Sequence record: MN445185.1
Direction: 5' to 3' (one strand)
Source of the DNA: Escherichia phage vB_EcoM_EC001
DNA length: 64,000 nt
Part shown: positions 1-64,000 of the stretch, in pieces
Position numbering within the stretch: position 1 is the first letter of the stretch
Layout: each line of letters begins with the position of its first letter
Program-made: the position numbers and the translations under genes
The notes under the pieces: model-generated
Seen by the model: the letters and a program-made list of their open reading frames with translations, nothing else
Told to the model about the DNA's origin: nothing
The model's database searches: none

Positions 1-228
1 CTTCATCCATTTTGCAGTGATGGCATTACCTTGCTTTACAGTAAGGTTGTCAGCACCACTTAAACTGTTGTGTTGCTTCTCTACAGGTGTCTCTGTTGCA
101 TCGACAGCTGTAGGATTAATAAAGTTAACTTCGATAGGGATGACTTTAACTCGAGTGGCACCACGAGGTTTATCTTCCGCGACGATACCTATCGAGAAGA
201 TGTGCAACCCTGACTTAGATTTATTCAT
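1..228 (-). CDS. hypothetical protein, 5' part only (gene continues past window start)
   Basis: Minus-strand frame open from ATG at 226-228 to the window edge (76 codons, no stop); GAGGAGG 5 nt upstream. Absent from ORF track because truncated. Overlapping plus ORF 17..370 has no RBS. Confidence 0.45.
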   Translation of the reverse strand, partial: MNKSKSGLHIFSIGIVAEDKPRGATRVKVIPIEVNFINPTAVDATETPVEKQHNSLSGADNLTVKQGNAITAKWMK

Positions 229-408
229 ACCACCCTCCTCTCATACTACACTTTTTTACGTTTCGATCTCATCGTTTGACAATCGAGGAGTGTACGGGGG
301 TAAGGGGGTTTATGTATTGGATGCGAACATAAACGGAGGTATCCGTAGGATACCGACATCCTTTTTGTAGTTGACCTTGACTTTTAACCTAACGAGGAGT
401 GCAGTACC

Positions 409-726
409 ATGTCTTTATTTCAAACCATTAAAAGTGCATTAGAGCGTAATGATGCAGACAGTGCCTTTACTGCGTTACAGAAAGCCAGTAACGGGAAGCT
501 AGATAGCGTCTTTGCTAACAATCAAAGAATGCGCTTTTACAAAGTCGGGGAAGTAGACCAGTTCTACAACGAACTGTTTACAGGGGTAGTGCAAAGCGCG
601 GTATACGCCATGCCGACTGAACAACTAAGTCAGTTTGAAAAAGGGATGCGTTACCAGCGGTTAAGTAACGACTACTCATTACTGAATCTGGCTATCGATG
701 ACTGCGTCGTACTGGTTGTATACTAA
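409..726 (+). CDS. hypothetical protein (105 aa)
   Basis: ORF with GAGGAG 9 nt upstream of ATG; first gene after a divergent intergenic region. Confidence 0.6.
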   Translation: MSLFQTIKSALERNDADSAFTALQKASNGKLDSVFANNQRMRFYKVGEVDQFYNELFTGVVQSAVYAMPTEQLSQFEKGMRYQRLSNDYSLLNLAIDDCVVLVVY

Positions 727-846
727 GTTTTTACAGATAGATGTCATCTTAGTGAGCAATGTGTATAAACCCACAGTCGCTTAAACACCAACTGTTCTTT
801 AGTAACAGTTTTTGGTCACTTTAGTGTACTTTAAAGGAAATACCAA

Positions 847-2085
847 ATGTATAACGAATACGAATTAGTTTACCAGACACCGAAAGAAGCATTCTTTAAT
901 GCAGTAATTACTAACTCAATTGTACTGTTGGGAATGCAGTTCAATATTCGGAGTATGGCTTACAGCGACGTAACGTGGCAGGATTGTGCGTGCCTGCCAC
1001 AAAAGCTCTCAACCGTTGTCGAAAAGCGGCTGCTTGACAAAGGGGAAGTAAAGTGCCGTTTAGGCCACCACGTCTCTGACTTAGCGCCGTGGGTTGAATT
1101 AACCATGACATTCGAAGGGGATTCGCGGGTAGCTTACCTATCGGGTAATCAAAACATCGGACGCGCCATTGCTGAGGGTAACACAATGTGGGTGCACTAC
1201 ATTCTTACTCTGCTGATCGATAAACCGGTGTTCGAGTTAACACCAGACATGCCTACACTAAGCGATAGCAACTGGTGGATTGGCGGAGAGCTGAATACAG
1301 GGTTTAATGAGAAATTACAAAACTTTAATTCAGAGCGACTCGATGTTGATGCGGAAGTGTTGGTGCAGCAGTTCCCCGAATTCACTGCGTACCAAATTAC
1401 TACCGTATGGAATAGAGCGGTAAGCAAGCGCAGATTCTACACGAAAAACGCACCGCGTGAAGCAGCCAAACCTGTGGAAATTGACGAAGACACCAAGGAA
1501 GCACTGCGTGATCTAGTCACCATAGCCAATGATAGCAATATGATGTTCTGGACATCTGATGAAAACGCTAACCATTATTTCGGTGAGATGTTAGACGCCG
1601 ATGTTTGGTCAGTAATGCCGATAACAGAGCCAGGAAACCTTAAAGATTACTATAAGGTCGAAAAGGATGAGGTGGTTAATGAGAAAGTCCTCACTCTTCT
1701 TGCTGTTTTCCGCGAAGTTATCCAGTCAGAAATACTGTTAAGCATCTATAAACGTAAGACCCCGGCCAGTGAAAATGACACGGCGTGGGTATTTGACTGT
1801 CGACCGACAAATACAATATCGCCTGCGTTCTGGATACAGGTGACAGGAAAGCTGCAGCGTGTGAACAGTTATGTTGTTTCTCGCCTGCCAGATTCTGAAA
1901 TGCGCTCCGTTGCCGAACCTGCTTATTTGATGTCGGCGAAGGCGGTACAGGATGCGTGGCGTACCAACGAACTGAAACAATGGCATTACGACGCTATCAT
2001 CAAATGGGGTGTTAACAATGGCTGGAAAGAAGTGACTAAGTACGGCCGTCAACTGTTGTTTGTCGCTGATTTGCGTTTACTGTAA
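847..2085 (+). CDS. hypothetical protein (412 aa)
   Basis: Long ORF, AAAGGA upstream of ATG, followed by an intrinsic terminator; no motif recognised. Confidence 0.7.
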   Translation: MYNEYELVYQTPKEAFFNAVITNSIVLLGMQFNIRSMAYSDVTWQDCACLPQKLSTVVEKRLLDKGEVKCRLGHHVSDLAPWVELTMTFEGDSRVAYLSGNQNIGRAIAEGNTMWVHYILTLLIDKPVFELTPDMPTLSDSNWWIGGELNTGFNEKLQNFNSERLDVDAEVLVQQFPEFTAYQITTVWNRAVSKRRFYTKNAPREAAKPVEIDEDTKEALRDLVTIANDSNMMFWTSDENANHYFGEMLDADVWSVMPITEPGNLKDYYKVEKDEVVNEKVLTLLAVFREVIQSEILLSIYKRKTPASENDTAWVFDCRPTNTISPAFWIQVTGKLQRVNSYVVSRLPDSEMRSVAEPAYLMSAKAVQDAWRTNELKQWHYDAIIKWGVNNGWKEVTKYGRQLLFVADLRLL

Positions 2086-2094
2086 TCTCGTCAT

Positions 2095-2124
2095 CGGGGG
2101 TCTTGTACCCCCTTCTTATTTTTT
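2095..2124 (+). terminator. intrinsic terminator
   Basis: GGGGG-tcttgta-CCCCC then TTCTTATTTTTT, 10 nt after stop of 847..2085. Confidence 0.7.
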
Positions 2125-2145
2125 AACCGTAAAGAGTATTTAACC

Positions 2146-2727
2146 ATGCCACAACCAATTATTGAACAACATGAAATGAACTACGAAGAACTGACCCGCC
2201 GCTATCGCGTGAAAGCCCCACGGGTAGTAGAAGGTTGCGAGAAATACAAAGAAGCAGACTTCGTGGTATTCCAACGCGAAGGTGTTCCGATGATGGTGTT
2301 CGTAAAACACGTCAGCAGCGATAACGACGACCGCCTAGTGATGCTGTATAACTTGATGGCTACCGTACTAGATACCGATATTGGACTGTTACGTCGTTAT
2401 AAATCATCCTACGAACAGAAAGCGAAGGTGGTTGCTTTTGACTTACCACGCACGGTACTAGTAGATGGTTCCCGTCCGGCTATTCTTCGTTTTACGAAAA
2501 GCGAAAGCGACAGTAACCCAGCGCATATCGTTCAGCCACTAACGCTGTCGCAAGATACGTTACAGCAGAACGGCGGGATGGATTGGCTAAACGTCATGTT
2601 ACCGGGCCTAGCTGAAGGTCAGGAACTGCATCTGGTTTGCTACACCCCATCCGTTGAGCACACCTATGCGCGTTACCTTACCGAAGAACACGGTTTCCGT
2701 AACCACCGTGGTATTTACATTGCGTAA
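2146..2727 (+). CDS. hypothetical protein (193 aa)
   Basis: ORF starting 20 nt after a terminator; tightly packed with next gene. Confidence 0.65.
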   Translation: MPQPIIEQHEMNYEELTRRYRVKAPRVVEGCEKYKEADFVVFQREGVPMMVFVKHVSSDNDDRLVMLYNLMATVLDTDIGLLRRYKSSYEQKAKVVAFDLPRTVLVDGSRPAILRFTKSESDSNPAHIVQPLTLSQDTLQQNGGMDWLNVMLPGLAEGQELHLVCYTPSVEHTYARYLTEEHGFRNHRGIYIA

Positions 2728-2736
2728 GGTGAGTGT

Positions 2737-3300
2737 ATGTCCCGTTTACTAGAAATTCGAAACGATATCTGGCAAGAGCAGATCCACAACGATCCAGAGT
2801 GGGAAGGAGTTGAAAGTGATTTACCGGATAACCCCGACCAGCTGTTGGTGTTCCTTTATAGCGATAAAGCCAAACAGATCAAGGGGATATTTGAACGCAA
2901 AACGACAAGCTTGTCGACCTTACTGAGCTGCATTTGCTGTGGCATCAGTGAGCTTGATCCCAATCTATTCACCAACTATCTTGCGCGTAAAGTCCGTACA
3001 CCACTACTAGAAGTTACACTCCCGCCAGATATTCGTATCAGTAAAACTGTACCGACTGTTTTGCGTTTACAGGATGTGTCTGGTAGTAGCGACGATGGGG
3101 AAACAACGATTACTCTTTCCTCGTCAGAGAGTGAACTCGCAACCAAATCGTTTCTTAGCGAAGTCGAGGCCGGATTAAAGCAGGACGTAATCGTCTATAA
3201 TCTCGGCAGTGTGCCCATTGAGCCCATTTTACACTTCTTTGAAAGCCAAACCTGCCATCTTGTAGAAAGCTTAACATACCACTTTAAAGGAGCTTTATGA
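2737..3300 (+). CDS. hypothetical protein (187 aa)
   Basis: ORF with AAGGTGAG SD; 9-nt spacer from upstream gene. Confidence 0.65.
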   Translation: MSRLLEIRNDIWQEQIHNDPEWEGVESDLPDNPDQLLVFLYSDKAKQIKGIFERKTTSLSTLLSCICCGISELDPNLFTNYLARKVRTPLLEVTLPPDIRISKTVPTVLRLQDVSGSSDDGETTITLSSSESELATKSFLSEVEAGLKQDVIVYNLGSVPIEPILHFFESQTCHLVESLTYHFKGAL

Positions 3301-3584
3301 TGAAACTCGAAGGCTACGTTGTTACTGATAAACCTTTTGCTGAAGCCAACCTGTCGCGTTCACAGGTTGTTTATAAAGACATCGATGTGCCTGCCGAAAT
3401 CGTTAAAGCGAATCCCAGCTGGCTAATCAACCACGTTTCTTTGGAAATCACCAATCCGTTTATCAACGATCCAACCGACCCATTTGTCGACATGGGTAAT
3501 TTCCGCGATATTCTTTCCCCGCATCAATACCAGACAGTGGCACAGAAGAAAGGGAAGCTGCTCATCGAAACGTTGAGTGTGTAG
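3297..3584 (+). CDS. hypothetical protein (95 aa)
   Basis: ATGA start/stop overlap with upstream gene; AAAGGAG SD; followed by a strong terminator. Confidence 0.55.
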   Translation: MMKLEGYVVTDKPFAEANLSRSQVVYKDIDVPAEIVKANPSWLINHVSLEITNPFINDPTDPFVDMGNFRDILSPHQYQTVAQKKGKLLIETLSV

Positions 3585-3589
3585 TTTAT

Positions 3590-3630
3590 CTCCAGTAACC
3601 ACGAGGGTTACTGGAGTCCTCTTATTTTTT
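3590..3630 (+). terminator. intrinsic terminator
   Basis: 11-bp stem CTCCAGTAACC/GGTTACTGGAG, loop ACGAG, then TCCTCTTATTTTTT. Confidence 0.8.
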
Positions 3631-3663
3631 ACACTTAACTCAAATTAATTTGAGGTGTGGTAT

Positions 3664-4251
3664 ATGACAGAACGTATTTTACGACTGCAAGAGAACAGGT
3701 TAGAAGACCTGCACGTAATGCGTAGTCGCGGCTTGTTCCCAGTGGGGCTTGATGTAAGTGGGTTAATAACTTCTGCGCAGCACGGGGACAGGGTCATTAC
3801 AATGCATTCGCGTGGGAACGAAGTGGTCTCTGCGATTTTCATCGATAAGGTTATTCCGGACTCGGAAAGTGGTAAGGTAGCGGGACACATCATTTACGAA
3901 TACTTTCGCAGCATTCTATACGAGGAAAAGATAAACGTCAAAACTTTTATGGAGTACGCTAAGCGAAATAACTACATCGATGCGCGACTGATGGTCACGG
4001 AAGGCACCCCAACTATAAACGGTAAAGTCCACCATCGTTTACTTGGGGCGCAGTTGCCGAGACTGGGTGAGTTACCGACGACGATAGAGCTACACCAAAA
4101 AACAGATTGGCGACACAAAATCGAAGTGCTTCACAAGCTTTACGATTTATCGATCGTTCAAATCAAACTGGTGGACTTCACGCCTGCAAATATGCAAATC
4201 GCTAAGCGCGCATTGGGTTTTCGTATTCTTAACACAACGTTCACATTGTAA
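3664..4251 (+). CDS. hypothetical protein (195 aa)
   Basis: Track ORF 3655..4251 begins at GTG; start moved to ATG 3664 with GAGGTG SD. Confidence 0.65.
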   Translation: MTERILRLQENRLEDLHVMRSRGLFPVGLDVSGLITSAQHGDRVITMHSRGNEVVSAIFIDKVIPDSESGKVAGHIIYEYFRSILYEEKINVKTFMEYAKRNNYIDARLMVTEGTPTINGKVHHRLLGAQLPRLGELPTTIELHQKTDWRHKIEVLHKLYDLSIVQIKLVDFTPANMQIAKRALGFRILNTTFTL

Positions 4252-4282
4252 AATATCTCAGATATATATTACTTAGGTGAGA
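4252..4282 (+). promoter_or_regulatory. conserved promoter-like element, TATATTAC class
   Basis: …CTCAGATATATATTACTTAGGTGAG… right after stop of 3664..4251; near-identical copy at 62806; core matches phiKZ early-promoter element as I recall it. Confidence 0.45.
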
Positions 4283-4302
4283 GTTAAGAGATTAACTCAA
4301 CT

Positions 4303-4331
4303 GGCTACCCTCGGGTAGCCTATTCTTTTTT
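4303..4331 (+). terminator. hairpin + T-run between promoter-like motif and gene 4357 (terminator or attenuator)
   Basis: GGCTACC-ctcg-GGTAGCC then TATTCTTTTTT. Confidence 0.6.
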
Positions 4332-4356
4332 AAACCAATCGACTGTAGAGCAAAAC

Positions 4357-4758
4357 ATGACTATCAAGAAGTTCTTACAAACAGTAGTAGTTCTGGCCGC
4401 ATGTGGTATCGCAGCAACTTATGCTTTCGATAAGCCAGACGTGACTGAATACGTATCAGCGGATTCCGATTACGGTATTGCACCGAATGAAAAACCGGAA
4501 CTGATGCGTGAGGTCGAACAGTTACAAATCTACAAACTGACGGATGGTAAGAACTGCACAGGGCTGGTTATCGCTGATAAGAAACTGAAAATGTATCAGC
4601 GGTTAATCGACATATCGTGCGATCAACCAAAAGTCACCTCGGTCAGTGTATCGCCGTTGGAATTGCCAGATCTGGTTGCTGTGAGTTTTTATCACAACGA
4701 TGTGCTCGTTGGTCGCATCACCCTCAATCGTGGAGATATCAAAAATGAAATGCAATAA
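4357..4758 (+). CDS. putative lipoprotein (133 aa)
   Basis: N-terminal signal peptide with lipobox-like VLAAC-G. Confidence 0.6.
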   Translation: MTIKKFLQTVVVLAACGIAATYAFDKPDVTEYVSADSDYGIAPNEKPELMREVEQLQIYKLTDGKNCTGLVIADKKLKMYQRLIDISCDQPKVTSVSVSPLELPDLVAVSFYHNDVLVGRITLNRGDIKNEMQ

Positions 4759-5236
4759 CGTTAATCGCCACTTGGCCAAAGTGGTGCTTTTTACTGTGCT
4801 GTTGATGGCACTTGTTGTTGGGCTACGGATTTCTAAGGCACACGCTGACGAATTCAGCGGGTTCCAGGGCAGTATTAACGGCAGCATTCCAGCATATACC
4901 CGCACCATCAATCTTAATGATAAGCCGTTCTGGTGCAATGCGCGTAAGCTGCTTAAGAAACAGTGTCGTGTAGTTGACATATCCTTCAACGGTCGTGTCG
5001 CTATCGTACACCGTCCGGGCGATAAAGATTGCCCAGGTGGTTGGTGGGGTGCAGTCGACCGTCACAACGGTGACGCGTTATGGCTTATCCCTAATCGTGA
5101 TGAACTATCAGTGGAGAAAATTTGCAGCAAAGATTTCAGGGCCGGTTTTGTACAGCGACCGGATACCAAAACTCTGGCCTCCATCGCTATGTACTACGGT
5201 ATGGAAACCATCAAAACAATCGACTATTCAGAATAA
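4745..5236 (+). CDS. putative secreted protein (163 aa)
   Basis: Start moved from track ORF 4700 to ATG 4745 (GGAGA SD); predicted signal peptide ending ...SKAHA; several Cys; overlaps upstream gene by 14 nt. Confidence 0.6.
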   Translation: MKCNNVNRHLAKVVLFTVLLMALVVGLRISKAHADEFSGFQGSINGSIPAYTRTINLNDKPFWCNARKLLKKQCRVVDISFNGRVAIVHRPGDKDCPGGWWGAVDRHNGDALWLIPNRDELSVEKICSKDFRAGFVQRPDTKTLASIAMYYGMETIKTIDYSE

Positions 5237-5258
5237 CTCAAAAAATTGAGGTGCTATT

Positions 5259-5669
5259 ATGAAACATTTTTTATTACCAGTTTTACTTGCTACTCTGGCC
5301 ATTAGCTTCTTCGCTCGCGCTGGAAGTATCGAGTTACCAAAAGTTGTTAACGATCACGAATACGGCGGACAGTTCTGGTGCCAGAACTCTGACGTACAAG
5401 GCGGTAGCTGCCAGATCGTTGCGATGTCCGATAACAACCGTTACCTGTTAGTGAAAACGATGGGCGGTGTCGCATGTGGCGACCCTGAATACGGGGTTAT
5501 TAACATGGCAACCGGGCAAGCCGAATCCATGAACTACAATGATAACCAAGCCTGTAGCGGTGAAGCCGTTGCTGAGTTTACACGCGACCCAGGCGACAAT
5601 GCCCTGACGGTTATCATGTACGACCCTACGATTAAGAAAAACGTAGGCATCAATAAACTCGACTTTTAA
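5259..5669 (+). CDS. putative secreted protein (136 aa)
   Basis: GAGGTG SD; N-terminal signal peptide (MKHFLLPVLLATLAISFFARA); Cys-containing mature part. Confidence 0.65.
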   Translation: MKHFLLPVLLATLAISFFARAGSIELPKVVNDHEYGGQFWCQNSDVQGGSCQIVAMSDNNRYLLVKTMGGVACGDPEYGVINMATGQAESMNYNDNQACSGEAVAEFTRDPGDNALTVIMYDPTIKKNVGINKLDF

Positions 5670-5682
5670 GTAAGGAAACAAC

Positions 5683-6066
5683 ATGCGTGGATTTATGGGT
5701 ATTATCGCGGCGGTGTTCTTGACCGCTTCCGCTTCAGCTACAACCAGCGTAGAAGATTTACTGCCAGGCACACCGTATCAGTACAACCCGCCTTCATTCG
5801 AAGTCTGTACTGGCGACGATGGCAGATGTGAAGAAGTCAGCCGTCACGACGAGTATATCCTGGTCCACGCAAAGGGCGAAGAAACTTGTCCTGCAGGTTA
5901 CTACTTTCTGTTGAACTCAAAGGCACAAGAGATTGTGCCGGTAGAGACAATAACGTGCGACCCGACGCTTCGCGCGTCGCTCGCTTACAATACGAAAACC
6001 AAACAGCGCCTCCTGGTTATTGAACAACAAGGCGAAGTGCGTGGTTCAATAGCGCTCGACCAGTAA
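5683..6066 (+). CDS. putative secreted protein (127 aa)
   Basis: AAGGA SD; signal peptide (…AAVFLTASASA); Cys-rich mature part. Confidence 0.65.
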   Translation: MRGFMGIIAAVFLTASASATTSVEDLLPGTPYQYNPPSFEVCTGDDGRCEEVSRHDEYILVHAKGEETCPAGYYFLLNSKAQEIVPVETITCDPTLRASLAYNTKTKQRLLVIEQQGEVRGSIALDQ

Positions 6067-6095
6067 CCGAAAAGTTTTCAGACAGATGTTATAAC

Positions 6096-6168
6096 GTGAG
6101 ATGACGACCCATCTCACTTTGGCCCTGCGGTGATTTCCCCAACACTTAGCCGCAGGGTCCTTTTTAAT
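6096..6168 (+). terminator. tandem hairpins, second followed by T-run
   Basis: GTGAGAT…ATCTCAC, then CCCTGCGG-(19-nt loop)-CCGCAGGG followed by TCCTTTTT, which runs into the TTAATCGAC motif. Confidence 0.55.
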
Positions 6169-6181
6169 CGACTATTACTCG
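6164..6181 (+). promoter_or_regulatory. conserved 5'-leader motif TTAATCGAC(C/T)ATTA
   Basis: TTAATCGACTATTACTCG ending ~19 nt before ATG 6196. Confidence 0.35.
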
Positions 6182-6195
6182 TAAGGATTAAGCAA

Positions 6196-6696
6196 ATGAA
6201 CATGAACATTCTCGACGATACCCGTTCTTCTTTCTTTACTCAGATGAACGTTAACCCTGAACGTACCCGTGCTATTCTTTCTACTGGTTGGAAGTTGAAG
6301 TTGTTAGGCGAGTTAACCCTCAATCGCACCGACTGGCCAGCAGAAGCAACCGTACTGATTAACAGCATCCACAGCGAATGGTTAGATGCTGCGTTGAATG
6401 CCCCACAGCTACGTCCGTACTACCGGATGCTTCACGCGGGATATGAAGTATACCGCAAAGGTTGGTACGATGCAGCCACTTATTGCAAAACCCCTGAAGG
6501 TCGTGAAGACAACACTGTCGACCACGTATTAGTGAATAACTTCTGGGGAGACCAAATTGAGGTCTTACAACTCTCTACCGGTGACCGTATTCCGGCCTGT
6601 GAGTTATTCGAAACTAACGCACAAATGTACGAACCGTATGCAATGATTCGTGGCCATAAGGTCCCAATCATTTCCCTTATGCATATGGGGCTGTAA
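6196..6696 (+). CDS. hypothetical protein (166 aa)
   Basis: Track ORF 6130..6696 starts inside a terminator hairpin; start moved to ATG 6196 (AAGGA SD), preceded by the TTAATCGACTATTA motif. Confidence 0.65.
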   Translation: MNMNILDDTRSSFFTQMNVNPERTRAILSTGWKLKLLGELTLNRTDWPAEATVLINSIHSEWLDAALNAPQLRPYYRMLHAGYEVYRKGWYDAATYCKTPEGREDNTVDHVLVNNFWGDQIEVLQLSTGDRIPACELFETNAQMYEPYAMIRGHKVPIISLMHMGL

Positions 6697-6702
6697 ATAC
6701 GA

Positions 6703-6732
6703 GAGGTAGCCTACGGGCTACCTTCTTTTTTT
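6703..6732 (+). terminator. intrinsic terminator
   Basis: AGGTAGCC-tacg-GGCTACCT then TCTTTTTTT. Confidence 0.75.
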
Positions 6733-6750
6733 GTTGAAGAAGGATTAAAC

Positions 6751-7377
6751 ATGAACGAGATTACCCTGATTCGTTTCATCGACGATATGGTGACGTGTCA
6801 GAAAGCGAATCGTCAGGATACCAAACTGCGTATCAATCTGATGGAAGAAGAGGTAGAAGGGTTTCTGGAATACCCGCGATTGGTGAAGTGGTTTAAAGAA
6901 GCACTGCCGCGTAGCTGGGAACAGCTAGAAGCGTGGTTTGCTCTACCTATTGCAGAACGTAATCCCAATAATACGATCTTCACCGGAACTACTGCATTAG
7001 ATTTGGCTGGTTCGGTGGAGCAACCTAAACGTTTAGTTTTCTTCTACGTCAATGGCGATTCAATAATGGCTGATACAGTTAACTGGATTTCTGATGAGTT
7101 AACTGTAAACACCACATTGGTCGGTAGCGCTGCTGATGCCTGGGTTGTTGGTCAGCACCAATCGCAGCCGTACGAAGAAATCAAAACCGGTTATTTAATC
7201 CCGATATATCTCGACGGCGTGGCACCGGGTCGTAGTGCCGAACTGTTCAAATTCCTGCTTACTGAAACGTTAAAGGTTGTCGATTCTGATGCTGGTCGGG
7301 CGTGGTATGAATTAACCAAAGAGCGCACCGACAGTTTCTGGGAATCACTCGGCCACCGTAAGTTTACTCCGCAATAA
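6751..7377 (+). CDS. hypothetical protein (208 aa)
   Basis: ORF between two intrinsic terminators; GAAGGA SD. Confidence 0.65.
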   Translation: MNEITLIRFIDDMVTCQKANRQDTKLRINLMEEEVEGFLEYPRLVKWFKEALPRSWEQLEAWFALPIAERNPNNTIFTGTTALDLAGSVEQPKRLVFFYVNGDSIMADTVNWISDELTVNTTLVGSAADAWVVGQHQSQPYEEIKTGYLIPIYLDGVAPGRSAELFKFLLTETLKVVDSDAGRAWYELTKERTDSFWESLGHRKFTPQ

Positions 7378-7388
7378 CTCTCCTCTCT

Positions 7389-7420
7389 GGAACCCTTCGG
7401 GGTTCCATTTCTTCTTTTTT
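7389..7420 (+). terminator. intrinsic terminator
   Basis: GGAACCC-ttcg-GGGTTCC then ATTTCTTCTTTTTT. Confidence 0.75.
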
Positions 7421-7440
7421 ACGCATGACCTTTTGGATAT

Positions 7441-7454
7441 GAACGACTAATACT
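7441..7454 (+). promoter_or_regulatory. conserved 5'-leader motif (variant GAACGACTAATACT)
   Basis: Same spacing (~19 nt) to ATG 7474 as other copies. Confidence 0.3.
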
Positions 7455-7473
7455 TTCTCATTAGAAGGCAAAC

Positions 7474-9984
7474 ATGCTCAAGGTCGAACGTATCATTTTG
7501 AAAGGATTTACCGGCATGGGGTTACATGAAATCGAAACGTTTGATTTCACCCTCAAGTCCACCGTTACCATCATCCTCGGCGGTAACGGCTGCGGTAAAA
7601 CAAGCCTCCTATCTGTTTTTCTCCCCATAGCTCCAGCAAAATCTGAATTCCGTGAAGGTGGTTCTTACACTAACTACGCGTTAGTCGGGGACGACCGTCT
7701 TAAGTTTGAAGTCCTGCGTCGTGGGTCTTCTCTGTCTTGTAGTATCTTCAACATCACTAAAGGTGTTTCCGTCGTAGACTCGGTAAACGCCAAAGTTTAC
7801 AACTCCATGGTGGAGCAATTAACCGGAATCACCAAAGAAATCAAAGAGTTAATTAATGGTGAGACCTTATTAACTGACGCCACTACCGAAGTTCGTCGTA
7901 AATGGTTTACGTTAATGTCAGAATCTGATCTGACGTACGTTGTTGGTTGTTATCGTCGTCTGCGTAAACTCGCTTCCAGTTTAAGTGGGGCCATTGAGCA
8001 CACCGGCCGTAAAATCGGTGAGGCAAAAATGCGCGTGGTGGACGATGAAGAAGATCGTGCACGTTTGGAAGTTCGTTTGAAAGAACTGGACGTTGAGCTT
8101 CAGGAACTAAACCGCACCATTGAAGCGAGACCCGGTTTAGATAACGCCGTTTCGGTTGATAGTATCCGGAAACGCATTGCTTCGTTGCAACCGGCTGTAA
8201 AACTCATTATGGAGCGTTATGGTGTTCTGCCTTCTGACGAACTGATTAACGAGTTTCAAAGTCGTGTAGTTGCCTGGCGTGAGCAAGCTGCCTCTGCTGA
8301 AACTGAATGCAACATGTACAATAAAGAGTTGTCACAGCTACTGGATGAGGAGTCGCGTCAAGCGTATCTGATGCGCAACCATACCGGTCTAAAACAAACA
8401 ATCGACAGCTTAAAACAGGAACTGGCAACGTTCCAACAGAACTGGATGTTCCCGGCTCTGTTTGAAGGTACCCGCATCGATGTGGATAGCATTCAGAACG
8501 CGTTAAACGATGCCTGTAACTGGAATTTACCGTTGTCCATGCATCTGGACCAGTTAAAGACAACAGAGCGCCTGGGAGCGTTAGAGAAGCGTTTACAGGG
8601 TATGGATTTAACCTCTGCGGGTCTATCTGAAAAGCTGCAACGTTGTGAGAATGTGCTACACGGTTTATACCACGACCGTCAACACTTCTTAGAAACTGCA
8701 GAAGTTGATTGTCCACAGTGTAACCACCGTTTCCGTCCTGGGATTCGTAAGTCGTTACCTGAAATTGAAAAGGCCATCAACGATAATGAAGGTTGGAAGA
8801 AGCAGCTGAAAGACGAAATGGATAGTCTTTTGCGTGACCGCAAAGAGATTGAAGAGGACGTCCGTAGCTTACGTACGATTCGCGAAATCGTCATGTCGTA
8901 TTCCAATCATCCCGTTGTCGGTTTGTTTTTCCGTAAACTGCAGGAGCTGGATATCTTCACCACGGCGCGGGATCGTTACGGTGCCATTGCACGTGCCTTT
9001 ACTGAAGAGTTAGATTCGGCCATGATGTATCTGCGTCAATCGGCGAAGCTTGCAACAGCGGAACGGGAATGGCAAGAGGCTGTTGCCGCAGTAGGTAACG
9101 TTGATGGTGCGCTGAGCCAGAAAATTGAACATATCCGTTCACAACTGGATGGGGCTAACCGTCGACTGATAGAATACCGCAGACAAGCCAATGAGCTGGA
9201 ACGCGAAACCACCCAACTGCAACAAACCAAAGAAGCAATCGAACGTTTCCAAAAGGGCTACGAACATCTGGTATCGGAAATGAACATCTCCGTTAACAAC
9301 GTCGTGGTTCGCGAGTTGTTAAACCGACGCGAAGCGAAGCTCGATGCGTATACTTCCGCTCGTGAACGGTTTCGTCAAATGGAAGGGGCTATTGCACGTT
9401 TAGCGGAACTGGAAAAAGAGCAAGCTGAATTGCTTAAAGAGCATCACCATGCCAGATTGATTATCAATGCCGTCTCACCCGAAAAAGGATTATTGCGTCG
9501 TTACTTTTATGCTGCGATTACCCGCATCATGGATTTAATGAATCGGTATATCGAAATGGTGTGGGCATATCCGATGCAGGTTATTCCATGCGATCTAACC
9601 GACGGGGATTTGGATTATACTTTCCCGGTACGATTAAAAGACCATGAAGAACTGGTGCCGGATGTGAAGAAAGGTTCGAAGGCACAGCGTATTATCTTTA
9701 ACATGATGTTTCGTTTAACGGCGTATAAAGCGCTTGGTTTACAAAACTATCCTTTGTTATTGGATGAACCCTCTGAAGGCATGGATGAGGAACACAAAAA
9801 TCGACTGGTCAACTTCATTAAATCGTTGGCGTTGTCGGGAGAGTTTTCTCAATTGCTGGTCGTTTCGCATGAAGCGGAAGTTCATTCTAAACTTAACGAA
9901 GCCACCTACTGTGTCGTGGAGCCAGAAGGTGTAACGCTTCCACCGGTTTATAACGAAGGGGTAATAATCAAATATGCATCATAA
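7474..9984 (+). CDS. Rad50/SbcC-like SMC-family ATPase (836 aa)
   Basis: N-terminal Walker A GGNGCGKTS; long predicted coiled-coil; central CPQC (zinc-hook-like); C-terminal Walker B/D-loop LLLDEPSEGMD and VVSHE. Assigned by motif architecture only. Confidence 0.75.
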   Translation: MLKVERIILKGFTGMGLHEIETFDFTLKSTVTIILGGNGCGKTSLLSVFLPIAPAKSEFREGGSYTNYALVGDDRLKFEVLRRGSSLSCSIFNITKGVSVVDSVNAKVYNSMVEQLTGITKEIKELINGETLLTDATTEVRRKWFTLMSESDLTYVVGCYRRLRKLASSLSGAIEHTGRKIGEAKMRVVDDEEDRARLEVRLKELDVELQELNRTIEARPGLDNAVSVDSIRKRIASLQPAVKLIMERYGVLPSDELINEFQSRVVAWREQAASAETECNMYNKELSQLLDEESRQAYLMRNHTGLKQTIDSLKQELATFQQNWMFPALFEGTRIDVDSIQNALNDACNWNLPLSMHLDQLKTTERLGALEKRLQGMDLTSAGLSEKLQRCENVLHGLYHDRQHFLETAEVDCPQCNHRFRPGIRKSLPEIEKAINDNEGWKKQLKDEMDSLLRDRKEIEEDVRSLRTIREIVMSYSNHPVVGLFFRKLQELDIFTTARDRYGAIARAFTEELDSAMMYLRQSAKLATAEREWQEAVAAVGNVDGALSQKIEHIRSQLDGANRRLIEYRRQANELERETTQLQQTKEAIERFQKGYEHLVSEMNISVNNVVVRELLNRREAKLDAYTSARERFRQMEGAIARLAELEKEQAELLKEHHHARLIINAVSPEKGLLRRYFYAAITRIMDLMNRYIEMVWAYPMQVIPCDLTDGDLDYTFPVRLKDHEELVPDVKKGSKAQRIIFNMMFRLTAYKALGLQNYPLLLDEPSEGMDEEHKNRLVNFIKSLALSGEFSQLLVVSHEAEVHSKLNEATYCVVEPEGVTLPPVYNEGVIIKYAS

Positions 9985-10165
9985 AGGTTGGCGCTTATGG
10001 GCTTGGTGGGGTTTTCAGTTCCTTCAGTTTGTTGTGATGGTACTGTACCTCTCCTTTTGTGCAACCGTAGTGGTTATCGCTGCGGTCGTTTATTTAGCTG
10101 CTGCTCTTAAAGAACGTCTGTTCGACACGCGTTGTGAGTGGCGAGATATAGGAGAACGGACATGA
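9974..10165 (+). CDS. small membrane protein (63 aa)
   Basis: Overlaps end of upstream gene; strongly hydrophobic core with charged C-terminus; weak SD. Confidence 0.4.
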   Translation: MHHKGWRLWAWWGFQFLQFVVMVLYLSFCATVVVIAAVVYLAAALKERLFDTRCEWRDIGERT

Positions 10166-10266
10166 TTGAAGGTATCGTATTAACCGGTATTGCACTGTGG
10201 TTGATTCGTGGTGCCTGGGGTTGGATTATCCGCACGAAAGGATGGGCATTCCATGGCAAGACGTAA
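10162..10266 (+). CDS. small membrane peptide (34 aa)
   Basis: ATGA overlap with upstream ORF; AGGAG 7 nt upstream; hydrophobic MIEGIVLTGIALWLIRGAWGWII…; below ORF-track size cutoff. Confidence 0.4.
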   Translation: MIEGIVLTGIALWLIRGAWGWIIRTKGWAFHGKT

Positions 10267-10444
10267 ACCTGGTCGTTTAAAGTTTTGGGCAGTTGTGGTA
10301 ATGCACACTGTGGTGCTACTCGGTATTTTCATGTCTCGCGCTACGCCTGCCTTTTGGGGCTTAGTTGTTTTGGTGTTCTTAGAAGGGGTTTACTTCGGTA
10401 ATCTGTGGAGCAAGCCCCCCGCGTTTAAGGGACCCGGCTTATGA
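10253..10444 (+). CDS. small membrane protein (63 aa)
   Basis: ATG inside track ORF 10208..10444; basic N-terminus then two hydrophobic stretches; overlaps previous peptide by 14 nt. Confidence 0.4.
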   Translation: MARRKPGRLKFWAVVVMHTVVLLGIFMSRATPAFWGLVVLVFLEGVYFGNLWSKPPAFKGPGL

Positions 10445-10572
10445 CAGTCGTGAATAGTGTCAACGCAGCCATGATTGCAACAGGTGCGTATGATGGTGCC
10501 ACCTGGACAGACCTTGGCATTACGATTATCATCTGTGCAATCGGAGCATTTCTGGCATCATGGTTATTTTAG
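10441..10572 (+). CDS. small membrane peptide (43 aa)
   Basis: ATGA overlap with upstream ORF; hydrophobic C-terminal half. Confidence 0.4.
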   Translation: MTVVNSVNAAMIATGAYDGATWTDLGITIIICAIGAFLASWLF

Positions 10573-10667
10573 TGAAGTGGGTTGGGTGTATCATCTGTAG
10601 CCTGGTACTAGGAGCAGGCGCATACGCCCTAGGCGCAATCCTTGCATTGACGCAAGGTTGGTTTTAA
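10572..10667 (+). CDS. possible small membrane peptide (31 aa, GTG start)
   Basis: GTG overlapping upstream stop (TAGTG); hydrophobic throughout; no SD, so weak. Confidence 0.25.
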   Translation: MKWVGCIICSLVLGAGAYALGAILALTQGWF

Positions 10668-11004
10668 CAGGAGGGTAATTACGAAGTGGGAGAAGTATCA
10701 TGTAACAGTGAAACAGTCTCTGATCCCGTGGTCGTGGGTTCAGGGGCGGCCGTGCCAACCCGGCGTATCGTTCTTTCGAGCGCGGGGATGGCTATAGGGT
10801 CTTCAAAGAACCTTCTAGCAGACATCGCGGAAGTCTGCGGGCCGGATGATTTTGCAGTTTCACGTACAGTCGGGGAAGACTGGCGTGGTAATCAGAAGCG
10901 CCATGAGCGAATGTGGCGACGGAAGGTTACCTCAGCATCGCAGCGTTTTCAACGACGTTGTTGATCAAAGACACGGTTCCGATAGAGAACTGGTCTTTAC
11001 CTGC

Positions 11005-11042
11005 AGCGGTATACACCGCTTAAGTTTACCGGTAAACTTAAG
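11005..11042. repeat. 16-bp inverted repeat abutting a perfect 24-bp palindrome
   Basis: AGCGGT-atac-ACCGCT (11005-11020) overlapping by 2 nt CTTAAGTTTACC|GGTAAACTTAAG (11019-11042); no T/A-run on either side; ~70 nt upstream of ATG 11111. Confidence 0.6.
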
Positions 11043-11110
11043 AAAACACAAACGCAATTCTTCGTTACTCGCTTTCATCGCAGGTGAAAGCTCACTTAGG
11101 AATTCAGCTC

Positions 11111-11599
11111 ATGGCCGAAATTGTCATTCTTTCCTCATCCTCAGATTTAACGGAAGCACAAAATAAACAGCTGTTGGGGCTGCATTATAAATTTCTGAAC
11201 CACCAACGTACCATACTCCATATCGAAAAAGGTGAGATTCCGAACCTCACTCTGGAGAAACTGTTGGCGGGGAACCGTGCTTGTGTTGCTCTGGAAGGGG
11301 GTACCCCTGTTGGTTACTGTTTGTATCGCGTAATCGCTGGGGTTCTGAAGATTCGTACGATGTTCGTGTCTGAAATGGCACGCCGTCGTAAAACGATGAC
11401 GCAGATTTTTGATGCGCTTGATGTGAATGAACGGTTCACCAGTGCGCATGGGGGAATATACGCTTGCCAGGAAGCTGGTATTGCGTTCTTTACCGCTCGC
11501 GGTTTTGACAAGACCGTCTCTACAGACGGACAATGGCTTGAATTTAAGAAGCAGGTTCCTGCGGAAGCAGATGAACCTTTAAGGACTGCGGTAGCGTAG
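11111..11599 (+). CDS. hypothetical protein, possibly GNAT-like acetyltransferase (162 aa)
   Basis: Start moved from track ORF 11084 (GTG) to ATG 11111; C-terminal ...AGIAFFTARGFDK resembles GNAT motif B; assignment weak. Confidence 0.5.
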   Translation: MAEIVILSSSSDLTEAQNKQLLGLHYKFLNHQRTILHIEKGEIPNLTLEKLLAGNRACVALEGGTPVGYCLYRVIAGVLKIRTMFVSEMARRRKTMTQIFDALDVNERFTSAHGGIYACQEAGIAFFTARGFDKTVSTDGQWLEFKKQVPAEADEPLRTAVA

Positions 11600-11627
11600 T
11601 CCTGTTTTAGCACTCCTTACGATTATG

Positions 11628-11653
11628 CCTCACTATGAGTGGGGTATTTTTTA
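11628..11653 (+). terminator. probable intrinsic terminator
   Basis: CCTCACT-atg-AGTGGGG (one G-U) then TATTTTTTA; a second weaker hairpin spans the upstream stop codon. Confidence 0.45.
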
Positions 11654-11670
11654 CGCGAGGAGTGCTATTT

Positions 11671-11880
11671 ATGTTTCACCGTCCTGGGTTTTCAGCTTTA
11701 AACACCGATGTCTGTTGGGCTGAGTACGAACGGGCGAAGGAGTTCTTACCCGTAAATCCAAAACACATCAACGTGGGTACTATCGGGCGTGTTGCGTTTG
11801 ATGATACTCCGCTGAGTACGTGTATTAAAGCAGCGCTTGGTACGCTGCCGGCGTCTATAGTTATTGAGGAATTAAAATGA
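11671..11880 (+). CDS. hypothetical protein (69 aa)
   Basis: Start moved to ATG 11671 with GAGGAG SD 10 nt upstream. Confidence 0.5.
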   Translation: MFHRPGFSALNTDVCWAEYERAKEFLPVNPKHINVGTIGRVAFDDTPLSTCIKAALGTLPASIVIEELK

Positions 11881-12395
11881 CGGACATTCGTGTTGACATA
11901 TATGGGGAAATTCATACCACGGCCGATCGTAATCGTGTTGAATGGGCGATCATCGATAACCATCGGAAAAAACCATACGATTTTTTACTGTGTGAAGAAC
12001 TGGGGCCGTATGAATATCACACTGCAAAAGCGCAAGATAAGGCATTAAAGGAGAAGATGTACTCTATTGGGCCCATGGGGCTGGAGTTGGCTAAGAAACT
12101 CGGCATCCCTGCTATTGGGATCGATGACTGGAGCGATGCAACCTACGCTAAAGATATCAAGGATAAAAAGGGAAGGGCTGTAAACTTTAGCCGTTCTTTT
12201 TATATTCGTGAAGCTAAAATGGTTGAAAAAATTAAAAAGTATATGGCAAAAGGACGTTGTGCTGTTATGCTCGGCGACTCACACTTGCGCACCACGAAAA
12301 CCAAAGAGCTTGGTGGTGCGTCCCTTATCTGGGAAACATTTAAGGATAATCCTGAAGTGAAGTTTCACAGGAGCCCTAAACGCGAGATTGATTAA
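11877..12395 (+). CDS. hypothetical protein (172 aa)
   Basis: ATGA overlap with upstream gene; GAGGA SD. Confidence 0.6.
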   Translation: MTDIRVDIYGEIHTTADRNRVEWAIIDNHRKKPYDFLLCEELGPYEYHTAKAQDKALKEKMYSIGPMGLELAKKLGIPAIGIDDWSDATYAKDIKDKKGRAVNFSRSFYIREAKMVEKIKKYMAKGRCAVMLGDSHLRTTKTKELGGASLIWETFKDNPEVKFHRSPKREID

Positions 12396-12413
12396 ATCTA
12401 AAGGAGCATTAAA

Positions 12414-12836
12414 ATGGTTACCGCTATTCGCGAAACAAAATCACTATACGATCATTTATCAGAAGAAGAAACAGCCTTATTCTACGACCTGTTACCTGAA
12501 ACCAAAGCAAACGTTCAGTGGTGGTTACGTTTAGCGTTACGTGATAAAGTTGGGGAAACGCCGGTTAGTATTCTCGCGCACACGTTGGACATGACGCCCA
12601 TGATTGAAATCGCGATTACCCGCCCTAAATTCTGGCGGCCTGGTATGGTGCGTGAGGCGTATCTACTCCAACGCTTAGGTGTTGACCCGGAGAAGTGTTG
12701 GCGTAAGATGGACGACCATCGCTACCGTGAAGAAATTACGAATAGCCTCAACACTATGTTGGCAATGAAACGACTCGGTATCGAACACGAAGGTTTCGAG
12801 TCAGCGGTACAAACCTGGGTGAAAAGGAATAGCTAA
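12414..12836 (+). CDS. hypothetical protein (140 aa)
   Basis: AAAGGAG SD 8 nt upstream. Confidence 0.6.
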   Translation: MVTAIRETKSLYDHLSEEETALFYDLLPETKANVQWWLRLALRDKVGETPVSILAHTLDMTPMIEIAITRPKFWRPGMVREAYLLQRLGVDPEKCWRKMDDHRYREEITNSLNTMLAMKRLGIEHEGFESAVQTWVKRNS

Positions 12837-13085
12837 ATGCAAAAAACAATCATCGGAATAACAGTTAGTTCTTTCTGTGGCTTCCCTACCCCACAAACAG
12901 AACCCCAATATTTAGGCGCAGGTAAACCCGATCCGGAAGTCCGTAAGTTGCGCGAAGAAGCAAAAGCCAGAGTTCTTACTGAGCTGGAATCGTTGCTTCA
13001 GTCTCCGGTTATTTCACAATGGGGTATGGCAATAGATGTCACTAGAACTGATCGACGAGGCCGTTATCTCCCACGACCTGTTTAA
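12837..13085 (+). CDS. hypothetical protein (82 aa)
   Basis: ATG immediately after upstream stop; AAAGGA SD; 3' end overlaps the macro-domain gene by 50 nt in another frame. Confidence 0.45.
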   Translation: MQKTIIGITVSSFCGFPTPQTEPQYLGAGKPDPEVRKLREEAKARVLTELESLLQSPVISQWGMAIDVTRTDRRGRYLPRPV

Positions 13086-13536
13086 CGCGCCTGAGCGCTT
13101 CAAGGTCGTTACAGTTAACTGTGTTGGTGCAATGGGAAGGGGCATTGCTTTGGCGTGCCGAGAACGCTTCCCATCGCTTTATAATGACTATCGCCAGAAA
13201 TGTCGTAAAGAGCAAATCGTTATCGGTGAGGTCTATTGTTATCCTGAGGAAGGGGTAATACTCCTTCCTACTAAAACCCATTTTCGCTATAAATCGCAGA
13301 TTTACTATGTCACGTCCGGCATTGATGCGCTGGCGCGACTAGGGGAAGACTTAGAAGGAGGGATTGCGATACCGCCCCTAGGGATGGCTAACGGTTGGTT
13401 ACGTTACCATGAGCGATTGGAAATCTTTATACACTTACAGAAACGACTACAGCACACGGAGCAGACTTATCGATTCTATTTACCGGACACATTGCTAAGG
13501 GAAGCAGAGAAAATCATCCCAAAAAGTTTCAAATAG
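13036..13536 (+). CDS. macro-domain protein, TARG1/DarG-like (166 aa)
   Basis: Motifs in order: HDLF…VNCVGAMGRGIALACRERFP, QIYYVTSG, GIAIPPLGMANGW, resembling the TARG1/OARD1/DarG macro subfamily as I recall it. Confidence 0.6.
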   Translation: MSLELIDEAVISHDLFNAPERFKVVTVNCVGAMGRGIALACRERFPSLYNDYRQKCRKEQIVIGEVYCYPEEGVILLPTKTHFRYKSQIYYVTSGIDALARLGEDLEGGIAIPPLGMANGWLRYHERLEIFIHLQKRLQHTEQTYRFYLPDTLLREAEKIIPKSFK

Positions 13537-13551
13537 ATATTATCATCAGGG
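13520..13551 (+). promoter_or_regulatory. conserved promoter-like element (ATATTATC variant)
   Basis: CAAAAAGTTTCAAATAGATATTATCATCAGGG; shares A-tract + AGATAgATATTAyC pattern. Confidence 0.4.
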
Positions 13552-13635
13552 CACATTACAAAGGAGCACAATGCCGTCCGCGCCGTCTTCCCGGATTGGG
13601 AACGGAAAAGTATAAATCCGTTTGGAGATACATCC

Positions 13636-14358
13636 ATGTTTCGCACCATTTTATTTCTTCTGGTAGCAGTGACCACATTCAACAGCAACGCTTCTTACCA
13701 GTCCACCAGTAACAAACATCAAAAAGAATTTGTCCTTATCCAGGACCAGTTCAATGAGATTAAACCTCTCATCGTCTCTGCATCTCGAAAACAAGGCGTA
13801 CATGCCGGGATGCTTGCGACCACCATTTACCGCGAATCCCGTTTTAATAAAAACGTGGGTAAGAATAAATCGAGCAGTGCTAGTAGTGTTGTCCAAATGA
13901 CGACAGGTACTAAACGCTCCATGATACGTCTGTATGGGAAACAACTTAACATCCCAAAGAACGCAGACCTTAATAAACCGAAATATGCTGTACAGCTTGC
14001 TGCTGTTTACATGAAACACATCGAGGATCATCTGACAAAACAACTCAAACGCAAGCCGAGCACAGCCGAAATTGCATTAGGCTACCGCTTCGGTGAGAGC
14101 GCTGCTGTTGCGATGATTAAAAAGAAATCATCGGTCGGGAAACGCTGGATGGACAGCTACCGAAAAGACGCAGCATTCTACGGTGCGAAAATGACGCCAC
14201 CGAAAGCTGAAACACGTCAGCTTGCTTTTGCGAAGGAAGACCGCGACCAACGCGTCGCTGAGCTTCAGAAAATCTGGGATACGCTGTACACCAAAATATC
14301 ACCTGCGGCCGGTACACTACTGGCAAATAACACTATCATGAAAGGAGCATTGCTTTGA
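13636..14358 (+). CDS. secreted protein, possible lysozyme-like/lytic transglycosylase (240 aa)
   Basis: Signal peptide; loose SLT-like segment YRESRFNKNVG…SVVQMTTGT; preceded by a 14-codon upstream ORF. Confidence 0.55.
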   Translation: MFRTILFLLVAVTTFNSNASYQSTSNKHQKEFVLIQDQFNEIKPLIVSASRKQGVHAGMLATTIYRESRFNKNVGKNKSSSASSVVQMTTGTKRSMIRLYGKQLNIPKNADLNKPKYAVQLAAVYMKHIEDHLTKQLKRKPSTAEIALGYRFGESAAVAMIKKKSSVGKRWMDSYRKDAAFYGAKMTPPKAETRQLAFAKEDRDQRVAELQKIWDTLYTKISPAAGTLLANNTIMKGALL

Positions 14359-14948
14359 CACTCGTAACACGCCCCTGGTATCCAGGTCTTAAAACAGCCG
14401 CACAAATCACCGCCAAAGATGTCTACGAATTAATTCGCGCGGGTGCGGAACACGTTCAAACCAACCCGAACTATGTAGAGCGTCCTATCGGTGAAGTCGA
14501 TGGGGAAGCTGTCGAAGCACCGGTCTACGTTGAGTACGGCGAATGGTTCGCAGAGAACCACGGTTTCTACGACGCGTTAAACGCGGCGTTTGGTGATGAC
14601 GAAGACGAAGGTATCGAATTCGACTGGAACGTTAATCTGGCGCTGATGTGGATTTGTGGTTTACGTCCAGCAATTAACGAAACCGAAGCAGGTTTCGTGC
14701 TGACCTGGCGACAGTCGGCAGGTTACGATAAAGGTCTCGACTTCAAACAGGCGTATATGGATGTGTCGATTGCACTGCAGAAACTGTTCTTCGGCGACCG
14801 TGCTTTCTGCCAGCTCAGCTGGTTGACCATCCTGGAAAAACTGGCAACGTGTCACAAACTGTGGCGAGCAGAAGATGCCCCAGAACATCTGTTCGTGCTC
14901 GAATACGCAGTGGTACCAAACCAGCCGTTCTTTGAGGCCGAAGCGTAA
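14355..14948 (+). CDS. hypothetical protein (197 aa, TTG start)
   Basis: TTG start overlapping upstream stop (TTGA) with AAGGAG 7 nt upstream; no in-frame ATG for ~97 codons; terminator follows. Confidence 0.6.
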   Translation: MTLVTRPWYPGLKTAAQITAKDVYELIRAGAEHVQTNPNYVERPIGEVDGEAVEAPVYVEYGEWFAENHGFYDALNAAFGDDEDEGIEFDWNVNLALMWICGLRPAINETEAGFVLTWRQSAGYDKGLDFKQAYMDVSIALQKLFFGDRAFCQLSWLTILEKLATCHKLWRAEDAPEHLFVLEYAVVPNQPFFEAEA

Positions 14949-14953
14949 TTAAC

Positions 14954-14986
14954 GGTCAGACCTTCGGGTCTGACCACCTTTTATTT
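14954..14986 (+). terminator. intrinsic terminator
   Basis: GGTCAGACC-ttcg-GGTCTGACC then ACCTTTTATTT. Confidence 0.8.
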
Positions 14987-14999
14987 AATTCTTGGATGT

Positions 15000-15266
15000 G
15001 TGTTCGTGAAACGTTTAATAAATTTTCTCTACTGGATGGAGAAACGCTATAGCCACAACATTCCGATGATGTATAGTTTGTTATTCTCCACGGTAATGTT
15101 GGTAATCGGTGCGATAGTCGCGCATTTGATGGAACTCACCACTCCATGGGCGCAGCTTTTTCTCACCATCTGGATGTTGTTCTCAGGCTACCACATACGT
15201 GGTTTCATAACCCGATTCTTTCGCTGGCGTAGTACCTGGCATGTCTTTAATTCCGACCGTAACTAG
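15000..15266 (+). CDS. small membrane protein (88 aa; start uncertain)
   Basis: Hydrophobic ORF with two predicted TM segments; GTG 15000 or ATG 15036. Confidence 0.45.
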   Translation: MFVKRLINFLYWMEKRYSHNIPMMYSLLFSTVMLVIGAIVAHLMELTTPWAQLFLTIWMLFSGYHIRGFITRFFRWRSTWHVFNSDRN

Positions 15267-15326
15267 TTTTTTACAGCAGTAACTAATCATCTGAAAATAC
15301 CATTGACTTTTATAAGGACTATTAAC

Positions 15327-16460
15327 ATGAAATTTCCAATTTCCGTAATCGAAGATATGGCTCGTGTAGTACGTGACCGTGCGTATGTGCTTAGCTACGA
15401 AGGTATTCGTGCATATTCAGAAGCTCTGATTGCACAACACGTCACTGGCACCGGTGTTATCAACCCGGATCTTTACAATGCGCTGGTCGATAACAATGTG
15501 GAGGCTTATCTGCCGCTGCCGCACCTGCGTAATAAGTTGTGCCTTTCTTCTCAAACTCTTCAGTTTGATAACCTGCCACCACTGAAATATTCGCCAGATG
15601 ACCGTTGGGGAAGTATGCTGGGCATGGCTTTCCAAAATTGCCACGCGCCTTATAACTGGTCTATTCTCGTTGAAGGTGTTGATGGTGTCTGGTATGCCAT
15701 TGCACATTCTGACGAATTCTTCTTCGAGCCAGGTGAACTGATTAAACCCGTAAGTGCTCCACATGGTCGTGTTAAGGTTGGGCATTGTTACATTGAATTG
15801 ACTCATGTCCAGTGGACTATCGAAGACTGGCGTGCTGCCTCCGTTATCTTCGGTGACGGTAAACCACACTCAGTTACTTTCGAGCGTTGCGAAGCAGTGC
15901 ATGTTGAAGAGCCTGACAATGACGAAGTGGGAGATCGTTACGCGCCGCTGGAAGAGTGTCGTAACATCGCGAACATCGACTGGGTGAAAGTCTTTACGGC
16001 CAACCCCGGTTTCCGTGGTCAGACTATCAACCCCGGCGAAGTAACCTGGGAAGGTTTCGTACAACTCGCAGATAAACTCGGTTATGACGTGTGGGATTAC
16101 ACCTACAAACGTCCATACCCGAATGCGTCAGAAGATGAAGACCACGATGAAATCATTCTGGAAAACTTGGCTGATATCGAAAATGTGTTTATTGACGACG
16201 AAATCTTTGTTACCCTCGGTATCGAACGTCCAAAATCAACAGCTTATCCGGTATCGGTTGCCAGTGTGATTCAGGAACTGGGCAAAATGCAGGAGCAGAC
16301 TGTCGAAGTGAAAATCGACGAAGAGCAAATGCAGATTGTTGCGCAGGTACAGAAAACTCTGAACCTGGATAAACTGTACGCTGAAATCCGCAAGCTGCCG
16401 AAAAAGAAACGTACTGCTGCCACAATCAAAGCAATGGTCCGCGACATCATCGGCAAATAA
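15327..16460 (+). CDS. hypothetical protein (377 aa)
   Basis: Start moved from track ORF 15303 (TTG) to ATG 15327 (AAGGA SD); acidic C-terminal region; ends at a bidirectional terminator. Confidence 0.7.
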   Translation: MKFPISVIEDMARVVRDRAYVLSYEGIRAYSEALIAQHVTGTGVINPDLYNALVDNNVEAYLPLPHLRNKLCLSSQTLQFDNLPPLKYSPDDRWGSMLGMAFQNCHAPYNWSILVEGVDGVWYAIAHSDEFFFEPGELIKPVSAPHGRVKVGHCYIELTHVQWTIEDWRAASVIFGDGKPHSVTFERCEAVHVEEPDNDEVGDRYAPLEECRNIANIDWVKVFTANPGFRGQTINPGEVTWEGFVQLADKLGYDVWDYTYKRPYPNASEDEDHDEIILENLADIENVFIDDEIFVTLGIERPKSTAYPVSVASVIQELGKMQEQTVEVKIDEEQMQIVAQVQKTLNLDKLYAEIRKLPKKKRTAATIKAMVRDIIGK

Positions 16461-16479
16461 TGCGATAAAAAATAAAAGC

Positions 16480-16516
16480 CTACCTACTCCCTTGGGAGTA
16501 GGTAGTTCTTTTTTTC
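16480..16516. terminator. bidirectional intrinsic terminator between convergent genes
   Basis: 11-bp stem CTACCTACTCC/GGAGTAGGTAG, loop CTTG; T-run downstream and A-run (AAAAAATAAAAG) upstream. Confidence 0.8.
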
Positions 16517-16517
16517 T

Positions 16518-17141
16518 TTAATTTGTTAACCCGTTATCTTTCAGGATTTTCAACATCGCATCATTCAACGCCTGCAGTTCTTGATTCTGCTTAGTGAGTG
16601 TTGCAACTTGTTCTGTCAGAGGAACCTGCTCACGGATTTTGGCTTTACGCACCGCTTCCATTTGCAAGTGTTCTTCTTCCGTCACCGTCCCTTCGTAATC
16701 CATCGATGTGATGTCCACACGTGCATCGATTCCTAAACCGCGTTCTAAGATGCTTTTCAGGTCGTTCGTTAGCAGTGTGACATCGACGTATTCGGGTATT
16801 AATGCCAGGTCAATAACCACCACATTGCGTCTATAATTTAACCCGTTCAGTCCAGGATACGTCTCAATGTACGTATCAGGCAACTCGTAGACTTGACCGT
16901 CCCTCGACTTTAATGTTACAATCGAGGCTTCGACATTAGCGTCGCTGATATAGTCGTCACGAGTTAGGCCGACAGGTTTATAATACTTGTTATAAACGTC
17001 AATATTATTACGTTGGAGTTTCGGAAAGTTCTGTACCGCGTCAACACGGTAAATCACTTTATCTGGCAACGTATAAGGTGCCTTAACCTTGAACAACCCC
17101 TCAAGGTTAACCTGAGGCGTGTTAGGCAACAGTTGTGCCAT
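16518..17141 (-). CDS. hypothetical protein (207 aa)
   Basis: Minus-strand ORF with AAGGAGGG SD directly after the upstream gene's stop; ends at the bidirectional terminator. Confidence 0.65.
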   Translation of the reverse strand: MAQLLPNTPQVNLEGLFKVKAPYTLPDKVIYRVDAVQNFPKLQRNNIDVYNKYYKPVGLTRDDYISDANVEASIVTLKSRDGQVYELPDTYIETYPGLNGLNYRRNVVVIDLALIPEYVDVTLLTNDLKSILERGLGIDARVDITSMDYEGTVTEEEHLQMEAVRKAKIREQVPLTEQVATLTKQNQELQALNDAMLKILKDNGLTN

Positions 17142-17151
17142 TTAACCCTCC

Positions 17152-18531
17152 TTAGGCTTTTGGCTCTGCCGCAGGAACATCCCAAATGGCCTTACGGGCC
17201 AAGACACGATATTCCACGTTATCGAATTCGAAGACGTAGAAGTAAACGTTAGGATCAACGTCGTCTACGAGCTTCACGATATCCAACGGGGTGGAGTGCG
17301 GATGGTACTCTTCGGCTGCAATTAACGCCTGGAAGAACAGATCCAACCACTCGGTGGTTTTCTTCGACATTCTCGCAATATCCGCATTATTAGTGCCGAT
17401 TAATGCGTAGTCAGGAATTGTGTCATGCAGGGTCGTTTTGCGTGAATCGTTTTCAGGGCCAGCGATAACCACGGCGTTCAACGATTTATAGATGGACGGT
17501 AAATCCGTTACATCGGTAGTTGGAATCGAGATCGCTCCACTATTTTTTTCCGTAATGGTTTGAACAGTCCACTCCCCAAATCGGGAGATTGCTTTGACCC
17601 AGAAATCATATGGGAGAATCGGCGAGTATAATGCCGCAACATCTTCCTCATTTGGAATCCCACGAATTGACCAACCGGGAACAATTGTGAACTTGGTGGT
17701 CGTAAAGATTTCTGGGAACACTTTGACACCCAACGCCACAGTAAAACTGGAGTTTGCCAAAATGTAATCACGTAACGCTTGTTTAATCCTGCTCGGGTTA
17801 CGACCCGCGCGTCCGTAGATGATAGCCGACATCGGTATCGGTAAGGTGGAGTCAAAGTCTTCCTGGTCGTGCCAAGTATAGATGTTAGTAATCAGGCTAG
17901 TGTACGGATAACCGTCAGCTAATTCGTTAATCTTATTATGGTGATCCGGAAGGTTGAACCCTTCCATTGCCTTTTCGACTACAGATTTCACAGCCAAGAA
18001 AGTATCAACCGGTAATATCGGCATTTGGACTTCAATTTCAAATCCAGTATAGTCCTGATTGAAATCTTCATCAGCAAACCAGAGAATAATCTGGTTATTT
18101 ACATCAGACGGGTCTTCGACTTTATCTGCTGTGGTTTCAAGTTTCCAACTGACCCAACGTGGGAACCAGTTACTGTTAGTCTGAATCATCGCGCCAGACT
18201 GAACACCGCTGATGACACTATTAAATTGCCCCAACAGCAAACGCTGGAATTCAACTTCGTCGTTTCTTAAGTTGCCCAGGATAGACTGTTGGTAGATCCA
18301 TTGGGAAACAGTAAGAACGTGGTCGCTAAAGACGGCCGGGGTCTTAATAGGCAACTCGTCACGTTTAGAAGTAAAAGCAACCAGTTCCACCTGCAGATTT
18401 TCTTTAGTAAAATACTGCTTGCTTTTAGCGAACGAATATGACAGCTCAGACAACTCACCTACCGGAGCGGTGTTGCCAGGGCCATTATCAATCAGAGCCG
18501 CTATTTGAATAAAGCCTTGTAAATCATACAT
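17152..18531 (-). CDS. hypothetical protein (459 aa)
   Basis: Long minus-strand ORF; GGAGAG SD 9 nt upstream; first gene of a two-gene minus operon. Confidence 0.7.
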   Translation of the reverse strand: MYDLQGFIQIAALIDNGPGNTAPVGELSELSYSFAKSKQYFTKENLQVELVAFTSKRDELPIKTPAVFSDHVLTVSQWIYQQSILGNLRNDEVEFQRLLLGQFNSVISGVQSGAMIQTNSNWFPRWVSWKLETTADKVEDPSDVNNQIILWFADEDFNQDYTGFEIEVQMPILPVDTFLAVKSVVEKAMEGFNLPDHHNKINELADGYPYTSLITNIYTWHDQEDFDSTLPIPMSAIIYGRAGRNPSRIKQALRDYILANSSFTVALGVKVFPEIFTTTKFTIVPGWSIRGIPNEEDVAALYSPILPYDFWVKAISRFGEWTVQTITEKNSGAISIPTTDVTDLPSIYKSLNAVVIAGPENDSRKTTLHDTIPDYALIGTNNADIARMSKKTTEWLDLFFQALIAAEEYHPHSTPLDIVKLVDDVDPNVYFYVFEFDNVEYRVLARKAIWDVPAAEPKA

Positions 18532-18555
18532 AATTAAAAACTCTCCGAGGTGAGC

Positions 18556-19065
18556 ATGATAGCATCAGTTTTCAAACTGCTTCCATTCTTACAGATGCTG
18601 TGGGAAGCATTTAAACCGGGCGAGGGGGAGAAAGTAACACGAGCCGGGAAGATAGTGACACTAGTGATAGTGGCACTGGTCGCGTTCTCTGCATTTGTCT
18701 CATATGCCTATATTGTTCAATACCACACACTGGTTAGCGTCCAATCGCGTACTCAGTATCTGGAGATATCCTATAAGGAGCTAAAAGAGAAGTCCGATCA
18801 TGGCGAAGTGGAGAACAATAAGCTGTACGATCGTCTCTTCACATGCCTGGGTTCTCGATCGCCATATGATGGTACCAAATCTCCAACAGGGACAGGCACT
18901 GGGGCCGCGGTTCCGCCTGAAGAACTCAAGCCGGTAACACCACAGGCACCGTTAAATCCGTCTAGCCCGCCTGCCAAGAAACACCAGGCGGCTTCTCGCC
19001 CAGTGGGGTCGCAGGCGGCAAACGATTTCCGACAGGAGATTATCAAGACGCTTAATAATCCATGA
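18556..19065 (+). CDS. membrane-anchored protein, possible i-spanin-like (170 aa)
   Basis: Start moved to ATG 18556 (GAGGTG SD); one N-proximal TM helix, then charged/coiled segment and Pro-rich C-terminus. Confidence 0.55.
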   Translation: MIASVFKLLPFLQMLWEAFKPGEGEKVTRAGKIVTLVIVALVAFSAFVSYAYIVQYHTLVSVQSRTQYLEISYKELKEKSDHGEVENNKLYDRLFTCLGSRSPYDGTKSPTGTGTGAAVPPEELKPVTPQAPLNPSSPPAKKHQAASRPVGSQAANDFRQEIIKTLNNP

Positions 19066-19074
19066 GGAGCATAC

Positions 19075-19554
19075 ATGAAGTTATTTTTGGTGGCGATACT
19101 GGTGCTATTGTTGACAGGATGCCCTGGGGTCATCCGTCACGTAGACCCAGATTACTCCTCAACCGGAGATTGGCCTTTTCGTCCTTTAGAACACCCACCA
19201 GTATATAACGGTGGGAACAGTCCTGAGGCGAAAAAGCTGGCAGGGAAAATGTTTGTTGCGGATGTGAACGCTTATGCTTATTACGTTTATCTGTACGCTA
19301 AGTCAGTAAACAACTATGCAGAAGCTAAAGGGTGGCACACCCCGATGACCGCACCGCTTTGTGAAGAGTTTATTCGCCCCACTCTTCATGGTATACCCTC
19401 CGGGATATATCTCGACCCTGGTTCTCGTAGCCCTCAAGACATTAGTCGTGATTTGTCACGACAGATTAAGTCTCTCATTCGCAGCTATCGCGAAGACAGA
19501 GAGTCTTTTAATCGTGCCTACGAACGGCACAAAAGTAGTTGCCTTGTGCAATGA
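19075..19554 (+). CDS. putative lipoprotein, possible o-spanin-like (159 aa)
   Basis: Signal peptide with lipobox LLTGC; GAGGAG SD; terminator follows. Confidence 0.6.
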   Translation: MKLFLVAILVLLLTGCPGVIRHVDPDYSSTGDWPFRPLEHPPVYNGGNSPEAKKLAGKMFVADVNAYAYYVYLYAKSVNNYAEAKGWHTPMTAPLCEEFIRPTLHGIPSGIYLDPGSRSPQDISRDLSRQIKSLIRSYREDRESFNRAYERHKSSCLVQ

Positions 19555-19559
19555 AAACT

Positions 19560-19597
19560 CCCTCTTACCTTCGGGTAAGAGGGGATTTCCTTTTTTA
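19560..19597 (+). terminator. intrinsic terminator
   Basis: CCCTCTTACC-ttcg-GGTAAGAGGG then GATTTCCTTTTTTAC. Confidence 0.8.
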
Positions 19598-19642
19598 CGT
19601 TAATAGTCAATAGTGTGATATATAATCTCGTGGAGAGTTGAA

Positions 19643-20362
19643 ATGACCTATCCTAAAATTCTGCCTGTTTTAACGCCCACCGTTGTTGTTGGGACGGACT
19701 TAGAGACCCTGGCTTTACGTCCAGATGCCTACATCTTAACGTTGGCAAACGTGGCATTCGATGTTCCGACAATGAAAATGATCGGTTCATGTTACCACAA
19801 AATCGACCCCAATGATGCAAAAGCAAAAGAAATCTTCTACATCGATCCACAAACGGTCGGTTATTGGGAAGGTAAAGGCGACCCCGAATACGCACCGAGC
19901 GAGAAAGCACGTATTGAAGCGTTTTCTGGGACCACACCACTGCCAGAAGCACTGTGGGCGGCCAAAAAATGGTTGGATGATCTGGGCAACGTGAAAATGG
20001 TTATCACCATGCGCGGTCCCGATTTCGATGCTCCAATTCTGATGAACGCATTTGCACAGTGCGATATCCCGCCGGGCAAGTACCGCAAGTTTTCTATTTT
20101 GGACTCTGACCGGACTGCAGAACGTATTGCATATGCGTTTGGCTTGGAACCTAACTGGCACGCAGAAGCCCACCACTGGACCCGTGGCAAAGAAGCGTAC
20201 GAGCATAACGCTAACTTTGATGCTGCGAAGGAAGCGTATTCTACGGCACGCATCTATCATTTGGCCCTGGTCGCGCGTACGTACGGCTTCGAACGCATGT
20301 TAGAAGCCCACCGCGAAATGTGCACAGGTGAATACATTCCACCGCAGTTGCGAGGAGAATAA
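19643..20362 (+). CDS. DEDDh-family 3'-5' exonuclease (239 aa)
   Basis: Exo I-like VVGTDLET (D-x-E), Exo II-like GPDFDAPILMNAF, Exo III-like HNANFDAAKEAY (H-x4-D). Confidence 0.65.
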   Translation: MTYPKILPVLTPTVVVGTDLETLALRPDAYILTLANVAFDVPTMKMIGSCYHKIDPNDAKAKEIFYIDPQTVGYWEGKGDPEYAPSEKARIEAFSGTTPLPEALWAAKKWLDDLGNVKMVITMRGPDFDAPILMNAFAQCDIPPGKYRKFSILDSDRTAERIAYAFGLEPNWHAEAHHWTRGKEAYEHNANFDAAKEAYSTARIYHLALVARTYGFERMLEAHREMCTGEYIPPQLRGE

Positions 20363-21876
20363 TGAAAGACGTCGACGTAGCGGTTATTTATACCGATGGT
20401 AGTCATACTGAGTCCCCGAAAGGTTCGGGGGCTGGTATTCATGGTTATTTATTCAACAACGGAGATTTGGAAGACAGTCAGGCTTATAGCCATCCGGGTG
20501 TTTCAGAACGGATTACCACTGTTGGATACAAAAAAGTGCCGCAGGATGTGAAGTGTCCGGAGTTGCCGGACACCGTTCAATTTGTCGACGCCGTTATTCC
20601 CGTTCCGAAAGAGTTCTACTCAGATGTGGGCGAGTTAATCGCCTTCATCACGTTGTTTGAGAACGCACCCTTCCGCGCGAAGAACTATATTATCTACGTG
20701 GATGCCAGTTATGTTGTAAACACTTTTAACGAGTGGATAGACGGCTGGCATAAACGTGGTTGGGTTCGTGCTGACGGTACTCCGCTGGCGAACAAAGAAC
20801 TTATTGTTCGTATCTGGGAAATCAAACAGCAGATGAAAAAAGAAGGACGGGGTGTTAAGGTTATCAAAATCAAAGGACACTCCGGCCACTACGGTAACGA
20901 CCGGGCGGACGAATTGGCTAGAAAAGGTTCAGCTATCACAGCGACCAACGACGGCGTTCCATATCAGCCGTACTGGTCGAAGGATGAGTTGCCTGCATCC
21001 GCGGAACCCGAGCCCATCGCCGCTGGGATGAACCTTGCGGCATATCCGCCGATTTGTACGGTTAAATATTGCTATCCGTTGGTGAACGAGGACCATCCTA
21101 CTGTAAAAGTGAAAGATGAAACTTTCTATTACATGTTTGGTGGCAACCATGCAAAGAACAAGGACGACTTGGTGTTTATTGGGAAAATGATTCCTGATGC
21201 ACACTTTTCCGTAATGTTCACTAAACAACCGTGGGATAACATCTACACGATTGTAAACAACCACGCCGCCCTGGCATGGAAAGATACACCGAAGATGCGG
21301 CAGTATGATCCAATCGGCGTTGTTAACAATGAGTTCGTTAAACGTAAGAAGTTCGTTGACGTGGCAGGTGATGGATTACCAGCAGACAAGATGCATTTCA
21401 GTGGAGAAGATTCCAACGTCTGGTTCTTTGAAGACCTGGCCATCTCCAGAATGCTTCGCCCACCCTTATTGTCGTACCGTGCGCTGGATATTCGTGACGA
21501 ACTCGCTACAACGTTGCGTGATGTTCTGCATCAGGAAAAGGGTTATGTCTTAAACGATATTACCGACTTGCTATTCGACGACAAAGGTAAACCTGTCAAG
21601 GAATACTACCGCAGCGTCGATAAGTCAATAACGTTAAAGATTGACTTTCCGATGGGTAAACGACCTGTCTCGGTTATTTTGACGCGTGGTATCGATATTC
21701 CATCGCGTACGGAAATCAACCGTATTAAAGAACCGGAAGGCCGTTATTACATCGCGGTGTGTCGTCCTGAAAAATACTACATCCGTTACTTCTTAATCTA
21801 TATCGGTAAAGAGTATCATGGGTTGTGGTGTGCGTATTACGCAAACCGTCGCATACTGCGAGAAGAAGAGGTGTAA
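20362..21876 (+). CDS. RNase H (type 1) domain fused to ~310-aa C-terminal domain of unknown function (504 aa)
   Basis: N-terminal ~190 aa align by eye to E. coli RNase HI catalytic motifs: VIYTDGS, ELIAF (Glu), IIYVDASYV (Asp), WHKRGW, KIKGHSGHYGNDRADELARKG. Confidence 0.85.
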   Translation: MKDVDVAVIYTDGSHTESPKGSGAGIHGYLFNNGDLEDSQAYSHPGVSERITTVGYKKVPQDVKCPELPDTVQFVDAVIPVPKEFYSDVGELIAFITLFENAPFRAKNYIIYVDASYVVNTFNEWIDGWHKRGWVRADGTPLANKELIVRIWEIKQQMKKEGRGVKVIKIKGHSGHYGNDRADELARKGSAITATNDGVPYQPYWSKDELPASAEPEPIAAGMNLAAYPPICTVKYCYPLVNEDHPTVKVKDETFYYMFGGNHAKNKDDLVFIGKMIPDAHFSVMFTKQPWDNIYTIVNNHAALAWKDTPKMRQYDPIGVVNNEFVKRKKFVDVAGDGLPADKMHFSGEDSNVWFFEDLAISRMLRPPLLSYRALDIRDELATTLRDVLHQEKGYVLNDITDLLFDDKGKPVKEYYRSVDKSITLKIDFPMGKRPVSVILTRGIDIPSRTEINRIKEPEGRYYIAVCRPEKYYIRYFLIYIGKEYHGLWCAYYANRRILREEEV

Positions 21877-21877
21877 C

Positions 21878-22618
21878 ATGTTGCGAGTCGTGAGTGAATC
21901 GCTCACGCTCCACACACAAAGTCTGATTAACTGTGTGGAGCAATACGGATGGATGTCATGGATGGCAACGAACCGTGAGTTCGGTGCTGCGCCCATGGAA
22001 GATTACGACGTGTTGTACAAGTGGGGATTTGAAGCGGCTTGTGATGTTGTGGCAGAGCTGGTTACTGAAACAATTGCGCGTTACAATGCAAGATGTGATG
22101 AACCGATGCCTAAACAAGTCCCGCCGCAAATACCTCCGCTACCGACAATCGATCGTGAGCAGTGTCGAATCTGGACAATGGAAGAGTTGTACGACGAACA
22201 CGTTAGAATGCTGAAACCGAACGAGCTAATAACCGGTGCGTTGAACTGGTTCTTACATCGTTTCTGGACAGAGTTGGTCGATGTGGCGGGTGACGAAGAT
22301 AATTGTTCTCAGGTTATTTGGTACGATCGAGCGATGTTTCATCGCAGTCTTAAAGATCGCAGTCTCTGCAACCTGTATATTGTTGACCCGTGTGAAGACA
22401 TTGTAAGGGTGGCAGAAGGTAACTCTTATTCGGACTTGGTGATGCCTGTGGTAGAAAAACCGATGGGTATTTTCCTGCAGGGAGACGCTTGGGTTTTAAC
22501 GGATGATATCTCGGGCTACCTGCTGGACCCGGATGACATTCACTCGGACGAACCTGACACCATCGAGTATTTTCACTTTACAGAACAGGCAGCACGCTTC
22601 TTGCATCTCTTAAAGTAA
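21878..22618 (+). CDS. hypothetical protein (246 aa)
   Basis: Start moved to ATG 21878 (GAGGTG SD, 1 nt after upstream stop). Confidence 0.6.
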   Translation: MLRVVSESLTLHTQSLINCVEQYGWMSWMATNREFGAAPMEDYDVLYKWGFEAACDVVAELVTETIARYNARCDEPMPKQVPPQIPPLPTIDREQCRIWTMEELYDEHVRMLKPNELITGALNWFLHRFWTELVDVAGDEDNCSQVIWYDRAMFHRSLKDRSLCNLYIVDPCEDIVRVAEGNSYSDLVMPVVEKPMGIFLQGDAWVLTDDISGYLLDPDDIHSDEPDTIEYFHFTEQAARFLHLLK

Positions 22619-22643
22619 TCTGAGATAGATATTATCTACAGGG
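22616..22643 (+). promoter_or_regulatory. conserved promoter-like element (ATATTATC variant)
   Basis: TAATCTGAGATAGATATTATCTACAGGG, ~30 nt upstream of SD of gene 22672. Confidence 0.4.
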
Positions 22644-22671
22644 ACGTAACCTTAAGGAGAATTTATTCACG

Positions 22672-23406
22672 ATGCTTAAAGTCGAAGTGCCAGTGCTTTT
22701 AAACCTCACGCCCCAGTTCTTTGAAGCGTTGTTCGAAAAGCATTGGCCCGCGTTCGCGAAGAACGAACTAAAGGATAACCCACAGTGGTATCCTCTGCGC
22801 GATGAATTCAAGTATACAGCCATCAACGTCTGTATAGAAGTCTTCACTGCGTGGTTACAAGAGATGTACGACTGCATCAACACCGAACGGCTGTTCACGC
22901 TAGAACATGTAGAGATTAATGTTGTTGACGTCTACGAAGGTTACTCCTACGAAGAAGGCATTACTGCCACGGGGTTAAGCCAGCAAGACGTTGAAGAACA
23001 AATCTTTGCGTGGATCGAGTGGTTCACGGAAAAGTTGATGCTGGCTGATTTTGTCACGCAGGTGGAAGATGTATTCATCCCAATGTACGAGCGGTTAGCT
23101 GAGATACGTCGTAACCATCGACTGCTCGGTTACTGGTATGACACTTATACCACCTCCTCAACACTGTGGTCTTCCGCTACTGCCGCTTTTGGCATAACTG
23201 AAGGCGATTACGATGTCGTTCATTCTGGCCCTTGGCAGTACGGTTTCGGCACACTGTGGCACGAACTGACCGATGTCATGTGTCTGGACTTTTATCTCTG
23301 TGAAGGTAAGTTTTACACGGATAACTGCGTGAGCCAAATTCCGAATGGTGCGACGGTGGTGATGTGTCGCATCCGTAAAGAAGTCTCTAAGAAACTAAAC
23401 TACTGA
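22672..23406 (+). CDS. hypothetical protein (244 aa)
   Basis: TTAAGGAGA SD; preceded by an ATATTATC promoter-like motif. Confidence 0.65.
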   Translation: MLKVEVPVLLNLTPQFFEALFEKHWPAFAKNELKDNPQWYPLRDEFKYTAINVCIEVFTAWLQEMYDCINTERLFTLEHVEINVVDVYEGYSYEEGITATGLSQQDVEEQIFAWIEWFTEKLMLADFVTQVEDVFIPMYERLAEIRRNHRLLGYWYDTYTTSSTLWSSATAAFGITEGDYDVVHSGPWQYGFGTLWHELTDVMCLDFYLCEGKFYTDNCVSQIPNGATVVMCRIRKEVSKKLNY

Positions 23407-23419
23407 AGGAGTATTTAAC

Positions 23420-23791
23420 ATGACGCAAGACGAATTTGAAACACTGGTTAAACAATACTTTAAAGAAGGGACTATTCTGTACATAGTCGCACCCGAGAGC
23501 GAAAACTGGTTGACGTTATCGTCGCGGGTAACCACCCTACGCGGCCCAGTTTCTCAAGAAATAAGACAGATGGCTCGTATAGTTCGAGATACCGCCATCC
23601 AGGGCGGTAAAGTCGTCAGCTTCTCCCACCTCTCTCCGATCGGCCACTCTAACTTAGAAACCGAAGTTGATGTGGTTGCAACCGTCGGTTTCGATTTAGA
23701 CGGCTCCCCAGGCACTAGCCTTGTTGCCATTAAGAAATGGCGTGGATACGATGCGATTCCATCGCCGGGGGTTTGGCCAGCTACCAGCTAA
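23420..23791 (+). CDS. hypothetical protein (123 aa)
   Basis: GAAGGAG SD. Confidence 0.55.
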   Translation: MTQDEFETLVKQYFKEGTILYIVAPESENWLTLSSRVTTLRGPVSQEIRQMARIVRDTAIQGGKVVSFSHLSPIGHSNLETEVDVVATVGFDLDGSPGTSLVAIKKWRGYDAIPSPGVWPATS

Positions 23792-23801
23792 TGGGGGCGG
23801 T

Positions 23802-24209
23802 ATGTTAAAGGTGTATAGCGAGTCATTGATGGACTTGCAAGAGTATCTAAAGCATGTGGAAATTAACGGCAACCGAGGAATGATATACTCCATGGTTGTC
23901 GAGATTTTAATTAAAATCGTGCTTGTTTCATTCCACGTGGCAGAAAATGGCACTGCTGTACCAGGCGATGTTTATAAAGGTGTTATTAAACATCTTAGCG
24001 ACCGCTACAGTTGTTTACGTGAACCGGATATCTTTAATGAGGTGCAACGTGTTGTGTTGCTTATCCTCGACAACCGTGGAGACTTGGCGTTCAAGCTTGC
24101 GCGTGAATTGGCAGACACGTCACAGCACGGTGGACAACTGAAATATAACGTTGTGGATCTCGTAGCGTGCAGATACTGGTATACGCAGCCCGAGTTAAGT
24201 AACTTTTAA
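23802..24209 (+). CDS. hypothetical protein (135 aa)
   Basis: Start moved from track ORF 23721 to ATG 23802, just after upstream stop, G-rich SD. Confidence 0.55.
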   Translation: MLKVYSESLMDLQEYLKHVEINGNRGMIYSMVVEILIKIVLVSFHVAENGTAVPGDVYKGVIKHLSDRYSCLREPDIFNEVQRVVLLILDNRGDLAFKLARELADTSQHGGQLKYNVVDLVACRYWYTQPELSNF

Positions 24210-24219
24210 GGAGCATTAG

Positions 24220-24759
24220 ATGCAAATCGTAATTGACTTCGCTCTGTCGGAGTCGAGACGTCAGCTAGATGAAATTCTGTTAGGATTAAAACGTGACGTG
24301 GAATTTGAACTTCACGATGCGTTGGCCGTCCACGAAAATCGTTTGTCTGACGAAATAGGTTCGGGTGTAGATGTGACTATCTGTGACACTGGGGATATGG
24401 TAAATCAGCTTATTGAACGTATGTTCACGCGGCTGCGTAACATTCTGAACTATCCCCATCGTTTTGAACTGGTAGAAGGGACGGACCAAATCACCGACTT
24501 ATTGAGTGAAGCCTTTGATAAGGTCGGTGAGTCTCTGGCGGGGTTACATCAAGAGAACCTGGGCGAGACATACGTTGCTGTGGTCATTAACGGGCAATCA
24601 TCGAACGTCACGGACACGGTAACATGGTCTGATATCGTTGACCAGCCAATCATTGACAAAATCACCAAGTTGTATCGTGATGCGGAAATGAAGGTGCTGG
24701 CTATCTGTCGTCGTGAACTACTGTATCTCGGCGAGAAATATGGGAAACCTGCTGAATGA
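24220..24759 (+). CDS. hypothetical protein (179 aa)
   Basis: TTAAGGAGCA SD. Confidence 0.6.
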   Translation: MQIVIDFALSESRRQLDEILLGLKRDVEFELHDALAVHENRLSDEIGSGVDVTICDTGDMVNQLIERMFTRLRNILNYPHRFELVEGTDQITDLLSEAFDKVGESLAGLHQENLGETYVAVVINGQSSNVTDTVTWSDIVDQPIIDKITKLYRDAEMKVLAICRRELLYLGEKYGKPAE

Positions 24760-25298
24760 AAATATTCATTGATTTACTCGATGACGAATTTCGCGAAATA
24801 TTTCCAGCGGCGTTGTTCGAGTTTAAACGCAAGTGTGAAGACTATCTAATACCGAAGAATATCGATCGTCAGCACCTCGCCGGGCTTATCTCTGCGGCGT
24901 ACGTCAACATCGCGGTAAATGAAGTTCATCAACTCGCCCAGCGTATTGCGTGTTTCGAATACAACGACGAAGACATTGAAGACGGCTTCCTGCAGTCTAA
25001 GATGGGTCGCTTCTCACTCGAACTCAAGACCGATGAAGTTATTGATAAGGTCGGTAAAGCGTTTGATGAAATGAAAGACATCGAAATGATGATTAAAATG
25101 TCTGGACCGGAAGCTGGGCCGTTGAAAGAAGCGTGGGAAAATCTCAACCGCGAAGGGTATAAAAAGATGTATATGGAGGAGTTCACCACTATGCTACGTC
25201 ATCTCGAAGCGCAGATCTGGGAGCATATCGTTTCACGTCTGAAAGAAATACTGATTGTGGTCGAACCAATGCAGCCCATCACTATTGGCAATTTCTAG
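24756..25298 (+). CDS. hypothetical protein (180 aa)
   Basis: ATGA overlap with upstream gene; terminator follows. Confidence 0.6.
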   Translation: MKIFIDLLDDEFREIFPAALFEFKRKCEDYLIPKNIDRQHLAGLISAAYVNIAVNEVHQLAQRIACFEYNDEDIEDGFLQSKMGRFSLELKTDEVIDKVGKAFDEMKDIEMMIKMSGPEAGPLKEAWENLNREGYKKMYMEEFTTMLRHLEAQIWEHIVSRLKEILIVVEPMQPITIGNF

Positions 25299-25302
25299 TT
25301 AA

Positions 25303-25337
25303 ACGGACACTCTTCGGGGTGTCCGTAGTTTTATTTT
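25303..25337 (+). terminator. intrinsic terminator
   Basis: ACGGACAC-(tcttcggg)-GTGTCCGT then AGTTTTATTTT, running into the TTAATCGACCATTA motif. Confidence 0.7.
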
Positions 25338-25349
25338 AATCGACCATTA
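25336..25349 (+). promoter_or_regulatory. conserved 5'-leader motif TTAATCGACCATTA
   Basis: Directly after terminator T-run; ends 18 nt before ATG 25367. Confidence 0.35.
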
Positions 25350-25366
25350 ATCTAAAGGAGTATTAA

Positions 25367-26290
25367 ATGGACAGCTTTCTTTTTGATTTGGCAGAATCGG
25401 TAAATGTAGATGTAATCGGTATGCGCGAATCCCCGAGTAATTTCTTAAACGGTCTTACTAAAATCGACGAACGTGTGAAATCCAGAAGTGGAGATCCCGC
25501 CATCATCGAGCAATACGCAATAGCCCATTGTGGCGAGATAGGCCAGCACTTTATACCGATTGAGGCGTTCCTAAAGAACTGCTTCGCCGAAGAATGCACC
25601 GCAGACTTCCTGTCTCTTGCCTACGGCTGGCGATACGGGGGTATCCAAATGGAATTTGATCTTAATATTTTTGAACAAGTTCTACTTGGCGACGTTCTCA
25701 CTGAGATACCACGCAGCTGGATAGACAAGATTCCCGGTTGGGCCGTCTCCTTTTCAGTGTGCTATCGCGCTAAAGATATCGGTATCCAAGAAAAGACTTA
25801 CGTTTTCGGTCGGCGAATGTTTAAAGGGAAAGATTGTTTAACAATGATGATTTTTGGAAAACGTATCGAGGGGGAAACCTTTGAAATCGTGGACGTGGGT
25901 GACGGCTTTGTATCCTTGCGTGTGGCGGAAACTGGTACGCCGGCCAATGAGAAAACGTTACGCATTGTCGGCGCTACCATGTTTACATTCTCACTGATCC
26001 CGCACAACCCTACACCCGTCAAACTGAGACAATTAACTGGAAAGAAACGTATCGCCAATTACCACATTGAACCAAAATCTAAACCGACTGTCCTCTCCAC
26101 CGTAAAAGCACAAAGCGAGTATCTTGAAGAATTTGATACTGATACGGAGAAAAGAACACAAGGTAGCAGATGTGCGCATATGCGTCGTGCACACTGGTGT
26201 ACTTACTGGCTCGGTCCACGTGACGGGAATCGGACAAAGATTTTGAAATGGATACCGCCGACATTTGTCAACGGTTCTAAATGCAAATAA
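25367..26290 (+). CDS. hypothetical protein (307 aa), Cys/His-rich C-terminus
   Basis: AAAGGAG SD preceded by TTAATCGACCATTA motif; C-terminal RCAHMRRAHWC…SKCK could bind metal (speculative). Confidence 0.65.
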   Translation: MDSFLFDLAESVNVDVIGMRESPSNFLNGLTKIDERVKSRSGDPAIIEQYAIAHCGEIGQHFIPIEAFLKNCFAEECTADFLSLAYGWRYGGIQMEFDLNIFEQVLLGDVLTEIPRSWIDKIPGWAVSFSVCYRAKDIGIQEKTYVFGRRMFKGKDCLTMMIFGKRIEGETFEIVDVGDGFVSLRVAETGTPANEKTLRIVGATMFTFSLIPHNPTPVKLRQLTGKKRIANYHIEPKSKPTVLSTVKAQSEYLEEFDTDTEKRTQGSRCAHMRRAHWCTYWLGPRDGNRTKILKWIPPTFVNGSKCK

Positions 26291-26301
26291 AATAAAGCCT
26301 A

Positions 26302-26345
26302 CCCACTCCCCTTATGGGAGTGGGTAATGCTTATTTTTTTTTTAT
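26302..26345. terminator. bidirectional intrinsic terminator between convergent genes
   Basis: CCCACTCCC-cttat-GGGAGTGGG; long T-run downstream, A-run upstream; flanks nearly identical to the terminator at 16480. Confidence 0.8.
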
Positions 26346-27097
26346 TTTTTGTTTGCTTTCAGGGTCTTGAGGCGATCACCGGTTACGTTCAGGCATTCTG
26401 TCAGTTCATTAATCTGTTTCATAAACAGTCCGAACAGCTCAACCCAGTCAGCACCCATGTCAGCCATTTTCACTAACTCTGCCGCCACATTAGGATGGAC
26501 TTGTGAATTAGAGATAATGTCTACAGAGACGTTGATGCTTTCAACTGTACGGTCAATACTTTTCTGAAGTTTCTTAGTCACTTCCAGGTTCAGCGCTTTG
26601 GCACGATTAAATGCAACATCGATCTCGCCCGCGCTGTGGTAGGTCTTTTCAATCGGACGCTGGTCAATGACGTTGTTGGTATACGACTTCGCCAGTTTCT
26701 CAACCAGATCTTTTGGATTGATATTTTTCAGCGGGTAGTTCAGGTCTTTGAACTTAAACCCAATCGGCAGAGTTAACATGCCCAGGTCATGGGTCATCGC
26801 ACCGAAACGTTTATCGATGGGTGTTAAAACCCCTTCCTGAATCTTCTGGAGCACAGCCCATACAGATTCCAACCGTTCTATGTGGTCCATCACATACGTG
26901 TTGAAGCCCGGAGGTACGGGTACAAGCATTCCGGTAAAGTTTAAAAACTTCTCTTGCTGCATCCACTTGGACACATCAGACATGTCGTCATAGGTGGTCA
27001 GCGCGAGTTCCTGTTGAGAGCCGCTAAAGGCTTTAGGCAGAATCGTGGATGCTTTGGCAACAAAGCCCGACAACGCTGCAAGTGGATTAACATTCAT
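26342..27097 (-). CDS. hypothetical protein (251 aa)
   Basis: Minus-strand ORF with GAGGT SD; ends at a bidirectional terminator shared with the upstream plus gene. Confidence 0.65.
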   Translation of the reverse strand: MNVNPLAALSGFVAKASTILPKAFSGSQQELALTTYDDMSDVSKWMQQEKFLNFTGMLVPVPPGFNTYVMDHIERLESVWAVLQKIQEGVLTPIDKRFGAMTHDLGMLTLPIGFKFKDLNYPLKNINPKDLVEKLAKSYTNNVIDQRPIEKTYHSAGEIDVAFNRAKALNLEVTKKLQKSIDRTVESINVSVDIISNSQVHPNVAAELVKMADMGADWVELFGLFMKQINELTECLNVTGDRLKTLKANKK

Positions 27098-27195
27098 TCT
27101 ATCAACCTCGAATATATAAGGGATTGGGCTACATAGTAAGTCTTTTACGTATCACCCAAACCTTATGTACGAGAACTGCATAAAGGTAACATCTG

Positions 27196-27495
27196 ATGAG
27201 AATCAAATTACTGACTCGCGCTTTAACCTCTCGTATCGAACCTGAGATTTACACCACCCCGACGAAGAAGAATACCGATGGTAGTCCGATCGTGGTTGGT
27301 AAAATCCTGAACGTGACCACTCGTGCTGATGGTCAGCGCGTTCTTGAAATCGAAATCGACGAACGTAACCGTAACCGCTTCAAAAGCATTTCTAACATCA
27401 ATCCTAAGGATGACAACCAAGTCACCGAGTGGGCAGAAGTGCATTTCGAAGTTTGGCATAAACGTCGTCTGTTACTCCCACTGAAAAAACGCTAA
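27196..27495 (+). CDS. hypothetical protein (99 aa)
   Basis: ORF directly upstream of the recombinase-like gene; weak SD. Confidence 0.5.
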   Translation: MRIKLLTRALTSRIEPEIYTTPTKKNTDGSPIVVGKILNVTTRADGQRVLEIEIDERNRNRFKSISNINPKDDNQVTEWAEVHFEVWHKRRLLLPLKKR

Positions 27496-27510
27496 TTGAC
27501 GGAGCGCTAA

Positions 27511-29004
27511 ATGGCAGGTCCAGCTAAACAAGTCATGGGTGAAGTGATTCGCCCTCGTTTTAACGTATATACCATCATGGACCACGCTCTCGGTAACTAC
27601 GAGCGCGGGGAAGATGGTTTGTACTACCTCAACGGTGGTTTTGCCCACATCATGGGCTTCGCAGGTCGTGGGAACACCTTTAAGTCTACCTTATTAGACT
27701 TCTGCATTTTCATGATTCTGCAACGTTATAATGCGGCCTGGGGATCGAAATACGATACCGAAGTTACGGCAGCATTAAGTCGTCTGGAAACGGGGTATAT
27801 CTCCGCTGCGAAAGCAAACGGATTAGAAGTATCACCAACAGGCGGCGTGCTGGACCTGATCCACGAAGGTCGTTACAACATGGTTGGCTCGGATATCATG
27901 GCGGGTGAGGAGTATTACTCTGCTTATATCCGTGACGAAGTCGAAAAACGTTTCAAAGAGTACATGGCTGGTAAGGCACGCGAAACACCGTTCCCGGACC
28001 CAATCCGTCGCTCTGCGAAAAAGATTCTCGACCCGTGGTTGTACTCGATTGACTCCCTGTCCGAATGGCACACCTCTTCTCTGGAAGAGAAACATGCCAA
28101 ATCAGAAGTCGGTGATTCTGAACAGAACATCCTGAACGCCCACGATGCGTTGCAGAAATCGAACATGATGAGCCGTTGGCCGTCTGCGTTTGCGCGTGGT
28201 GGTTTCTATATGGGCTTCGTTGCTCAGTTGGCCGACGATGCGGGTAAAGCAATGGCGGCAGGTGGCCGTGGTGGACCGAAGGCGAACGGTAAACTGTTGG
28301 ACGATGCAGGCGATGATCTGAAGTTTGCGGGTATCCCGCGCCGTCAGTTGTCGTTCTTAACTAACTCCCTGCTGGTTGCAACCAAGTCTGGTGAGTTGAA
28401 GCAGGATCAGACTTACAACGCGAAGACCGGTGTAAACGAAGAGAAATACCCGACTGCGCGTTCGAAAGCAATGAATGCTTCGGTGAACGACCTGAAAGAA
28501 ATTGTTTTCACGCAGTACCGTGCGAAGGGTGGTCACACAGGCGTTAAGTTCAAAATGGTCTTCTCGCAGGAGATGGGTCTGCTTTATCACCTCTCTCTGT
28601 GGCATTACCTGAGCGACACACTGAAAGATGAATGGGGCTACAAACGTAGTGGTGCTAACTATACCCTCGATTTGCTACCTGGTACATCTTTCATGCGTAC
28701 CACGATTCGCGACATGTGTGACAGCAACCCGCGTTTGCGCCGTGCGTTGGAAATCACCGCCGCATTAGCGTACATGCAGAATAACTACCACCGACTGGAA
28801 ATGAAATACCATCTCTCACCGGCGGAGCTTTATAAAGTTATCGACGAAAAGTGGGACTGGAATGAAATTCTGGACAATACAGTGGAATACTGGATGTTCA
28901 AGGATCAGGAAGTCAAAGGTGGTAAGCGTTGCTTAACAGCAATGTCATTACTGGCGATGGCCGTGGATGGTCTGGAACCTAAGTTCTTGACTAAGAAGAA
29001 ATAA
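27511..29004 (+). CDS. UvsX/RecA-like recombinase (497 aa)
   Basis: …AHIMGFAGRGNTFKSTLLDF… parallels T4 UvsX degenerate P-loop (…ILAGPSKSFKSNFGL…) and downstream KYDTEV ~ UvsX FYDSEF; from memory of the UvsX sequence. Confidence 0.65.
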   Translation: MAGPAKQVMGEVIRPRFNVYTIMDHALGNYERGEDGLYYLNGGFAHIMGFAGRGNTFKSTLLDFCIFMILQRYNAAWGSKYDTEVTAALSRLETGYISAAKANGLEVSPTGGVLDLIHEGRYNMVGSDIMAGEEYYSAYIRDEVEKRFKEYMAGKARETPFPDPIRRSAKKILDPWLYSIDSLSEWHTSSLEEKHAKSEVGDSEQNILNAHDALQKSNMMSRWPSAFARGGFYMGFVAQLADDAGKAMAAGGRGGPKANGKLLDDAGDDLKFAGIPRRQLSFLTNSLLVATKSGELKQDQTYNAKTGVNEEKYPTARSKAMNASVNDLKEIVFTQYRAKGGHTGVKFKMVFSQEMGLLYHLSLWHYLSDTLKDEWGYKRSGANYTLDLLPGTSFMRTTIRDMCDSNPRLRRALEITAALAYMQNNYHRLEMKYHLSPAELYKVIDEKWDWNEILDNTVEYWMFKDQEVKGGKRCLTAMSLLAMAVDGLEPKFLTKKK

Positions 29005-29008
29005 GCAT

Positions 29009-29034
29009 GGGCGGGGCAACCCGCCTGTTTTTTC
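29009..29034 (+). terminator. intrinsic terminator
   Basis: GGGCGGG-gcaa-CCCGCCT then GTTTTTTCC. Confidence 0.7.
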
Positions 29035-29049
29035 CCCTGAGGATTAGCG

Positions 29050-29325
29050 ATGCGTTATCAGAAAGATATTGTAGAGCGTCTGTGTCTGGGTCTCGCTGGT
29101 ATTAGCCAGGAACTTAGCACCGCGTTCCATAACGAGTTCTCAGCACCGCGACATGCACTGTCTGAATTTAGTCATCAGGTAAATGCCCATTACGGCAACC
29201 TGATTAATGATAAACCGAAGGTTGATGCGGTCGGTGTGCCTGAACACAATGAAGATATCCCGTACTGGATTGAAGACCTGGAACGTGTGGTTCTTCCAGT
29301 GCTCCGTGAGAGGATGAAAAAATGA
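29050..29325 (+). CDS. hypothetical protein (91 aa)
   Basis: GAGGA SD; follows a terminator. Confidence 0.5.
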   Translation: MRYQKDIVERLCLGLAGISQELSTAFHNEFSAPRHALSEFSHQVNAHYGNLINDKPKVDAVGVPEHNEDIPYWIEDLERVVLPVLRERMKK

Positions 29326-29990
29326 GATTAGACCCGGCACGGCGAAAAAAAGCAGAAGCTTATGCTTTACAGTTACTGAACTTAGTTGACCCGACCGGGA
29401 TTAACGCGGAAGCTGCCAAGCGCGCTTTCTCACGAATGTCTGACGAAGAGTTCAATCGTCTGCGCGAAGGGTTGCCTGTTTACAACCCAACTGGCGGCAA
29501 GGTCAAAATTGACCATATGCGCAATATTAAAATTTGCGAAGCGATGGGACTGAGCTTGTGTCAGCGCCTGTGGCTCACGGAACCGAAAACCGGTATCCTA
29601 CAACGTACCCGTTACCCCCATTTAGTCTTCCGCCTGCCTGCACGTCGCCAGACGCAGATGCAAGAGAAGAAAATGGCGGTGGCGAAGAACGATAAAGTCC
29701 GCGATAAACTCTCAGGTCAGGTAGTAGGTCCTTCCAAAGCTTCGGGTGTTTCGTTTCCAGAAGCCTACATCATGTACTCGGATGGACACGACTCAACGCT
29801 CCAGGAGTTCCTGTGGGCGCGTGGTGGTAACGATACGTTACAACGTGCGTTCTATCAATCGCTACGGCAAACCGGTAAAGGTCGCATCAACCTGGAAGGG
29901 GCTGAGCGTACCAGTTCAAAAGCGCCGCGTACATGGTCTTCGTACTTTAAAGCAATGCACATCGGTAACAACTTAGGACGCCCGGAATGA
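29322..29990 (+). CDS. hypothetical protein (222 aa)
   Basis: ATGA overlap with upstream gene. Confidence 0.6.
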   Translation: MRLDPARRKKAEAYALQLLNLVDPTGINAEAAKRAFSRMSDEEFNRLREGLPVYNPTGGKVKIDHMRNIKICEAMGLSLCQRLWLTEPKTGILQRTRYPHLVFRLPARRQTQMQEKKMAVAKNDKVRDKLSGQVVGPSKASGVSFPEAYIMYSDGHDSTLQEFLWARGGNDTLQRAFYQSLRQTGKGRINLEGAERTSSKAPRTWSSYFKAMHIGNNLGRPE

Positions 29991-30715
29991 GATTAGGACG
30001 CCGTTTCTTAGTCGATATCGACACAATCTTCGATACACGAATTGGTTGGGCGAAAGTGTTGCAGCCTGATGTATTAGAGAAGCTTGATTTAGAAGTGTAT
30101 CGGATGCGGTTCACAGATGCGTGGGCCGAAGTGGTAGGAATTCAGGACTGGAATAAAAAGTTCGCGGAGCGTGATAAACGCGCGTTGCAGAACGCGCAGC
30201 CAACAGAAATGTTGCTTACGCTAAAGAACGAAGTACAGGCAATGTTAATGACGATACAGATGCACGCTCCTATCGAGCGACCTGTCTTAACGTTTAACCT
30301 GTGGCCATACGCTGATCTCGATGATGAAGAACGTCATGCGTTTTTGGAAGAACTGCGTTACTACTATAACGAAGTGCAAGTAGACGTCGTTGTTATTCCT
30401 CACAGCGATCTTACACCAGGGCGACTTGCTTCGGCGTGGGACGGTTGGATAATGTACGATTGGTATCCGTGGATAGAACAACACGCGAACCATTTCCAGA
30501 AACCGATTCCGGATTTTACGATTACCCGACCGAGTATGCTGACCAGCGAATTAACGGAAGAAGCAATCGCGCAAATAAAAAGAGATAAGGTGAACCCCTT
30601 TAAGGAGTCCACCCGTTTTCTTGCTCAATACGTCGGTACTGACGTAAAGGACACTGCGCTGTTTAGTCTTCGTCGTCATCAGCAGGACGACGACTCGCAA
30701 ACGCAGACGCCATGA
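29987..30715 (+). CDS. hypothetical protein (242 aa)
   Basis: ATGA overlap with upstream gene; 3' end overlaps a convergent minus ORF. Confidence 0.6.
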   Translation: MRLGRRFLVDIDTIFDTRIGWAKVLQPDVLEKLDLEVYRMRFTDAWAEVVGIQDWNKKFAERDKRALQNAQPTEMLLTLKNEVQAMLMTIQMHAPIERPVLTFNLWPYADLDDEERHAFLEELRYYYNEVQVDVVVIPHSDLTPGRLASAWDGWIMYDWYPWIEQHANHFQKPIPDFTITRPSMLTSELTEEAIAQIKRDKVNPFKESTRFLAQYVGTDVKDTALFSLRRHQQDDDSQTQTP

Positions 30716-31133
30716 TCTGGTCAACGTCAATCTTTTCGCCTACTGGTGCCAACTCACCTTCTTTCGGAGGCCGTACTGCGGCAATCTGTGGGACGGTGGG
30801 TTGGTATCCGTTATTTAAATCTTCTTCATCGTCGTGACGTTTGATACCAACGCCTGCACGAGTCATTAAGAAGCCGTTTAAACTGTTGGCCAAATCTTGA
30901 GTCGCCTCAGCGCCTTTCTCAGCAGCTTTAATTTTCCGCTTCGTCATGACCTGTTTGTCGATGCCGTTGATTAGGCGTTCGATTCGGTCGACGGCTTTTA
31001 AGTCTTTGTGTACTTCACCGTCGTTCACCATATCTGTGACGAGCTTAACGCGTAGCTGTTGTGTTTGGCGGAGAAGCGAATCTTCGTTGTCCACATCTCC
31101 GTCGAACGCTTGGTATTTCACTTCTTCGCTCAT
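30663..31133 (-). CDS. hypothetical acidic protein (156 aa)
   Basis: Minus-strand ORF with GAGGT SD; 53-nt convergent overlap with the plus gene, so one of the two 3' ends may be wrong. Confidence 0.45.
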   Translation of the reverse strand: MSEEVKYQAFDGDVDNEDSLLRQTQQLRVKLVTDMVNDGEVHKDLKAVDRIERLINGIDKQVMTKRKIKAAEKGAEATQDLANSLNGFLMTRAGVGIKRHDDEEDLNNGYQPTVPQIAAVRPPKEGELAPVGEKIDVDQIMASAFASRRPADDDED

Positions 31134-31147
31134 GGGATAACCTCATC

Positions 31148-31183
31148 TCAAAAAGAACTCAGACAGATATTATCTATCCGAGA
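31148..31183 (+). promoter_or_regulatory. conserved promoter-like element (ATATTATC variant)
   Basis: TCAAAAAGAACTCAGACAGATATTATCTATCCGAG in a divergent intergenic region; shares AAAAAGAACT with 62806 copy. Confidence 0.4.
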
Positions 31184-31209
31184 CAACATCTCATAATAGG
31201 ATAACACCT

Positions 31210-31740
31210 ATGCTTTTTAAATGGCTTTCAACACTCCTGCGTCGTAAGGCTGTAGAAGCTCGCAGACGCTCTTTGGAGGCTGAGTTTCATAAGAATACCC
31301 ATAACACCCTGCACAGAGTGATGGTGGGCTTAGAACTCATTACAGAGCCTCTGGAATATAATGGGAAAGAATACCTTCCTTTTTCATTACGTGGACAACT
31401 CGAATTACGTATTCGAGATTTTGACACGTTGGTGGAGCGATTGGAATTCTTCATTTCTGAGTATAACCGTGTATCCAGTAGCAACATTCCCAATCAACGT
31501 TGGTTAGAGTTGCCTGAGGCAATCGATAGAAAAGGAGAGAGTTCAGAACCACGATGGCTTGATCATTATTTCGGTGCATCCGATCCTGAAGTCGCGCGCG
31601 ATAAACTGCGCACAGTCTTCGCTATGTTAGAACTGTATCAGCGTGCATTTGATAAACAAACACCCGAACAGGATACGCTGTTTAATCAAACCGCACATAT
31701 CTTCCGCGAGTTAGAAGTGATAGTGGAACACTATCTCTAA
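31210..31740 (+). CDS. hypothetical protein (176 aa)
   Basis: AGGA SD; preceded by promoter-like motif AAAAAGAACTCAGACAGATATTATC. Confidence 0.6.
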   Translation: MLFKWLSTLLRRKAVEARRRSLEAEFHKNTHNTLHRVMVGLELITEPLEYNGKEYLPFSLRGQLELRIRDFDTLVERLEFFISEYNRVSSSNIPNQRWLELPEAIDRKGESSEPRWLDHYFGASDPEVARDKLRTVFAMLELYQRAFDKQTPEQDTLFNQTAHIFRELEVIVEHYL

Positions 31741-31773
31741 CTTTTAATCTATTCCCTTGTAACAAGGTGATGT

Positions 31774-32652
31774 ATGGATGATGAGAAAAAGCCGCCGCTG
31801 AATAGCACACGCGAGCAAATTTGGCACGGTACGCCACCGGCGTCAGATTCCAGCTACCCGTTAAGGAAAGCTTATTGGAATCTGGTTAAGTTGATGGGTA
31901 TTAGCGACGGGATATGGAAAGACCTTATCCGTCAACATGTCAACGACCCGGAGTATCTGAAACAGTTTCGTGACAGCAAACTGACCACGATGACCGACCG
32001 CGTTAACCGGCTGAACACCTCACTTACGGGTGGTTCGGTACGTAACCTGACAGTCGATTTTACGTGGAAACGTTTCATCGAGGGATTAGTTATCCTGGAG
32101 ATGCAAACGCTAACAGTCACCCTGCTGACTAAGCGGGGAAGCTTTGACACGAAGTGTTTTGTATTCGACAGTACGTTTGTGCGTGAGGACTTCATTAAGA
32201 ACTTACGTAATGAGAACAGGAAGAAGCGTAAAGAGCGTTTCGAGCATCCCGCATCTTACGACGTTAACGAGTATGTCGCGAACATCGACCACACTATCGA
32301 ACATGTGATGAAGCACATTCTCCTGCGTTTAATCTACAAAGTTATTCGTGGGTATAAAATCGATGGTGATAAACTGGAACGGTGGACGACGAACTACGTC
32401 AACAACCCTAAGTTGTGCCCAGGCACATCATCCAAACGTGGGGACAGACGAAACAACATGAAACAGGCGATGCGTCACACCGAGGCAATCACCTGGCGTT
32501 GGTTTCTAATAATCTTACAAGCGCTGGACGTACGTGAGTTCGAAATCACTTTCAAAGTTCGCCATCGTAGTGGTAGAGAATATGAGGTCAGCGACAACGT
32601 TCCGTTAGCGACGTATAGATTCTGGAGTTCCAATGAAACTGAACAACCTTGA
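31774..32652 (+). CDS. hypothetical protein (292 aa)
   Basis: AAGGTG SD partly inside a small hairpin (CCTTGT-AA-CAAGG). Confidence 0.6.
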   Translation: MDDEKKPPLNSTREQIWHGTPPASDSSYPLRKAYWNLVKLMGISDGIWKDLIRQHVNDPEYLKQFRDSKLTTMTDRVNRLNTSLTGGSVRNLTVDFTWKRFIEGLVILEMQTLTVTLLTKRGSFDTKCFVFDSTFVREDFIKNLRNENRKKRKERFEHPASYDVNEYVANIDHTIEHVMKHILLRLIYKVIRGYKIDGDKLERWTTNYVNNPKLCPGTSSKRGDRRNNMKQAMRHTEAITWRWFLIILQALDVREFEITFKVRHRSGREYEVSDNVPLATYRFWSSNETEQP

Positions 32653-33907
32653 TGGGATTACCAACCAGATAAGCAACACAACGGGCGCAATAGAGAACAA
32701 AGTTAACGATGTTCAAAACCGTGTCCAGTCAACGATTGGTAATGCCGAGCGCGGTATTGAAAGTGCTCAAAATTTGTACAATAACGTAACCGCCAAAGCA
32801 GGGGAAACTTTCGACAAGATCTCCAACATTGGCAACACGATAAGTGAGAAATTTGGTAACGTGTTCGGGGGTGGCGACCAAGTCACGGTAGGTGGTAAAA
32901 AGGCAGCAGGTTCAGCGGCTTCCGGAGTATCGCCGCCACAACGTGTGCCTACTTTTGCTTCCAACACGAAAGAAGCGCTGCCAGTTATCGATCCACAGAA
33001 GCGCGATGTGTCCGAACCCTTTCAGAAGGTAAACCAGGAAGGGAAAACTGCACTGAGCTATCTCTCACCGGGCGGCGCAGGTAGTCTGTTAAGTAAGGGA
33101 TGGGATACACTGACTGATCTTCGCGATAGCGCTTTAAGCGCGGTCGGGACAGATTATGCGTCAGTGAAAGCTCGCCTGGAGTCCACGATGAACATCGCGG
33201 GACAGCTTGCCAAACTGCCGGGTGAGGTACAGCGTGAAATCGGTAACTACGTCGATATGGCCAATAGCGCCAAGTGGCAAGTCACCGCACTGATTGACGA
33301 TGTTACGCACACGTTTGATAGCTTTAAGGACCTGGACGACTTCTTGTCTATCGACGGGATCATTGATAGCTTTACGGGCGGGAGTGGGAATTTCTCCTCG
33401 CTGGATATCAACACCTCGTCTGCATTGATATACGGTATGTCCACAAAGCTCAATCAATACGGTCTGCCGAATCGCATCGATCCGATGATTCAGGCTATCA
33501 CCGATCCTATTGCACAACAAGCGTTGTACGGCGAACTGATGATACAGGCTGCGGCGTCGGGTAATCTCAATTCTGTTGAGTATTACTTGCCTAAACTACA
33601 GCCAGGCCAAGGTGCTGAGATTGCAGATACTGTTATTCAGAATCTTCTGATGAACCTTAACGTTGAGCCGGGGGTGGGTTACAGCACCTACGGTCAGCGA
33701 CTGCTGACGTTGTTTAAAGCGCTTAATCCAAACTGGGATATCTCTAAAACGAATCCTGGAATGGTTGAGCTTAAGCTTTACACATACGCCAACAGTAATG
33801 CGATTCAAGCACTCCTGACCACCGAGAAACGTCCGTACGTTATCGCCGGTGGTAGTGTCCAATATCAGTCTGCCAGTACGCTGGTGCAGAGCTATTTCGC
33901 CTTGTAA
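32633..33907 (+). CDS. hypothetical protein (424 aa), Ser/Thr/Gly/Asn-rich (virion-protein-like composition)
   Basis: 20-nt overlap with upstream gene; GGAG SD; composition only, no motif. Confidence 0.65.
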   Translation: MKLNNLDGITNQISNTTGAIENKVNDVQNRVQSTIGNAERGIESAQNLYNNVTAKAGETFDKISNIGNTISEKFGNVFGGGDQVTVGGKKAAGSAASGVSPPQRVPTFASNTKEALPVIDPQKRDVSEPFQKVNQEGKTALSYLSPGGAGSLLSKGWDTLTDLRDSALSAVGTDYASVKARLESTMNIAGQLAKLPGEVQREIGNYVDMANSAKWQVTALIDDVTHTFDSFKDLDDFLSIDGIIDSFTGGSGNFSSLDINTSSALIYGMSTKLNQYGLPNRIDPMIQAITDPIAQQALYGELMIQAAASGNLNSVEYYLPKLQPGQGAEIADTVIQNLLMNLNVEPGVGYSTYGQRLLTLFKALNPNWDISKTNPGMVELKLYTYANSNAIQALLTTEKRPYVIAGGSVQYQSASTLVQSYFAL

Positions 33908-33916
33908 GGTACCTCT

Positions 33917-34768
33917 ATGTCGAAAGATGAAGGTAAGTTTTTGCGTAGTGCGTTGGAACGTCTACGTGTCGATGGTGCATCGGTGGATGCTTTGGCGGCT
34001 GCTTTTGGGTTTACGTTGCCCGCCTCGGTAGAAGCCACATATCCTGTTTTACGTCCCATCCTACCACCAGAAGAAAAGGAAGCCTTTGTACGCTATTTAC
34101 TGCGTATGGGTTACCAGAGTACCTTGGTGGATATCACGCCGTCTACAGACGGTCTGAATCACTTCAACATCTATTCGCAGGGGCGAACTGAGATAGGTCG
34201 GATGGCGAGTAACTTCTATGCTCGCCCTGGTGAGTATTTTGTTACCCCCCACGGACCTTTCCGGACGCTCGAAGGTTATTATCATTACCTGCGTATTCTG
34301 GATTACTTAATGCGTGAAATTGATAACCGCACTTTGGTGATGGAATTTGATATCATGCGACAGGCAGTGAACACCTGGCCTGATATTGAGAAGTTGCGTG
34401 CACTAGATGGCACCGACTGTATCCGGCTAGGTCGTAATCTGAAAGCGGAAATCTACGGAGGAACCAGTTATAAGCCCGGTTCATTTACCCCGGTTACAGA
34501 AAGCCGTTTTATCCATGCGCTGGTAAATAAACTCTTTATACTGTCGGTCGACGGGACATCGTTAGGTAATGTATTTGCAGAGATTCTGCGAGCACGTATC
34601 CCGCTTAAGCATTATTACATGATGCAAGGGCGTAAGATATTCCCAGCACACTGGGACTGGCTACCAAATCTGATTGAGATGATAGCTGAACATATCGATC
34701 CTGAGGACAGTACGTTTGATCGAACCGAACTTTTGAAGAAACTAGGAATCGATGATGGGACTATTTGA
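33917..34768 (+). CDS. hypothetical protein (283 aa)
   Basis: AAGG SD. Confidence 0.65.
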   Translation: MSKDEGKFLRSALERLRVDGASVDALAAAFGFTLPASVEATYPVLRPILPPEEKEAFVRYLLRMGYQSTLVDITPSTDGLNHFNIYSQGRTEIGRMASNFYARPGEYFVTPHGPFRTLEGYYHYLRILDYLMREIDNRTLVMEFDIMRQAVNTWPDIEKLRALDGTDCIRLGRNLKAEIYGGTSYKPGSFTPVTESRFIHALVNKLFILSVDGTSLGNVFAEILRARIPLKHYYMMQGRKIFPAHWDWLPNLIEMIAEHIDPEDSTFDRTELLKKLGIDDGTI

Positions 34769-35414
34769 TATTCTCAAAAACTTAGACGAGCAGCAGGAAA
34801 AAGAAGTCATTACTGTTGCGCGTGAGTCCATCTCTACGGAGAAGGAACGTGAGTATTGCATGTGGGTTAAGCCCACTGAAGAAGGTTGGCAATGGCTGTT
34901 TGGTCAGACAGGCGAAACCTTCCTGGATGTCATTATGCCGGTCCTTAACGGCAAACGTCGTGTGCGGTTGTCCACCGATAAAACTGCGGTCTTAACGTTA
35001 AAACGACAAGCATCTGATGGTCGTATCGAAGAGAACTCGGATATCGGGTTTGCCTCGGGTCTGACCTTCTACGAAGATGGCAATCTTGCACATCTCGTGC
35101 GTCGTATCAAACTCGAACCAGGTGAACTGGCAGAGCAAGGTGCGAAGCATTGGGATATCGACTTGTTCTTTAAACTGGCAGGTCACCCAGTTATCGAATC
35201 GCAGGCAGGTTTCGAAGACCTTGTCAACGAACTGCGCGACTCCACGACATTCGGCGAGTGGGTAAAAGTCGAACTGGAAGTTGAGCGATTTGAGCTGACG
35301 TCTATCAAGGACGTATTGCCGTTTGCAGTAGAAGACGCTATTCCAGGCAACCCGTCGGATGCGGAGTCCCAGTTAGTTATTTCGAACTACTGGGATAATG
35401 AAACCCGCATCTAA
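34752..35414 (+). CDS. hypothetical protein (220 aa)
   Basis: 17-nt overlap with upstream gene; terminator follows. Confidence 0.6.
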   Translation: MMGLFDILKNLDEQQEKEVITVARESISTEKEREYCMWVKPTEEGWQWLFGQTGETFLDVIMPVLNGKRRVRLSTDKTAVLTLKRQASDGRIEENSDIGFASGLTFYEDGNLAHLVRRIKLEPGELAEQGAKHWDIDLFFKLAGHPVIESQAGFEDLVNELRDSTTFGEWVKVELEVERFELTSIKDVLPFAVEDAIPGNPSDAESQLVISNYWDNETRI

Positions 35415-35420
35415 GTCGTG

Positions 35421-35455
35421 CCCTCTCCTTCGGGAGAGGGTATCTTTATTTTTTA
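35421..35455 (+). terminator. intrinsic terminator
   Basis: CCCTCTCC-ttcg-GGAGAGGG then TATCTTTATTTTTT. Confidence 0.8.
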
Positions 35456-35472
35456 TCTTAAGGAGTATGTAA

Positions 35473-35835
35473 ATGCAAATCGGCTTCTTCTTTAATCGTC
35501 ACGGAATCGTGTTTGTTTGTGGTGTTCCGGATAGTGACGGGAGACGTGTACGCACGTTAGAACTCGACGAAACATCTATGGTCGAGTGGAAAGAGAAACT
35601 TGCTCCCTTCGCAGAAGGTAAGTTTCAACTGCTGCAGCTCTACACGCAAGCTGCATCACCACGCGTTGCTTTCTCCCGACTTGGAGACGGCGAAGACACC
35701 ACACATCTGGTTATCTTCAGTGGGCAGCCTGGTCGTGTATTGAGCGAATTATTGATGGGATTCAATCCGCCTAGCAAGCCCAGGATGAATACGTACAATG
35801 TGCACGACAGTAGCCAAATTCTTATTCTTCGATAA
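35473..35835 (+). CDS. hypothetical protein (120 aa)
   Basis: TTAAGGAG SD. Confidence 0.55.
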   Translation: MQIGFFFNRHGIVFVCGVPDSDGRRVRTLELDETSMVEWKEKLAPFAEGKFQLLQLYTQAASPRVAFSRLGDGEDTTHLVIFSGQPGRVLSELLMGFNPPSKPRMNTYNVHDSSQILILR

Positions 35836-35883
35836 TTTACGGCCACGGCTGTACGTATGTAAAAGACCTCAAGGAGAACTATA

Positions 35884-36303
35884 ATGAACAATATCGCGTT
35901 TGAAAAAGGCGTTGGGTTACTTCTGAACAACACCATCGTCGCTGGCACTAATAACGCTAACTGGGAAGCGTTAGCGCAACGTCTCAAAGACAAGCCTGTG
36001 AAGATTGTGGTAACGAGCGAGCTGCCGTTAAACGGCACGATGGCGGACTGTGGTCCAATGTTTGCGGCGTTTAACATCGACTATGATTGCGGTTCCGCTT
36101 TCTTACAAAACGCCGCGTTACGTAGCCGTCTGTACAGCTGGCGTTTGCTGGGTCCGGTAAGTAAAGCCGCAGGTCAAATGGTTAACCAGGGCACACCGAT
36201 GTCGGGTGTAGAAGACCAGACTATCGCCGTTGTCGTTTCTCGCGCAACCGGCCAGCTTAACTTTGCAATCTGCTACGCGTATCAGGAGGAAGAGTATGCT
36301 TAG
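35884..36303 (+). CDS. hypothetical protein (139 aa)
   Basis: CAAGGAGA SD. Confidence 0.55.
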   Translation: MNNIAFEKGVGLLLNNTIVAGTNNANWEALAQRLKDKPVKIVVTSELPLNGTMADCGPMFAAFNIDYDCGSAFLQNAALRSRLYSWRLLGPVSKAAGQMVNQGTPMSGVEDQTIAVVVSRATGQLNFAICYAYQEEEYA

Positions 36304-37156
36304 TATTATTCAGCAGACTCAGGCGGTTGATGATTGGTACCGGCAAGCGAAGATTTACCAATACGGGACACGCGAGCAGCAGCTAGCCAAGTTCTATCGC
36401 ACATTAGGCGACGTCGCTGAAGGTGTGCAGAAGATGGACAACTTGAAAGTGGCGGCGGCCATGGGTCGCTCTCTTTGGGCGTTCGTTGGTCTGTTGCACT
36501 TCGGCAAGCACACGAACGTGGGAGATTTCGTTATTCCACTGGATGCAGCTATAAAAGACCGCACCACGGGAAACACCAAAGAGTTCCGTCTTCATAACCT
36601 TTTTGTTGTTGCCACCGAAGTGGTTGGACTCATATTGCAAGATGAGCACGAGCCCCACAGCTACGTTACCGAGCTGCATAGTTTGGCGCGACAATACCGA
36701 ATGTTGGCGCGTATCTGCGGCCTGGAATTCGGCCGTGTAATATACAACGGACATCGTGTGCTAATCAACACGAAAGGTGAAATGAACGGCATCGGGTTGT
36801 TTGTTCCCGCGTCTGATGATTTTACTGGCGATAAATTGCCTGGTTCTAGACAGATGTCTGGGCCAGCCATCTGTCTGATGTTCCAGACTGTCCTGGACAG
36901 TTGTGTCGCTACGCACCTTGCGCCCTATTGCCACCGGCCGTTTAAACGCGACGAGTTGCCGACAATCAATGCTGCACTCGCAACTACGTTAAACGAACTG
37001 CTGGACAAATATGTTCGTGACTCAGTGCGCTGGAATCGTATCCTGTTCGAACGTGTACCTGAAATAACCGCAGCCTACACAGATGGCGGTGTGAATGTGG
37101 TGATGAATGATGATCTACTTTACTTATTTGAAAGCTTAAAGAGGGATAGTATCTAA
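36296..37156 (+). CDS. hypothetical protein (286 aa)
   Basis: Start moved from track ORF 36230 to ATG 36296 (CAGGAGGA SD); stop overlaps thyA start. Confidence 0.6.
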
Positions 37157-38187
37157 TGAAGCAATACCTTGAAACGATGCAGAATATTCTGGATGAAGGG
37201 CATGTTAAAGGCGACCGTACTGGAACAGGGACGCTCTCCGTCTTTGGTCGCCAAATGCGTTTTGATTTGCGCAAAGGTTTCCCGCTAGTCACGACTAAAA
37301 AACTCCACCTGCGTTCTATTATTCACGAACTGCTGTGGTTCCTTAGTGGCGATACCAACACCAAATATCTGGAAGATAACGGCGTTACCATTTGGCGGGA
37401 GTGGCAAGATGAAAATGGGAACCTTGGCCCCCTGTATGGGGAACAGTGGAGACGTTGGAAAGATGTGAAACTGGTGCCTAAGAAAAATGCAGCTTTACTC
37501 GAGAAACTGCAAGATGCAGGATACGTGGATTATGGCGACGCGGACGACGGTTCACAAATGTTCGATGCGCGTGTACTTCTGAAAGAGCACGACCAAATCT
37601 CTAAGGTGATTGACCAACTGCGTAACGATCCTGACAGTCGCCGTATTATTGTCAGCGCATGGAATGTGGGTGAGTTGGATCAAATGGCGTTAGCTCCGTG
37701 TCATGCGTTCTTTCAGTTCTACACTCGTGAGCTGTCTATCGACGAGCGGGTGAATTGGGCAGAAGATAACGATAACGAACTCTGGTCTGATTATGTCCAC
37801 AGCACGTACGTACCCGCACCTAAGCGATTAGAGTGGTTGGATAAAGCCAACGTGCCAACCCGTATGTTGTCTTGTCAGCTGTATGCACGTTCCCAAGACT
37901 TCTTCCTGGGAACACCGTTCAACATCGCGTCTTACGCATTACTCGTGCACATGGTAGCTCAACAAGTTAACATGGTGCCAGGCGATTTCGTTTGGAGCGG
38001 CGGTGACGTGCATCTGTACTCCAACCATCTGGAGCAGGCCAAGCTGCAGCTGACGCGTGAACCTTTACCTTTGCCGAAACTGGTCATCAAACGTAAACCG
38101 GAATCTATCTTCGGTTATAAGTTCGATGATTTTGAGATCCAGGATTACGTATCACACGACCCAATTAAAGCGCCTGTCGCTATCTAA
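37156..38187 (+). CDS. thyA: thymidylate synthase (343 aa) with two insertions relative to E. coli ThyA
   Basis: Near-identical to E. coli ThyA in conserved blocks ([39 protein letters not shown] with catalytic Cys, [19 protein letters not shown]-terminal …IKAPVAI); two ~35-40 aa insertions. Confidence 0.95.
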
Positions 38188-38199
38188 ATAGGAGCGTTT

Positions 38200-38736
38200 A
38201 TGGTTGACAACGTCGTTCCATTCAAACCTAAAGTGGTGGTTGCTACGGACGAACCGCCGTTTATTCCTGTCAATGGACAGAAGATCATCGAGTTTCCAGA
38301 CGAGCATCGTGGGCAATTGCACGTTCCACAACCGGACGGGACGATGAAAGCTATCGGTTTCCCGATAGCTGAACAAGAATGGTGGACGCTTCTGGCCATC
38401 CAGATGATGTCGCGTGGTCTGGGTGTGTCTACGGAACCTGTCGTTCGCATTAATACCGACCCGTATATCCACGAACAAGGCAGTTGGATGGAACGACGTC
38501 GGACAATGGAGATGCAGATTAGCAAAGAAACGCTTTTGCAAATCGCCGAGTCCACGCCCTTTATCCTGACCTCATCTTTTAACGGGGATATGGATGAAGA
38601 CCTCTACATGCACCTTTCAGGCTTAGCAGCTGAACACCGCATTGCAGAAGAAGAGCCTATCTATACCGAAGCGATGATTATCCATCCGACTGGCTTAGAA
38701 GGTGATACCTTTAAACTGATTTGGGTGGAGCTATGA
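38200..38736 (+). CDS. hypothetical protein (178 aa)
   Basis: AGGAG SD. Confidence 0.6.
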   Translation: MVDNVVPFKPKVVVATDEPPFIPVNGQKIIEFPDEHRGQLHVPQPDGTMKAIGFPIAEQEWWTLLAIQMMSRGLGVSTEPVVRINTDPYIHEQGSWMERRRTMEMQISKETLLQIAESTPFILTSSFNGDMDEDLYMHLSGLAAEHRIAEEEPIYTEAMIIHPTGLEGDTFKLIWVEL

Positions 38737-38984
38737 CTGACCGACTCAGTAAAACAATTCGACTACCACAACAGCGTAATGTTCGCAAAGGCGATGTTTT
38801 CACGGCGGAAGAATGGGTTGCATTAAAGGCCCTGTTCCCGGACGAAACCGATTCACATGTCGTCCAAATGGCATTGAAAGAGTTTGCAAAGAACGCTCCT
38901 GAAATGCTGCTGCGTAAGAAAGAAGAAGAACTGAATATGCTCCGTAACAGCGTAGACGTTCTCTTTAAAACAATGGAGAAATAA
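38733..38984 (+). CDS. hypothetical protein (83 aa)
   Basis: Start moved from track ORF 38721 (TTG) to ATG 38733 overlapping upstream stop; GGTGGAG SD. Confidence 0.5.
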   Translation: MTDRLSKTIRLPQQRNVRKGDVFTAEEWVALKALFPDETDSHVVQMALKEFAKNAPEMLLRKKEEELNMLRNSVDVLFKTMEK

Positions 38985-38985
38985 G

Positions 38986-39753
38986 ATGATGAAACTCTTT
39001 GCGTTCTCCGATGAATTCTACACAGTGGAATTCGACGACTACGAATACGGGTTATTAGGGGCCGTCGACATGGAGGACGCTAAACGGCAGCTTCCTACTA
39101 GCGAAATAGAAATCATTGAGATTGGGGAAACTAATCTTAGTGAGATTTTGATGCTGGGGCGGCGACCACGACCTGCGGAACCTGAGCAGGAAAGAGAGCA
39201 AGCGCAAGCGATTTGTCTGGTTTATGAGCCGATAGACCCTGCAGCGATAGCGAAGGTAGTCGATACGTTACGGCCACAGATTGGCGTCGCGATTGAAAAT
39301 TATCGCTGGGCTCGTTTCTCGGGCGACACGCCGATATTTTCGAATAAGCACTGGTTGTTATGTATCAACGACGACACGATAATGGTACCGTTAACAGGGG
39401 AGAAGAATTTTGAAGATAACTTCGTCCCTGGCGAAGAGTCTGTTATCTTCGAGTATAGCCATGTCATCGGAAAGCCGAGCTTCTACCAAGTTCTGATTGA
39501 TGTCTTGACTCACGTCGGTCGAACCATCGAATACCACTACTGGGCACGCCAGGCGCGTTCTAAATGGTTCTCGTTGACGTACGTCGAAGGTTGGGAACGT
39601 GTTGTTGAAAAGATTGACGGGCGCTATGAGCAGATATGGTTCCTGAACCCGGCATTCCGTGAAGAATTACCCGCATGGGTAAAAGAAGAGGCGAGCAAGC
39701 TGACGGTTGGCTTTACTAAGCAGGGCGCGCCGTATATGGTTAACTACAAATAA
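38986..39753 (+). CDS. hypothetical protein (255 aa)
   Basis: ATG 1 nt after upstream stop; GGAG SD. Confidence 0.6.
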   Translation: MMKLFAFSDEFYTVEFDDYEYGLLGAVDMEDAKRQLPTSEIEIIEIGETNLSEILMLGRRPRPAEPEQEREQAQAICLVYEPIDPAAIAKVVDTLRPQIGVAIENYRWARFSGDTPIFSNKHWLLCINDDTIMVPLTGEKNFEDNFVPGEESVIFEYSHVIGKPSFYQVLIDVLTHVGRTIEYHYWARQARSKWFSLTYVEGWERVVEKIDGRYEQIWFLNPAFREELPAWVKEEASKLTVGFTKQGAPYMVNYK

Positions 39754-39764
39754 GGTGAAAACAG

Positions 39765-40244
39765 ATGTCTATAACTCGGATCGATTATCGTGCCGTGGTA
39801 AAAGAACTGTCCAAAGGTCTTATCGAACTGGACTCCGATGAAGCCCGTAGCTGTGGCTTTTTACCGCATATTGCACTGAGTGAGTTCCGCACTATCCGCT
39901 ATGGAGCTGGTCGTCAGAAAGGCGTTACAACACACGCTGTTGATATGTCAGCAAAGTTCCACGGCAGCGTTCTGTATCTGGTTCACAACGAAGCATTACG
40001 GAGCGAAGTGGTGGAGAAATTCCATGAAAAAGCCGCTGGGAACGGTTGGTTGACCGTACACTGTAACTACTTGCCCGAGGGTTGGAAACGCGCGACGGGT
40101 GCTGGTATATCCGGCTACGAGAAATTCGGCTTGGTTATTGTCGACGAAGCGGGTTTCTTCTTCAACAAGTTCAGTTACGATAAAATCTATCGCAGTCTGG
40201 TCGACGTAGTAACGCCAGACGTTGTGATACACCTGATTAATTAA
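39765..40244 (+). CDS. hypothetical protein, possible P-loop NTPase/nucleotide kinase (159 aa)
   Basis: AAGGTG SD; Walker-B-like LVIVDEAGFFF (resembles thymidine-kinase [VI]DE[AG]QFF) and a loose P-loop GAGRQKGVTT; tentative. Confidence 0.55.
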   Translation: MSITRIDYRAVVKELSKGLIELDSDEARSCGFLPHIALSEFRTIRYGAGRQKGVTTHAVDMSAKFHGSVLYLVHNEALRSEVVEKFHEKAAGNGWLTVHCNYLPEGWKRATGAGISGYEKFGLVIVDEAGFFFNKFSYDKIYRSLVDVVTPDVVIHLIN

Positions 40245-40256
40245 GTAGAGGAAAAT

Positions 40257-40445
40257 ATGGCTGGAGAACTCGGTCGTGGGCAAGCCACAACGTTCATGTA
40301 TCGTGATGGGTTAGGTGCGGATGTAAACATGTCTCCGGATGACGAGATGGTTATCCCTGGACTTGACCCGGACGCAGGTGTGGAAGGTGGCGTCGACCCG
40401 TCGAAAGACGACGACAACTGCACCGGTGGTGCGTGCAAGATTTAA
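40257..40445 (+). CDS. small acidic protein (62 aa)
   Basis: GAGGAAAA SD; strong terminator follows. Confidence 0.5.
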   Translation: MAGELGRGQATTFMYRDGLGADVNMSPDDEMVIPGLDPDAGVEGGVDPSKDDDNCTGGACKI

Positions 40446-40455
40446 AATACGTATT

Positions 40456-40489
40456 AGGGTGTCCATATGGACACCCTACTTATTTTTTT
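40456..40489 (+). terminator. intrinsic terminator
   Basis: AGGGTGTCC-atat-GGACACCCT then ACTTATTTTTTT. Confidence 0.8.
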
Positions 40490-40507
40490 GTTTAAGGAGC
40501 TATCAAA

Positions 40508-41449
40508 ATGGGCGAACGTTTCATTATCCAGATTCCGTATAACGTTATTGTTGAACCTAACCAGTACCTGGCACAGATTAATGAGCTTCTGGCTGGATTC
40601 TGCCAACGTCAGTTTGTTAAACCGTGGTCCTTTGAGAAACTGTACACCCTGTGCGTGAACAGTGAAACCGGTCACACTTACGTCGAAGGTAAAGTCTTCA
40701 CAGGCGACCAGCGTTTGGAAATAAATGATTTCGAAATGCCGTGGACGTTGGAAGGTGTCGAGTATCGTGGTACGGTTGATCGTCCGCGTTACGTACCTTT
40801 GTACACCATCCCACAATGTATTACTAACGTTATGGGTTGGTCTAAAGCGCGTGGTATTCTGGATAACGGCGTCTGGTATAGCCAAGCCACCAAACTCTAC
40901 GAAGAAGACGGTGAAGCGGCAACCGGTATCAGTAAAAACAAACGCCGTTACATCATGGACGGTATCGGTGATGCTCTGGTCGTGCTGGTTAACTTGATGG
41001 AACTCATTAAGTTTGACTCAACCGATATCACCACATACGTCAACGACGCACGTTCAAAGAAACCACACGCCGGGAACAGTCATTACCTGTTCCACAAAAT
41101 GCGTTTCCATCTTACTTGTGCAGTTGATTATATCTGGGATCAGGCAGGCATCGACTCAGCTAAGCAACTCGAATATAAACACTTCGAGAACAGCGACGCG
41201 GTAATGATCGAATGTCACTTCGCGCAGATGGTCGAATACGCCAATGCGCTGGCTAATGCGTACGATATGACTCTGGAACAGTGCTTCTCCTTGGCGTGGG
41301 ATGAAATCAAAGACCGTAAGGGTTTCCTGAATGCGGACGGTATCTTCGTTAAAGAAGCAGACATGACTGCTGCTGAAATCGAAGTAAACGGTTCCCTTAC
41401 TGTAAAAGATGAGGCGTTTACCGATGGCGAAGAAACTGTTCACGGTTGA
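40508..41449 (+). CDS. hypothetical protein, possible MazG-like NTP pyrophosphohydrolase domain (313 aa)
   Basis: TTAAGGAG SD; segment MDGIGDALVVLVNLMELIKFD resembles the all-alpha MazG helix pattern; tentative. Confidence 0.6.
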   Translation: MGERFIIQIPYNVIVEPNQYLAQINELLAGFCQRQFVKPWSFEKLYTLCVNSETGHTYVEGKVFTGDQRLEINDFEMPWTLEGVEYRGTVDRPRYVPLYTIPQCITNVMGWSKARGILDNGVWYSQATKLYEEDGEAATGISKNKRRYIMDGIGDALVVLVNLMELIKFDSTDITTYVNDARSKKPHAGNSHYLFHKMRFHLTCAVDYIWDQAGIDSAKQLEYKHFENSDAVMIECHFAQMVEYANALANAYDMTLEQCFSLAWDEIKDRKGFLNADGIFVKEADMTAAEIEVNGSLTVKDEAFTDGEETVHG

Positions 41450-41846
41450 TTACGATGAATACGCTGATCGTTTACTGGTCAACAATATCGTCTGGGAAGA
41501 CCACGGTCTAATGCCATGGCATCTGAAATTCCTAGCGGAGCGTTCAGAACAATGCGGTGGTTTGGAGTTCGTACTTACCGACACACCAATTCCGGTACCT
41601 CACATTGCGCCGGTAGAAAATTTGTACTTCTTCGATGCTAATGTGAAGTTATTACAGCAGGTACTCTATACGCATGATTGGCGTGGCGGTTGTCAGTTCC
41701 CAGAGAACGTTTTAAAGCTCTCTGAACGCTTCGGCACCGACATTGCGTACTGTCAAACGTTCCCAAAAGACTTGGGACGAAACAGCGTGGTGCTGTGGTA
41801 TTACCCTCCGGTAGAAGATATCGTAAAAGTGATTATCGAACGCTAA
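41424..41846 (+). CDS. hypothetical protein (140 aa)
   Basis: Start moved from track ORF 41409 to ATG 41424 (GAGGCG SD); ends at a bidirectional terminator. Confidence 0.55.
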   Translation: MAKKLFTVDYDEYADRLLVNNIVWEDHGLMPWHLKFLAERSEQCGGLEFVLTDTPIPVPHIAPVENLYFFDANVKLLQQVLYTHDWRGGCQFPENVLKLSERFGTDIAYCQTFPKDLGRNSVVLWYYPPVEDIVKVIIER

Positions 41847-41860
41847 AAAATAAAAGCAAA

Positions 41861-41900
41861 CGAGTACCCCGTTAGGGGTACTCGCATTACTTATTTTTTT
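41861..41900. terminator. bidirectional intrinsic terminator between convergent genes
   Basis: CGAGTACCCC-gtta-GGGGTACTCG; T-run downstream, AAAAAATAAAAGC upstream. Confidence 0.8.
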
Positions 41901-41902
41901 TG

Positions 41903-42454
41903 TTACGCTTGAGCCATGTCGGAAATGTCATAAACCAGACCATTCAACTCAGTAACGGTAATCAGTTTACTGATATCGACACCATCGCTCGGAACTTCGG
42001 TCAAATAAACCTCAACCGTACCTGTCCACGCCAGCGACTTTCCATTGAAACGCAGATTGTGTTTCGTGGAGGAAGTCATTGATTCTGTCGCGTAAATCTC
42101 GGTTGCGTCGATTAACCAATTGTATTTGGTTCGCAGCAAGGGAACAAGATCGGCAGCAGTCGACACGCCGGTGCCATCGACAGACAACACGACGTTCTCA
42201 AACAAATGAGCTACGTCCAATCGACGATAAGTAAGACCCATCTTACCGAACGTACCCTTCTCAATGATACCAGAAACATCAAGGTTGGTGTTCAGTCTGG
42301 TGTATTGCTCTGGGTCAGGATCGGCTGCGGTGATGTGTGCCGGGTTACCGAACGACAATTTATCGATGGTCACGCCCTTACCAGTCAGTCCAGGATTCTG
42401 AGACATGATGAGATCGTAAACCAACTCTTTTGCGGTTTTTCCAAATAAACTCAT
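41903..42454 (-). CDS. hypothetical protein (183 aa), possibly virion-associated
   Basis: Last gene of a minus-strand three-gene block; GAGGTAG SD; ends at the bidirectional terminator. Confidence 0.6.
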   Translation of the reverse strand: MSLFGKTAKELVYDLIMSQNPGLTGKGVTIDKLSFGNPAHITAADPDPEQYTRLNTNLDVSGIIEKGTFGKMGLTYRRLDVAHLFENVVLSVDGTGVSTAADLVPLLRTKYNWLIDATEIYATESMTSSTKHNLRFNGKSLAWTGTVEVYLTEVPSDGVDISKLITVTELNGLVYDISDMAQA

Positions 42455-42476
42455 AATGCGCTACCTCTGTGGTGTA

Positions 42477-44738
42477 CTATCGCGCTTGTGGTAGGAAAAT
42501 GTTCGCGATTTGTCGTGCTGGTATGATATCTAACGCGGCGTTGACGATGCTGCCCTGTGACCAGGCACTTGCCCAGTTCTGCGCCCAGATAGACGCGTTG
42601 ATTTTAGCCTGCGCGATGCCGTTGGTACGCTCGTAAAGCGTGGCAGCGCCCAACACAGACATAAATTCACTGAACTTGTTATCATCATCAAACACACCAA
42701 TATCAGTTACAATCGGCATGTACATAACACGCGACAGGTCACGAATAGTTACCTGTATATCACACGACAACGGCAGACCGTCAGCACGCCAACCTAAACC
42801 ACCTGTACCGAACTGGAGACTCAGGTTAGTTACCATGGCGTTACGCATGGAATAACGACCGCGAGAATAGCACTCCAGATAGAACGGGTGTGTAAACGAT
42901 TGTTTACCGGTTGCTAACGGACAAACTGCCGCTAACCAGAACGACAACGGGACAATCAGATCCTGGAACACATCTAAGTCGTTACCCGACCAACAGCGAA
43001 GGGGAATGCTTAGCGAGATATCGTCACCTGAGGTGTCTGAGGAGTCCCACACTTCCGGGAAGTCAATCACTGACGAGTTGTACAGCGACATAATCCCTGA
43101 TAAATGCAAGAAATCGAGTGCGCCTGTAAAGGCGGACTTCAACCCAGTAATGAGACCATCGACTGCGTCGAAACCAGTCTTACCACCAGAGAGGTTTACT
43201 TCCAAAGAACGTGCTTTCTGTGTGGCGGAGTTAACCGTGCCAGAGATTTCAGGTTCTTTGGTGGTGTTGGAGAACGAACGCCCTACGGTATCACGTCCAT
43301 CAACACGCCAAGTAATCCACTGCGAACCATTGCGTATCTCCGAAGCGATGTTCGAAGTTAACCCATCCATAGCGCCTTCTAAAATATCGATATAGTCTTT
43401 GAAGACGCTACCGACAGATTCTTTCTGGCCTTGGTCCATCCAGTTTTCAATCTTCCCAATGTCGAGATTATTCTCATCCATTGAGTTTGCTTCGGTCTGA
43501 CTTTTAGCAACCTGAGCCTGGTTCTTTTCAACCTGTGCCATACGCTCGGCAAGCTTTTTACGTTGCGCATCACCTTCGTTTTCGAAGTTTTCAGCCTTAC
43601 CCCCTTGTGACTGAGCATCCTGAATGCTGCCGTTCATCCCTGCTACCAGTTCGTCTTCTTTGTTGTCGACGTTTTCAAAACCAGCATCGTACCCTTTACC
43701 GGCTTTGGCTACGTATTCAAGGTTACGTAAAGAAACCTCGTACTGCGCAGCTTTCTCCAAATGGGTTGTTGAGTACGTCGCTTCCAGATAGAAGTTTCGC
43801 AAACGACGAGCCATGTCCTCTTCGTTACTCGACTCTTTACGAATTTTATCGATGGTTTTCGCCTGGTAGTTGGCTAATGTTTGGTAGCGGTTAATCATTC
43901 GATAGATATCGAACTCACCATCAGCTGTCCAGATTTCTGGCAGCATGGAGTACCACTCTTTGCGGTCGCCGTTGTACTTATTAGCAGTACCGCCTTTCTC
44001 AGACCCATCTACAGCATTAGCAAGCTGGAAAGTCCCTAACACACCCGTTGGCACCAATCGGCGATAAACTAACTGGGTGTTGACCATATTCTGCACAGCG
44101 CGCAGATACAAGTGCATTGTCGGTTTCACGTAGTAGTAGCGAGAAGTCTGCTTGTTCAGCACCATCTTCAACATACGTGGTGTAATTAGAATAACCGCAA
44201 AGGCAACCGTACCTACTGCGGCCCATATTGCTGCGGCGGCAACATACGTCCCCATCGCACGTAACATACCTGGGTAGTCACCTGTGCGTGCCAGATACGC
44301 TAGGTTGGAATCGTACATATTCGCGAAGAATGCAGCTACCCCGATATATCGAGGTTTACCGAAACGACAATGAAGATAAAAACTGTTTTGGTTAATAGCT
44401 TCGTAATAGAAAGTCCCTAGACGATAGGAACCACGTTGGTCTTGACCTTTAACGTACTTTGAGTACGAGCCACGACCTGCATCGGGTTGTGCAAAAGCAC
44501 CTGTTGAACTCGGATCAGCAAACATCGTAAACTGCGGCGGCGCATTTAACGCTTGCGAACCACCCATCGTGGTATCTTCAAACGAGAGCATCGCGTTAGA
44601 GTAACGACGCAAACCCAGGAAGCGCTCATCGCGCTGTGCGGTTGTACCGCCAAACAGGCCGGTTACCCATCCTGAATCTTTTAGTTGTCTTGCTTCCACG
44701 TAAAACCTCTCTGTAAGATGATTAGGGGGTGTTGCCAC
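42477..44738 (-). CDS. hypothetical protein (753 aa; GTG start, uncertain), possibly virion-associated
   Basis: Long minus ORF directly downstream of the giant gene; alternative GTG at 44699 with better-spaced GAGAGG SD; hydrophobic stretch near aa 150-185. Confidence 0.75.
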   Translation of the reverse strand: MATPPNHLTERFYVEARQLKDSGWVTGLFGGTTAQRDERFLGLRRYSNAMLSFEDTTMGGSQALNAPPQFTMFADPSSTGAFAQPDAGRGSYSKYVKGQDQRGSYRLGTFYYEAINQNSFYLHCRFGKPRYIGVAAFFANMYDSNLAYLARTGDYPGMLRAMGTYVAAAAIWAAVGTVAFAVILITPRMLKMVLNKQTSRYYYVKPTMHLYLRAVQNMVNTQLVYRRLVPTGVLGTFQLANAVDGSEKGGTANKYNGDRKEWYSMLPEIWTADGEFDIYRMINRYQTLANYQAKTIDKIRKESSNEEDMARRLRNFYLEATYSTTHLEKAAQYEVSLRNLEYVAKAGKGYDAGFENVDNKEDELVAGMNGSIQDAQSQGGKAENFENEGDAQRKKLAERMAQVEKNQAQVAKSQTEANSMDENNLDIGKIENWMDQGQKESVGSVFKDYIDILEGAMDGLTSNIASEIRNGSQWITWRVDGRDTVGRSFSNTTKEPEISGTVNSATQKARSLEVNLSGGKTGFDAVDGLITGLKSAFTGALDFLHLSGIMSLYNSSVIDFPEVWDSSDTSGDDISLSIPLRCWSGNDLDVFQDLIVPLSFWLAAVCPLATGKQSFTHPFYLECYSRGRYSMRNAMVTNLSLQFGTGGLGWRADGLPLSCDIQVTIRDLSRVMYMPIVTDIGVFDDDNKFSEFMSVLGAATLYERTNGIAQAKINASIWAQNWASAWSQGSIVNAALDIIPARQIANIFLPQAR

Positions 44739-44747
44739 CCCCTACGA

Positions 44748-47700
44748 TTAGCTTGCTTTCCGACTTACGTTTAACGACGGTGTCGGTTGGGTTATTTCCT
44801 GCCTGCGTGCAGCTGAGCCCGGAGGAGCCACATTTGCCGCTTGCTGGATACTACCACCCCGTGTGTCGTTTGCCGCTCTCGGATTTGATTTCAAAATATC
44901 ACGAATCTCTTTCAAGTAATCGCGAGACTGAATCAGTACCTTGAGCTGCTGAACATCTATCGGGTCACCATTCAGCGTTGGCGTCGATGCTGTAGCATCA
45001 GAAGTTGGGGCGGCAACTGGACGAGCTGCTGCGTTAACCTGCGCTTCCGCGCCTGCTTTCACTTTAGCAACATCCGTTGCAGACAATCCTTCTGCTGCAG
45101 CTTGCGACGCTACGGTTTCGGCTGTTGTTGAGGCATCGGATGTTCCGGAACCACCTGTAGTTGGTGTAGGTGCTGCTGGTCCTACATTACCTGCGGCGGT
45201 AGCCATTGCATCTTGTGCCGCCATGGCCCCTTTCTGCGTCAATGCGTCATCACGACGATTAGCATTATCTGCCGGCAGGTTATCTGCTGGCGACAGACTC
45301 GGATCATTAGCGGCCGGTGCACCCATTGCTGCTGCCGGGTTGGTTGGTGAATTAGGCGACAAGCCTGCAACCATATCCTTCGTCTTACTCGGATCGGCAG
45401 CGACTTCGTTGGCAGAAATTGCGCCCATACGGCGGTTCAGTTCCTGAATAACCCCATCCACGCTACGTATACGACCGTTGCTGTAGAAGACGTTGGCATT
45501 CCCTCTCAATATTGCGGATGTAATCCCAGGAGCACTCGATGCCGCCATATTCGGATTACGCTTCCATGCTTCCAGGAATTTCTTACCGCCGCCCGCACCC
45601 AGGAAGTGATACAGATAAGCCACGGCTGGAGGTGGTGCTTTACCACCCAGGTCACGCTGTGCTTGTTGGATGTTGTCACGAATGAACTGTACACCCAATA
45701 TAGCATTCGCCCACGGGTCCATCTGGTTAACACGCGGAATACCGAACTTCCGCGAATACCCCTTCATCATCCCGTCCCACGTACCGTCAATAAACTGGAA
45801 CAACCCAGACGCCGAAGCATACGGGTTTTTAGCGGTGTAGTTAAATCCGGACTCCGCCTTAGCCATTGCTAACGCCACTGCAGGTGGCACGCCCATCATG
45901 TTCGCCGCATCGGTAATCAATGCTTTGATATTCGGAACGTTCAACGCACCCTTTCTACCCAACATTTCTATCGGGTATTTTTCAGCCAGTGACTTATAAT
46001 CACCGTCTTTCACATCACTCAGGTTAATCGAAGACGAACCAGTGGTCATTGCAGCGTAGTTCCGCACACCACCAACCGCATCGACGACTTGACCCAAGTT
46101 ACCCGGCACACCACCACTCGTACCCGATGGAATGTAGCCTGAGGCGCGAGCACCGTCAGATGACAAAGAATCTCCCGAACTGATGTTCGAGTCTTCTTCA
46201 TCTTCATCGGTGACTTCCAGAGAACTGCGGTTCTTGTTACGATCCTTCCAGCGCGCACGCTTGCCATTATTTCTAATGGCTTTAATCATGTTACGCACGG
46301 CAAGGTCAGCTTCTTTTGACAACAGCTTCAGCGTTTCCAGCTCGGCTTTAATAGACGATGGGTTCGTGTTAGCCTCACCCCCTAATGGGTTGATATTCAC
46401 TTCCCACACCGACTGTCTTATACCACCTTTCAAGCTGTAGGCTGTTGACATCATCAAGCTGATTTCGTACAGGTAACCACCAGTCAGCTTCAAGTTCAGC
46501 GGATCGGCTGTTGGCAGGTAACGCTTCACCCCAACCAAATACGTCATGAATACCGGTAAGAAACGGTCAAAGAACCACCGCTTCAAACGATCTTCTTTCG
46601 GTGTACCGATAGCGTCTGGAACCATCGAGGCGATTGCTTTCTTCCAATCTCCTTTGTAGCTTGCGGTTTTCACGTCAATGTCTTTGATGACGTTCTTCTC
46701 GAATACCGTGATCAACGTGCGGGTGGCGTTATCGATGGTGGTAAAGCCGTAAGTCTTCCAACGCACCGATTCCATCGCATTCATGTCTTTCTGGTCGAGC
46801 ACCGCATTCCAGTCTACCTGAATCTGAACCTGCTCTGTTCCGTCTTCCCAACCCTCTACCTTCGCCAGATTTTTATTACGTTCGTTATCCAACTGTCCAA
46901 GTTTGTTGATAGCTTCATCAACGCCCGCGGACTTAATCCCCTCCACGGCCGGTGCCATTCCGTACTTACGTGCTTTCTTATCGTCCATTCTGGACTTGAT
47001 TGCACGCTCGACTTCATTCTGCACTTCCATAACCTCTTCACCGCTCAAGAACTCCTTCGGTGTAAAGGTTACAACGTCCCAAGCTTTCGAGAAGAAACCT
47101 TGGTTGACTTTGCGTGGGTCTGTTAACGAAGAGAACGCTTTTGCATCCTTAGTCATCTTCATTTTGTTGAAGAGAGTCAGCATGTCCTCTTTCGATACTT
47201 TCTTCGCATCGCCGACGTCAGCCAACTGGATACTGTTCGGCATTGACTTCAGTGCCGTAATCCAGCGGAGATAAATCGGAATAAAGCGCTGAAGCATAAA
47301 CGCTTGGAAGGCCAACATCTCGCCTTTTTCCTCAACGTTAATACCGAACCCTTCAGCTAGCTTCTGAACGTCTTTTCCACTTAGCCCGCGGAGACTGGCT
47401 TGGCCATCTTCCGCGTAAGACACATACTCACGCAATGCGTCTTCTAAGTAACGCGCTTTCGCCCCGTCGTCCGACGACCACTTATCGTAATCACGGAAAC
47501 CGTACTGAGCTAAACGCATCTTATCCAGGTACTGGGTATAGGTAGTCGTTGCAATCCTGTACGCGGCGTAACCAGCCGCAGCGATCGCACCACCGATAAG
47601 AATTGCCGGCCAACCCACCGCAGTCACGACGGCAGATGCCGCAGTTGCCACAGCGGACACCGCGGGTGCCGCCAAACGGGTTACTGCGAACTTACCGACA

Positions 47701-50700
47701 TTCCACGCAGCCTTACCTAAAAGACCTACTGGTTTTAACACGCCCCATTTCGTGATAGAACCGAGTATATTACCCACAGTTCCCAAGATACTGACGATGG
47801 GACCGATGATAGGTAAGCTTTTCACCATATCCCACAGACCGCCAGATTTCCCTTTGGAGCCCTGCGCTTTCTCTTTCTTCTCCTTACGTTTCTCACGCCA
47901 ACGTTTGAAGAAGTTAAGGTAATCGCGTTTTTCATCACCTTCAGGCGGCTTGTTACGTTTACCGAACTTCGCAAACATGGTGCGAATAATGCCATCGTCA
48001 CCACCTGCACGGGATACTGATTCGCGCATGGTGTTAAACCATGACATCTCTTGCAAGCCAATCATTCGGTCCAAGCGTTCGAATAACCTTGCGCCTGCAG
48101 ACTTGGCGGCATTCTTCCCTTTGTTAATAACCCTCCCTGCTGCATCACGGGCGGTCTCAAGGTCTTCCTTCGCATCGCCGTAGACTTTACGGCCAGAAAG
48201 GCCACCTTTCGCGTTCAAATGGCTGCGATAAAACTCAGCAACATCATCGTCGCGTCCAGCCAACCGACGTTCAACTTCGTAACGTGTAGCAATGTCGTGT
48301 CGTGCTCCACGATATCCATCGAGCATATCCCCAGCCCGGCCTCGGAAACCACTGAACCAACCACGCAGGCGGTCACGTCCACGACCAAAGAACGCTTTTG
48401 TTCTTGACCAACGTCCACCAAAACGTTCAGACAGTGACGCTTTCGCGCGATCATACGCCCCGCGTACTGCACGACCGATCGTACTACCGCCACCCCCGAC
48501 GCCCTTCTCCATTTCCTCTGTCCAACTTTCGTCTTCCGGATCTCCCGGTAAACGTTGGTTCAACAGTTTATAGATACGGATAAGGATGTGGTTGGTTTTC
48601 TTGCCGGTTGATGAGAAGAGACTGAAACCACCGCCCCCACCATCTTTACGGCCTTTCCACCAACGCGTCAGTGGGTTGTCGGTAATCATGTCTTTCAGAC
48701 GATCGACACCACGTTTCGCAAAACCGAGCACTTTACCCGGTAAGCTCGTTACACGGTTGAACGCTTTCTGGAGACGTGTCTTTTCTTCGCCTTCCGGAAT
48801 CTCGTTCAGCCAGTCCTTAATCTTACCAACGATGCTGCCCGCTTTCGGTGACAGGAAATCCAGGAACCTTTTCGGTAGCTTAGCCACCTTATTAAAGCCT
48901 AAGCCAATCTTACTGGCCAGACCTTGGGTCAGTGCTTGGATTTTCCCGCCTTTATAGTAGCGGAGTTTACCCGCAGCGGCTAAGTCAGCGGCTGCTAATA
49001 TCAGATTACCTGCGGAGTCAACAATATCACTCCCCAGCTTGATGTCGTCCAGCGTTTTCAGCTGAACCATTTTACCATCAATGACCTGATAGTATTCTCC
49101 AGCTTCCAGACGTGCACCTTGCAGAACAACATTACCGTGGTCATCGTAAACGTCACGGATACCCAGTAGTCCTTTACCGAAAGAGCTTACCGCTTCAAAG
49201 CCACCACGGACACTACCGCTGATAAGGCCACGCATCCGGGTTAAGAAACCAGGACCTTCTCCGCCACCCATTCCTGCGACTTTACCGCGTGCCCAGCCAC
49301 CGAACTGGTTCAGTTTATTCCAGGCACCCTTAACACCACGTTTCGCAAAGCCACCGATTCCTGCTGCGGTGTCGAACAACACACCACCCCAACGACGAAT
49401 AAGCCCATCTTCACCGATGATAATACGACGGCGTTTACCGCCACCGCTACCACCACCAGGACGAGGTGGTCCCATCTCTTCGTCACCAGAACCAGCACCC
49501 CCTGCTAACGAAGCCAGGAGAACCCCTTCTTCGTCCATACTTCTGACGTGTTCCAGAATTTTCTGGAGGGTGTCACTGTTGTTATTACCCCGAATCGCTT
49601 CGATGATGCCGTCAAAGTTATTCCGTGGCGCTTCTTCGCCGCGGTTACGTTGACTCAACAATTCAACAAAGTTAGTCGAGGTTTCACCGTAGAGAACTGC
49701 GGCTAACTGCCGAGGCGACATTCCGCGGCCTTTACCACCGCCACGTAAAGCCGGCGGCAACGACGTGTCATCGGCACCACCATTTACCCCTTGGTTCATT
49801 CGGCGCAGATAGTCGCCTAACGCCGAACCGTTTTGCAGCTTACGTTGAATCTCCTGCTCACGAGTCAACGCACGACCGCTGCGTGTCTTACCCATTGCCA
49901 AGTCATTAAACAAGGTATAGGGATCGGACAGGTCTTTATCCACGCCGAAAGTGTCACTCTTCGCGTCGTAGTTAAAGATACCCGCATCGCGCAATGCTCG
50001 CTCACCGTAAATATTCACCGCCTCGTCGATAATTGCCTGACGTTGGGTGATAGATGACTGCACTGTGGAGATTTTGCGGGCCAGCTCGTTACTTAATTCG
50101 TTGCTACCGCCGACCAAGCTATCAGAATGCCCCTGTAACGCTTCCTTAATGCGTTCTGCGGCGTTTCCTGGCATATACCGATGAAGATGCATCGGGTCTT
50201 TCAGAATCGCTTCTACGTCGAATGCGCGGCCCTGCGAGGCTCGCGACTCGATATAGTCGGCGAGATGCTGTCGATCCTTCTGCGAGAGCGTTTTGCCGCG
50301 GTCAACAAAATCCACAGTGCTGTTAATGGAATTTTGGAGACGCAGGCGTTGTTCATCGTTTGCAACCGCCTTGCGTACGCGGTTACCGACCACTTTGCGG
50401 TCTACGAAACCACGGCTGGTGATGTCATATTCCAGGTCGGCATGTTCGCCATAGCCACGACGGACAGATTTGTTAATCTCTGCCAGCCAGGCAGGAATAA
50501 CTTCAACCAGGCTAAGATATGCTTTACGGTCAAACTTCGCCGAACGGCTTAACGTTTCGCCATTACGCTCGTCAAGGAAGGCTTTCTCGCGGTTTAGCGG
50601 TTGGACAATACCGAGTTCATTCAATACCCGGAACAAATCCGCCAACGGCCCTTGCGTTTCGCCTGCGATAGCTGAGTTCGAGATAGAGGAAAGATTACCA

Positions 50701-51869
50701 AAGGTGAACGCGCCTTTCTGCAGGCGTTTCATGACCTCTGGATTTTTCTCCATCTCCTCACGAGTCCATTTCTGGAGTTTCTCGATTTGTGGGCCGAGTA
50801 GTTTCTTCGCAAGGAATCCGCTACCCCACGCAGTTGCTTTATCACGAGCATTTGTTTTGCGACGTTCAGCAGTCAACGAAGAGCTGTCGCTCATGCCGAA
50901 ATCGTCTTCAACACCCATGCCGAGAACAGACTCTAACAAACCACGACCTTCGCCAAATATACCAGAAATCTTCTTCTTGGTATTTTCGCGAATCATGTCC
51001 ATAAACCCGTCAGCATAACGCAACGGGTTCATCCATTCCGCAGCCTGGCGTTTAACGTTCGCCCAACGGACTTCTGAGAAATCTTCCTTCGCGTAATCCG
51101 GCAATGCCGTGTTCTTCACGATGGCTTCTAAAGCAGGCGTATTACGATCGAACTCCGACTGCTTCATCTTCACGATGTCTTGGATGGCAAACAGGGTACG
51201 GTATTGCAGTTCGAGTTTCTTACGCTCGATGTTTAAGAATACCCCACGGCTTAACCCGGTTAGCAGGTTAATGTCTTTCGCCATCCCAATCATGGTTTGG
51301 TGCATTGCATCCGCACGCATCTCTTTGATGCTGTCGCGGAGCTTATCCTCTACCATGCGGTCCTGCAGCTGACGTTGTTCATCGGCATCCTTTGGCACAC
51401 CTGAGAATACGTCGCCCAGTTCACGATCCATCAATGCCTGATTCGGATCGTAGTTCTGGTAATCTAACTGGTCAGATTTTGACCACTTGTCGATGCGCTT
51501 AGTAACTGCATCCGGCAAGTATTTCTTCATCGTCGGACCGAGTTGGCGCGCTTGCATCTTCAGCGTGCGCTCGGTCTTCACAAGCTCCCCTTTCGTATGG
51601 GCGTAAATGTCCTTTGCTGCAGCTGCCGCTGACTGATAGCCCTCGTATGCATCAGCTGCCGGCTTAGGCATCCCCTTGAGGATAACTTGGTCGCGTTTCC
51701 CTTCTGGCCAGATAGTTGACAACGCCGACTTCCTGGCAACATTCAGGGTACTGAGTATCGGGCTTCGTTTTTTCTCGTCTTTGGGACGGGGTGGTTCACC
51801 GAAATCATCCCAGTCGTCGAGTCTATCTAAATCGATATCATCGAAACCGTCTTTGCCTCTTTTTGCCAT
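44748..51869 (-). CDS. giant protein (2373 aa) with lytic-transglycosylase (SLT) domain; candidate virion/ejection protein
   Basis: 7.1-kb ORF; SLT active-site motif …AMAKAESGFNYTAKNPYASASGLFQF… ~375 aa from C-terminus (nt ~45500-45960); Gly/Arg-rich segments; long hydrophobic segment (…AVATAASAVVTAVGWPAILIGGAIAAAGYAAY…); Ala/Pro/Thr-rich C-terminus. Confidence 0.9.
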   Translation of the reverse strand: MAKRGKDGFDDIDLDRLDDWDDFGEPPRPKDEKKRSPILSTLNVARKSALSTIWPEGKRDQVILKGMPKPAADAYEGYQSAAAAAKDIYAHTKGELVKTERTLKMQARQLGPTMKKYLPDAVTKRIDKWSKSDQLDYQNYDPNQALMDRELGDVFSGVPKDADEQRQLQDRMVEDKLRDSIKEMRADAMHQTMIGMAKDINLLTGLSRGVFLNIERKKLELQYRTLFAIQDIVKMKQSEFDRNTPALEAIVKNTALPDYAKEDFSEVRWANVKRQAAEWMNPLRYADGFMDMIRENTKKKISGIFGEGRGLLESVLGMGVEDDFGMSDSSSLTAERRKTNARDKATAWGSGFLAKKLLGPQIEKLQKWTREEMEKNPEVMKRLQKGAFTFGNLSSISNSAIAGETQGPLADLFRVLNELGIVQPLNREKAFLDERNGETLSRSAKFDRKAYLSLVEVIPAWLAEINKSVRRGYGEHADLEYDITSRGFVDRKVVGNRVRKAVANDEQRLRLQNSINSTVDFVDRGKTLSQKDRQHLADYIESRASQGRAFDVEAILKDPMHLHRYMPGNAAERIKEALQGHSDSLVGGSNELSNELARKISTVQSSITQRQAIIDEAVNIYGERALRDAGIFNYDAKSDTFGVDKDLSDPYTLFNDLAMGKTRSGRALTREQEIQRKLQNGSALGDYLRRMNQGVNGGADDTSLPPALRGGGKGRGMSPRQLAAVLYGETSTNFVELLSQRNRGEEAPRNNFDGIIEAIRGNNNSDTLQKILEHVRSMDEEGVLLASLAGGAGSGDEEMGPPRPGGGSGGGKRRRIIIGEDGLIRRWGGVLFDTAAGIGGFAKRGVKGAWNKLNQFGGWARGKVAGMGGGEGPGFLTRMRGLISGSVRGGFEAVSSFGKGLLGIRDVYDDHGNVVLQGARLEAGEYYQVIDGKMVQLKTLDDIKLGSDIVDSAGNLILAAADLAAAGKLRYYKGGKIQALTQGLASKIGLGFNKVAKLPKRFLDFLSPKAGSIVGKIKDWLNEIPEGEEKTRLQKAFNRVTSLPGKVLGFAKRGVDRLKDMITDNPLTRWWKGRKDGGGGGFSLFSSTGKKTNHILIRIYKLLNQRLPGDPEDESWTEEMEKGVGGGGSTIGRAVRGAYDRAKASLSERFGGRWSRTKAFFGRGRDRLRGWFSGFRGRAGDMLDGYRGARHDIATRYEVERRLAGRDDDVAEFYRSHLNAKGGLSGRKVYGDAKEDLETARDAAGRVINKGKNAAKSAGARLFERLDRMIGLQEMSWFNTMRESVSRAGGDDGIIRTMFAKFGKRNKPPEGDEKRDYLNFFKRWREKRKEKKEKAQGSKGKSGGLWDMVKSLPIIGPIVSILGTVGNILGSITKWGVLKPVGLLGKAAWNVGKFAVTRLAAPAVSAVATAASAVVTAVGWPAILIGGAIAAAGYAAYRIATTTYTQYLDKMRLAQYGFRDYDKWSSDDGAKARYLEDALREYVSYAEDGQASLRGLSGKDVQKLAEGFGINVEEKGEMLAFQAFMLQRFIPIYLRWITALKSMPNSIQLADVGDAKKVSKEDMLTLFNKMKMTKDAKAFSSLTDPRKVNQGFFSKAWDVVTFTPKEFLSGEEVMEVQNEVERAIKSRMDDKKARKYGMAPAVEGIKSAGVDEAINKLGQLDNERNKNLAKVEGWEDGTEQVQIQVDWNAVLDQKDMNAMESVRWKTYGFTTIDNATRTLITVFEKNVIKDIDVKTASYKGDWKKAIASMVPDAIGTPKEDRLKRWFFDRFLPVFMTYLVGVKRYLPTADPLNLKLTGGYLYEISLMMSTAYSLKGGIRQSVWEVNINPLGGEANTNPSSIKAELETLKLLSKEADLAVRNMIKAIRNNGKRARWKDRNKNRSSLEVTDEDEEDSNISSGDSLSSDGARASGYIPSGTSGGVPGNLGQVVDAVGGVRNYAAMTTGSSSINLSDVKDGDYKSLAEKYPIEMLGRKGALNVPNIKALITDAANMMGVPPAVALAMAKAESGFNYTAKNPYASASGLFQFIDGTWDGMMKGYSRKFGIPRVNQMDPWANAILGVQFIRDNIQQAQRDLGGKAPPPAVAYLYHFLGAGGGKKFLEAWKRNPNMAASSAPGITSAILRGNANVFYSNGRIRSVDGVIQELNRRMGAISANEVAADPSKTKDMVAGLSPNSPTNPAAAMGAPAANDPSLSPADNLPADNANRRDDALTQKGAMAAQDAMATAAGNVGPAAPTPTTGGSGTSDASTTAETVASQAAAEGLSATDVAKVKAGAEAQVNAAARPVAAPTSDATASTPTLNGDPIDVQQLKVLIQSRDYLKEIRDILKSNPRAANDTRGGSIQQAANVAPPGSAARRQEITQPTPSLNVSRKAS

Positions 51870-51898
51870 AATGTTTCTTCCAATTCAGGAGCTTAAAA

Positions 51899-53512
51899 GT
51901 GAGAAAGCTAAACTGGGTTGACTTTTACTTGTTAAACGTCAACAAGTCCCTGGTGTCGCATTTAAAACCAGTTACAACAACAGACACCTTTCAGGGACTG
52001 ACGAAAAACTTTCACCCTGAAGGACTGTATTCAACCGAAATTTTTGGCCTCACAGGGAGCGAAGCACGAGACTCAACGTTCTCGTACATTGATATCAAAC
52101 TGGATATCATTTCGCCGACCGTTTGTTTGGCATTGTTCCAGCTGAAACAGCTGTACGAAGAAATCTGTTCCGGGAAGCGATTCGCTATCTGGAATGAGAA
52201 AGAAAAAGATTTCGAGCCGGCTCTGCCCAGTGATAAAGGTGCAGACACCGGCTTCAACTTCTTCCTACGCTACTACGAACAACTGACGCCAGGACGCAAC
52301 GAATCAATGCGTCGCGACGAGACAGTCGATTTCTTCAATAAGTTCCGTCCGGTCAGTCTCAGCCGCTATGTGCTGGTTCTACCTGCGGGATTACGTGATT
52401 TGGTCATTCGTCAGGATGGCCGCGACCAAGAAGAAGAGATTGGCGGACTCTACCGCCGTCTGATTTCTCTGGCACGTGCAGTCCCCGACCGCAGTACGCG
52501 AACGGAACTGACTGACCCGGTTCGCTGGAAGCTCCAACAAACCTTTAATGACATCTGGATGTACTTCTTCAACATCCAAGACGGTAAAGGTGGTTTTGCG
52601 CGTCGTAAAGTGACGTCACGTAAGTTAATGAACGGTACGCGTAACGTACTGTCTTCATTCTCAACCGGTTCCAAGGTCATGGGTCGCGAAGATGCGATTC
52701 GTCCAACGGATACCCGTATCGGTTTGTACCAAACCCTGAAGGCGTTACTGCCTGTGGCTCAATACCACATCCGTGAACGTTACCTCAGTAACATCCGGGC
52801 AGGGGATGGCAACTTATACGGCGTTAACACCAAAACACTCAAGCGTGAGTTCCTGGAAGTCTCCGGGCGGGTGTATGACCTTTTCACTACCGACGATGGC
52901 ATCGAAACACTCATCAACAGAATGGAAGCGCGCGAGCTTCGACATAAACCGCTGATGATTGATCCGGACCATTACGTGGCATTAATCTACCAAGACAAAC
53001 GCAGCTTCAAAATCTTTTACGATATTGAAGACCTGCCGGAAGGACGTGACCGTAAGCTTGTCCGCGGACTGAGCTTAGCGGAACTCCTCTATTTGTCAGG
53101 TTACGATATTTGGAATGACTACTTCTCGTTCATCACGCGTTATCCGGTTACGGGACGCGGTTCGACTTACTCCTCGACCATAAGATTGGAGACCACCACT
53201 TCTTCCCTCTATTTGCATGAACTGGAAGACGATTGGGTCACGTTAAAAGAGAAGGGTGCAATTAGCTTCCCTGATCGTACCGTGAAAACCTTTGTGGAAT
53301 CCATGGCACCACATCCATCCCGATTAGGTGGATTGGGTGGTGACTACGATGGTGACACCGGCTCAGCAAACTGCCCGATGTCAACCGAAGCGCTCGAGGA
53401 AAATCGGAAGTGGGTCAGTTCGAAAAACTACTGGTTTGCAACAGACGGCAGTTTCAAAATCAATCCGGTTAACAACGTGATTAAAAGAACGACTGCTGCG
53501 CTGTTGAAATGA
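51899..53512 (+). CDS. RNA polymerase beta-prime-like subunit, N-terminal-half type (537 aa, GTG start)
   Basis: AGGAG SD 7-8 nt before GTG. In canonical order: SYIDIKLDIISP (~GHIELAAPVAH), RRKVTSRKLMNGTRNVL (~LLGKRVDYSGRSVI), TRYPVTGRGS (~NRAPTLHRLG), GDYDGDTGSANCPMSTEAL (~NADFDGDQMAVHVPLSLEA) ~50 aa before the stop. Confidence 0.65.
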   Translation: MRKLNWVDFYLLNVNKSLVSHLKPVTTTDTFQGLTKNFHPEGLYSTEIFGLTGSEARDSTFSYIDIKLDIISPTVCLALFQLKQLYEEICSGKRFAIWNEKEKDFEPALPSDKGADTGFNFFLRYYEQLTPGRNESMRRDETVDFFNKFRPVSLSRYVLVLPAGLRDLVIRQDGRDQEEEIGGLYRRLISLARAVPDRSTRTELTDPVRWKLQQTFNDIWMYFFNIQDGKGGFARRKVTSRKLMNGTRNVLSSFSTGSKVMGREDAIRPTDTRIGLYQTLKALLPVAQYHIRERYLSNIRAGDGNLYGVNTKTLKREFLEVSGRVYDLFTTDDGIETLINRMEARELRHKPLMIDPDHYVALIYQDKRSFKIFYDIEDLPEGRDRKLVRGLSLAELLYLSGYDIWNDYFSFITRYPVTGRGSTYSSTIRLETTTSSLYLHELEDDWVTLKEKGAISFPDRTVKTFVESMAPHPSRLGGLGGDYDGDTGSANCPMSTEALEENRKWVSSKNYWFATDGSFKINPVNNVIKRTTAALLK

Positions 53513-53530
53513 TACCCATAAGGCACATGT

Positions 53531-56500
53531 ATGATTTTTCTGAAACAGTTTAACCAGCGCTTTACCGTGCGCAAGACCGATGAGTTCGGTCGTCCGCGTA
53601 TTATCCCGCTGGAGAAGCTCCAGCTCCCACGTGGTTCTATCTACCACACCATCGATTTAGACCAGGTGGTTTTAGCGCCGCCGTTAACCACACCGTGTTT
53701 TGGCCAGCTGGAAAAACCGGCGATGATTCGCCACCACTTCCAGCTGCCTGAAGACGGCATTATTGGCCACCCGCGTAAGAAACCGGTTGTTGGCCAAGAA
53801 CGTCAAATCTTCCAGTACCATCGTAACAACCGTCGTATTCGTCGCATGATTGAAGACGGCGTGGTACGTTCAGATCCGAAAGTGCTGCTCATCGAAAACT
53901 ACACCCCGATGCTGCCGCATTATTTCTACCCTGATACTCTGATGTCCTGGTACGAACGTCTGCACAACATTCAGCTGCTGATAACTAACCAGATGAAAAC
54001 TGACTCACGTGAGTACATGCGTCAGAACTACTACATCATCGAACTGGGTAACGTACTGCCTTCTTTCGATCGTTTTAAAATGACGTATAACGATCGTGTT
54101 AAAACCAAACTGGAGCGCTTTAAGGACTTTAATCTCCTGTGGTTACTGGAACTGTTCGGTTGGGCTTACGGCGATCAGCAAGCAACACTGTTTGACGGCA
54201 TGGACATGAACCAGCTGTCACGTGTGAACTTTATCTTCACGCACAACGGTGGTTTTACATCCATGAACATGGGTGTAATTGAAAGAATGCGTAAGTCTGC
54301 CGGCGGTCGTTTGACTGACGTGCAGATGGGCAGAATGTTCTACCGTACACTGACTACGGTGATGACCACACCGCCGTCTACCGACTACGAAGATGACGAG
54401 TTCGTTACACCGGAAGGGGACGAACGCGTACATCTGGGAGAGGACGACGATGTTGTTGAAGCCGTTGCCAGTAAACCGGAAGAAACCCTCGATATCGTCG
54501 ACGATGAAGCAACACAAAGCGACAACGTTGACGATATATTGAACGATCATGAGTTCGATGAGAAAGAAGATCTGGTCATCGAAGCGCCGAAAGAAGATGT
54601 CAAACCAACCACCATCGTCGTAGAACGCACCATCCCACACGATGCTGTGATTAAACAGGAAGTTGAGCGCCTGGCAGAAGCGGGCCGCGTCACCGCCAAA
54701 GCGTATCAGTTCCTGAACGAATCTTCTAAACGTTTCGTAAACTTACCCAACCCGTACAATCCTAAAGAGACGTACGGCGAAGGTCTGACCATCGATCCGA
54801 AGAAACTCGAAGTTAAAGCCGAGCCTAAGAAGATTGAACGCTTAGTTACGGATGAAGCCTGGGCGGAAAATACCACCGACCAAATCATTCGTCAGTACAA
54901 CCAGGAAATCTTCCCGAAAGATATTCTGGGGGCAGTAGCGTCATCTCAGCGTCTCGGTTTGGCGATTCACAATCACACTGTTGAGAAAGAGATTTCCGTT
55001 ACCGGGAATATCGAACACCACACGTTGCGTATTCAGCCGATTGGCGGAGAACCAACCACGGTACGTTTCTCAATTCCTGCATTAACCGAAGACGGTACTT
55101 GGGTTGCAAATGGTGTGGAATATACAATGCGTCGTCAGCGTGTTGATCTTCCTATCCGTAAAGTGTCCCACGATACTGTAGCGTTAACCACTGCCTACGG
55201 GAAGAACTTTGTCCGTCGCAGTGATAAAGTCGTCAATGATTACGGACGTTGGCTCACTAACGCGATTATTACTCGCGCGGTCGATCCAAAGAACACCGAA
55301 ATCACTGATGCAAAACTGGCGAATGTGTTCGATCCGCTGTCTAAACTGCCGCGTCAATATACCGAAGTGGCGCGTCGTGTAGCAGCGTTCAACGCAATTG
55401 GGTACCAATGGAGCTTTGACATTAAACAGAAAGCGGCATTCTTTAACGAAGGGCAACTGGCAGACGCGGACCGTGTCGAGCTGGTACCTGTGGCGAAGAA
55501 ACCGCGGAGTCATGTCATCGTCGGTATGGATAAAAACTCCCAGCTTTATCGAGTGGATAAGGATAAGACCGAACCACTGGGTACACTCGCCGAGGTCTTT
55601 GGCGTGGACACCTCTAAGGCTCCACGAGAAATGACCGAACTGTCACTGATGGGCAAATCAATCTCGCTGGGCTTTGTGTTTTCGTACTATCTCGGGTTAA
55701 CCGGGATGTTGAAACACTTTGGTATCAGTTACGAGGTTCTCTCTGTCGGACAACGTATCGATAAAGGTCAGTTCGACTCCATCATTCGTCTCCAGGATGC
55801 GAAAATTGCAATTGTCTGCGAGAACGATCAACAGAGGATGATTGTCAACGGCTTAGACCGTTACATCAAACACTTTACCACGTATACCGAGTCGGAAGTT
55901 GACCGGGAAGACATTTATCTGAACCTGTTACGCGATGCAGATGGGCTAACACCACGCTACATCAAAGAGCTGAAACTGATGCGAACCGCATTTGTTGATG
56001 ACATGCACGCGCGTATCCTCAGGAAAATGGGCGAGCCGGAAACCTTTATCGGCTTACTGGAGCGTTCTAACGAACTGCTGCAGACGGACCACACGTTACC
56101 GGAAATTAACGGTGACGAAATGATGTTCATCGGGAACCAACGTATTTCGTATCACATCTACACCGCGATGGTGCGGGCGATGCGTAACTACAACAACGCG
56201 CCTAACTCGAATCGTAAGTTTGAGTTGACGCAGGACATGGTGTGGGGTGCGATTAACTCCGACCCGTCTGTTCTGCTGGCTCCTGGCGCAAACCCGGTAC
56301 AGAACATCAAAGAAAAAGATGTTGTTACCATGGGCGGTACAGGCGGTCGTAACCGCAAAACCATGGTATACAGTACCCGTGAATTCCAACCGAGCGACCT
56401 GGGGATTATCTCCGGTAACACGGTCGATAACGGCGACGTAGGTATCACCGCCTTTGCAACAAACAATCCGCGTTACGACACCGTGGACGGCACGACCTTT

Positions 56501-57736
56501 AAAAAGGACCTCGATAAACTGAAGCCAGGTGAGGCACTGTCATTTATTGATGGCTTGGTGCCGGATACCCTGATGGACGATGCTAAGCGTCAGAACTTCG
56601 TTGGGATTCAATTCGGTTCTGCGACCAGTTGTGTTGGCGCAACCACCACACCGTATCGTACCGAGCAAGAAAAGTTCGTGGCACACCGTACTTCTGTGAA
56701 GCACGCACGCGTAATCGATAAACCAGGCAAGATTGTGGAGGTTCTTAACGACCACGTTAAAATCAAATACGACGACGGAGAGGAAGAAGCTTTCCCACTG
56801 GGCCGTTGGTTCGGTCCACACGAAGGGACTTACTACCCACACACCCTGGTAACGAAATGGAAGCGCGGAGATAAACTCCCTGCCGGTGCCGTTATCACGT
56901 ACAACGAACAACACTTTGAACCAGACATCTACGATCCAACGCAGGTCAGCTTTAAAAACGGGATACTGGCAACTGTCGCTTTGATTGAAGGGGAAGAAGT
57001 AATTGAGGACTCCAACGCCATTAGTGAGCGGTTCGCTGCTAAGGCTGAAGCCGATGTTACCAAACTCAAAGAAGTCACAATGACGTTTACCCAGAACCTG
57101 TTGGAGATGGTAAAAGAAGGGGACCACGTAGACGTGGATTCAATTCTATGCACCTTCACCGACAACCTGACCGGCGATATGAGCGGGTTCAGTAAAGAAG
57201 CAGCGGAAACGCTGCGTGAGTTAAGCTCCTTTGCACCACGCTCTGGTGTTCGTGGGTTTATCGACAAAATCGAAGTGGTTTACCACGGCGAGGTGGAAGA
57301 TATGACCCCGTCTTTGGCGGAGATGGTTCGTAAATACGACCGTATACGTCGGAAGACTGCGCTGGCTCTCAAACGTGACGAGCCGAAGGACGGTCGAGTC
57401 AACGGTGATTTTCGTGTTGAGGGGGTGCCGTTAGCGTACAATAGCCTGTGTGTCCGATTCTACATCACACACCGGGTAGAGATGGCAGCAGCGGATAAGA
57501 TGGTTATTGCTAACCAGCTGAAAACGACGGTTCAGGAAGTGATGTATGGAACCAACAAAACGGAAGACGGGCAGGAACTCGACATTATCTTTGGTCGTGA
57601 TTCCGTCGACGCACGTATCGTGGGTTCTATCATGCGCATCGGAACCACCAACGCTGTCGGGTATCGTGGTGGGGAGAATATCGGACGCATCTTAGATGGT
57701 GAAGACGTCCCAGCCTTGCCGGCTAAAATCAACTAA
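53531..57736 (+). CDS. large protein (1401 aa), possible RNA polymerase subunit partner; function unverified
   Basis: 4.2-kb ORF immediately downstream of the beta-prime-like gene; only weak resemblances (…PSDLGIISGNTVDNGDVGI…); acidic insert region. Confidence 0.8.
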   Translation: MIFLKQFNQRFTVRKTDEFGRPRIIPLEKLQLPRGSIYHTIDLDQVVLAPPLTTPCFGQLEKPAMIRHHFQLPEDGIIGHPRKKPVVGQERQIFQYHRNNRRIRRMIEDGVVRSDPKVLLIENYTPMLPHYFYPDTLMSWYERLHNIQLLITNQMKTDSREYMRQNYYIIELGNVLPSFDRFKMTYNDRVKTKLERFKDFNLLWLLELFGWAYGDQQATLFDGMDMNQLSRVNFIFTHNGGFTSMNMGVIERMRKSAGGRLTDVQMGRMFYRTLTTVMTTPPSTDYEDDEFVTPEGDERVHLGEDDDVVEAVASKPEETLDIVDDEATQSDNVDDILNDHEFDEKEDLVIEAPKEDVKPTTIVVERTIPHDAVIKQEVERLAEAGRVTAKAYQFLNESSKRFVNLPNPYNPKETYGEGLTIDPKKLEVKAEPKKIERLVTDEAWAENTTDQIIRQYNQEIFPKDILGAVASSQRLGLAIHNHTVEKEISVTGNIEHHTLRIQPIGGEPTTVRFSIPALTEDGTWVANGVEYTMRRQRVDLPIRKVSHDTVALTTAYGKNFVRRSDKVVNDYGRWLTNAIITRAVDPKNTEITDAKLANVFDPLSKLPRQYTEVARRVAAFNAIGYQWSFDIKQKAAFFNEGQLADADRVELVPVAKKPRSHVIVGMDKNSQLYRVDKDKTEPLGTLAEVFGVDTSKAPREMTELSLMGKSISLGFVFSYYLGLTGMLKHFGISYEVLSVGQRIDKGQFDSIIRLQDAKIAIVCENDQQRMIVNGLDRYIKHFTTYTESEVDREDIYLNLLRDADGLTPRYIKELKLMRTAFVDDMHARILRKMGEPETFIGLLERSNELLQTDHTLPEINGDEMMFIGNQRISYHIYTAMVRAMRNYNNAPNSNRKFELTQDMVWGAINSDPSVLLAPGANPVQNIKEKDVVTMGGTGGRNRKTMVYSTREFQPSDLGIISGNTVDNGDVGITAFATNNPRYDTVDGTTFKKDLDKLKPGEALSFIDGLVPDTLMDDAKRQNFVGIQFGSATSCVGATTTPYRTEQEKFVAHRTSVKHARVIDKPGKIVEVLNDHVKIKYDDGEEEAFPLGRWFGPHEGTYYPHTLVTKWKRGDKLPAGAVITYNEQHFEPDIYDPTQVSFKNGILATVALIEGEEVIEDSNAISERFAAKAEADVTKLKEVTMTFTQNLLEMVKEGDHVDVDSILCTFTDNLTGDMSGFSKEAAETLRELSSFAPRSGVRGFIDKIEVVYHGEVEDMTPSLAEMVRKYDRIRRKTALALKRDEPKDGRVNGDFRVEGVPLAYNSLCVRFYITHRVEMAAADKMVIANQLKTTVQEVMYGTNKTEDGQELDIIFGRDSVDARIVGSIMRIGTTNAVGYRGGENIGRILDGEDVPALPAKIN

Positions 57737-57783
57737 TGTAGGGCGGGTCGCTCCCGCCCGGTAAATAAACTCCGGAGTTAATA

Positions 57784-58077
57784 ATGGGAATTTTAGATAC
57801 GCTCAAGCAGCAGCATGGGATTCCGGTGGGCCGTAATAGCACGAATCCGGAAACGGAAGGTTATTCCCCACAGCAACGCATGAACTTTGTTGTTCTGGGC
57901 AATGCGGTTGAATTGGCCACCGAAATTATTCACGGACTGCTGAAGGGCAGCAATGGCCTGTCTGACCGCATGGGCGATCAGCGTTTGCTGAAACGAGACA
58001 TCGCTGATATGGTGGGTGCGCGCATTACTGGTCGCATCCAGGATTCCATCAGCACCAAAAACGGGGGTCAGGCATGA
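57784..58077 (+). CDS. hypothetical protein (97 aa)
   Basis: GGAG SD; preceded by a GC hairpin without T-run. Confidence 0.5.
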   Translation: MGILDTLKQQHGIPVGRNSTNPETEGYSPQQRMNFVVLGNAVELATEIIHGLLKGSNGLSDRMGDQRLLKRDIADMVGARITGRIQDSISTKNGGQA

Positions 58078-59549
58078 TCAACTTATATTCACTTAATGCT
58101 GTCACCAACGCAATGAAACTGGCGAAACAACACCAGATTCGTTTGGATGCTGACGTTGACAGTCCTGTTGGTCTACTGACAAAAGCGACTACGCAGCAGA
58201 GCGTTTTCGATACACAGATAACTGACGAAGAGTTCTTCCAGTCTCTGCCGGATATCACTGCACTGAAAACGCCGCAGTCCGGAACAGGCGAAGCGTCTGT
58301 AATCGCAGACACCGCAGCGGGTCCAGAAACGCTGAACGTCGAAGACCACGAACCAACGCTGTTTGAACTGAAGCGTATGGCTATCCAGCGTTGTCAGGGT
58401 ATGCTTGACTTTGCCCGTAACGTTATTCAGCCGTTTGTTCAACTGGTTATCCAAAACAACCAGGGTATTGAAAACCAGGCAGTTAGCGAAGAGTGGGCAC
58501 TCGTACCTGCAGGTATGGACCCGGCGCTGAACTCCCCGGTGGTACAGGCGTTAATTGATTCGGTAGAAAACCCGCTGGGTAATGGTACTACGCATCCCGC
58601 AGTTAAAGCCAACGTCCCTGCCGATATCGAACTGCCAGAAACTGGCAGCAAAGCATACGACGATCTGGTTAAAGAACTGTTGAATGCGCTGGGTTGGAAT
58701 ATCAACGAAGCCGTTCGCAACATGCTCGAAGGGAACATGCTCTCTCCGGTAAGCGACCAGGCACCACACAACCTGAAACGCAACATTCTGTTTATGCTGC
58801 TTTCTGGCTACTACCTGGAAATGCCGTGGAAAGACTCTGGTCTGAATAGCGGGCAGTGGAAAGCACAGATGCTGCCATTGCATTACAGCTATATCGGGTG
58901 GGTTTACGCCTACACCCAGAACATCGTTACCCGCATCAAGACCGGTAACATTGTCTTCGGATACGACAACGTTGAGAAGAAAGTGTATATCTGCCAGGAA
59001 GTTATGGATGACTATCTGGAAAAAGGCGGTAGCGTTGAAGCGTTACTGGGCGCTATTTACCAACTGGACGAAGGTGACACCAATGTCTCCACGCGTGTAG
59101 CTTCACTGTTGGAAAAACAGAAAGACTACATCGCTGCCTGGAGCCACCGTTCCGCGATTCAGCGTGCTAAGCTCGATAGCAATTGGGTAACACGCAATCG
59201 CCAGTCACTGAAACAAGCGTTTAACGTGGCTATCGATGCGACCGATCCTGAACTGTTCTGGCGTGGACAGGACGGTCAGGTAGCAACGCCGGAGTTCGTT
59301 AAGAAATCAACGGCAAGCTTCATCGATTCGTTCTTCACAACCGACACCACAGACATCACTGAGTTCGTTATCAAGGTCTCCGCGACTGAGGTCTTCGGTG
59401 AATACGAACTGTCCAAGCTGATGCTGGATATTCATCGTGGTATGATTGCTAACCGTCAGCCTGACGAGGTGGCGACCGACTGGATGATTAACTACGTCCT
59501 GGATTGGATTTGTGGCGGTGTGGTTATTTCTGTACCGAGCAAAGTTTAA
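58074..59549 (+). CDS. hypothetical protein (491 aa)
   Basis: ATGA overlap with upstream gene; GGGGG SD. Confidence 0.7.
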   Translation: MINLYSLNAVTNAMKLAKQHQIRLDADVDSPVGLLTKATTQQSVFDTQITDEEFFQSLPDITALKTPQSGTGEASVIADTAAGPETLNVEDHEPTLFELKRMAIQRCQGMLDFARNVIQPFVQLVIQNNQGIENQAVSEEWALVPAGMDPALNSPVVQALIDSVENPLGNGTTHPAVKANVPADIELPETGSKAYDDLVKELLNALGWNINEAVRNMLEGNMLSPVSDQAPHNLKRNILFMLLSGYYLEMPWKDSGLNSGQWKAQMLPLHYSYIGWVYAYTQNIVTRIKTGNIVFGYDNVEKKVYICQEVMDDYLEKGGSVEALLGAIYQLDEGDTNVSTRVASLLEKQKDYIAAWSHRSAIQRAKLDSNWVTRNRQSLKQAFNVAIDATDPELFWRGQDGQVATPEFVKKSTASFIDSFFTTDTTDITEFVIKVSATEVFGEYELSKLMLDIHRGMIANRQPDEVATDWMINYVLDWICGGVVISVPSKV

Positions 59550-59564
59550 TAAAGAGAGGTGGTC

Positions 59565-60287
59565 GTGAGCGCCATTGAAACAGCACGTCGTGACGCGACG
59601 AAAATTCATGCAGATTTAGTGGACCAAGGCACGGCCACCATCACCAAAGGGGGATGTTACATTTACATCCCTGTTGGCTTCGTGGCTAAAGAGCTGGCGG
59701 TAATTTCTTCGCAAGTCGAAATCGTCGGCATTTTCGCTATCTCCACTGACCGCAAAACCTACGGGGTATCGAACGTCACGACGTTCATTGAAATTACCCC
59801 GTCGGCGTTTGAGGAAATTGATGTTCAGGGTGTGCCGTATTACGAGTTCCGTTTTGACCCCGGCACGGTGGTGTTCCCCAACCGAATGCTGCAAGTGCTC
59901 TCCTCGCCAGTCTACAACATCGCTTCGTACATCTACGACTTCGGAAACCGGCCTTTCTGGTACACCGCAGTAGATGACGCTGAGCTATTGTCTGACACTA
60001 AGACGTGGAACGGCTTTACGGTCTTTAACGACCAGATCACCGCTGACTGTTATGCTGCCCACACACAGCGTAAGGTTGGCGACCCGCGGACGTATTTCCG
60101 CTACACCCTGAAAAAAGACAGCGATTTGATGAATCGGGTGCAGTTTATTCCGCTGCGTTCAGGTTCATTGAACAAAACTTCCCGGTTGGCCAAGATTGCA
60201 GATGTGGAACTGAAACAGGGTATCCGTTCTGCACTCCAGGTCGATCCGGTACGTGCAGAGCCACTCGAGGATTTGTATATGAGGTAA
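59565..60287 (+). CDS. hypothetical protein (240 aa, GTG start; alt GTG 59559)
   Basis: No in-frame ATG near 5' end; GTG 59565 has better-spaced GAGAGG SD. Confidence 0.6.
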   Translation: MSAIETARRDATKIHADLVDQGTATITKGGCYIYIPVGFVAKELAVISSQVEIVGIFAISTDRKTYGVSNVTTFIEITPSAFEEIDVQGVPYYEFRFDPGTVVFPNRMLQVLSSPVYNIASYIYDFGNRPFWYTAVDDAELLSDTKTWNGFTVFNDQITADCYAAHTQRKVGDPRTYFRYTLKKDSDLMNRVQFIPLRSGSLNKTSRLAKIADVELKQGIRSALQVDPVRAEPLEDLYMR

Positions 60288-60349
60288 CTGAGGTAGGGTT
60301 ATTGTACGTCCCCAATAACCCGCTTCGGTAATAACAACTGGGGAAACCA

Positions 60350-61153
60350 ATGGAAAACTTGTCACTACGTTATAACTGCGTGGCACTCGCTGGGGTCAAT
60401 AAAGGGGCAACGCTAAAGAAAGATGCGGACGGATATTACTACGTCCTGTTAGGTGCATTGAATATTTTCAACTCTGAGAATATTTACTACGCCTATAACG
60501 AGTCAAAACATGTCTTCGAGCGCTCTAACGTTTTCATGCGTAAAGTTTTAGCGGGGAATCTCTTCGGTGAAGAAGACCATCCGCAATACGAACAAGGCAT
60601 GAGCGAAGCCCAGTGGATCGAACGTAACGAATGGATCGAAACGCGTAACGTGTGTATGCACATTCGCGAAGTAGAAGTGAAGCCGACTGACCAGATGTGT
60701 AACGGTCTGCCGGTGATGGAAATCTGGGGTTGGATTAAACCTAACCGTGAACGTGGTCCGCTTCTGGCGGAAGCACTAGAGAACCCACATCAGAACGTGT
60801 GTTTCTCACTGCGTGCTATCGTTCGTGAAGGTCGTCTGGGTACGACAATCGTACGCCGCATCGATAAACTGGTCACCTTTGACTGGGTTATTGAAGATGG
60901 CCTGCAAATCTGTAACAAATACTCTGCGATTCAACGCGGTAGTAAAGTGGCACAGGAATCTACTCGCACTTACGTCGACCGCCCTATCAGTCGTCAAGTG
61001 TTGGAAGACATCCTGTACAATCCGACAACGACCAGCGCTGTTGCCACTGAGTCCCGTCGTGGCGCTCTCCAGCAACTCGCGCAGGAATACCTGCAGCTGG
61101 CTCCGAAAGTGTCCAATCTGCGGGTAATGGGCATGGGTGTAAGGAGCTGGTAA
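60350..61153 (+). CDS. hypothetical protein (267 aa)
   Basis: GGGGA SD. Confidence 0.65.
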   Translation: MENLSLRYNCVALAGVNKGATLKKDADGYYYVLLGALNIFNSENIYYAYNESKHVFERSNVFMRKVLAGNLFGEEDHPQYEQGMSEAQWIERNEWIETRNVCMHIREVEVKPTDQMCNGLPVMEIWGWIKPNRERGPLLAEALENPHQNVCFSLRAIVREGRLGTTIVRRIDKLVTFDWVIEDGLQICNKYSAIQRGSKVAQESTRTYVDRPISRQVLEDILYNPTTTSAVATESRRGALQQLAQEYLQLAPKVSNLRVMGMGVRSW

Positions 61154-61156
61154 AAA

Positions 61157-61786
61157 ATGGCAGAACATATCGACCCGTCATTAGAGCGGTGGTGTGAACG
61201 CCAGATGCCGCACGTCGCCAAAAAGTTGACGTTACGTAAACTGACTGAACAGCCGCTGCATTTAAGCAAGTGTAAGATACCGACGTTTTCGCCGCGTATC
61301 CCACTTTCGTGCGCGCCAGATGAAGACAAGACCGTGCCCAGAATTTGCTGCTCGGTAGATTTAGAGCGAGCGATTAAGGGTGCACGTCACAACTTCTCTG
61401 CAATCGAAATACCCACACGATTGTATCTTTACGGTTTTGATGAGCGTGATGTAGCGCAGCCTTCGGTCAACCTGACGCAGGAACCGAATCGGGCGGGTGA
61501 AGTATGGATTGTACCACACCGCATGTCGAACTGGGATATCAAACCGACTTACCTGGGCGAGATGCGGTTGTCAGAACTTCGCAACGGCGGCCATGTTTTT
61601 GTCTATCACTTAAGTTTCGGACAAGATGTGCGCCTGTCTACCAGTCAACTGCTGAAAGCCGGCGAATTTTATCGACTGATTATCAGCGTCAACTGGGAGC
61701 GCGGTGAAGTTAAGGTCTCGGAGGCGGTCGCCACTGCGCGTACTGCTTTTGATAACGCACTGAACGAATACGTCGTTTCACCGTAG
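61157..61786 (+). CDS. hypothetical protein (209 aa)
   Basis: AAGGAG upstream; 3-nt spacer from previous gene. Confidence 0.6.
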   Translation: MAEHIDPSLERWCERQMPHVAKKLTLRKLTEQPLHLSKCKIPTFSPRIPLSCAPDEDKTVPRICCSVDLERAIKGARHNFSAIEIPTRLYLYGFDERDVAQPSVNLTQEPNRAGEVWIVPHRMSNWDIKPTYLGEMRLSELRNGGHVFVYHLSFGQDVRLSTSQLLKAGEFYRLIISVNWERGEVKVSEAVATARTAFDNALNEYVVSP

Positions 61787-61841
61787 TGCTTAGTTCGTGG
61801 TCTGCAAATCACAACTAAAAACCACTACAGTAGGGGGACGC

Positions 61842-62141
61842 ATGAAGGTCGTTAACATCGCAATACCTCCGACCCTTCGTTGTTTGACGCCGGAAGAACT
61901 GAAAGCGTTAGCGATCTACGCTATCCAAGGAAAGGCTGGTAAAGAAGTGCTTGCCGAAATCTTATCGGAACGTTTTGATACAAAACGCAAGATTAATAAC
62001 ATCATCTCCGGAATCGCGTCGCTAGATATCATGGCACTCTATTGCGACATTAAAGAGGCTGGAGTGACAATCGACTATCGCCGTACTTACTTTCTACTCA
62101 CTGAGCCGTATCGTTCGAATATGGCAATAAAGCAGATGTAA
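61842..62141 (+). CDS. hypothetical protein (99 aa)
   Basis: Start moved from track ORF 61797 (GTG) to ATG 61842 with GGGGGA SD. Confidence 0.55.
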   Translation: MKVVNIAIPPTLRCLTPEELKALAIYAIQGKAGKEVLAEILSERFDTKRKINNIISGIASLDIMALYCDIKEAGVTIDYRRTYFLLTEPYRSNMAIKQM

Positions 62142-62194
62142 TTTTTTACATGACGTTGGTTTCATGTGTTGGGGAACAAAATAAGGACAAGAAG

Positions 62195-62743
62195 ATGTTT
62201 TATCTGGATAGCGATGGCGTTTTTGCACGCTGGCGTAAATACGTTTTATCCACACATTTTCCCGGAATGACGATTAAAGAGTTTAACGCACTACCTGAAC
62301 TCCGTCGCCGTAGTTTGGTTCGTTCGATGTATCAGAACGATCCTGACTTGTTTTACAAACTCGAACCAATTGAGGGTGTAGAGCGAATCCTGGAAACGGT
62401 AGATAGACTTTGCGACAGTTGGGCAATACTCACCTCTGGGTCAGAAGATCACTACGACCACCAATTGGTCGTGGATTCAAAACAACGGTGGTTCATGAAG
62501 CACTTTGGGGTACCAGCTGACAAAGTCATCGTCACCGAAAGTTCAGGGCAGAAGAAAGCTTACGCCTCGCGAGGTAATTTGCTTGTCGACGATTATGGTC
62601 GTAACTGTCGAGAATGGATTTTGCAAGGTGGCGCGGCGATATGGTCGCGAACTGAAGAACCGAACATTGATGGCATTTGCCTCCAGTGTGAAGCGTTCTA
62701 CAATGACCCGATTAGTCACTCGGGGACACTACTGCAAGTCTAA
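62195..62743 (+). CDS. HAD-superfamily phosphatase, possible 5'(3')-nucleotidase (182 aa)
   Basis: Start moved from track ORF 62150 to ATG 62195 (AAGGA SD); HAD motif I YLDSDGVF (DxDG) at N-terminus and C-terminal GNLLVDDYG. Confidence 0.6.
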   Translation: MFYLDSDGVFARWRKYVLSTHFPGMTIKEFNALPELRRRSLVRSMYQNDPDLFYKLEPIEGVERILETVDRLCDSWAILTSGSEDHYDHQLVVDSKQRWFMKHFGVPADKVIVTESSGQKKAYASRGNLLVDDYGRNCREWILQGGAAIWSRTEEPNIDGICLQCEAFYNDPISHSGTLLQV

Positions 62744-62754
62744 GCTCCACTAGG

Positions 62755-62796
62755 CTCATCCTATCTTCGGATACGGGTGAGTCTTTTTATTTTATT
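62755..62796 (+). terminator. probable intrinsic terminator
   Basis: Imperfect hairpin CTCATCCTATC-ttcg-GATACGGGTGAG then TCTTTTTATTTTATT. Confidence 0.55.
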
Positions 62797-62805
62797 AATT
62801 GCATT

Positions 62806-62839
62806 CAAAAAGAACTGAGATATATATTACTTAGGTGAG
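62806..62839 (+). promoter_or_regulatory. conserved promoter-like element, TATATTAC class
   Basis: CAAAAAGAACTGAGATATATATTACTTAGGTGAG, downstream of a terminator and ~50 nt upstream of gene 62890. Confidence 0.45.
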
Positions 62840-62856
62840 CGTTACACGTTAACGCT

Positions 62857-62870
62857 TTAATCGACCATTA
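62857..62870 (+). promoter_or_regulatory. conserved 5'-leader motif TTAATCGACCATTA
   Basis: Ends 19-20 nt before ATG 62890; ~18 nt downstream of TATATTAC element. Confidence 0.35.
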
Positions 62871-62889
62871 CCCAGAAGGAGTATTTACA

Positions 62890-63288
62890 ATGACTAACCA
62901 ACTACGCCAAGACCCGTTTGTTGCCATGATGCTTTGTGCTAAAGCCGAGAGCAACGAAGCCGATTTAATTCGTCTGTTGACTGATGACGAATACCTTATC
63001 GCTGAGCGCGATAAACGTTTAAAAGAACTCTACAAGCCAGAAACCGGTGAATCGCTCGACAATCAAGACGCCTGGAAGTTTCTTATTCTCATTGCTGATG
63101 AAAAGTGGCGAGCAGAAAATCCCATCGTCTGTGATATTACAGACCTACCGTACAAATACGGCGGACTCATCACCAGCGACCTGCATCTTAAAGCGTACTT
63201 TGATGGCGAAGCAATACAAGAGCTGCAAGATGTTCTTATTACAGCAACGAACACTTTGAGACGTTTGCGCGCTGAGCAGCTGATCTGA
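62890..63288 (+). CDS. hypothetical protein (132 aa)
   Basis: Preceded by terminator, TATATTAC motif, TTAATCGACCATTA motif and AAGGAG SD. Confidence 0.55.
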   Translation: MTNQLRQDPFVAMMLCAKAESNEADLIRLLTDDEYLIAERDKRLKELYKPETGESLDNQDAWKFLILIADEKWRAENPIVCDITDLPYKYGGLITSDLHLKAYFDGEAIQELQDVLITATNTLRRLRAEQLI

Positions 63289-63342
63289 TCTCTCAAAAAT
63301 AACGAATCGTACAAATCCTTTGACTGTGTAGGAAGGAATAAA

Positions 63343-63732
63343 ATGAAAATCGCAGAGGGGTTAGTAGATGCGTGCAGAGATCCATTTACGCTATGGGTTC
63401 TTTGTGGCTTGCGCCGAGACGATCGTTTCGGTGAGTTTGTTCGAAATCCAGATGCTTTACTAAGCTTCGTAGAAAGCGAGGAGAAGCGTTTAGAGGAGAT
63501 TAAGGAGGAAAGTAGTACCCTTACACCAGATATGGTGGTTTATAGCCGTATGACGTCACACAGGTGGCGTACGACCCATCGGCTGAAGGGAACCTCAATG
63601 AAGGAATTGATTGAAGGGTTATCAAAGGCGCTTTCGTCTGATAACATTATCTGGCCGGTGATGTATACCAACGAAGACCACTCTGATAACGTGAAGGTTA
63701 CACTGACACGTTGTTATCACACATTCTCGTAG
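63343..63732 (+). CDS. hypothetical protein (129 aa)
   Basis: AGGAAGGA SD. Confidence 0.55.
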   Translation: MKIAEGLVDACRDPFTLWVLCGLRRDDRFGEFVRNPDALLSFVESEEKRLEEIKEESSTLTPDMVVYSRMTSHRWRTTHRLKGTSMKELIEGLSKALSSDNIIWPVMYTNEDHSDNVKVTLTRCYHTFS

Positions 63733-63735
63733 TAG

Positions 63736-63749
63736 TTAATCGACCATTA
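63736..63749 (+). promoter_or_regulatory. conserved 5'-leader motif TTAATCGACCATTA
   Basis: Starts 4 nt after upstream stop; ends 18 nt before ATG 63767. Confidence 0.35.
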
Positions 63750-63766
63750 TCGTAAGGAATATTTAC

Positions 63767-64000
63767 ATGCAGGGCACTGAACTCAACAAACTTTGGGAAA
63801 AACTGGTTCGTCAATTCCGCGACTTCTATCGTTATACCGATAGTGCGCATCGCATGGATCACATCAACTCAGTTAAATCAAATGCAATTCGTATCGCGTA
63901 TATGCTTGGGCAAACCGAACACCTGAAGCTGATACTGATTGCGGTGGCAGCTCATGATATCTTCTCTACCAAAGAAGACCGTGCGTCTCACCACATCAAA
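63767..64000 (+). CDS. HD-domain phosphohydrolase, N-terminal part (gene runs past window end)
   Basis: TTAATCGACCATTA motif + AAGGA SD upstream; HD signature His (…SAHRMDH…) and …AVAAHDIFS…; truncated by window end. Confidence 0.6.
   Translation, partial: MQGTELNKLWEKLVRQFRDFYRYTDSAHRMDHINSVKSNAIRIAYMLGQTEHLKLILIAVAAHDIFSTKEDRASHHIK

Follow-up and report, generated by a model that had tools for sequence, protein, structure and literature searches.

The spacer between a macro-domain gene and an SLT-domain lytic transglycosylase gene in the window (the whole 64,000-nt stretch of Escherichia phage vB_EcoM_EC001 DNA analyzed here) contains a conserved and structured leader, which probably acts in cis as a 5′-UTR RNA element controlling expression of the SLT gene and is probably the binding site of a trans-acting factor. 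The leader is about 105 nt in length and is built from an AT-rich phage promoter motif, an AGGAG sequence, an invariant GC-rich box, a bulged hairpin, an A/U-rich box, and the real ribosome binding site (Table 1). A preliminary description of this DNA had proposed that a 14-codon upstream open reading frame (uORF) in the same spacer could regulate translation of the exported SLT-domain protein. A regulatory leader does seem to be present in front of this gene, but the uORF and its peptide are not the conserved agent. Based on sequence comparisons, we estimate a probability of roughly 0.65 for the combined reading that the leader is a cis-acting RNA element and that the 14-codon ORF within it is incidental and specific to the SPN3US clade. 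A post-transcriptional role of the element, either as a translational operator or as a stability determinant, is the version that we favor.

Table 1 Features of the macro-SLT spacer and its flanking genes, in window coordinates
Feature	Position	Strand	Basis and remarks
Macro-domain (Appr-1-p processing) protein, SPN3US_0196	13036..13536	+	Pfam Macro, E 2e-4; PHROG 335, E 1e-29; annotations
AT-rich phage promoter motif AAATAGATATTATCA (core AGATATTATC, 13535-13544)	13531..13545	+	Recurrence; invariant at this locus across genera
Whole leader element	13548..13640	+	Covariance model R1 built here, 93.8 bits, E 5e-22
GGGCAC, probable initially transcribed sequence	13549..13554	+	Nearly invariant, 14 of 15 sequences
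SD-like AAGGAG (AGGAG invariant)	13561..13566	+	15 of 15 element sequences; 16-17 nt past the promoter motif
Reported 14-codon uORF (MPSAPSSRIGNGKV)	13571..13615	+	ATG at 13571, TAA at 13613-13615; includes the GC box and the entire hairpin
Invariant GC-rich box GC(C/T)GTCCGCGCCGT	13573..13586	+	Alignment of 15 sequences; last 4 nt are the 5′ foot of the hairpin, remainder predicted single-stranded
Bulged hairpin: CCGU / CU bulge / UCCC / loop GGAUU / GGGA / ACGG	13583..13605	+	Folding, covariation
A/U-rich box AAAAGTATAAAT	13606..13617	+	CGGAAA(A/T)GTA nearly invariant; directly 3′ of the hairpin; contains the uORF stop
True Shine-Dalgarno (SD) sequence of the SLT gene, GGAGA	13624..13628	+	Position of GGAG kept among the compared lineages; 7-nt spacer to the ATG
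SLT-domain lytic transglycosylase, SPN3US_0198, annotated putative endolysin	13636..14358	+	Pfam PF01464, E 3e-6; PHROG transglycosylase, 1e-57

The two flanking genes are gp196 and gp198 in the original SPN3US numbering. The spacer between them is 99 nt, and the TAG stop of the macro-domain gene falls within the promoter motif. The SLT protein contains 240 residues, with an N-terminal segment resembling a signal peptide (judged by eye), and protein alignment shows that its N-terminus (MFR...A-S) is conserved. Its gene heads an operon of at least four genes on the + strand. The region is 97-98.5% identical, over 1.7 kb, to SPN3US-like Salmonella jumbo phages (genus Seoulvirus: JN03, SPN3US, and the SPFM and SPLA series), and no plasmid match to it was found. 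The 110 nt at 13531-13640 are 100% identical to many SPFM, SPLA, and MET_P1 Salmonella phages and differ from SPN3US itself at two positions, one of which lies in the promoter core, where SPN3US has ATTATT and the window ATTATC. A mini-hairpin of 4 bp at 13624-13639 could, in Seoulvirus and Erskinevirus, pair part of the SLT SD with the bases preceding the AUG, through UGGA...UCCA in one genus and ACGG...CCGU in the other; the other genera do not show it, and it is too weak for a firm call. An 88-residue ORF (15000-15266, + strand), located two genes past the SLT gene, contains two hydrophobic, transmembrane-like segments; it had no match in Pfam or PHROG and could encode a holin-like partner. 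SPN3US also has a separately annotated endolysin (RefSeq gp110, 135425-136042), and the SLT protein may therefore not be the main lysis enzyme.

The spacer is conserved well outside the SPN3US group. In a sensitive DNA search, distant Machinavirus phages of Erwinia and Salmonella matched the window at 13523-13616 only, that is, in the spacer and not in the flanking genes. We compared macro-SLT spacers from Seoulvirus, Erskinevirus, Machinavirus, Wellingtonvirus, the CR5 group, and metagenomic jumbo-phage contigs; the single-protein search for relatives had retrieved SPN3US itself only, and a profile search added the phage labeled L144 and the CR5 group. The alignments include 14-15 distinct leaders from approximately 10 independent lineages, and the conserved order is AAATAGATATTATCA .. 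GGGCAC. TAACA. AGGAG (5-7 nt) GCTGTCCGCGCCGT (variable stem-loop) ACGGAAA(A/T)GTATA.AT .. GGAG .. ATG. Identity to Machinavirus is 65-69% for the whole leader, compared with 56-62% for the coding sequences. The element also keeps its place: all 20 genuine copies in the viral collection lie between the macro-domain and SLT genes, and the 3′ end of the hairpin is located at a near-constant distance of ~29-34 nt from the SLT AUG. Covariance model R1 found exactly one copy in the 240-kb SPN3US genome, and BLAST found one place per record in 56 phage records. Since there is one copy per genome and the GC box is unique in the window, we rejected a repeated or mobile element. A metagenome scan and a second viral scan yielded at least one Huxley-type copy, and the other matches listed were chance matches.

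No match to model R1 was found in the CR5 group. CR5-like phages (L150, L151, and L152) have a different, internally conserved SLT leader ~200 nt upstream of the SLT start, in which a separate hairpin (GTAGT...ACTAC inside CGC..TGG/CCAGCG) is accompanied by a CUCC-GCA-GGAGG stem expected to mask an SD-like sequence. Searches of Rfam 15 returned no family on the element in the window (E<=10) or at 10 orthologous loci (E<=5), and ARAGORN reported no tRNA or tmRNA on it. There is no similarity to E. coli genomes, and mimicry of, or complementarity to, the host was rejected on this basis. In the literature searched, we found no paper on gp196-198, on the motif AGATATTATC, or on the SPN3US transcriptome, and no transcript map for SPN3US-like phages.

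The motif at the head of the leader is recurrent in these genomes. The exact 10-mer AGATATTATC occurs three times in the window, in every case in an intergenic region upstream of a + strand gene. With at most one mismatch, 11 copies are present in the window versus 2.85 expected (0 of 100 shuffles). The complete SPN3US genome has 14 co-oriented copies with the consensus cAGATAGATATTATCt, mostly 31-99 nt ahead of annotated starts, including those of the DNA-polymerase and RNA-polymerase-subunit operons, and the motif was found again at another locus in a Machinavirus phage. The promoter-like element that the preliminary description had placed just upstream of the uORF is thus present, but it is a phage-specific recurrent motif; no sigma-70 promoter was predicted on the + strand, and we rejected a promoter of this type for the leader. 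Jumbo phages that encode RNA polymerases (RNAPs) each have a ~10-nt AT-rich motif centered near -10 of their early, virion-RNAP-dependent promoters (PMC7598289). By analogy, we infer that AGATATTATC is an early promoter of the virion-RNAP type and that transcription would start ~5-8 nt downstream of the motif, at ~13549-13552.

A fixed layout of the motif, 16-17 nt, and AAGGAG was found in four copies. Three of them have the ATG of a real gene 9-12 nt further on (SPN3US gp257, gp232, and gp057), and the same motif-AAGGAG-ATG layout is found in ChrisDB. The fourth copy is the SLT locus, where the uORF ATG is the sole ATG nearby and the SLT start is located 90-91 nt past the motif. The ~55 nt that are extra at the SLT locus are exactly the GC box, the hairpin, and the A/U box.

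Several other sites were noted around these upstream motifs. Further copies of the early-type motif are located at 22623-22675 and 31161-31213 of the window; the copy at 22623 shares both the motif and the leader CAGGG(C)AC-GTAAC...AAGGAG with the SLT locus, and serves a real gene starting at 22673. In the SPN3US record, a perfect motif followed by AAGGAGacagtaATG is found at 72490-72560 (L136 22490-22560), in the 330 nt that separate the major head gene from the following annotated gene, and may represent a small gene missed by the annotation. Long leaders behind the motif, at 92544-92652 and 109897-109970 of the same record (L136, L137), precede RefSeq gp167 and gp141 and have a common box, AAATTTACGTTTCA, which may be another leader-borne regulatory element. 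Among 7-mers, CTTAAGG and TTAAGGA show the strongest enrichment upstream of SPN3US genes, which points to an SD context of unusual length (CTTAAGGAG), and AATCGACTAT is also enriched there.

A second upstream motif, TA(G/T)TATGACC, precedes structural genes, mostly with 23-35 nt to the ATG (tail sheath, virion proteins) and with 10 nt in the case of the baseplate gene. Its sites in SPN3US record coordinates (L135-L139) are +64406, -229230, -158710, -161432, +87708, +89041, +99580, +138203, and +158706. The motif looks like the TATG late promoter of phiKZ with a group-specific extension, and we found no published description of it. TATG is strictly required in phiKZ late promoters, where it overlaps the start site (PMC7598289). 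The two motifs are comparable to the promoters of phiKZ-like jumbo phages: AGATATTATC is recurrent and stands ahead of non-structural operons, like the described ~10-nt AT-rich early motif, and TA(G/T)TATGACC before structural genes matches the TATG late type. The difference is that the sequence AGATATTATC is particular to this phage group. We suggest these motifs as working definitions of the early and late promoter types in this group. A TATG late promoter within the A/U box of the SLT leader was considered and rejected, as all lineages have TATA in this box and the upstream regions of genes show no enrichment of GTATAAAT.

Downstream of the AGGAG sequence, all 14 variants tested fold alike into a hairpin of 8-11 bp with an energy of -5 to -11 kcal/mol. 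Its foot (CCGU/ACGG) is conserved, and the 5′ side usually carries a bulge of 1-2 nt; the upper stem comprises 3-7 bp and the loop 3-8 nt. The upper stems vary while the pairing is kept (UCCC/GGGA, UAUUC/GAGUA, CUCUC/GAGAG, AUUUCG/CGGAAU, ACCCA/UGGGU, and others). In an alignment-free arm-swap test, the 5′ arm of one lineage was joined to the 3′ arm of another among 10 lineage representatives; the native combinations have a total energy of -91.6 kcal/mol, compared with -62.5 ± 6.4 kcal/mol for permuted ones, and 1 of 100,000 permutations was as good. We also derived an N-padded alignment from the individual folds, corrected by hand for the register of the bulge. In this register-corrected alignment, 96.4% of the cells are paired, versus 80.8 ± 2.1% in shuffles (0 of 500), and 6 of 10 pairs have changed on both sides, with 28 such cells versus 9.5 ± 3.2 in shuffles (0 of 500); slid controls reached at most 48%. 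An unsupervised, model-fitted alignment showed no covariation, and its 76.6% of paired cells equals the shuffles. This null result arises because the bulge differs in size and position, so that the upper stems are out of register in fixed columns.

The G·U wobbles in the stem indicate the strand. The + sense RNA is more stable than its complement in 8 of 15 variants, in six of them by about 4 kcal/mol (totals of -137.5 versus -114.9), which suggests that the helix belongs to the SLT sense RNA rather than to the opposite strand or to duplex DNA. The rest of the leader shows no unusual degree of structure (z = +1.4). No other conserved helix was found, and alternative pairings in the minimum-free-energy fold of the window are not conserved. 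A second helix proposed by RNAalifold, pairing GGGCA with UGUCC of the GC box and enclosing AGGAG, was rejected, since it has no compensatory change and breaks where either side varies. With a fixed position relative to one gene and compensatory changes on the sense strand, the element is a candidate member of the generic class of structured cis-regulatory 5′-UTR elements.

The GC box matches the consensus GCTGTCCGCGCCGT in 11 of the 15 sequences. Single changes are found in the window, Caitlin, and SNUABM11, and the 5′ half of the box differs in L144 only. The box is not palindromic, and no complementary partner for it was found in the window. The A/U box lacks a T run and is not a recurrent upstream k-mer. 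The invariance of the GC box and AGGAG is in itself compatible with action as RNA or as DNA. Such near-invariance across genera, set against SLT proteins with an identity of only 45-50%, suggests that a conserved macromolecule recognizes the sequence directly, and the freely varying top of the stem suggests that the helix serves as scaffolding.

Among the alternatives, the one that survives best, and which we still regard as unlikely, is a transcription-level signal for the phage multisubunit RNAP, causing a pause, attenuation, or processive antitermination comparable to lambda nut. The order of a promoter, a conserved single-stranded box, and a hairpin varying between phages would fit such a signal, as would a single copy at the head of an operon. 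However, the hairpin is not followed by a U tract, although the upstream regions of genes in this genome are strongly enriched in T runs and pairs of a hairpin and a T run are visible elsewhere in the window. A canonical terminator was rejected for the same reason: the GC-rich hairpin is present, but the stem is followed by AAAAGTATAAAT in all lineages. The terminator scan of the + strand reported none in the element, and the sole terminator-like call there is a weak one on the minus strand (13584-13565), relying on G-T pairs. A lambda nut-like site is likewise disfavored, as the GC box is, by eye, unlike the boxA consensus and E. coli genomes contain nothing similar. Moreover, the element is close to the ribosome binding site, and its near-constant distance to the ATG fits translational control as well or better. 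To our knowledge, nothing is known about RNA-mediated control of phage multisubunit RNAPs.

The anatomy of the uORF is as the preliminary description had given it, with AAGGAG at 13561-13566, a 4-nt spacer (CACA), the ATG at 13571, 14 sense codons, and a TAA at 13613-13615, leaving 20 nt (13616-13635) ahead of ATG 13636. The uORF had also been credited with a stronger SD than the SLT gene. This is correct for pairing with the anti-SD (6 nt versus 4), but the 4-nt spacer is short and the 7-nt spacer of the SLT gene is near optimal. In the window, AGGAG followed within 3-10 nt by an ATG opening at least 10 codons occurs 23 times, versus 6.6 ± 2.6 in shuffles. These 23 matches are 20 real long genes and three short ORFs, the uORF being one of the three, and therefore the arrangement is no more than chance supplies.

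Comparison with relatives shows that the reading frame is not what has been conserved. Among 10 lineages from at least four genera, the uORF ATG is found in the SPN3US clade only. The homologous codon is TAG in four lineages and GAG, CAG, ACG, TCG, or TTG in the others; SPAsTU, which has the TAG, and Stratton are examples of relatives that lack a start codon. Ten of 14 sequences have no ATG, GTG, or TTG 2-13 nt past AGGAG, and five sequences have an in-frame stop five codons on. Indels that are not multiples of three break every reading frame on both strands, with the hairpin ranging from 23 to 26 nt and the AGGAG-to-box spacer being variable. The GC box is invariant at all three codon positions of the uORF, and in the hairpin region the encoded amino acids change radically while the base pairing stays. 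As the start codon, frame, and peptide all vary among relatives, a conserved leader peptide was rejected. A coding gene on the minus strand (SPN3US_0197 / RefSeq gp069; Caitlin gp207) was rejected as well, since its frames are broken among relatives. The minus-strand ORFs over the element (window 13556-13688; Caitlin gp207 in L005 1264-1371), annotated as hypothetical proteins in part of the inspected records only, are probably spurious given that the frames are not conserved.

Within the SPN3US clade, translation of the uORF is plausible. A further step, which we consider improbable and place second among the alternatives, is that ribosomes starting from AAGGAG in this clade unwind the hairpin and terminate 8 nt before the SLT SD, thus coupling or tuning SLT translation. 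The SD is strong, the ORF covers the entire hairpin, and its stop is close to the SLT start. The uORF start is 26 nt past the promoter motif, near the 31 nt of the shortest real SPN3US leaders. The uORF is also intact in close SPN3US-like records, and Machinavirus has a 14-codon ORF with the same frame and the same stop that begins with TTG. On the other hand, the identity of 98-100% among these close records reflects recent common ancestry rather than selection, most sequences have no start codon, the peptide is not conserved, and short ORFs behind AGGAG are at chance frequency. The spacers are also short, 4 nt in the clade and 3 nt for the Machinavirus TTG. More generally, a strong SD followed by an ATG and a short ORF in a genome scan needs to be checked against relatives before it is labeled as a leader peptide gene.

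A separate small RNA of ~55-60 nt, running from the early-type promoter to the hairpin and acting in trans through AGGAG or the GC box, is very unlikely. A stable hairpin ~55 nt past the promoter and strongly conserved single-stranded segments would suit such an RNA, but a U tail or canonical terminator is absent, neither a GC-box target in the window nor anything similar in E. coli genomes was found, and the element is always tightly linked to the SLT start. Least credible is a DNA-level site, either an operator for a DNA-binding regulator or a cruciform: relative to the inferred promoter, the invariant GC box would occupy about +25 to +38, a position from which a roadblock repressor could work, but the box is non-palindromic, each G·U wobble would become an A·C mismatch on the opposite strand, and arms that vary with pairing kept are typical of a folded single strand rather than of a duplex site recognized by its sequence.

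In the reading that we prefer, a cis-acting RNA leader, the early-type promoter would start transcription near 13549-13552 and give the SLT mRNA a 5′ UTR of ~85 nt. The hairpin would hold the single-stranded GC box beside the A/U box, 18-50 nt upstream of the SLT start codon, and the two boxes together may form the recognition site for a trans-acting factor, which could be a phage protein or host RNA machinery. Binding of this factor would set the translation efficiency or timing of the SLT mRNA, or its survival, and the secreted wall-degrading enzyme would thereby be kept under control; mistimed export of this enzyme could damage the host wall too early. By analogy with STAB-SD elements, the invariant AGGAG, which lacks a start codon in most lineages, may be a retained SD for ribosome docking or stabilization. 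The uORF of SPN3US-like phages would have arisen through a new ATG behind AGGAG. Its translation, should it occur, would open the hairpin and bring ribosomes to a stop 8 nt short of the SLT SD, an add-on to the conserved mechanism that could modulate SLT synthesis in this clade.

A more far-reaching version, which we hold only tentatively and think unlikely as a whole, is a family-wide RNA switch of nucleus-forming jumbo phages. In this version, a phage factor or the non-canonical RNAP would read the box and hairpin behind a virion-RNAP promoter, so that the secreted murein transglycosylase, along with the genes that follow it, would be held back until infection has reached the proper stage. 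If true, it would be the first RNA-based timing or antitermination-like device described for these phages. Post-transcriptional control seems to be very little understood in jumbo phages of the phiKZ-like (Chimalliviridae-type) group, and the SLT leader provides a compact and testable handle on it, with a ~105-nt leader kept in at least four genera, a co-varying hairpin, and a 14-nt box that is nearly unchanging.

The leader can be compared with several known systems. With attenuators of the trpL type and the arrest peptides ermCL, tnaC, and secM, it shares a short ORF with a good SD in the 5′ leader, which overlaps a hairpin and ends just before the downstream ribosome binding site. It differs from these regulators in that its start codon, frame, and peptide are not conserved, the conservation being at the level of nucleotides and structure, and in that no terminator/antiterminator or anti-SD alternative pairing was found. 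With lambda nut (boxA and boxB), it has in common an early promoter, a conserved linear box, and a hairpin that differs between related phages. In contrast to nut, it has no boxA similarity, again by eye, and it is a single site per genome adjoining a ribosome binding site. Transcription in phages of this kind is believed to depend on polymerases of their own and not on the host (PMC7598289), which makes Nus-type factors unlikely.

The closest parallels to the favored post-transcriptional role are found in phage translational operators and 5′ mRNA stabilizers. The leaders of T4 gene 43 and gene 32, the RegA sites, and Mu Com-mom all have a hairpin and a conserved single-stranded flank upstream of the ribosome binding site in a phage mRNA. 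As in these operators, the stem of the SLT leader can change in sequence and its flanks are fixed; the leader is not similar to them in sequence, and its hairpin ends ~30 nt before the AUG and does not include the SD. Compared with 5′ mRNA stabilizers, such as the Bacillus subtilis STAB-SD of cryIIIA and the leader hairpins of ompA and T7 gene 10, the hairpin does not occupy the very 5′ terminus of the inferred transcript, and the GC box has no counterpart. What the leader shares with these stabilizers is an AGGAG near the inferred 5′ end, with no start codon behind it in the majority of lineages, together with a stable hairpin that precedes an A/U-rich tract and the real SD.

Follow-up and report, generated by a model that had tools for sequence, protein, structure and literature searches.

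The window, that is, the whole 64,000-nucleotide stretch of DNA analyzed here, comes from an SPN3US-type Salmonella jumbo phage, and its gene products are named below after their SPN3US counterparts. At 13636..14358 on the plus strand lies the coding sequence of a predicted 240-aa exported SLT lytic transglycosylase, the orthologue of SPN3US_0198 (gp198, YP_009153492.1). Its ATG start is preceded, 8 nt upstream, by a Shine-Dalgarno GGAG (13624..13627, +; a reading of the sequence). These are exactly the coordinates and start given in the original prediction, and the two motifs quoted there were located in the protein, RESRFN at residues 66–71 and SVVQMTTGT at residues 84–92. An identical protein is already present in public databases, and the counterpart in phage JN03 is 98.8% identical. 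Across the SPN3US-like phages (JN03, SEGD1, the SPFM series and Proteus phage 7), which carry the same gene with the same neighbors and no substantive difference, the orthologues are 96.7%–98.8% identical in protein and 96%–98.5% in the DNA region. Judged from its sequence, the gene encodes a cell-wall-cutting enzyme that bears a secretion signal, an ordinary annotation that is already known: the gp198 orthologues (AEP84031.1 in SPN3US) are publicly described as 'putative endolysin', 'transglycosylase' or 'lytic transglycosylase'. Since the public records already say putative endolysin, the endolysin call of the original prediction is not new. A signal peptide is mentioned in none of these annotations of the SPN3US-like phages, and our literature search retrieved no description of one in the gp198 lysin family, no paper with both 'SPN3US' and 'gp198', and no functional test of SPN3US gp198.

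The stop codon of the lysin gene overlaps the TTG start (TTGA) of the translationally coupled gp199 (14355..14948, +), which encodes an acidic 197-aa protein (pI 4.4; PHROG 8114, 'unknown function') without transmembrane domain (TMD) or signal peptide. A homologous gene is adjacent to or overlaps the lysin gene in nine of ten loci, and gp199 is possibly a cytoplasmic partner of the lysin. For a fusion of the mature lysin, a 30-Gly linker and gp199, AlphaFold2 was given 8 paired sequences plus 23 SLT homologues left unpaired; each half folded, but the pTM of the fusion was 0.45, which speaks neither for nor against an interaction. An intrinsic terminator with a 9-bp GC-rich stem, a TTCG loop and a T-run (14954..14985, +) closes the lysin–gp199 transcription unit. 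Downstream of it, gp200 (15000..15266, +) is an 88-aa membrane ORF with a clear TMD at about residues 23–44, a weaker hydrophobic segment at about residues 48–70 and a basic C-terminal tail. It has a sub-threshold Pfam match to DUF4231 (E = 4.9e-4) and is not conserved at the corresponding position in locus L005; on weak evidence it is a holin or pinholin candidate. No convincing holin adjoins the lysin gene.

At a distance of 4 kb from the lysin gene, a membrane protein and a lipoprotein are encoded side by side. The 171-aa gp204 (18550..19065, +) has a TMD at residues 33–55, a short helical stretch and a Pro/Ser-rich tail, is conserved in Asesino, pSal-SNUABM-04, Wellington and L005, and is a candidate i-spanin or, alternatively, a candidate holin. 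The 159-aa gp205 (19075..19554, +), a candidate o-spanin followed by a terminator at 19559–19584, carries a lipobox (LLTG↓C) that is conserved at four other loci and a Pro-rich N-terminal region. The two could thus be the spanins. The order macro-domain gene, signal-peptide-bearing SLT gene, coupled acidic gene, DUF7194 gene (−), virion protein gene (−), TMD protein gene and lipoprotein gene is conserved in Seoulvirus, Erskinevirus, Machinavirus and Wellingtonvirus and on two metagenome contigs. PHROG matches of the neighbors are of 'unknown function' only, and NCBIfam gave no match for the lysin, gp199, gp200, gp204 or gp205. Matches to sigma-70-like promoters are at background (17 versus 13.5 ± 3.1), as expected because the phage carries its own RNA polymerases, and RNA folding in the upstream intergenic region (13537–13640) is not significant (z = 0.78).

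Residues 46–167 of the lysin (13771..14136, +) form an SLT (GH23, lysozyme-like) catalytic domain, as delimited by Pfam, alignment to phiKZ gp144, AlphaFold2 and Foldseek. The profile search proposed with the original prediction gave a match to Pfam SLT (PF01464) over these residues with E = 3e-6 and 27.2 bits, above the gathering cut-off of 21.3 bits; PF01464 matches are also precomputed on homologues of the lysin. The match to PHROG 4067 ('transglycosylase') is far stronger (E = 1.4e-57), and a sequence search of the PDB placed phiKZ gp144 first (E = 5.5e-7), aligned over gp144 residues 92–210. The original prediction had named the lack of a lysozyme-like fold together with the lack of muralytic activity as its refutation. 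A fold of this kind is predicted by AlphaFold2, with a mean pLDDT of 85.7 and values above 95 across residues 30–185. Foldseek against the PDB ranked 3bkh (phiKZ gp144) at the top (E = 1.4e-5, probability 1.0), followed by MltE, MltC, Slt, MltF, g-type lysozymes and the phi6 lysin, all at probability 1.0, and the closest viral fold matches of the model are putative endolysins of jumbo phages. Taken together, sequence profiles and structure prediction identify the protein, well beyond any chance resemblance, as an SLT/GH23 family-1 lytic transglycosylase. The original prediction had called the SLT motif match weak and let the call rest mainly on the signal peptide. The verdict of weakness undersold the match, since profiles and predicted fold make a stronger case than the signal peptide does. 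The C-terminal tail (residues 186–240; 14191..14355, +) contains the conserved motifs QLAFAK and ELQKIW and a single predicted helix at residues 203–218, at low pLDDT (41–66).

In the alignment with gp144, RESRF of the lysin corresponds to IESAF, so that Glu67-Ser68 matches Glu115-Ser116 and the codon of the putative catalytic glutamate is the GAA at 13834..13836 (+). Among 50 homologues, Glu67 is invariant (50 of 50), Thr92 is found in all 50 and Gln87 in 43, and Ser/Thr68 and Ala82 are near-invariant. The downstream motif L148-G149-Y150-x-F152-G153 is present as well. The closest subfamily departs from the wider family at two SLT positions: Ser84 stands for the Gly of G-L-x-Q, and Ala147 for the Tyr aligned with gp144 Tyr197. 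These two atypical residues are all that speaks for the alternative offered in the original prediction, a decoy or binding protein with no catalytic activity; nothing else specific points to it. Despite Ser84 and Ala147, the lysin has the catalytic Glu in E-S and the downstream motifs that mark the SLT family. Glu67 does not vary, conservation extends to the E-S, x-x-Q-x-T and Y-x-F-G motifs, and AlphaFold2 models the active-site fold with high confidence. Because every catalytic motif is intact, the decoy is left without support, and we regard it as barely credible.

The first 19 residues (MFRTILFLLVAVTTFNSNA; 13636..13692, +) are predicted to form a signal peptide. In this rule-based analysis combined with conservation, the N-terminus reads MFRTILFLLVAVTTFNSNA↓SYQ and comprises a positive n-region (MFR, with Arg3), a hydrophobic core at residues 4–15 and the segment Ser17-Asn18-Ala19 before the predicted signal peptidase I site between Ala19 and Ser20. 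The core of 12 residues is rich in L/I/V/F (67% counting L, I, V, F and M; 8% Gly plus Ala), and small residues occupy positions −3 (Ser17) and −1 (Ala19) of the cut. In nine homologues, position −3 is Ser, Ala, Val or Thr and position −1 is invariably Ala, and the same cut motif is present at ten jumbo-phage loci. Thus, the n/h/c design and the −3/−1 rule are conserved across homologues though the residue identities drift, and the rule-based classifier scored 43 of 56 small homologue clusters as signal peptide-like. The signal peptide claimed in the original prediction is borne out at this rule-based level. The mature form is predicted to be soluble, 24.8 kDa in mass, strongly basic (pI 10.1) and devoid of cysteines. 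A lipoprotein was ruled out, as a protein with no cysteine has no lipobox.

The same N-terminal segment might instead stay uncleaved and tether an inactive enzyme to the inner membrane until depolarization. Such SAR endolysins (P1 Lyz, phage 21 R21, phiKMV gp45) are exported by Sec without a holin, are released at a time set by a pinholin, and represent the common Sec-dependent type among phages of Gram-negative bacteria; the lysin likewise has an N-terminal hydrophobic segment and predicted Sec dependence. However, SAR domains are Gly/Ala-rich anchors of about 20 residues (45%–55% Gly plus Ala in P1 Lyz and R21), far from the short and Gly/Ala-poor core found here, and all close homologues have a conserved small-x-Ala↓Ser cleavage motif after this core. 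Lacking cysteines, the lysin could not be caged by disulfides in the manner of P1 Lyz. Because of how short the core is, what it is made of and the conserved cleavage motif behind it, we rejected a SAR endolysin and consider it very improbable. The lysin is, in all likelihood, an exported and active lytic transglycosylase, as predicted from its sequence and structural model.

A second SLT domain in the window belongs to the giant 2373-aa virion protein (CDS 44748..51869, −), where it spans residues 1983–2071 (45657..45923, −). This protein corresponds to SPN3US gp239, the tape measure protein (PMC5105663, PMC5694885). The lysin is indeed separate from it, as originally predicted, with only 26% identity over 137 aa to its SLT domain. 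Virion-associated peptidoglycan hydrolases of the phiKZ gp181/SPN3US gp239 type carry their muralytic domain inside a large structural protein, whereas the lysin is a stand-alone protein of 240 aa. Could it nevertheless be a virion-borne hydrolase that acts at entry? In its favor, chain S of PDB entry 9xps ('The neck structure of the Phage Phikz') is modeled as 'Endolysin gp144', and the nearby gp193, gp202 and gp203 are virion proteins. These three products are included in the mass-spectrometry table of the SPN3US virion (Thomas 2016), but gp198 is absent from it, which supports a non-structural status, and the supplements of Ali 2017 contain no '198'. Furthermore, Sec export would remove the protein from the cytoplasm, where virions are assembled, and the virion role of an SLT domain is already filled by gp239. 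A virion function is accordingly a most unlikely explanation. The SLT fold, the invariant Glu, the conserved Sec-type signal peptide and the absence from the virion table together support the original description of a muralytic enzyme that is directed to the periplasm and is a candidate endolysin.

The closest characterized relative is gp144 (3bkh/3bkv), the proven endolysin in the lysis cassette of phiKZ (PMC12894885). Its SLT domain and that of the lysin are homologues, with a pairwise E of 7.5e-12 and 31% identity over 117 aa. gp144 acts from the cytoplasm, depends on a holin and starts with a peptidoglycan-binding domain of the PG_binding_1 type; the lysin has a predicted cleavable signal peptide in place of this domain, and a 55-residue C-terminal tail. 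The gene surroundings differ as well. In phiKZ, the gp144 gene adjoins those of its holin, regulator and spanins, in a cassette of gp141, gp141.1, gp142, gp143 and gp144 that includes a class III holin, the regulator gp143 and spanins. With KTN4, a phage of the phiKZ species, as the reference, BLASTP and phmmer --max found no homologues of gp141–gp143 near the lysin (E about 0.1 or worse), so that gp144 is the only cassette member with a homologue here; instead, there is the non-homologous gp204/gp205 pair.

In architecture, the lysin resembles the endolysin of Campylobacter Fletchervirus F352, a protein of 188 aa with a signal peptide and an SLT domain (PF01464), which was tested experimentally and acts in a Gram-negative host in a Sec-dependent and holin-activated manner, with its lysis genes scattered (PMC7692668). 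The two share the same architecture and predicted mechanism, but F352 is a Campylobacter myovirus of about 130 kb, different in host and lineage from the 240-kb jumbo phage. Lys44 of Oenococcus phage fOg44, the founding signal-peptide endolysin, is exported before lysis and activated by collapse of the membrane potential; its likeness to the lysin is in mechanism only, given a Gram-positive host and another catalytic family. E. coli MltE/EmtA, MltC and Slt70 share the fold, the catalytic E-S motif and the periplasmic site of action. MltE and MltC are outer-membrane lipoproteins, in contrast to the phage-encoded lysin, and identities are about 14%–21% over the structural alignments.

SPN3US encodes a second non-virion muramidase, gp156, whose gene lies outside the window. 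It combines GH108 with PG_binding_3, has no signal peptide and is now named 'endolysin' in RefSeq; GH108 plus PG_binding_3 muramidases co-occur with the signal-peptide-bearing SLT gene in Seoulvirus, Erskinevirus and Machinavirus. Because this second muramidase exists, endolysin remains a candidate role for gp198. In the proximity of the gp156 gene, no holin of at least 35 aa was found. A lipoprotein is encoded beside it at record positions 137623–138114 (−), and a hydrophobic mini-ORF of 30 aa was read by eye in its downstream spacer.

The division of labor might then be that cytoplasmic gp156 is the holin-dependent endolysin, and gp198 an accessory periplasmic peptidoglycan remodeler that loosens the sacculus, for instance for swelling around the phage nucleus or for priming of the wall. 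A nucleus-like compartment has been reported for SPN3US. The architecture of gp156 is that of the sole endolysin of many ordinary phages, in line with its RefSeq name, and gp156 is missing from the virion mass-spectrometry table just as gp198 is. Bacteria tolerate periplasmic SLT enzymes of their own, such as Slt70 and MltE, whose folds come second only to gp144 in closeness to the lysin, and enlargement of the host cell during jumbo-phage infection has been reported for Goslar (PMC13282480). Nevertheless, nothing ties the gp198 gene to cell swelling. The endolysin function of gp144 and the documented lysis by signal-peptide SLT endolysins such as that of F352 also speak against such a division. 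Moreover, the signal-peptide-bearing SLT gene occurs in more jumbo-phage lineages (additionally Wellington, Serratia, Klebsiella and Aeromonas) than GH108, as far as the best 60 of 97 GH108 matches go. An accessory role is thus a tentative reading, to be taken seriously though not preferred.

We rather favor, with some reserve, host lysis as the job of gp198, which would act as an endolysin of the signal-peptide type. The pre-protein would be exported by SecYEG and cut by signal peptidase I at the predicted site, and the soluble, very basic enzyme would build up in the periplasm late in infection. Its action there would be restrained until loss of the membrane potential, brought about by a holin or pinholin, as in F352 and fOg44. 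The gp204/gp205 pair would disrupt the outer membrane as spanins, and gp198 would probably act alongside, or redundantly to, gp156. Against the lysis role stand the want of a convincing holin beside the gene and the need for a soluble periplasmic lysin to be restrained in some way from premature lysis. One speculative scheme, which we hold to be rather improbable, is that the jumbo phages of enterobacteria rewired a gp144-type enzyme into a secreted lysin timed in the cytoplasm: acidic gp199 would bind the basic pre-lysin (pI 10) and gate its access to Sec, and the GH108 enzyme would serve as a second, holin-gated arm, with wall remodeling for cell swelling as a further possibility. If true, this would mean two lysins working in one system, with lysis timed in a new way.

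Taken alone, the gene contributes little new knowledge, because dozens of near-identical genomes annotate it already. The interest lies in its setting: phages of the SPN3US type appear to have three wall-cutting activities, in the giant virion protein, the exported SLT enzyme and the cytoplasmic GH108 muramidase, and GenBank and RefSeq disagree over which of the non-structural enzymes, gp198 or gp156, is 'the endolysin'. Their lysis system appears unlike the phiKZ cassette, which has been worked out (2026). As an amber-mutant genetic system exists for SPN3US, the identity of its endolysin is directly testable. In addition, the mature lysin, being small, very basic and cysteine-free, could be an enzybiotic candidate.

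The SLT protein (hereafter the lysin) is encoded on the plus strand at 13636..14358. As read from the sequence, the gene starts with ATG, carries the ribosome-binding site GGAG 8 nt upstream, and encodes 240 residues with the N-terminus MFRTILFLLVAVTTFNSNASYQ. The original prediction was exact in these coordinates, and both motifs it quoted are present, RESRFN at residues 66–71 and SVVQMTTGT at residues 84–92. The surrounding region (12000–16500) shares 98.5% identity with Salmonella phage JN03, and 96%–97.5% with SPN3US, SEGD1, SPFM phages, Proteus phage 7 and others; these named phages are all jumbo phages of the genus Seoulvirus with genomes of ~240 kb. The lysin ORF corresponds to SPN3US_0198 (gp198), labeled "putative endolysin" in GenBank (SPN3US, JN03) and "transglycosylase" in RefSeq, and a protein identical to the lysin is already in the public databases. 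Thomas et al. 2016 also gave gene 198 as "putative endolysin", beside the phiKZ endolysin, in one of their supplementary tables. Public annotation thus already covers the gene, its membership of the SLT family and its putative role as an endolysin; the original prediction called these correctly, but they are not new. The combination of a signal peptide and an SLT domain in an endolysin is likewise a design of an already described kind. The 132-nt minus-strand ORF SPN3US_0197 (about 13556–13678), which overlaps both the lysin start and its ribosome-binding site, is probably a spurious gene call. In the Salmonella phages SPFM5, 7, 8, 9, 10, 12, 14, 15 and 20, the gp198 homolog consists of ~20-residue (60-nt) blocks in reversed order (GenBank LR535903, LR535904, LR535908, LR535912, LR535917 and others; five such proteins). 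These records contain "scrambled" hypothetical proteins because of a database artefact, the stretch looking as though its FASTA lines had been deposited backwards.

Residues 46–167 of the lysin match Pfam PF01464 (SLT) at 27.2 bits (E = 3e-6), above the gathering cut-off of 21.3 bits, and the protein matches PHROG 4067 "transglycosylase" with an E-value of 1.4e-57. Among solved structures, the best sequence match is to the phiKZ endolysin gp144 (PDB 3bkh and 9xps; E about 5e-7), whose I-E115-S-A-F pairs with R-E67-S-R-F of the lysin in the alignment. The SLT assignment is therefore solid, and the motif match is stronger than first judged. The AlphaFold2 model, computed from a 50-sequence family alignment, has a mean pLDDT of 85.7, with residues 30–185 above 95. 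By fold, too, gp144 ranks first in the PDB (E = 1.4e-5, probability 1.0), followed by E. coli MltE and MltC, Pseudomonas Slt and MltF, g-type lysozymes and the phi6 lysin; the predicted viral structures with the closest folds belong to jumbo-phage "putative endolysins" and lytic transglycosylases. Glu67 is present in 50 of 50 homologs, accompanied by the nearly invariant Ser/Thr68, Ala82, Gln87 and Thr92, and two positions are atypical in the closest subfamily (Ser84 for Gly and Ala147 for Tyr). The fold matches thus indicate a lysozyme-like fold, the absence of which would have counted against the original prediction. The proposed alternative that the protein is a decoy is without support and unlikely, given the invariance of Glu67 and the confident predicted fold.

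The predicted signal peptide, called from rules and conservation, comprises a positive n-region with Arg3, a 12-residue hydrophobic core (residues 4–15) and the site S17-N18-A19|S20, and this pattern is kept across homologs. In nine homologs of 50%–81% identity, Ala19 and Ser20 never change and position –3 is restricted to Ser, Ala, Val or Thr, whereas position –2 and the core residues drift, as expected from selection for signal peptidase I cleavage. This cut motif is present in 10 jumbo-phage loci. An enzyme tethered by a SAR anchor is unlikely: the core consists of 67% Leu/Ile/Val/Phe/Met and 8% Gly/Ala, whereas the SAR domains of P1 Lyz and phage 21 R21 gave 20-residue cores with 45%–55% Gly plus Ala in the same analysis. 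With no cysteine, the lysin can be neither a lipoprotein nor under disulfide control; its mature form has a computed mass of 24.8 kDa and a pI of 10.1.

Searched exhaustively with HMMER, 1.84 billion cluster representatives yielded 245 relatives at E up to 0.001. Among the 155 analyzed, 57 are of at most 320 residues and 34 exceed 1300 residues; these giants carry the SLT domain near the C-terminus, as do phiKZ gp181 and SPN3US gp239. A simple rule-based classifier assigned a Sec-type N-terminus to 43 of 56 small relatives (150–320 residues). In a phage collection, 173 records contain lysin homologs; the 60 rows inspected are all large phage genomes (197–312 kb) from Salmonella, Erwinia, Serratia, Klebsiella, Aeromonas, Pseudomonas and other hosts, and the usual label is "putative endolysin" or "transglycosylase". 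The giant SLT protein of the window (44748..51869, minus strand; 2373 residues) is the gp239 tape measure, with its SLT domain at residues 1983–2071. That domain is only 26% identical to the lysin over 137 residues; thus the two proteins are distinct paralogs, as originally proposed.

By computation, the lysin is a predicted exported SLT enzyme with intact catalytic motifs, and its SPN3US ortholog is missing from the virion mass-spectrometry table; we confidently read it as an exported lytic transglycosylase. We moderately favor a function in lysis: its closest characterized relative gp144 is a proven endolysin, gp198 is absent from a virion table that lists its neighbors gp193, gp202 and gp203, and candidate spanins are encoded 4 kb away. 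The same absence makes a virion enzyme unlikely. For phiKZ, gp144 is modeled as chain S in "The neck structure of the Phage Phikz" (PDB 9xps), so that enzyme is also virion-associated; unlike gp144, gp198 bears a signal peptide and is missing from the virion table.

A simple endolysin assignment is weakened by a second candidate outside the window, found in the whole SPN3US RefSeq annotation: gp156 (YP_009153450.1, name derived by accession arithmetic; 205 residues; NC_027402.1 135425–136042). It matches Glyco_hydro_108 (2e-18), PG_binding_3 (4e-19), PHROG 315 "endolysin" (2e-39) and the Salmonella TtsA-like muramidase Sen1395 (PDB 6v3z; 7e-42), has no signal peptide, and is also missing from the virion table. 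Its homologs are the annotated endolysins of numerous ordinary phages. The gene is found together with the lysin gene in Seoulvirus, Erskinevirus and Machinavirus, and also occurs in Cronobacter and Pectobacterium phages of 145–150 kb. The databases disagree: GenBank gives the name endolysin to gp198 and calls gp156 "hypothetical" or "peptidoglycan domain protein", whereas RefSeq gives it to gp156. In the main rival reading, which we regard as a tentative possibility, gp156 is the true endolysin and the lysin an accessory periplasmic wall remodeler. We found no experiment in the literature deciding between the two.

The spanin candidates, unannotated so far, have the sequence features of a separated i-spanin/o-spanin pair. 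A membrane protein with a TMD at residues 33–55 (18550..19065, plus strand) is directly followed by a lipoprotein (19075..19554, plus strand) with the N-terminus MKLFLVAILVLLLTG|C, the lipobox LLTG|C and a Pro-rich region, and then by a terminator (19559–19584). The pair, with TMD and lipobox, is kept in four genera. Judged from its sequence, gp200 (15000..15266, plus strand; 88 residues) is possibly a holin or pinholin: a single clear TMD is followed by a second, weaker hydrophobic stretch and a basic C-terminal tail, and Pfam DUF4231 matches below threshold (E = 4.9e-4). The ORF is not conserved at this position, being absent there in a distant locus. Inspection of both neighborhoods gave no convincing holin gene beside gp198 or gp156. 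The phiKZ lysis-cassette proteins gp141, gp141.1, gp142 and gp143 were experimentally defined (PMC12894885); no homologs of them were detectable by sequence among gp199, gp200 and the spanin-pair proteins. In the lysis model we favor, Sec would export the pre-protein, and the lysin, cleaved at Ala19|Ser20, would build up in the periplasm in late infection, restrained until a holin or pinholin depolarizes the inner membrane. Breakdown of the wall would then release the spanins to disrupt the outer membrane, with the lysin probably acting beside the holin-dependent cytoplasmic GH108 enzyme.

One gene order is shared by Seoulvirus, Erskinevirus (Asesino, phiEaH2), Machinavirus (pSal-SNUABM-04, Caitlin, pEa_SNUABM_8) and Wellingtonvirus, and also by two metagenome contigs with more distant lysins (just 37%–43% identity). 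It runs from an SMC-domain gene through an acetyltransferase, a macro-domain gene, the lysin gene, a coupled downstream gene and a variable stretch to DUF7194 and a virion protein (both minus strand), a ~165-residue membrane protein, a ~156-residue lipoprotein and a nuclease. The macro-domain (Appr-1-p processing) gene (13036–13536, plus strand; Pfam Macro 21.7, just under the 22.0 cut-off; PHROG 335, E = 1e-29) adjoins the lysin gene upstream in each genus examined. Downstream, the TTG start of gp199 (14355..14948, plus strand; 197 residues, pI 4.4; PHROG 8114 of unknown function) overlaps the stop codon of the lysin gene. With a strong intrinsic terminator next at about 14954–14975, the two genes thus close one transcription unit together. 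Homologs of gp199 lie directly 3' of the lysin gene in nine of ten loci examined, and are acidic (pI 4.2–4.9) without TMD or signal peptide in five of six measured. An AlphaFold2 lysin–gp199 fusion model (pTM 0.45) folds as separate halves and is uninformative on a complex either way.

Farther along, a bidirectional terminator with a perfect 11-bp stem (16480–16505) separates the convergent gp201 (plus) and gp202 (DUF7194, minus). At 9974–10667 (plus strand), five consecutive very small ORFs (63, 42, 78, 43 and 35 residues) each contain a strongly hydrophobic segment, two having hits to PHROGs of unknown function. At 4357–5669 (plus strand), three adjoining ORFs (133, 178 and 136 residues) with signal-peptide-like, lipoprotein-like or N-terminal TMD segments probably encode exported or envelope proteins; the first begins MTIKKFLQTVVVLAA|C, and the other two are paralogous (PHROGs 17072 and 8968 cross-match).

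Follow-up and report, generated by a model that had tools for sequence, protein, structure and literature searches.

Three hairpins between converging genes

Three perfect hairpins, each lying where a plus-strand gene meets the 3′ end of a minus-strand unit, are probably bidirectional intrinsic (factor-independent) terminators of an SPN3US-like jumbo phage; we put the probability of this reading at about 0.8. They lie in a 64,000-nucleotide window of Escherichia phage vB_EcoM_EC001 (MN445185.1), which is 97–99% identical to the Salmonella jumbo phages JN03 and SPN3US and which this identity assigns to the SPN3US-like (Seoulvirus) jumbo phages. Their predicted function would be an ordinary one, the recipe having already been mapped experimentally in the relative phiKZ. 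As judged by the position of relatives' annotation, genes for RNA polymerase beta-type subunits lie at 29322–29990, 51899–53512 and 53531–57736, and the same annotation gives this SPN3US-like phage split, phiKZ-type multisubunit RNA polymerases. A 3′-5′ exoribonuclease homologue is also encoded in the window (SPN3US annotation), and the phage encodes SbcC/SbcD-like proteins. Scanning the whole window with Rfam gave no family reaching its gathering score, and a literature search on SPN3US-like phages for terminators, 3′-end data or a transcriptome returned nothing relevant. The features of the three sites are as follows.

Site 1
16480–16505, both strands: hairpin CTACCTACTCCC-TT-GGGAGTAGGTAG, a perfect palindrome
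16467–16477: A-tract AAAAAATAAAA; its reverse complement GCUUUUAUUUUUU corresponds to the U-tract of a minus-strand transcript
16506–16519, plus strand: T-tract TTCTTTTTTTCTTT, entering the stop codon of the minus gene (16518–16520)
15303–16460, plus strand: gene ending at the site, 385 aa, phrog_11818, no assigned function
16518–18531, minus strand: unit ending at the site, encoding two proteins, one with DUF7194 (207 aa) and one a virion structural protein (459 aa)
16518–17141, minus strand: ORF facing the plus gene across the site

Site 2
26300–26326, both strands: hairpin TACCCACTCCC-CTTAT-GGGAGTGGGTA, perfect stem
26285–26296: A-tract AAATAAAATAAA (reverse complement GGCUUUAUUUUAUUU), overlapping the stop codon of the plus gene
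26331–26350, plus strand: T-tract TTATTTTTTTTTTATTTTTT, overlapping the stop codon of the minus gene (26342–26344)
25367–26290, plus strand: gene ending at the site, 307 aa, phrog_6160, AcrVA2-like C-terminal motif
26342–27097, minus strand: gene ending at the site, 251 aa, phrog_4682

Site 3
41861–41884, both strands: hairpin CGAGTACCCC-GTTA-GGGGTACTCG, its stem unrelated to those of sites 1 and 2
41845–41855: A-tract AAAAAATAAAA, within the 13-mer AAAAAATAAAAGC, as at site 1
41891–41901, plus strand: T-tract TTATTTTTTTT, immediately ahead of the stop codon of the minus gene (41903–41905)
41409–41846, plus strand: gene ending at the site, 145 aa, phrog_9256
41903–51869, minus strand: late-type structural unit ending at the site; its three products are a virion structural protein with DUF7941 (183 aa), a protein of 753 aa and a tail fibre protein of 2373 aa
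41903–42454, minus strand: ORF facing the plus gene across the site

The stems are 10–12 bp long and G+C-rich, with 6–7 G-C pairs and loops of 4–5 nt; at site 1 the effective tetraloop reads CUUG for the plus and CAAG for the minus strand. An A-tract precedes and a T-tract follows every hairpin, and the stop codons of the converging genes are 55–60 nt apart at all three sites; placement between convergent gene ends is likewise seen in the 11 phages compared below. Fold energies range from −20.6 to −28.3 kcal/mol, and all six strand-wise folds have z-scores of −5.0 to −9.0, with none of 200 shuffles folding equally well. Shuffling each junction produced perfect stems of 8 bp or more with P ~0.004–0.007 and of 10 bp or more with P ~0.0005. 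The 10 nt past the stem contain, on the plus and minus strands respectively, 9 and 7 T residues at site 1, 6 and 6 at site 2, and 5 and 7 at site 3, and TTAT occurs in the tail in five of these six strand directions.

The initial annotation had described these sites as a family of near-identical bidirectional terminators. The sequences it quoted were found at 16480–16505, 26300–26326 and 41861–41884, the ORF list places all three where a plus gene meets the 3′ end of a minus unit, and each has the T-run on one side and the A-run on the other that had been described. Near-identity holds for sites 1 and 2, which differ by one compensatory base pair (the alternatives T/C and A/G are its two sides) and by the loop. 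Their local alignment score is 53, against a maximum of 26 over 5000 shuffles and a median of 16 for all pairs among the 12 terminator-like hairpins of the window. In the string said to be common to both, site 2 has AAAATAAAGCC, with one A fewer than quoted. A search of the whole window for the 16-mer stem, allowing up to three mismatches, returned only sites 1 and 2. Site 3 belongs to the family by its flanking A-tract alone: the 13-mer AAAAAATAAAAGC is common to sites 1 and 3 only, and the A-tract 11-mer is not significant window-wide, as many matches or more arising in 31 of 100 shuffles. In sequence terms, what site 3 shares is just the U-tract of the consensus, seen when the opposite strand is read.

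Conservation across related phages

In 11 phages of three genera, all 33 orthologous junctions carry a perfect hairpin of 8–13 bp with both tracts. Ten distinct stems occur among them, and the sequence has been replaced with the architecture retained in SaP7, SPAsTU, SNUABM29 and SNUABM11. Changes on both sides are seen at eight of nine pair positions, and G-U pairs number zero, a count for which the best hairpin was picked at each junction, so that the percentage paired is partly a product of construction. The site 1 stem is unchanged in 10 of the 11 related phages, Erskinevirus Asesino among them, and at site 3 the Asesino stem (CGAGTAGCCC/GGGCTACTCG) shows a compensatory change from C-G to G-C. 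We suggest that sites 1 and 2 have remained almost unchanged because G-U intermediates are closed to a palindrome whose two strands both have to fold. By the same comparison, the two stems have coexisted, the same single pair apart, since before Seoulvirus and Erskinevirus split; ongoing homogenisation of the two sites by gene conversion was rejected, as Asesino too retains the pair that tells them apart. In Wellingtonvirus SNUABM11, ACCCAC(T/C)(C/T)C stems occupy all three orthologous junctions, including that of site 3, where the Seoulvirus stem is unrelated.

At sites 1, 2 and 3 and in the hairpin at 6704–6723, we also observed that the loop of one phage can be the reverse complement of that of a close relative. 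Such loop flips are frequent among genomes that are 95–99% identical.

A genome-wide terminator consensus

Of the 17 convergent junctions of SPN3US, 14 have a single hairpin at their centre with A-rich and T-rich tracts beside it. To define a consensus, 54 sites of the SPN3US genome with a hairpin plus T-tail were compared with 246 tail-less hairpins. The pyrimidine fraction of the 5′ arm was 0.66 in the former and 0.49 in the latter (Mann-Whitney p = 1e-7), the inner 5′ arm lacked G in 29/54 versus 13/246, and TTAT was found in the tail of 30/54 versus 2/246; a TTCG loop was present in 20 of the 54. In the consensus of the clade, the 5′ arm is rich in pyrimidines and mostly free of G, the 3′ arm is rich in purines, the loop is often UUCG, and UUAU lies within the U-tract. 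The pyrimidine fraction of the 5′ arm is 0.82 at sites 1 and 2 and ~0.55–0.6 at site 3, which fits this part of the consensus weakly.

The "family" is the clade's genome-wide terminator consensus and is not private to three sites. Further near-identical copies lie beyond the window, at SPN3US 137590 and 92500, and predicted terminators of the same style occur elsewhere in the window:

19559–19584, plus strand: hairpin TCCCTCTTACC-TTCG-GGTAAGAGGGG, separating co-directional genes; its 10-bp stem and its loop recur unchanged at SPN3US 67345 and 94154
35418–35443, plus strand: hairpin CCCTCTCC-TTCG-GGAGAGGG; same hairpin in Asesino and phiKZ

We attribute both the likeness of sites 1 and 2 and the A-tract likeness of sites 1 and 3 to the narrow consensus that terminators of this clade follow. 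A shared consensus is not the whole story, because exact stems recur above the expectation of a composition model (see below).

Comparison with characterised terminators

In phiKZ, ONT-cappable-seq identified 61 intrinsic terminators sharing the motif BCCYCCCCHWWDGGGRRGGBYTTATKYYGT, and six bidirectional terminator regions between convergent genes (PMC10914365). The same method gave 132 termination sites in 201phi2-1, with a motif like that of phiKZ; 15 of the sites are bidirectional (PMC11512511). The candidate terminators described here resemble both sets in their pyrimidine-rich 5′ arm, purine-rich 3′ arm, short and often UUCG loop and UUAU tail, in the many copies per genome, and in the placement of the bidirectional ones between convergent genes. 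The phages themselves belong to the same group, with multisubunit phage RNA polymerases and host-independent transcription. Read directly, the convergent junctions of phiKZ have the form cataa-hairpin-ttatg, their stems being of the CCCTCTCC and GCCCTCCC types. One hairpin, CCCTCTCC-TTCG-GGAGAGGG, is literally common to both phages. The published phiKZ hairpin core CCYCCCCHWWDGGGRRGG matches the inner part of site 2 with two mismatches, and sites 1 and 3 have no match within three; the window holds 9 matches to the core against 1.66 expected and a phiKZ stretch 20 against 0.68. The stems differ, however, being 10–12 bp here versus ~7 there and including A-T pairs (TACC..GGTA), as does the tail, YUUUUAUUUU here and YUUAUG there. 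The terminators of phiKZ and 201phi2-1 were mapped at 3′ ends, whereas those described here are predicted from sequence.

Bacteria provide a second parallel. In a Bacillus cereus set, bidirectional terminators are more conserved than unidirectional ones (PMC5381666). The hairpins of the window share with that set a single hairpin between convergent genes with an A-tract at one flank and a T-tract at the other, conservation stronger than that of unidirectional terminators, and stems of Watson-Crick pairs only. They differ in probably serving phage-encoded polymerases and in the very small repertoire of exact stems.

A model for two-way termination

From the anatomy, placement, conservation, covariation and consensus observed, we infer both termination itself and the polymerase involved. 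Polymerases arriving from either of the two converging genes would meet one and the same perfect palindrome, and either transcript would form the same 10–12 bp RNA hairpin with a U-rich tract directly after it, the downstream T-tract acting on plus-strand transcripts and the upstream A-tract on minus-strand ones. Such a hairpin and U-tract should dislodge a multisubunit RNA polymerase of the bacterial type. We propose that this enzyme is encoded by the phage itself, as its virion or its non-virion polymerase, because transcription in phiKZ-like phages is independent of the host enzyme. Two-way stops would keep each unit from antisense read-through into the other, the minus units being virion structural genes. 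A few exact stems are used again at unrelated loci. The bidirectional terminators of the initial annotation are supported by a complete set of the expected sequence features, convergent placement, structure conserved in 11 phages and resemblance to the phiKZ/201phi2-1 class, with termination as the conclusion drawn from them.

Alternative explanations

Recurrence of exact stems raises another reading, that the hairpins are mobile or copied and pasted, with termination secondary: a PeSL-like cassette, a REP/MITE-like palindrome, or the outcome of ectopic gene conversion or template switching, spreading within and between jumbo-phage genomes and mediating module exchange. Identical 10-nt stems occur at unrelated loci in 4 pairs, against 0.016 expected under a position-specific composition model and none in 2000 simulations. 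The exact site 1 stem is found at 12 places on 8 IMG/VR contigs, seven of which are 145–277 kb, with up to 3 copies per contig; the 9-bp core of site 2 occurs at 37 places, up to 4 per contig, with both tracts at 20 of the 37. The SNUABM11 stems common to all three junctions point the same way, as does the precedent of PeSLs in T4-like phages (PMC4122927). Identity ends at the hairpin, however, and the flanks of the copies are unrelated except for the A/T consensus; terminal repeats, target duplications and an associated enzyme were not seen; and the pair that distinguishes sites 1 and 2 from Seoulvirus to Erskinevirus argues that the two have not been homogenised. We consider mobility quite unlikely as the primary explanation.

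The same reading bears on the suggestion, made at the outset, that repeated terminator modules serve as recombination points, at which mosaic boundaries beside sites 1 and 2 hint weakly. The A-tracts of these two sites are the exact points at which homology to the more distant SPAsTU restarts, and the indel of the 307-aa gene beside site 2, which is variably present among relatives, ends at the site 2 A-tract. The protein gave no match in Pfam, NCBIfam or PADLOC, and the left edge of its variable cassette is marked by another predicted terminator:

25303–25326, plus strand: unidirectional hairpin ACGGACACTC-TTCG-GGGTGTCCGT

Against both ideas, the one deletion that was dissected, by which SPN3US lost the 307-aa gene beside site 2, joins at a TTCTA microhomology and not at hairpins, and hairpin-to-hairpin recombination was rejected as its cause. 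Other indels, at 11849–12401 and 36361–37157, lie away from hairpins. The PeSLs of T4-like phages (PMC2839356, PMC4122927) are likewise short repeated regulatory stem-loops bordering variable genes, as site 2 adjoins the 307-aa cassette and as the SPAsTU boundaries adjoin sites 1 and 2, but they differ from the hairpins of the window, for which a promoter component was not found, the repeat length is only ~25–45 nt and the dissected deletion junction is a microhomology. Sigma-70-like promoter patterns occur in the window at chance level, though such patterns may not be those of SPN3US-type polymerases.

That the hairpins mainly stabilise or process 3′ ends after read-through and trimming by a 3′-5′ exonuclease, or are bound by a sequence-specific phage factor, seems very unlikely. 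Conservation of the stem sequence beyond its structure and the narrow cross-genus repertoire could reflect recognition by a factor, an exoribonuclease homologue is at hand in the window, and antitermination mechanisms were suggested by the 201phi2-1 authors (PMC11512511). Yet a U-tract right after the stem on both strands is a hallmark of intrinsic termination that a stabiliser would not need, ten different stems serve the same three junctions, and eight 201phi2-1 terminators stop strongly in a reporter from which phage factors are absent (PMC11512511).

Finally, the palindromes might act as DNA, as protein-binding operators or as signals for replication, recombination or packaging, their position at gene ends being incidental. 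They are indeed perfect DNA palindromes, the loop flips between close relatives imply DNA hairpins or template switching at the sites, and SbcC/SbcD-like proteins are encoded by the phage. Arms of this length are too short for stable cruciforms, though; the hairpins occur essentially only between gene ends, with U-tracts appropriate to each strand; and unrelated replacement stems keep the structure alone, which fits an RNA-structure signal and not a sequence-specific DNA site. We regard action as DNA as extremely improbable. The flips resemble template-switch loop inversions (PMC8794818), in which the segment between perfect arms changes to its reverse complement; the published cases are in rRNA and miRNA genes, those seen here in candidate phage terminators.

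Implications

Two-way intrinsic termination, if correct, would give the SPN3US group a practical consensus for terminators and a listing of operon ends, and would extend the phiKZ/201phi2-1 terminator motif to enterobacterial jumbo phages. Strong predicted two-way terminators could also serve as insulator parts. It is conceivable, if unlikely, that the clade draws its stems from a tiny exact repertoire, such as CTACC(T/C)ACTCC and CCCTCTTACC, recurring across non-homologous loci and genera well above what composition allows. This would imply sequence-specific recognition by the phage RNA polymerases or by a phage termination or 3′-end factor or, alternatively, that template switching actively copies and pastes hairpins and leaves the frequent loop flips as its trace. 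Together, these flips and the repeated use of exact stems may offer a simple system for studying the upkeep and replacement of palindromic signals in phage genomes.

Convergent junctions and their hairpins

The initial annotation described a family of near-identical bidirectional terminators where convergent genes meet. All three hairpins are present where it had placed them, each with an A-tract before and a T-tract after:

16480-16505, site 1 hairpin, CTACCTACTCCC-TT-GGGAGTAGGTAG
26300-26326, site 2 hairpin, TACCCACTCCC-CTTAT-GGGAGTGGGTA
41861-41884, site 3 hairpin, CGAGTACCCC-GTTA-GGGGTACTCG

The placement is convergent as described: 55-60 nt lie between the stops of the plus-strand and minus-strand genes, judged from open reading frames and relatives' annotations, and each site nearly fills this space. 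On both strands, a terminator scan ranked the three among the window's top hairpins. The RNA folds of the six strand versions range from -20.6 to -28.3 kcal/mol (z = -5.0 to -9.0), with 0 of 200 shuffles folding as well as the real site in every case, and junction shuffles reach a perfect stem of 10 bp or more with P ~0.0005.

Sites 1 and 2 are near-identical, aligning with a score of 53 over ~50 nt, compared with a median of 16 for every pairing among terminator-like hairpins in the window and a maximum of 26 in 5000 shuffles; their lone stem difference (T versus C, A versus G) affects a single base pair, on both its sides. Site 3, however, has only the 13-mer AAAAAATAAAAGC in common with site 1. 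The frequency of an 11-mer of the A-tract kind is unremarkable across the window; what carries meaning is where it lies, taken up with the consensus below. A fourth convergent pair (plus 29987-30715, minus 30663-31133) overlaps by 53 nt (30663-30715) and lacks an intergenic hairpin; at 30588-30614, the 3′-terminal part of the plus gene contains a terminator-like hairpin of the minus strand.

Conservation among SPN3US-like phages

By megablast, window positions 14000-19000 matched Salmonella jumbo phages over the full length at 97-99% identity (JN03, 98.9%; SPN3US, 97.3%), a group that also takes in SEGD1, the SPFM and SPLA series, Proteus phage 7 and Escherichia phage Lh1B; more distant matches are Erwinia jumbo phages. 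Several SPFM records align only in numerous fragments (40 pieces, ~49% covered), suggesting that parts of those assemblies are of low quality. The counterpart of the window in the 240-kb SPN3US genome is ~161-225 kb. SPN3US is a phiKZ-like phage, and such phages encode their own split multisubunit RNA polymerases; annotation at matching positions places subunit genes in the window at:

29322-29990, RNA polymerase subunit gene
51899-53512, RNA polymerase subunit gene
53531-57736, RNA polymerase subunit gene

We compared the orthologous junctions across 11 phages: seven close members of Seoulvirus, the more distant SPAsTU and pEa_SNUABM_29, Asesino (Erskinevirus) and pEa_SNUABM_11 (Wellingtonvirus). 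A perfect 8-13 bp hairpin with both tracts was found at all 33 junctions. The site 1 stem is unchanged from Seoulvirus to Asesino, genomes only ~72-84% identical where alignable, and at Asesino site 3 (CGAGTAGCCC/GGGCTACTCG) a C-G pair has become G-C by compensatory change. Unrelated hairpins in the same layout have taken the place of the site 2 hairpin in SaP7 (CCTCCCACCTACC) and in SPAsTU and SNUABM29 (CTGCCTACCC(C)). In pEa_SNUABM_11, ACCCAC(T/C)(C/T)C stems occupy all three junctions (8640-8692, 19706-19748 and 35729-35782), including site 3, though the Seoulvirus site 3 stem is unrelated; this reflects either terminator turnover or concerted evolution within the genome.

On a common frame, ten distinct stems have 98.9% of cells paired, both-side changes at 8 of 9 pairs and no G-U pair, a count for which the best hairpin of each junction had been picked. 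The lack of G-U pairs is expected because the palindrome must fold on both strands, and agrees with the higher conservation reported for bidirectional terminators in Bacillus cereus (PMC5381666). Several unidirectional terminators of SPN3US contain internal G-U pairs, in numbers too few for a test.

A clade-wide terminator consensus

Across the whole assembled SPN3US genome, from which we drew a consensus, 14 of 17 convergent junctions hold one central hairpin with A- and T-rich flanks. We compared 54 hairpins that have a T-rich tail and a stem of 8 bp or longer with a tail-less set (n=246). The pyrimidine fraction of the 5′ arm is 0.66 versus 0.49 (Mann-Whitney p = 1e-7), the inner 5′ arm is G-less in 29/54 versus 13/246, and TTAT falls inside the 14-nt tail in 30/54 versus 2/246; the loop is TTCG in 20 of the 54. 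Tails follow the profile YTTTTTATTTT, in which A peaks at +7. Read on the minus strand, the A-tract is GCUUUUAUUUUUU, exactly the consensus tail, which accounts for its presence at both site 1 and site 3. Outside the window, SPN3US 137590-137620 (NC_027402), at the gp108/gp107 convergent junction, is a third near-identical copy of the site 2 type (TTACCCACTCCC-CTTAC-GGGAGTGGGTAA), and a ACCCACTCC-TTCG hairpin 3′ of gp168 (92500-92522) is a further copy of the site 2 stem. Alike sites therefore exist, but the proposed family is not private to the three: it is the terminator consensus of the whole clade, in which a few stems recur.

Transcript mapping offers close precedent. ONT-cappable-seq of phiKZ defined 133 termination regions and six overlapping bidirectional regions between convergent genes, and 61 predicted intrinsic terminators have 5′-BCCYCCCCHWWDGGGRRGGBYTTATKYYGT-3′ in common (PMC10914365); 201phi2-1 has 132 termination sites, 15 bidirectional, with a phiKZ-like main motif and eight terminators verified in vivo (PMC11512511). 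A literature search found no such mapping for SPN3US-like phages. In a 50-kb phiKZ stretch read directly, two convergent junctions, cataa-CCCCTCTCC-gcat-GGAGAGGGG-ctatg and cataat-GCCCTCCC-attac-GGGAGGGC-ttatg, have the architecture of the window sites, with the tail motif on both sides. At up to 3 mismatches, the phiKZ hairpin motif has 20 matches in phiKZ itself (0.68 expected) and 9 in the window (1.66 expected), including site 2 (2 mismatches) and a hairpin at 35422; sites 1 and 3 gave no match at this threshold. Shared architecture and motif matches argue that SPN3US-type terminators would belong to the phiKZ class, as a version with longer stems and more A-T pairs. The prediction that sites 1-3 are bidirectional terminators is thus well supported by anatomy, placement, conservation and precedent in relatives.

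Loop inversions

Between genomes 95-99% identical, hairpin loops are swapped for their reverse complement:

16491-16494, site 1 loop: CTTG in the window, JN03 and 1252; CAAG in SPN3US, Lh1B, SaP7 and Proteus phage 7
26311-26315, site 2 loop: CTTAT in the window and JN03; GTAAG (a flip plus one substitution) in SPN3US, Lh1B, Proteus phage 7 and 1252
41871-41874, site 3 loop: GTTA in the window, SPN3US, SaP7 and 1252; TAAC in JN03 and Proteus phage 7
6712-6715, loop of hairpin 6704-6723: TACG in the window; flipped in Lh1B

The loop states of site 1 and site 3 are found in all four combinations, so the flips are recurrent or reshuffled by recombination. None of five UUCG-loop hairpins was flipped in the same genomes, as would be expected if that tetraloop is selected in the transcribed direction. 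Replication template switching is known to leave inverted loops between perfect arms (PMC8794818) and is probably the origin of these flips within perfect palindromes. The window encodes an SMC/SbcC-like protein (7474-9984, plus strand) and SPN3US also an SbcD-like one: a hairpin-processing nuclease, in a genome with many perfect palindromic terminators. In the Lh1B record, the T-tract that follows the site 2 hairpin contains N bases.

Mosaic boundaries at sites 1 and 2

A 1-kb stretch of the window (25276-26285) has no counterpart in SPN3US; it ends at the site 2 A-tract and contains one gene with its own upstream terminator (25303-25326):

25367-26290, plus strand, 307-aa gene, phrog_6160

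The gene is present in the window, JN03, Lh1B, SaP7 and Asesino, and absent from SPN3US, Proteus phage 7, 1252, SPAsTU and SNUABM29; SaP7 combines a divergent allele with its different site 2 hairpin. The protein has no Pfam, NCBIfam or PADLOC match. A match to the anti-CRISPR AcrVA2 (PDB 7ci1, E = 0.004) covers its last 52 residues, with the common motif H-x-RR-x-HW..YW.G...W.P..FVN.

Repeated terminators had also been proposed as recombination points. In favour are the variable 1-kb stretch ending at the site 2 A-tract, the SaP7 allele with its different hairpin, and the points where megablast homology to SPAsTU begins, 16467 and 26285, which are precisely the site 1 and site 2 A-tracts. On the other side, the SPN3US junction next to site 2 is best aligned as a deletion between TTCTA(A/G) microhomologies at the ends of the two adjacent genes, and other indels (11849-12401, 36361-37157) lie away from hairpins. 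Gene ends in general are permissive for breakpoints. The sites therefore resemble the promoter-terminator stem-loop (PeSL) model for T4-like phages (PMC4122927) without demonstrating such a mechanism; support for recombination is circumstantial, and a role of the hairpins in it unproven. At window 3562-3579, SPN3US carries ~225 bp that the window lacks, an indel adjoining another terminator-like hairpin (3590-3616).

Re-use of identical stems

For the 34 terminator loci whose stems reach 10 bp or more, position-specific composition predicts 0.016 pairs with identical 10-nt inner arms, whereas four are observed (0/2000 simulations): the CCCTCTTACC arm recurs at SPN3US 67345, 94154 and 180981 (window 19559), and ACCCACTCCC at 137590 and 186744 (site 2). 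The former stands as CCCTCTTACC-TTCG-GGTAAGAGGG at all three places (19559-19584 in the window), co-directional, unrelated junctions with unrelated flanks. In IMG/VR, 8 contigs (seven of 145-277 kb) carry the exact site 1 stem at 12 places in all, at most 3 per contig, with differing loops and flanks; a contig search found the 9-bp site 2 core at 37 places (at most 4 per contig), 20 with both tracts. Identity between recurring copies stops at the hairpin.

The consensus alone does not explain identical stems. The pair distinguishing sites 1 and 2 is also kept in Asesino, so these sites are old and not being homogenised. Identical stems may be maintained either by occasional copying or by selection for particular sequences. 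The function of sites 1-3 is ordinary and their terminator class already known; from the recurring sequences we conclude that these phages appear to keep a small, long-lived repertoire of preferred stems.
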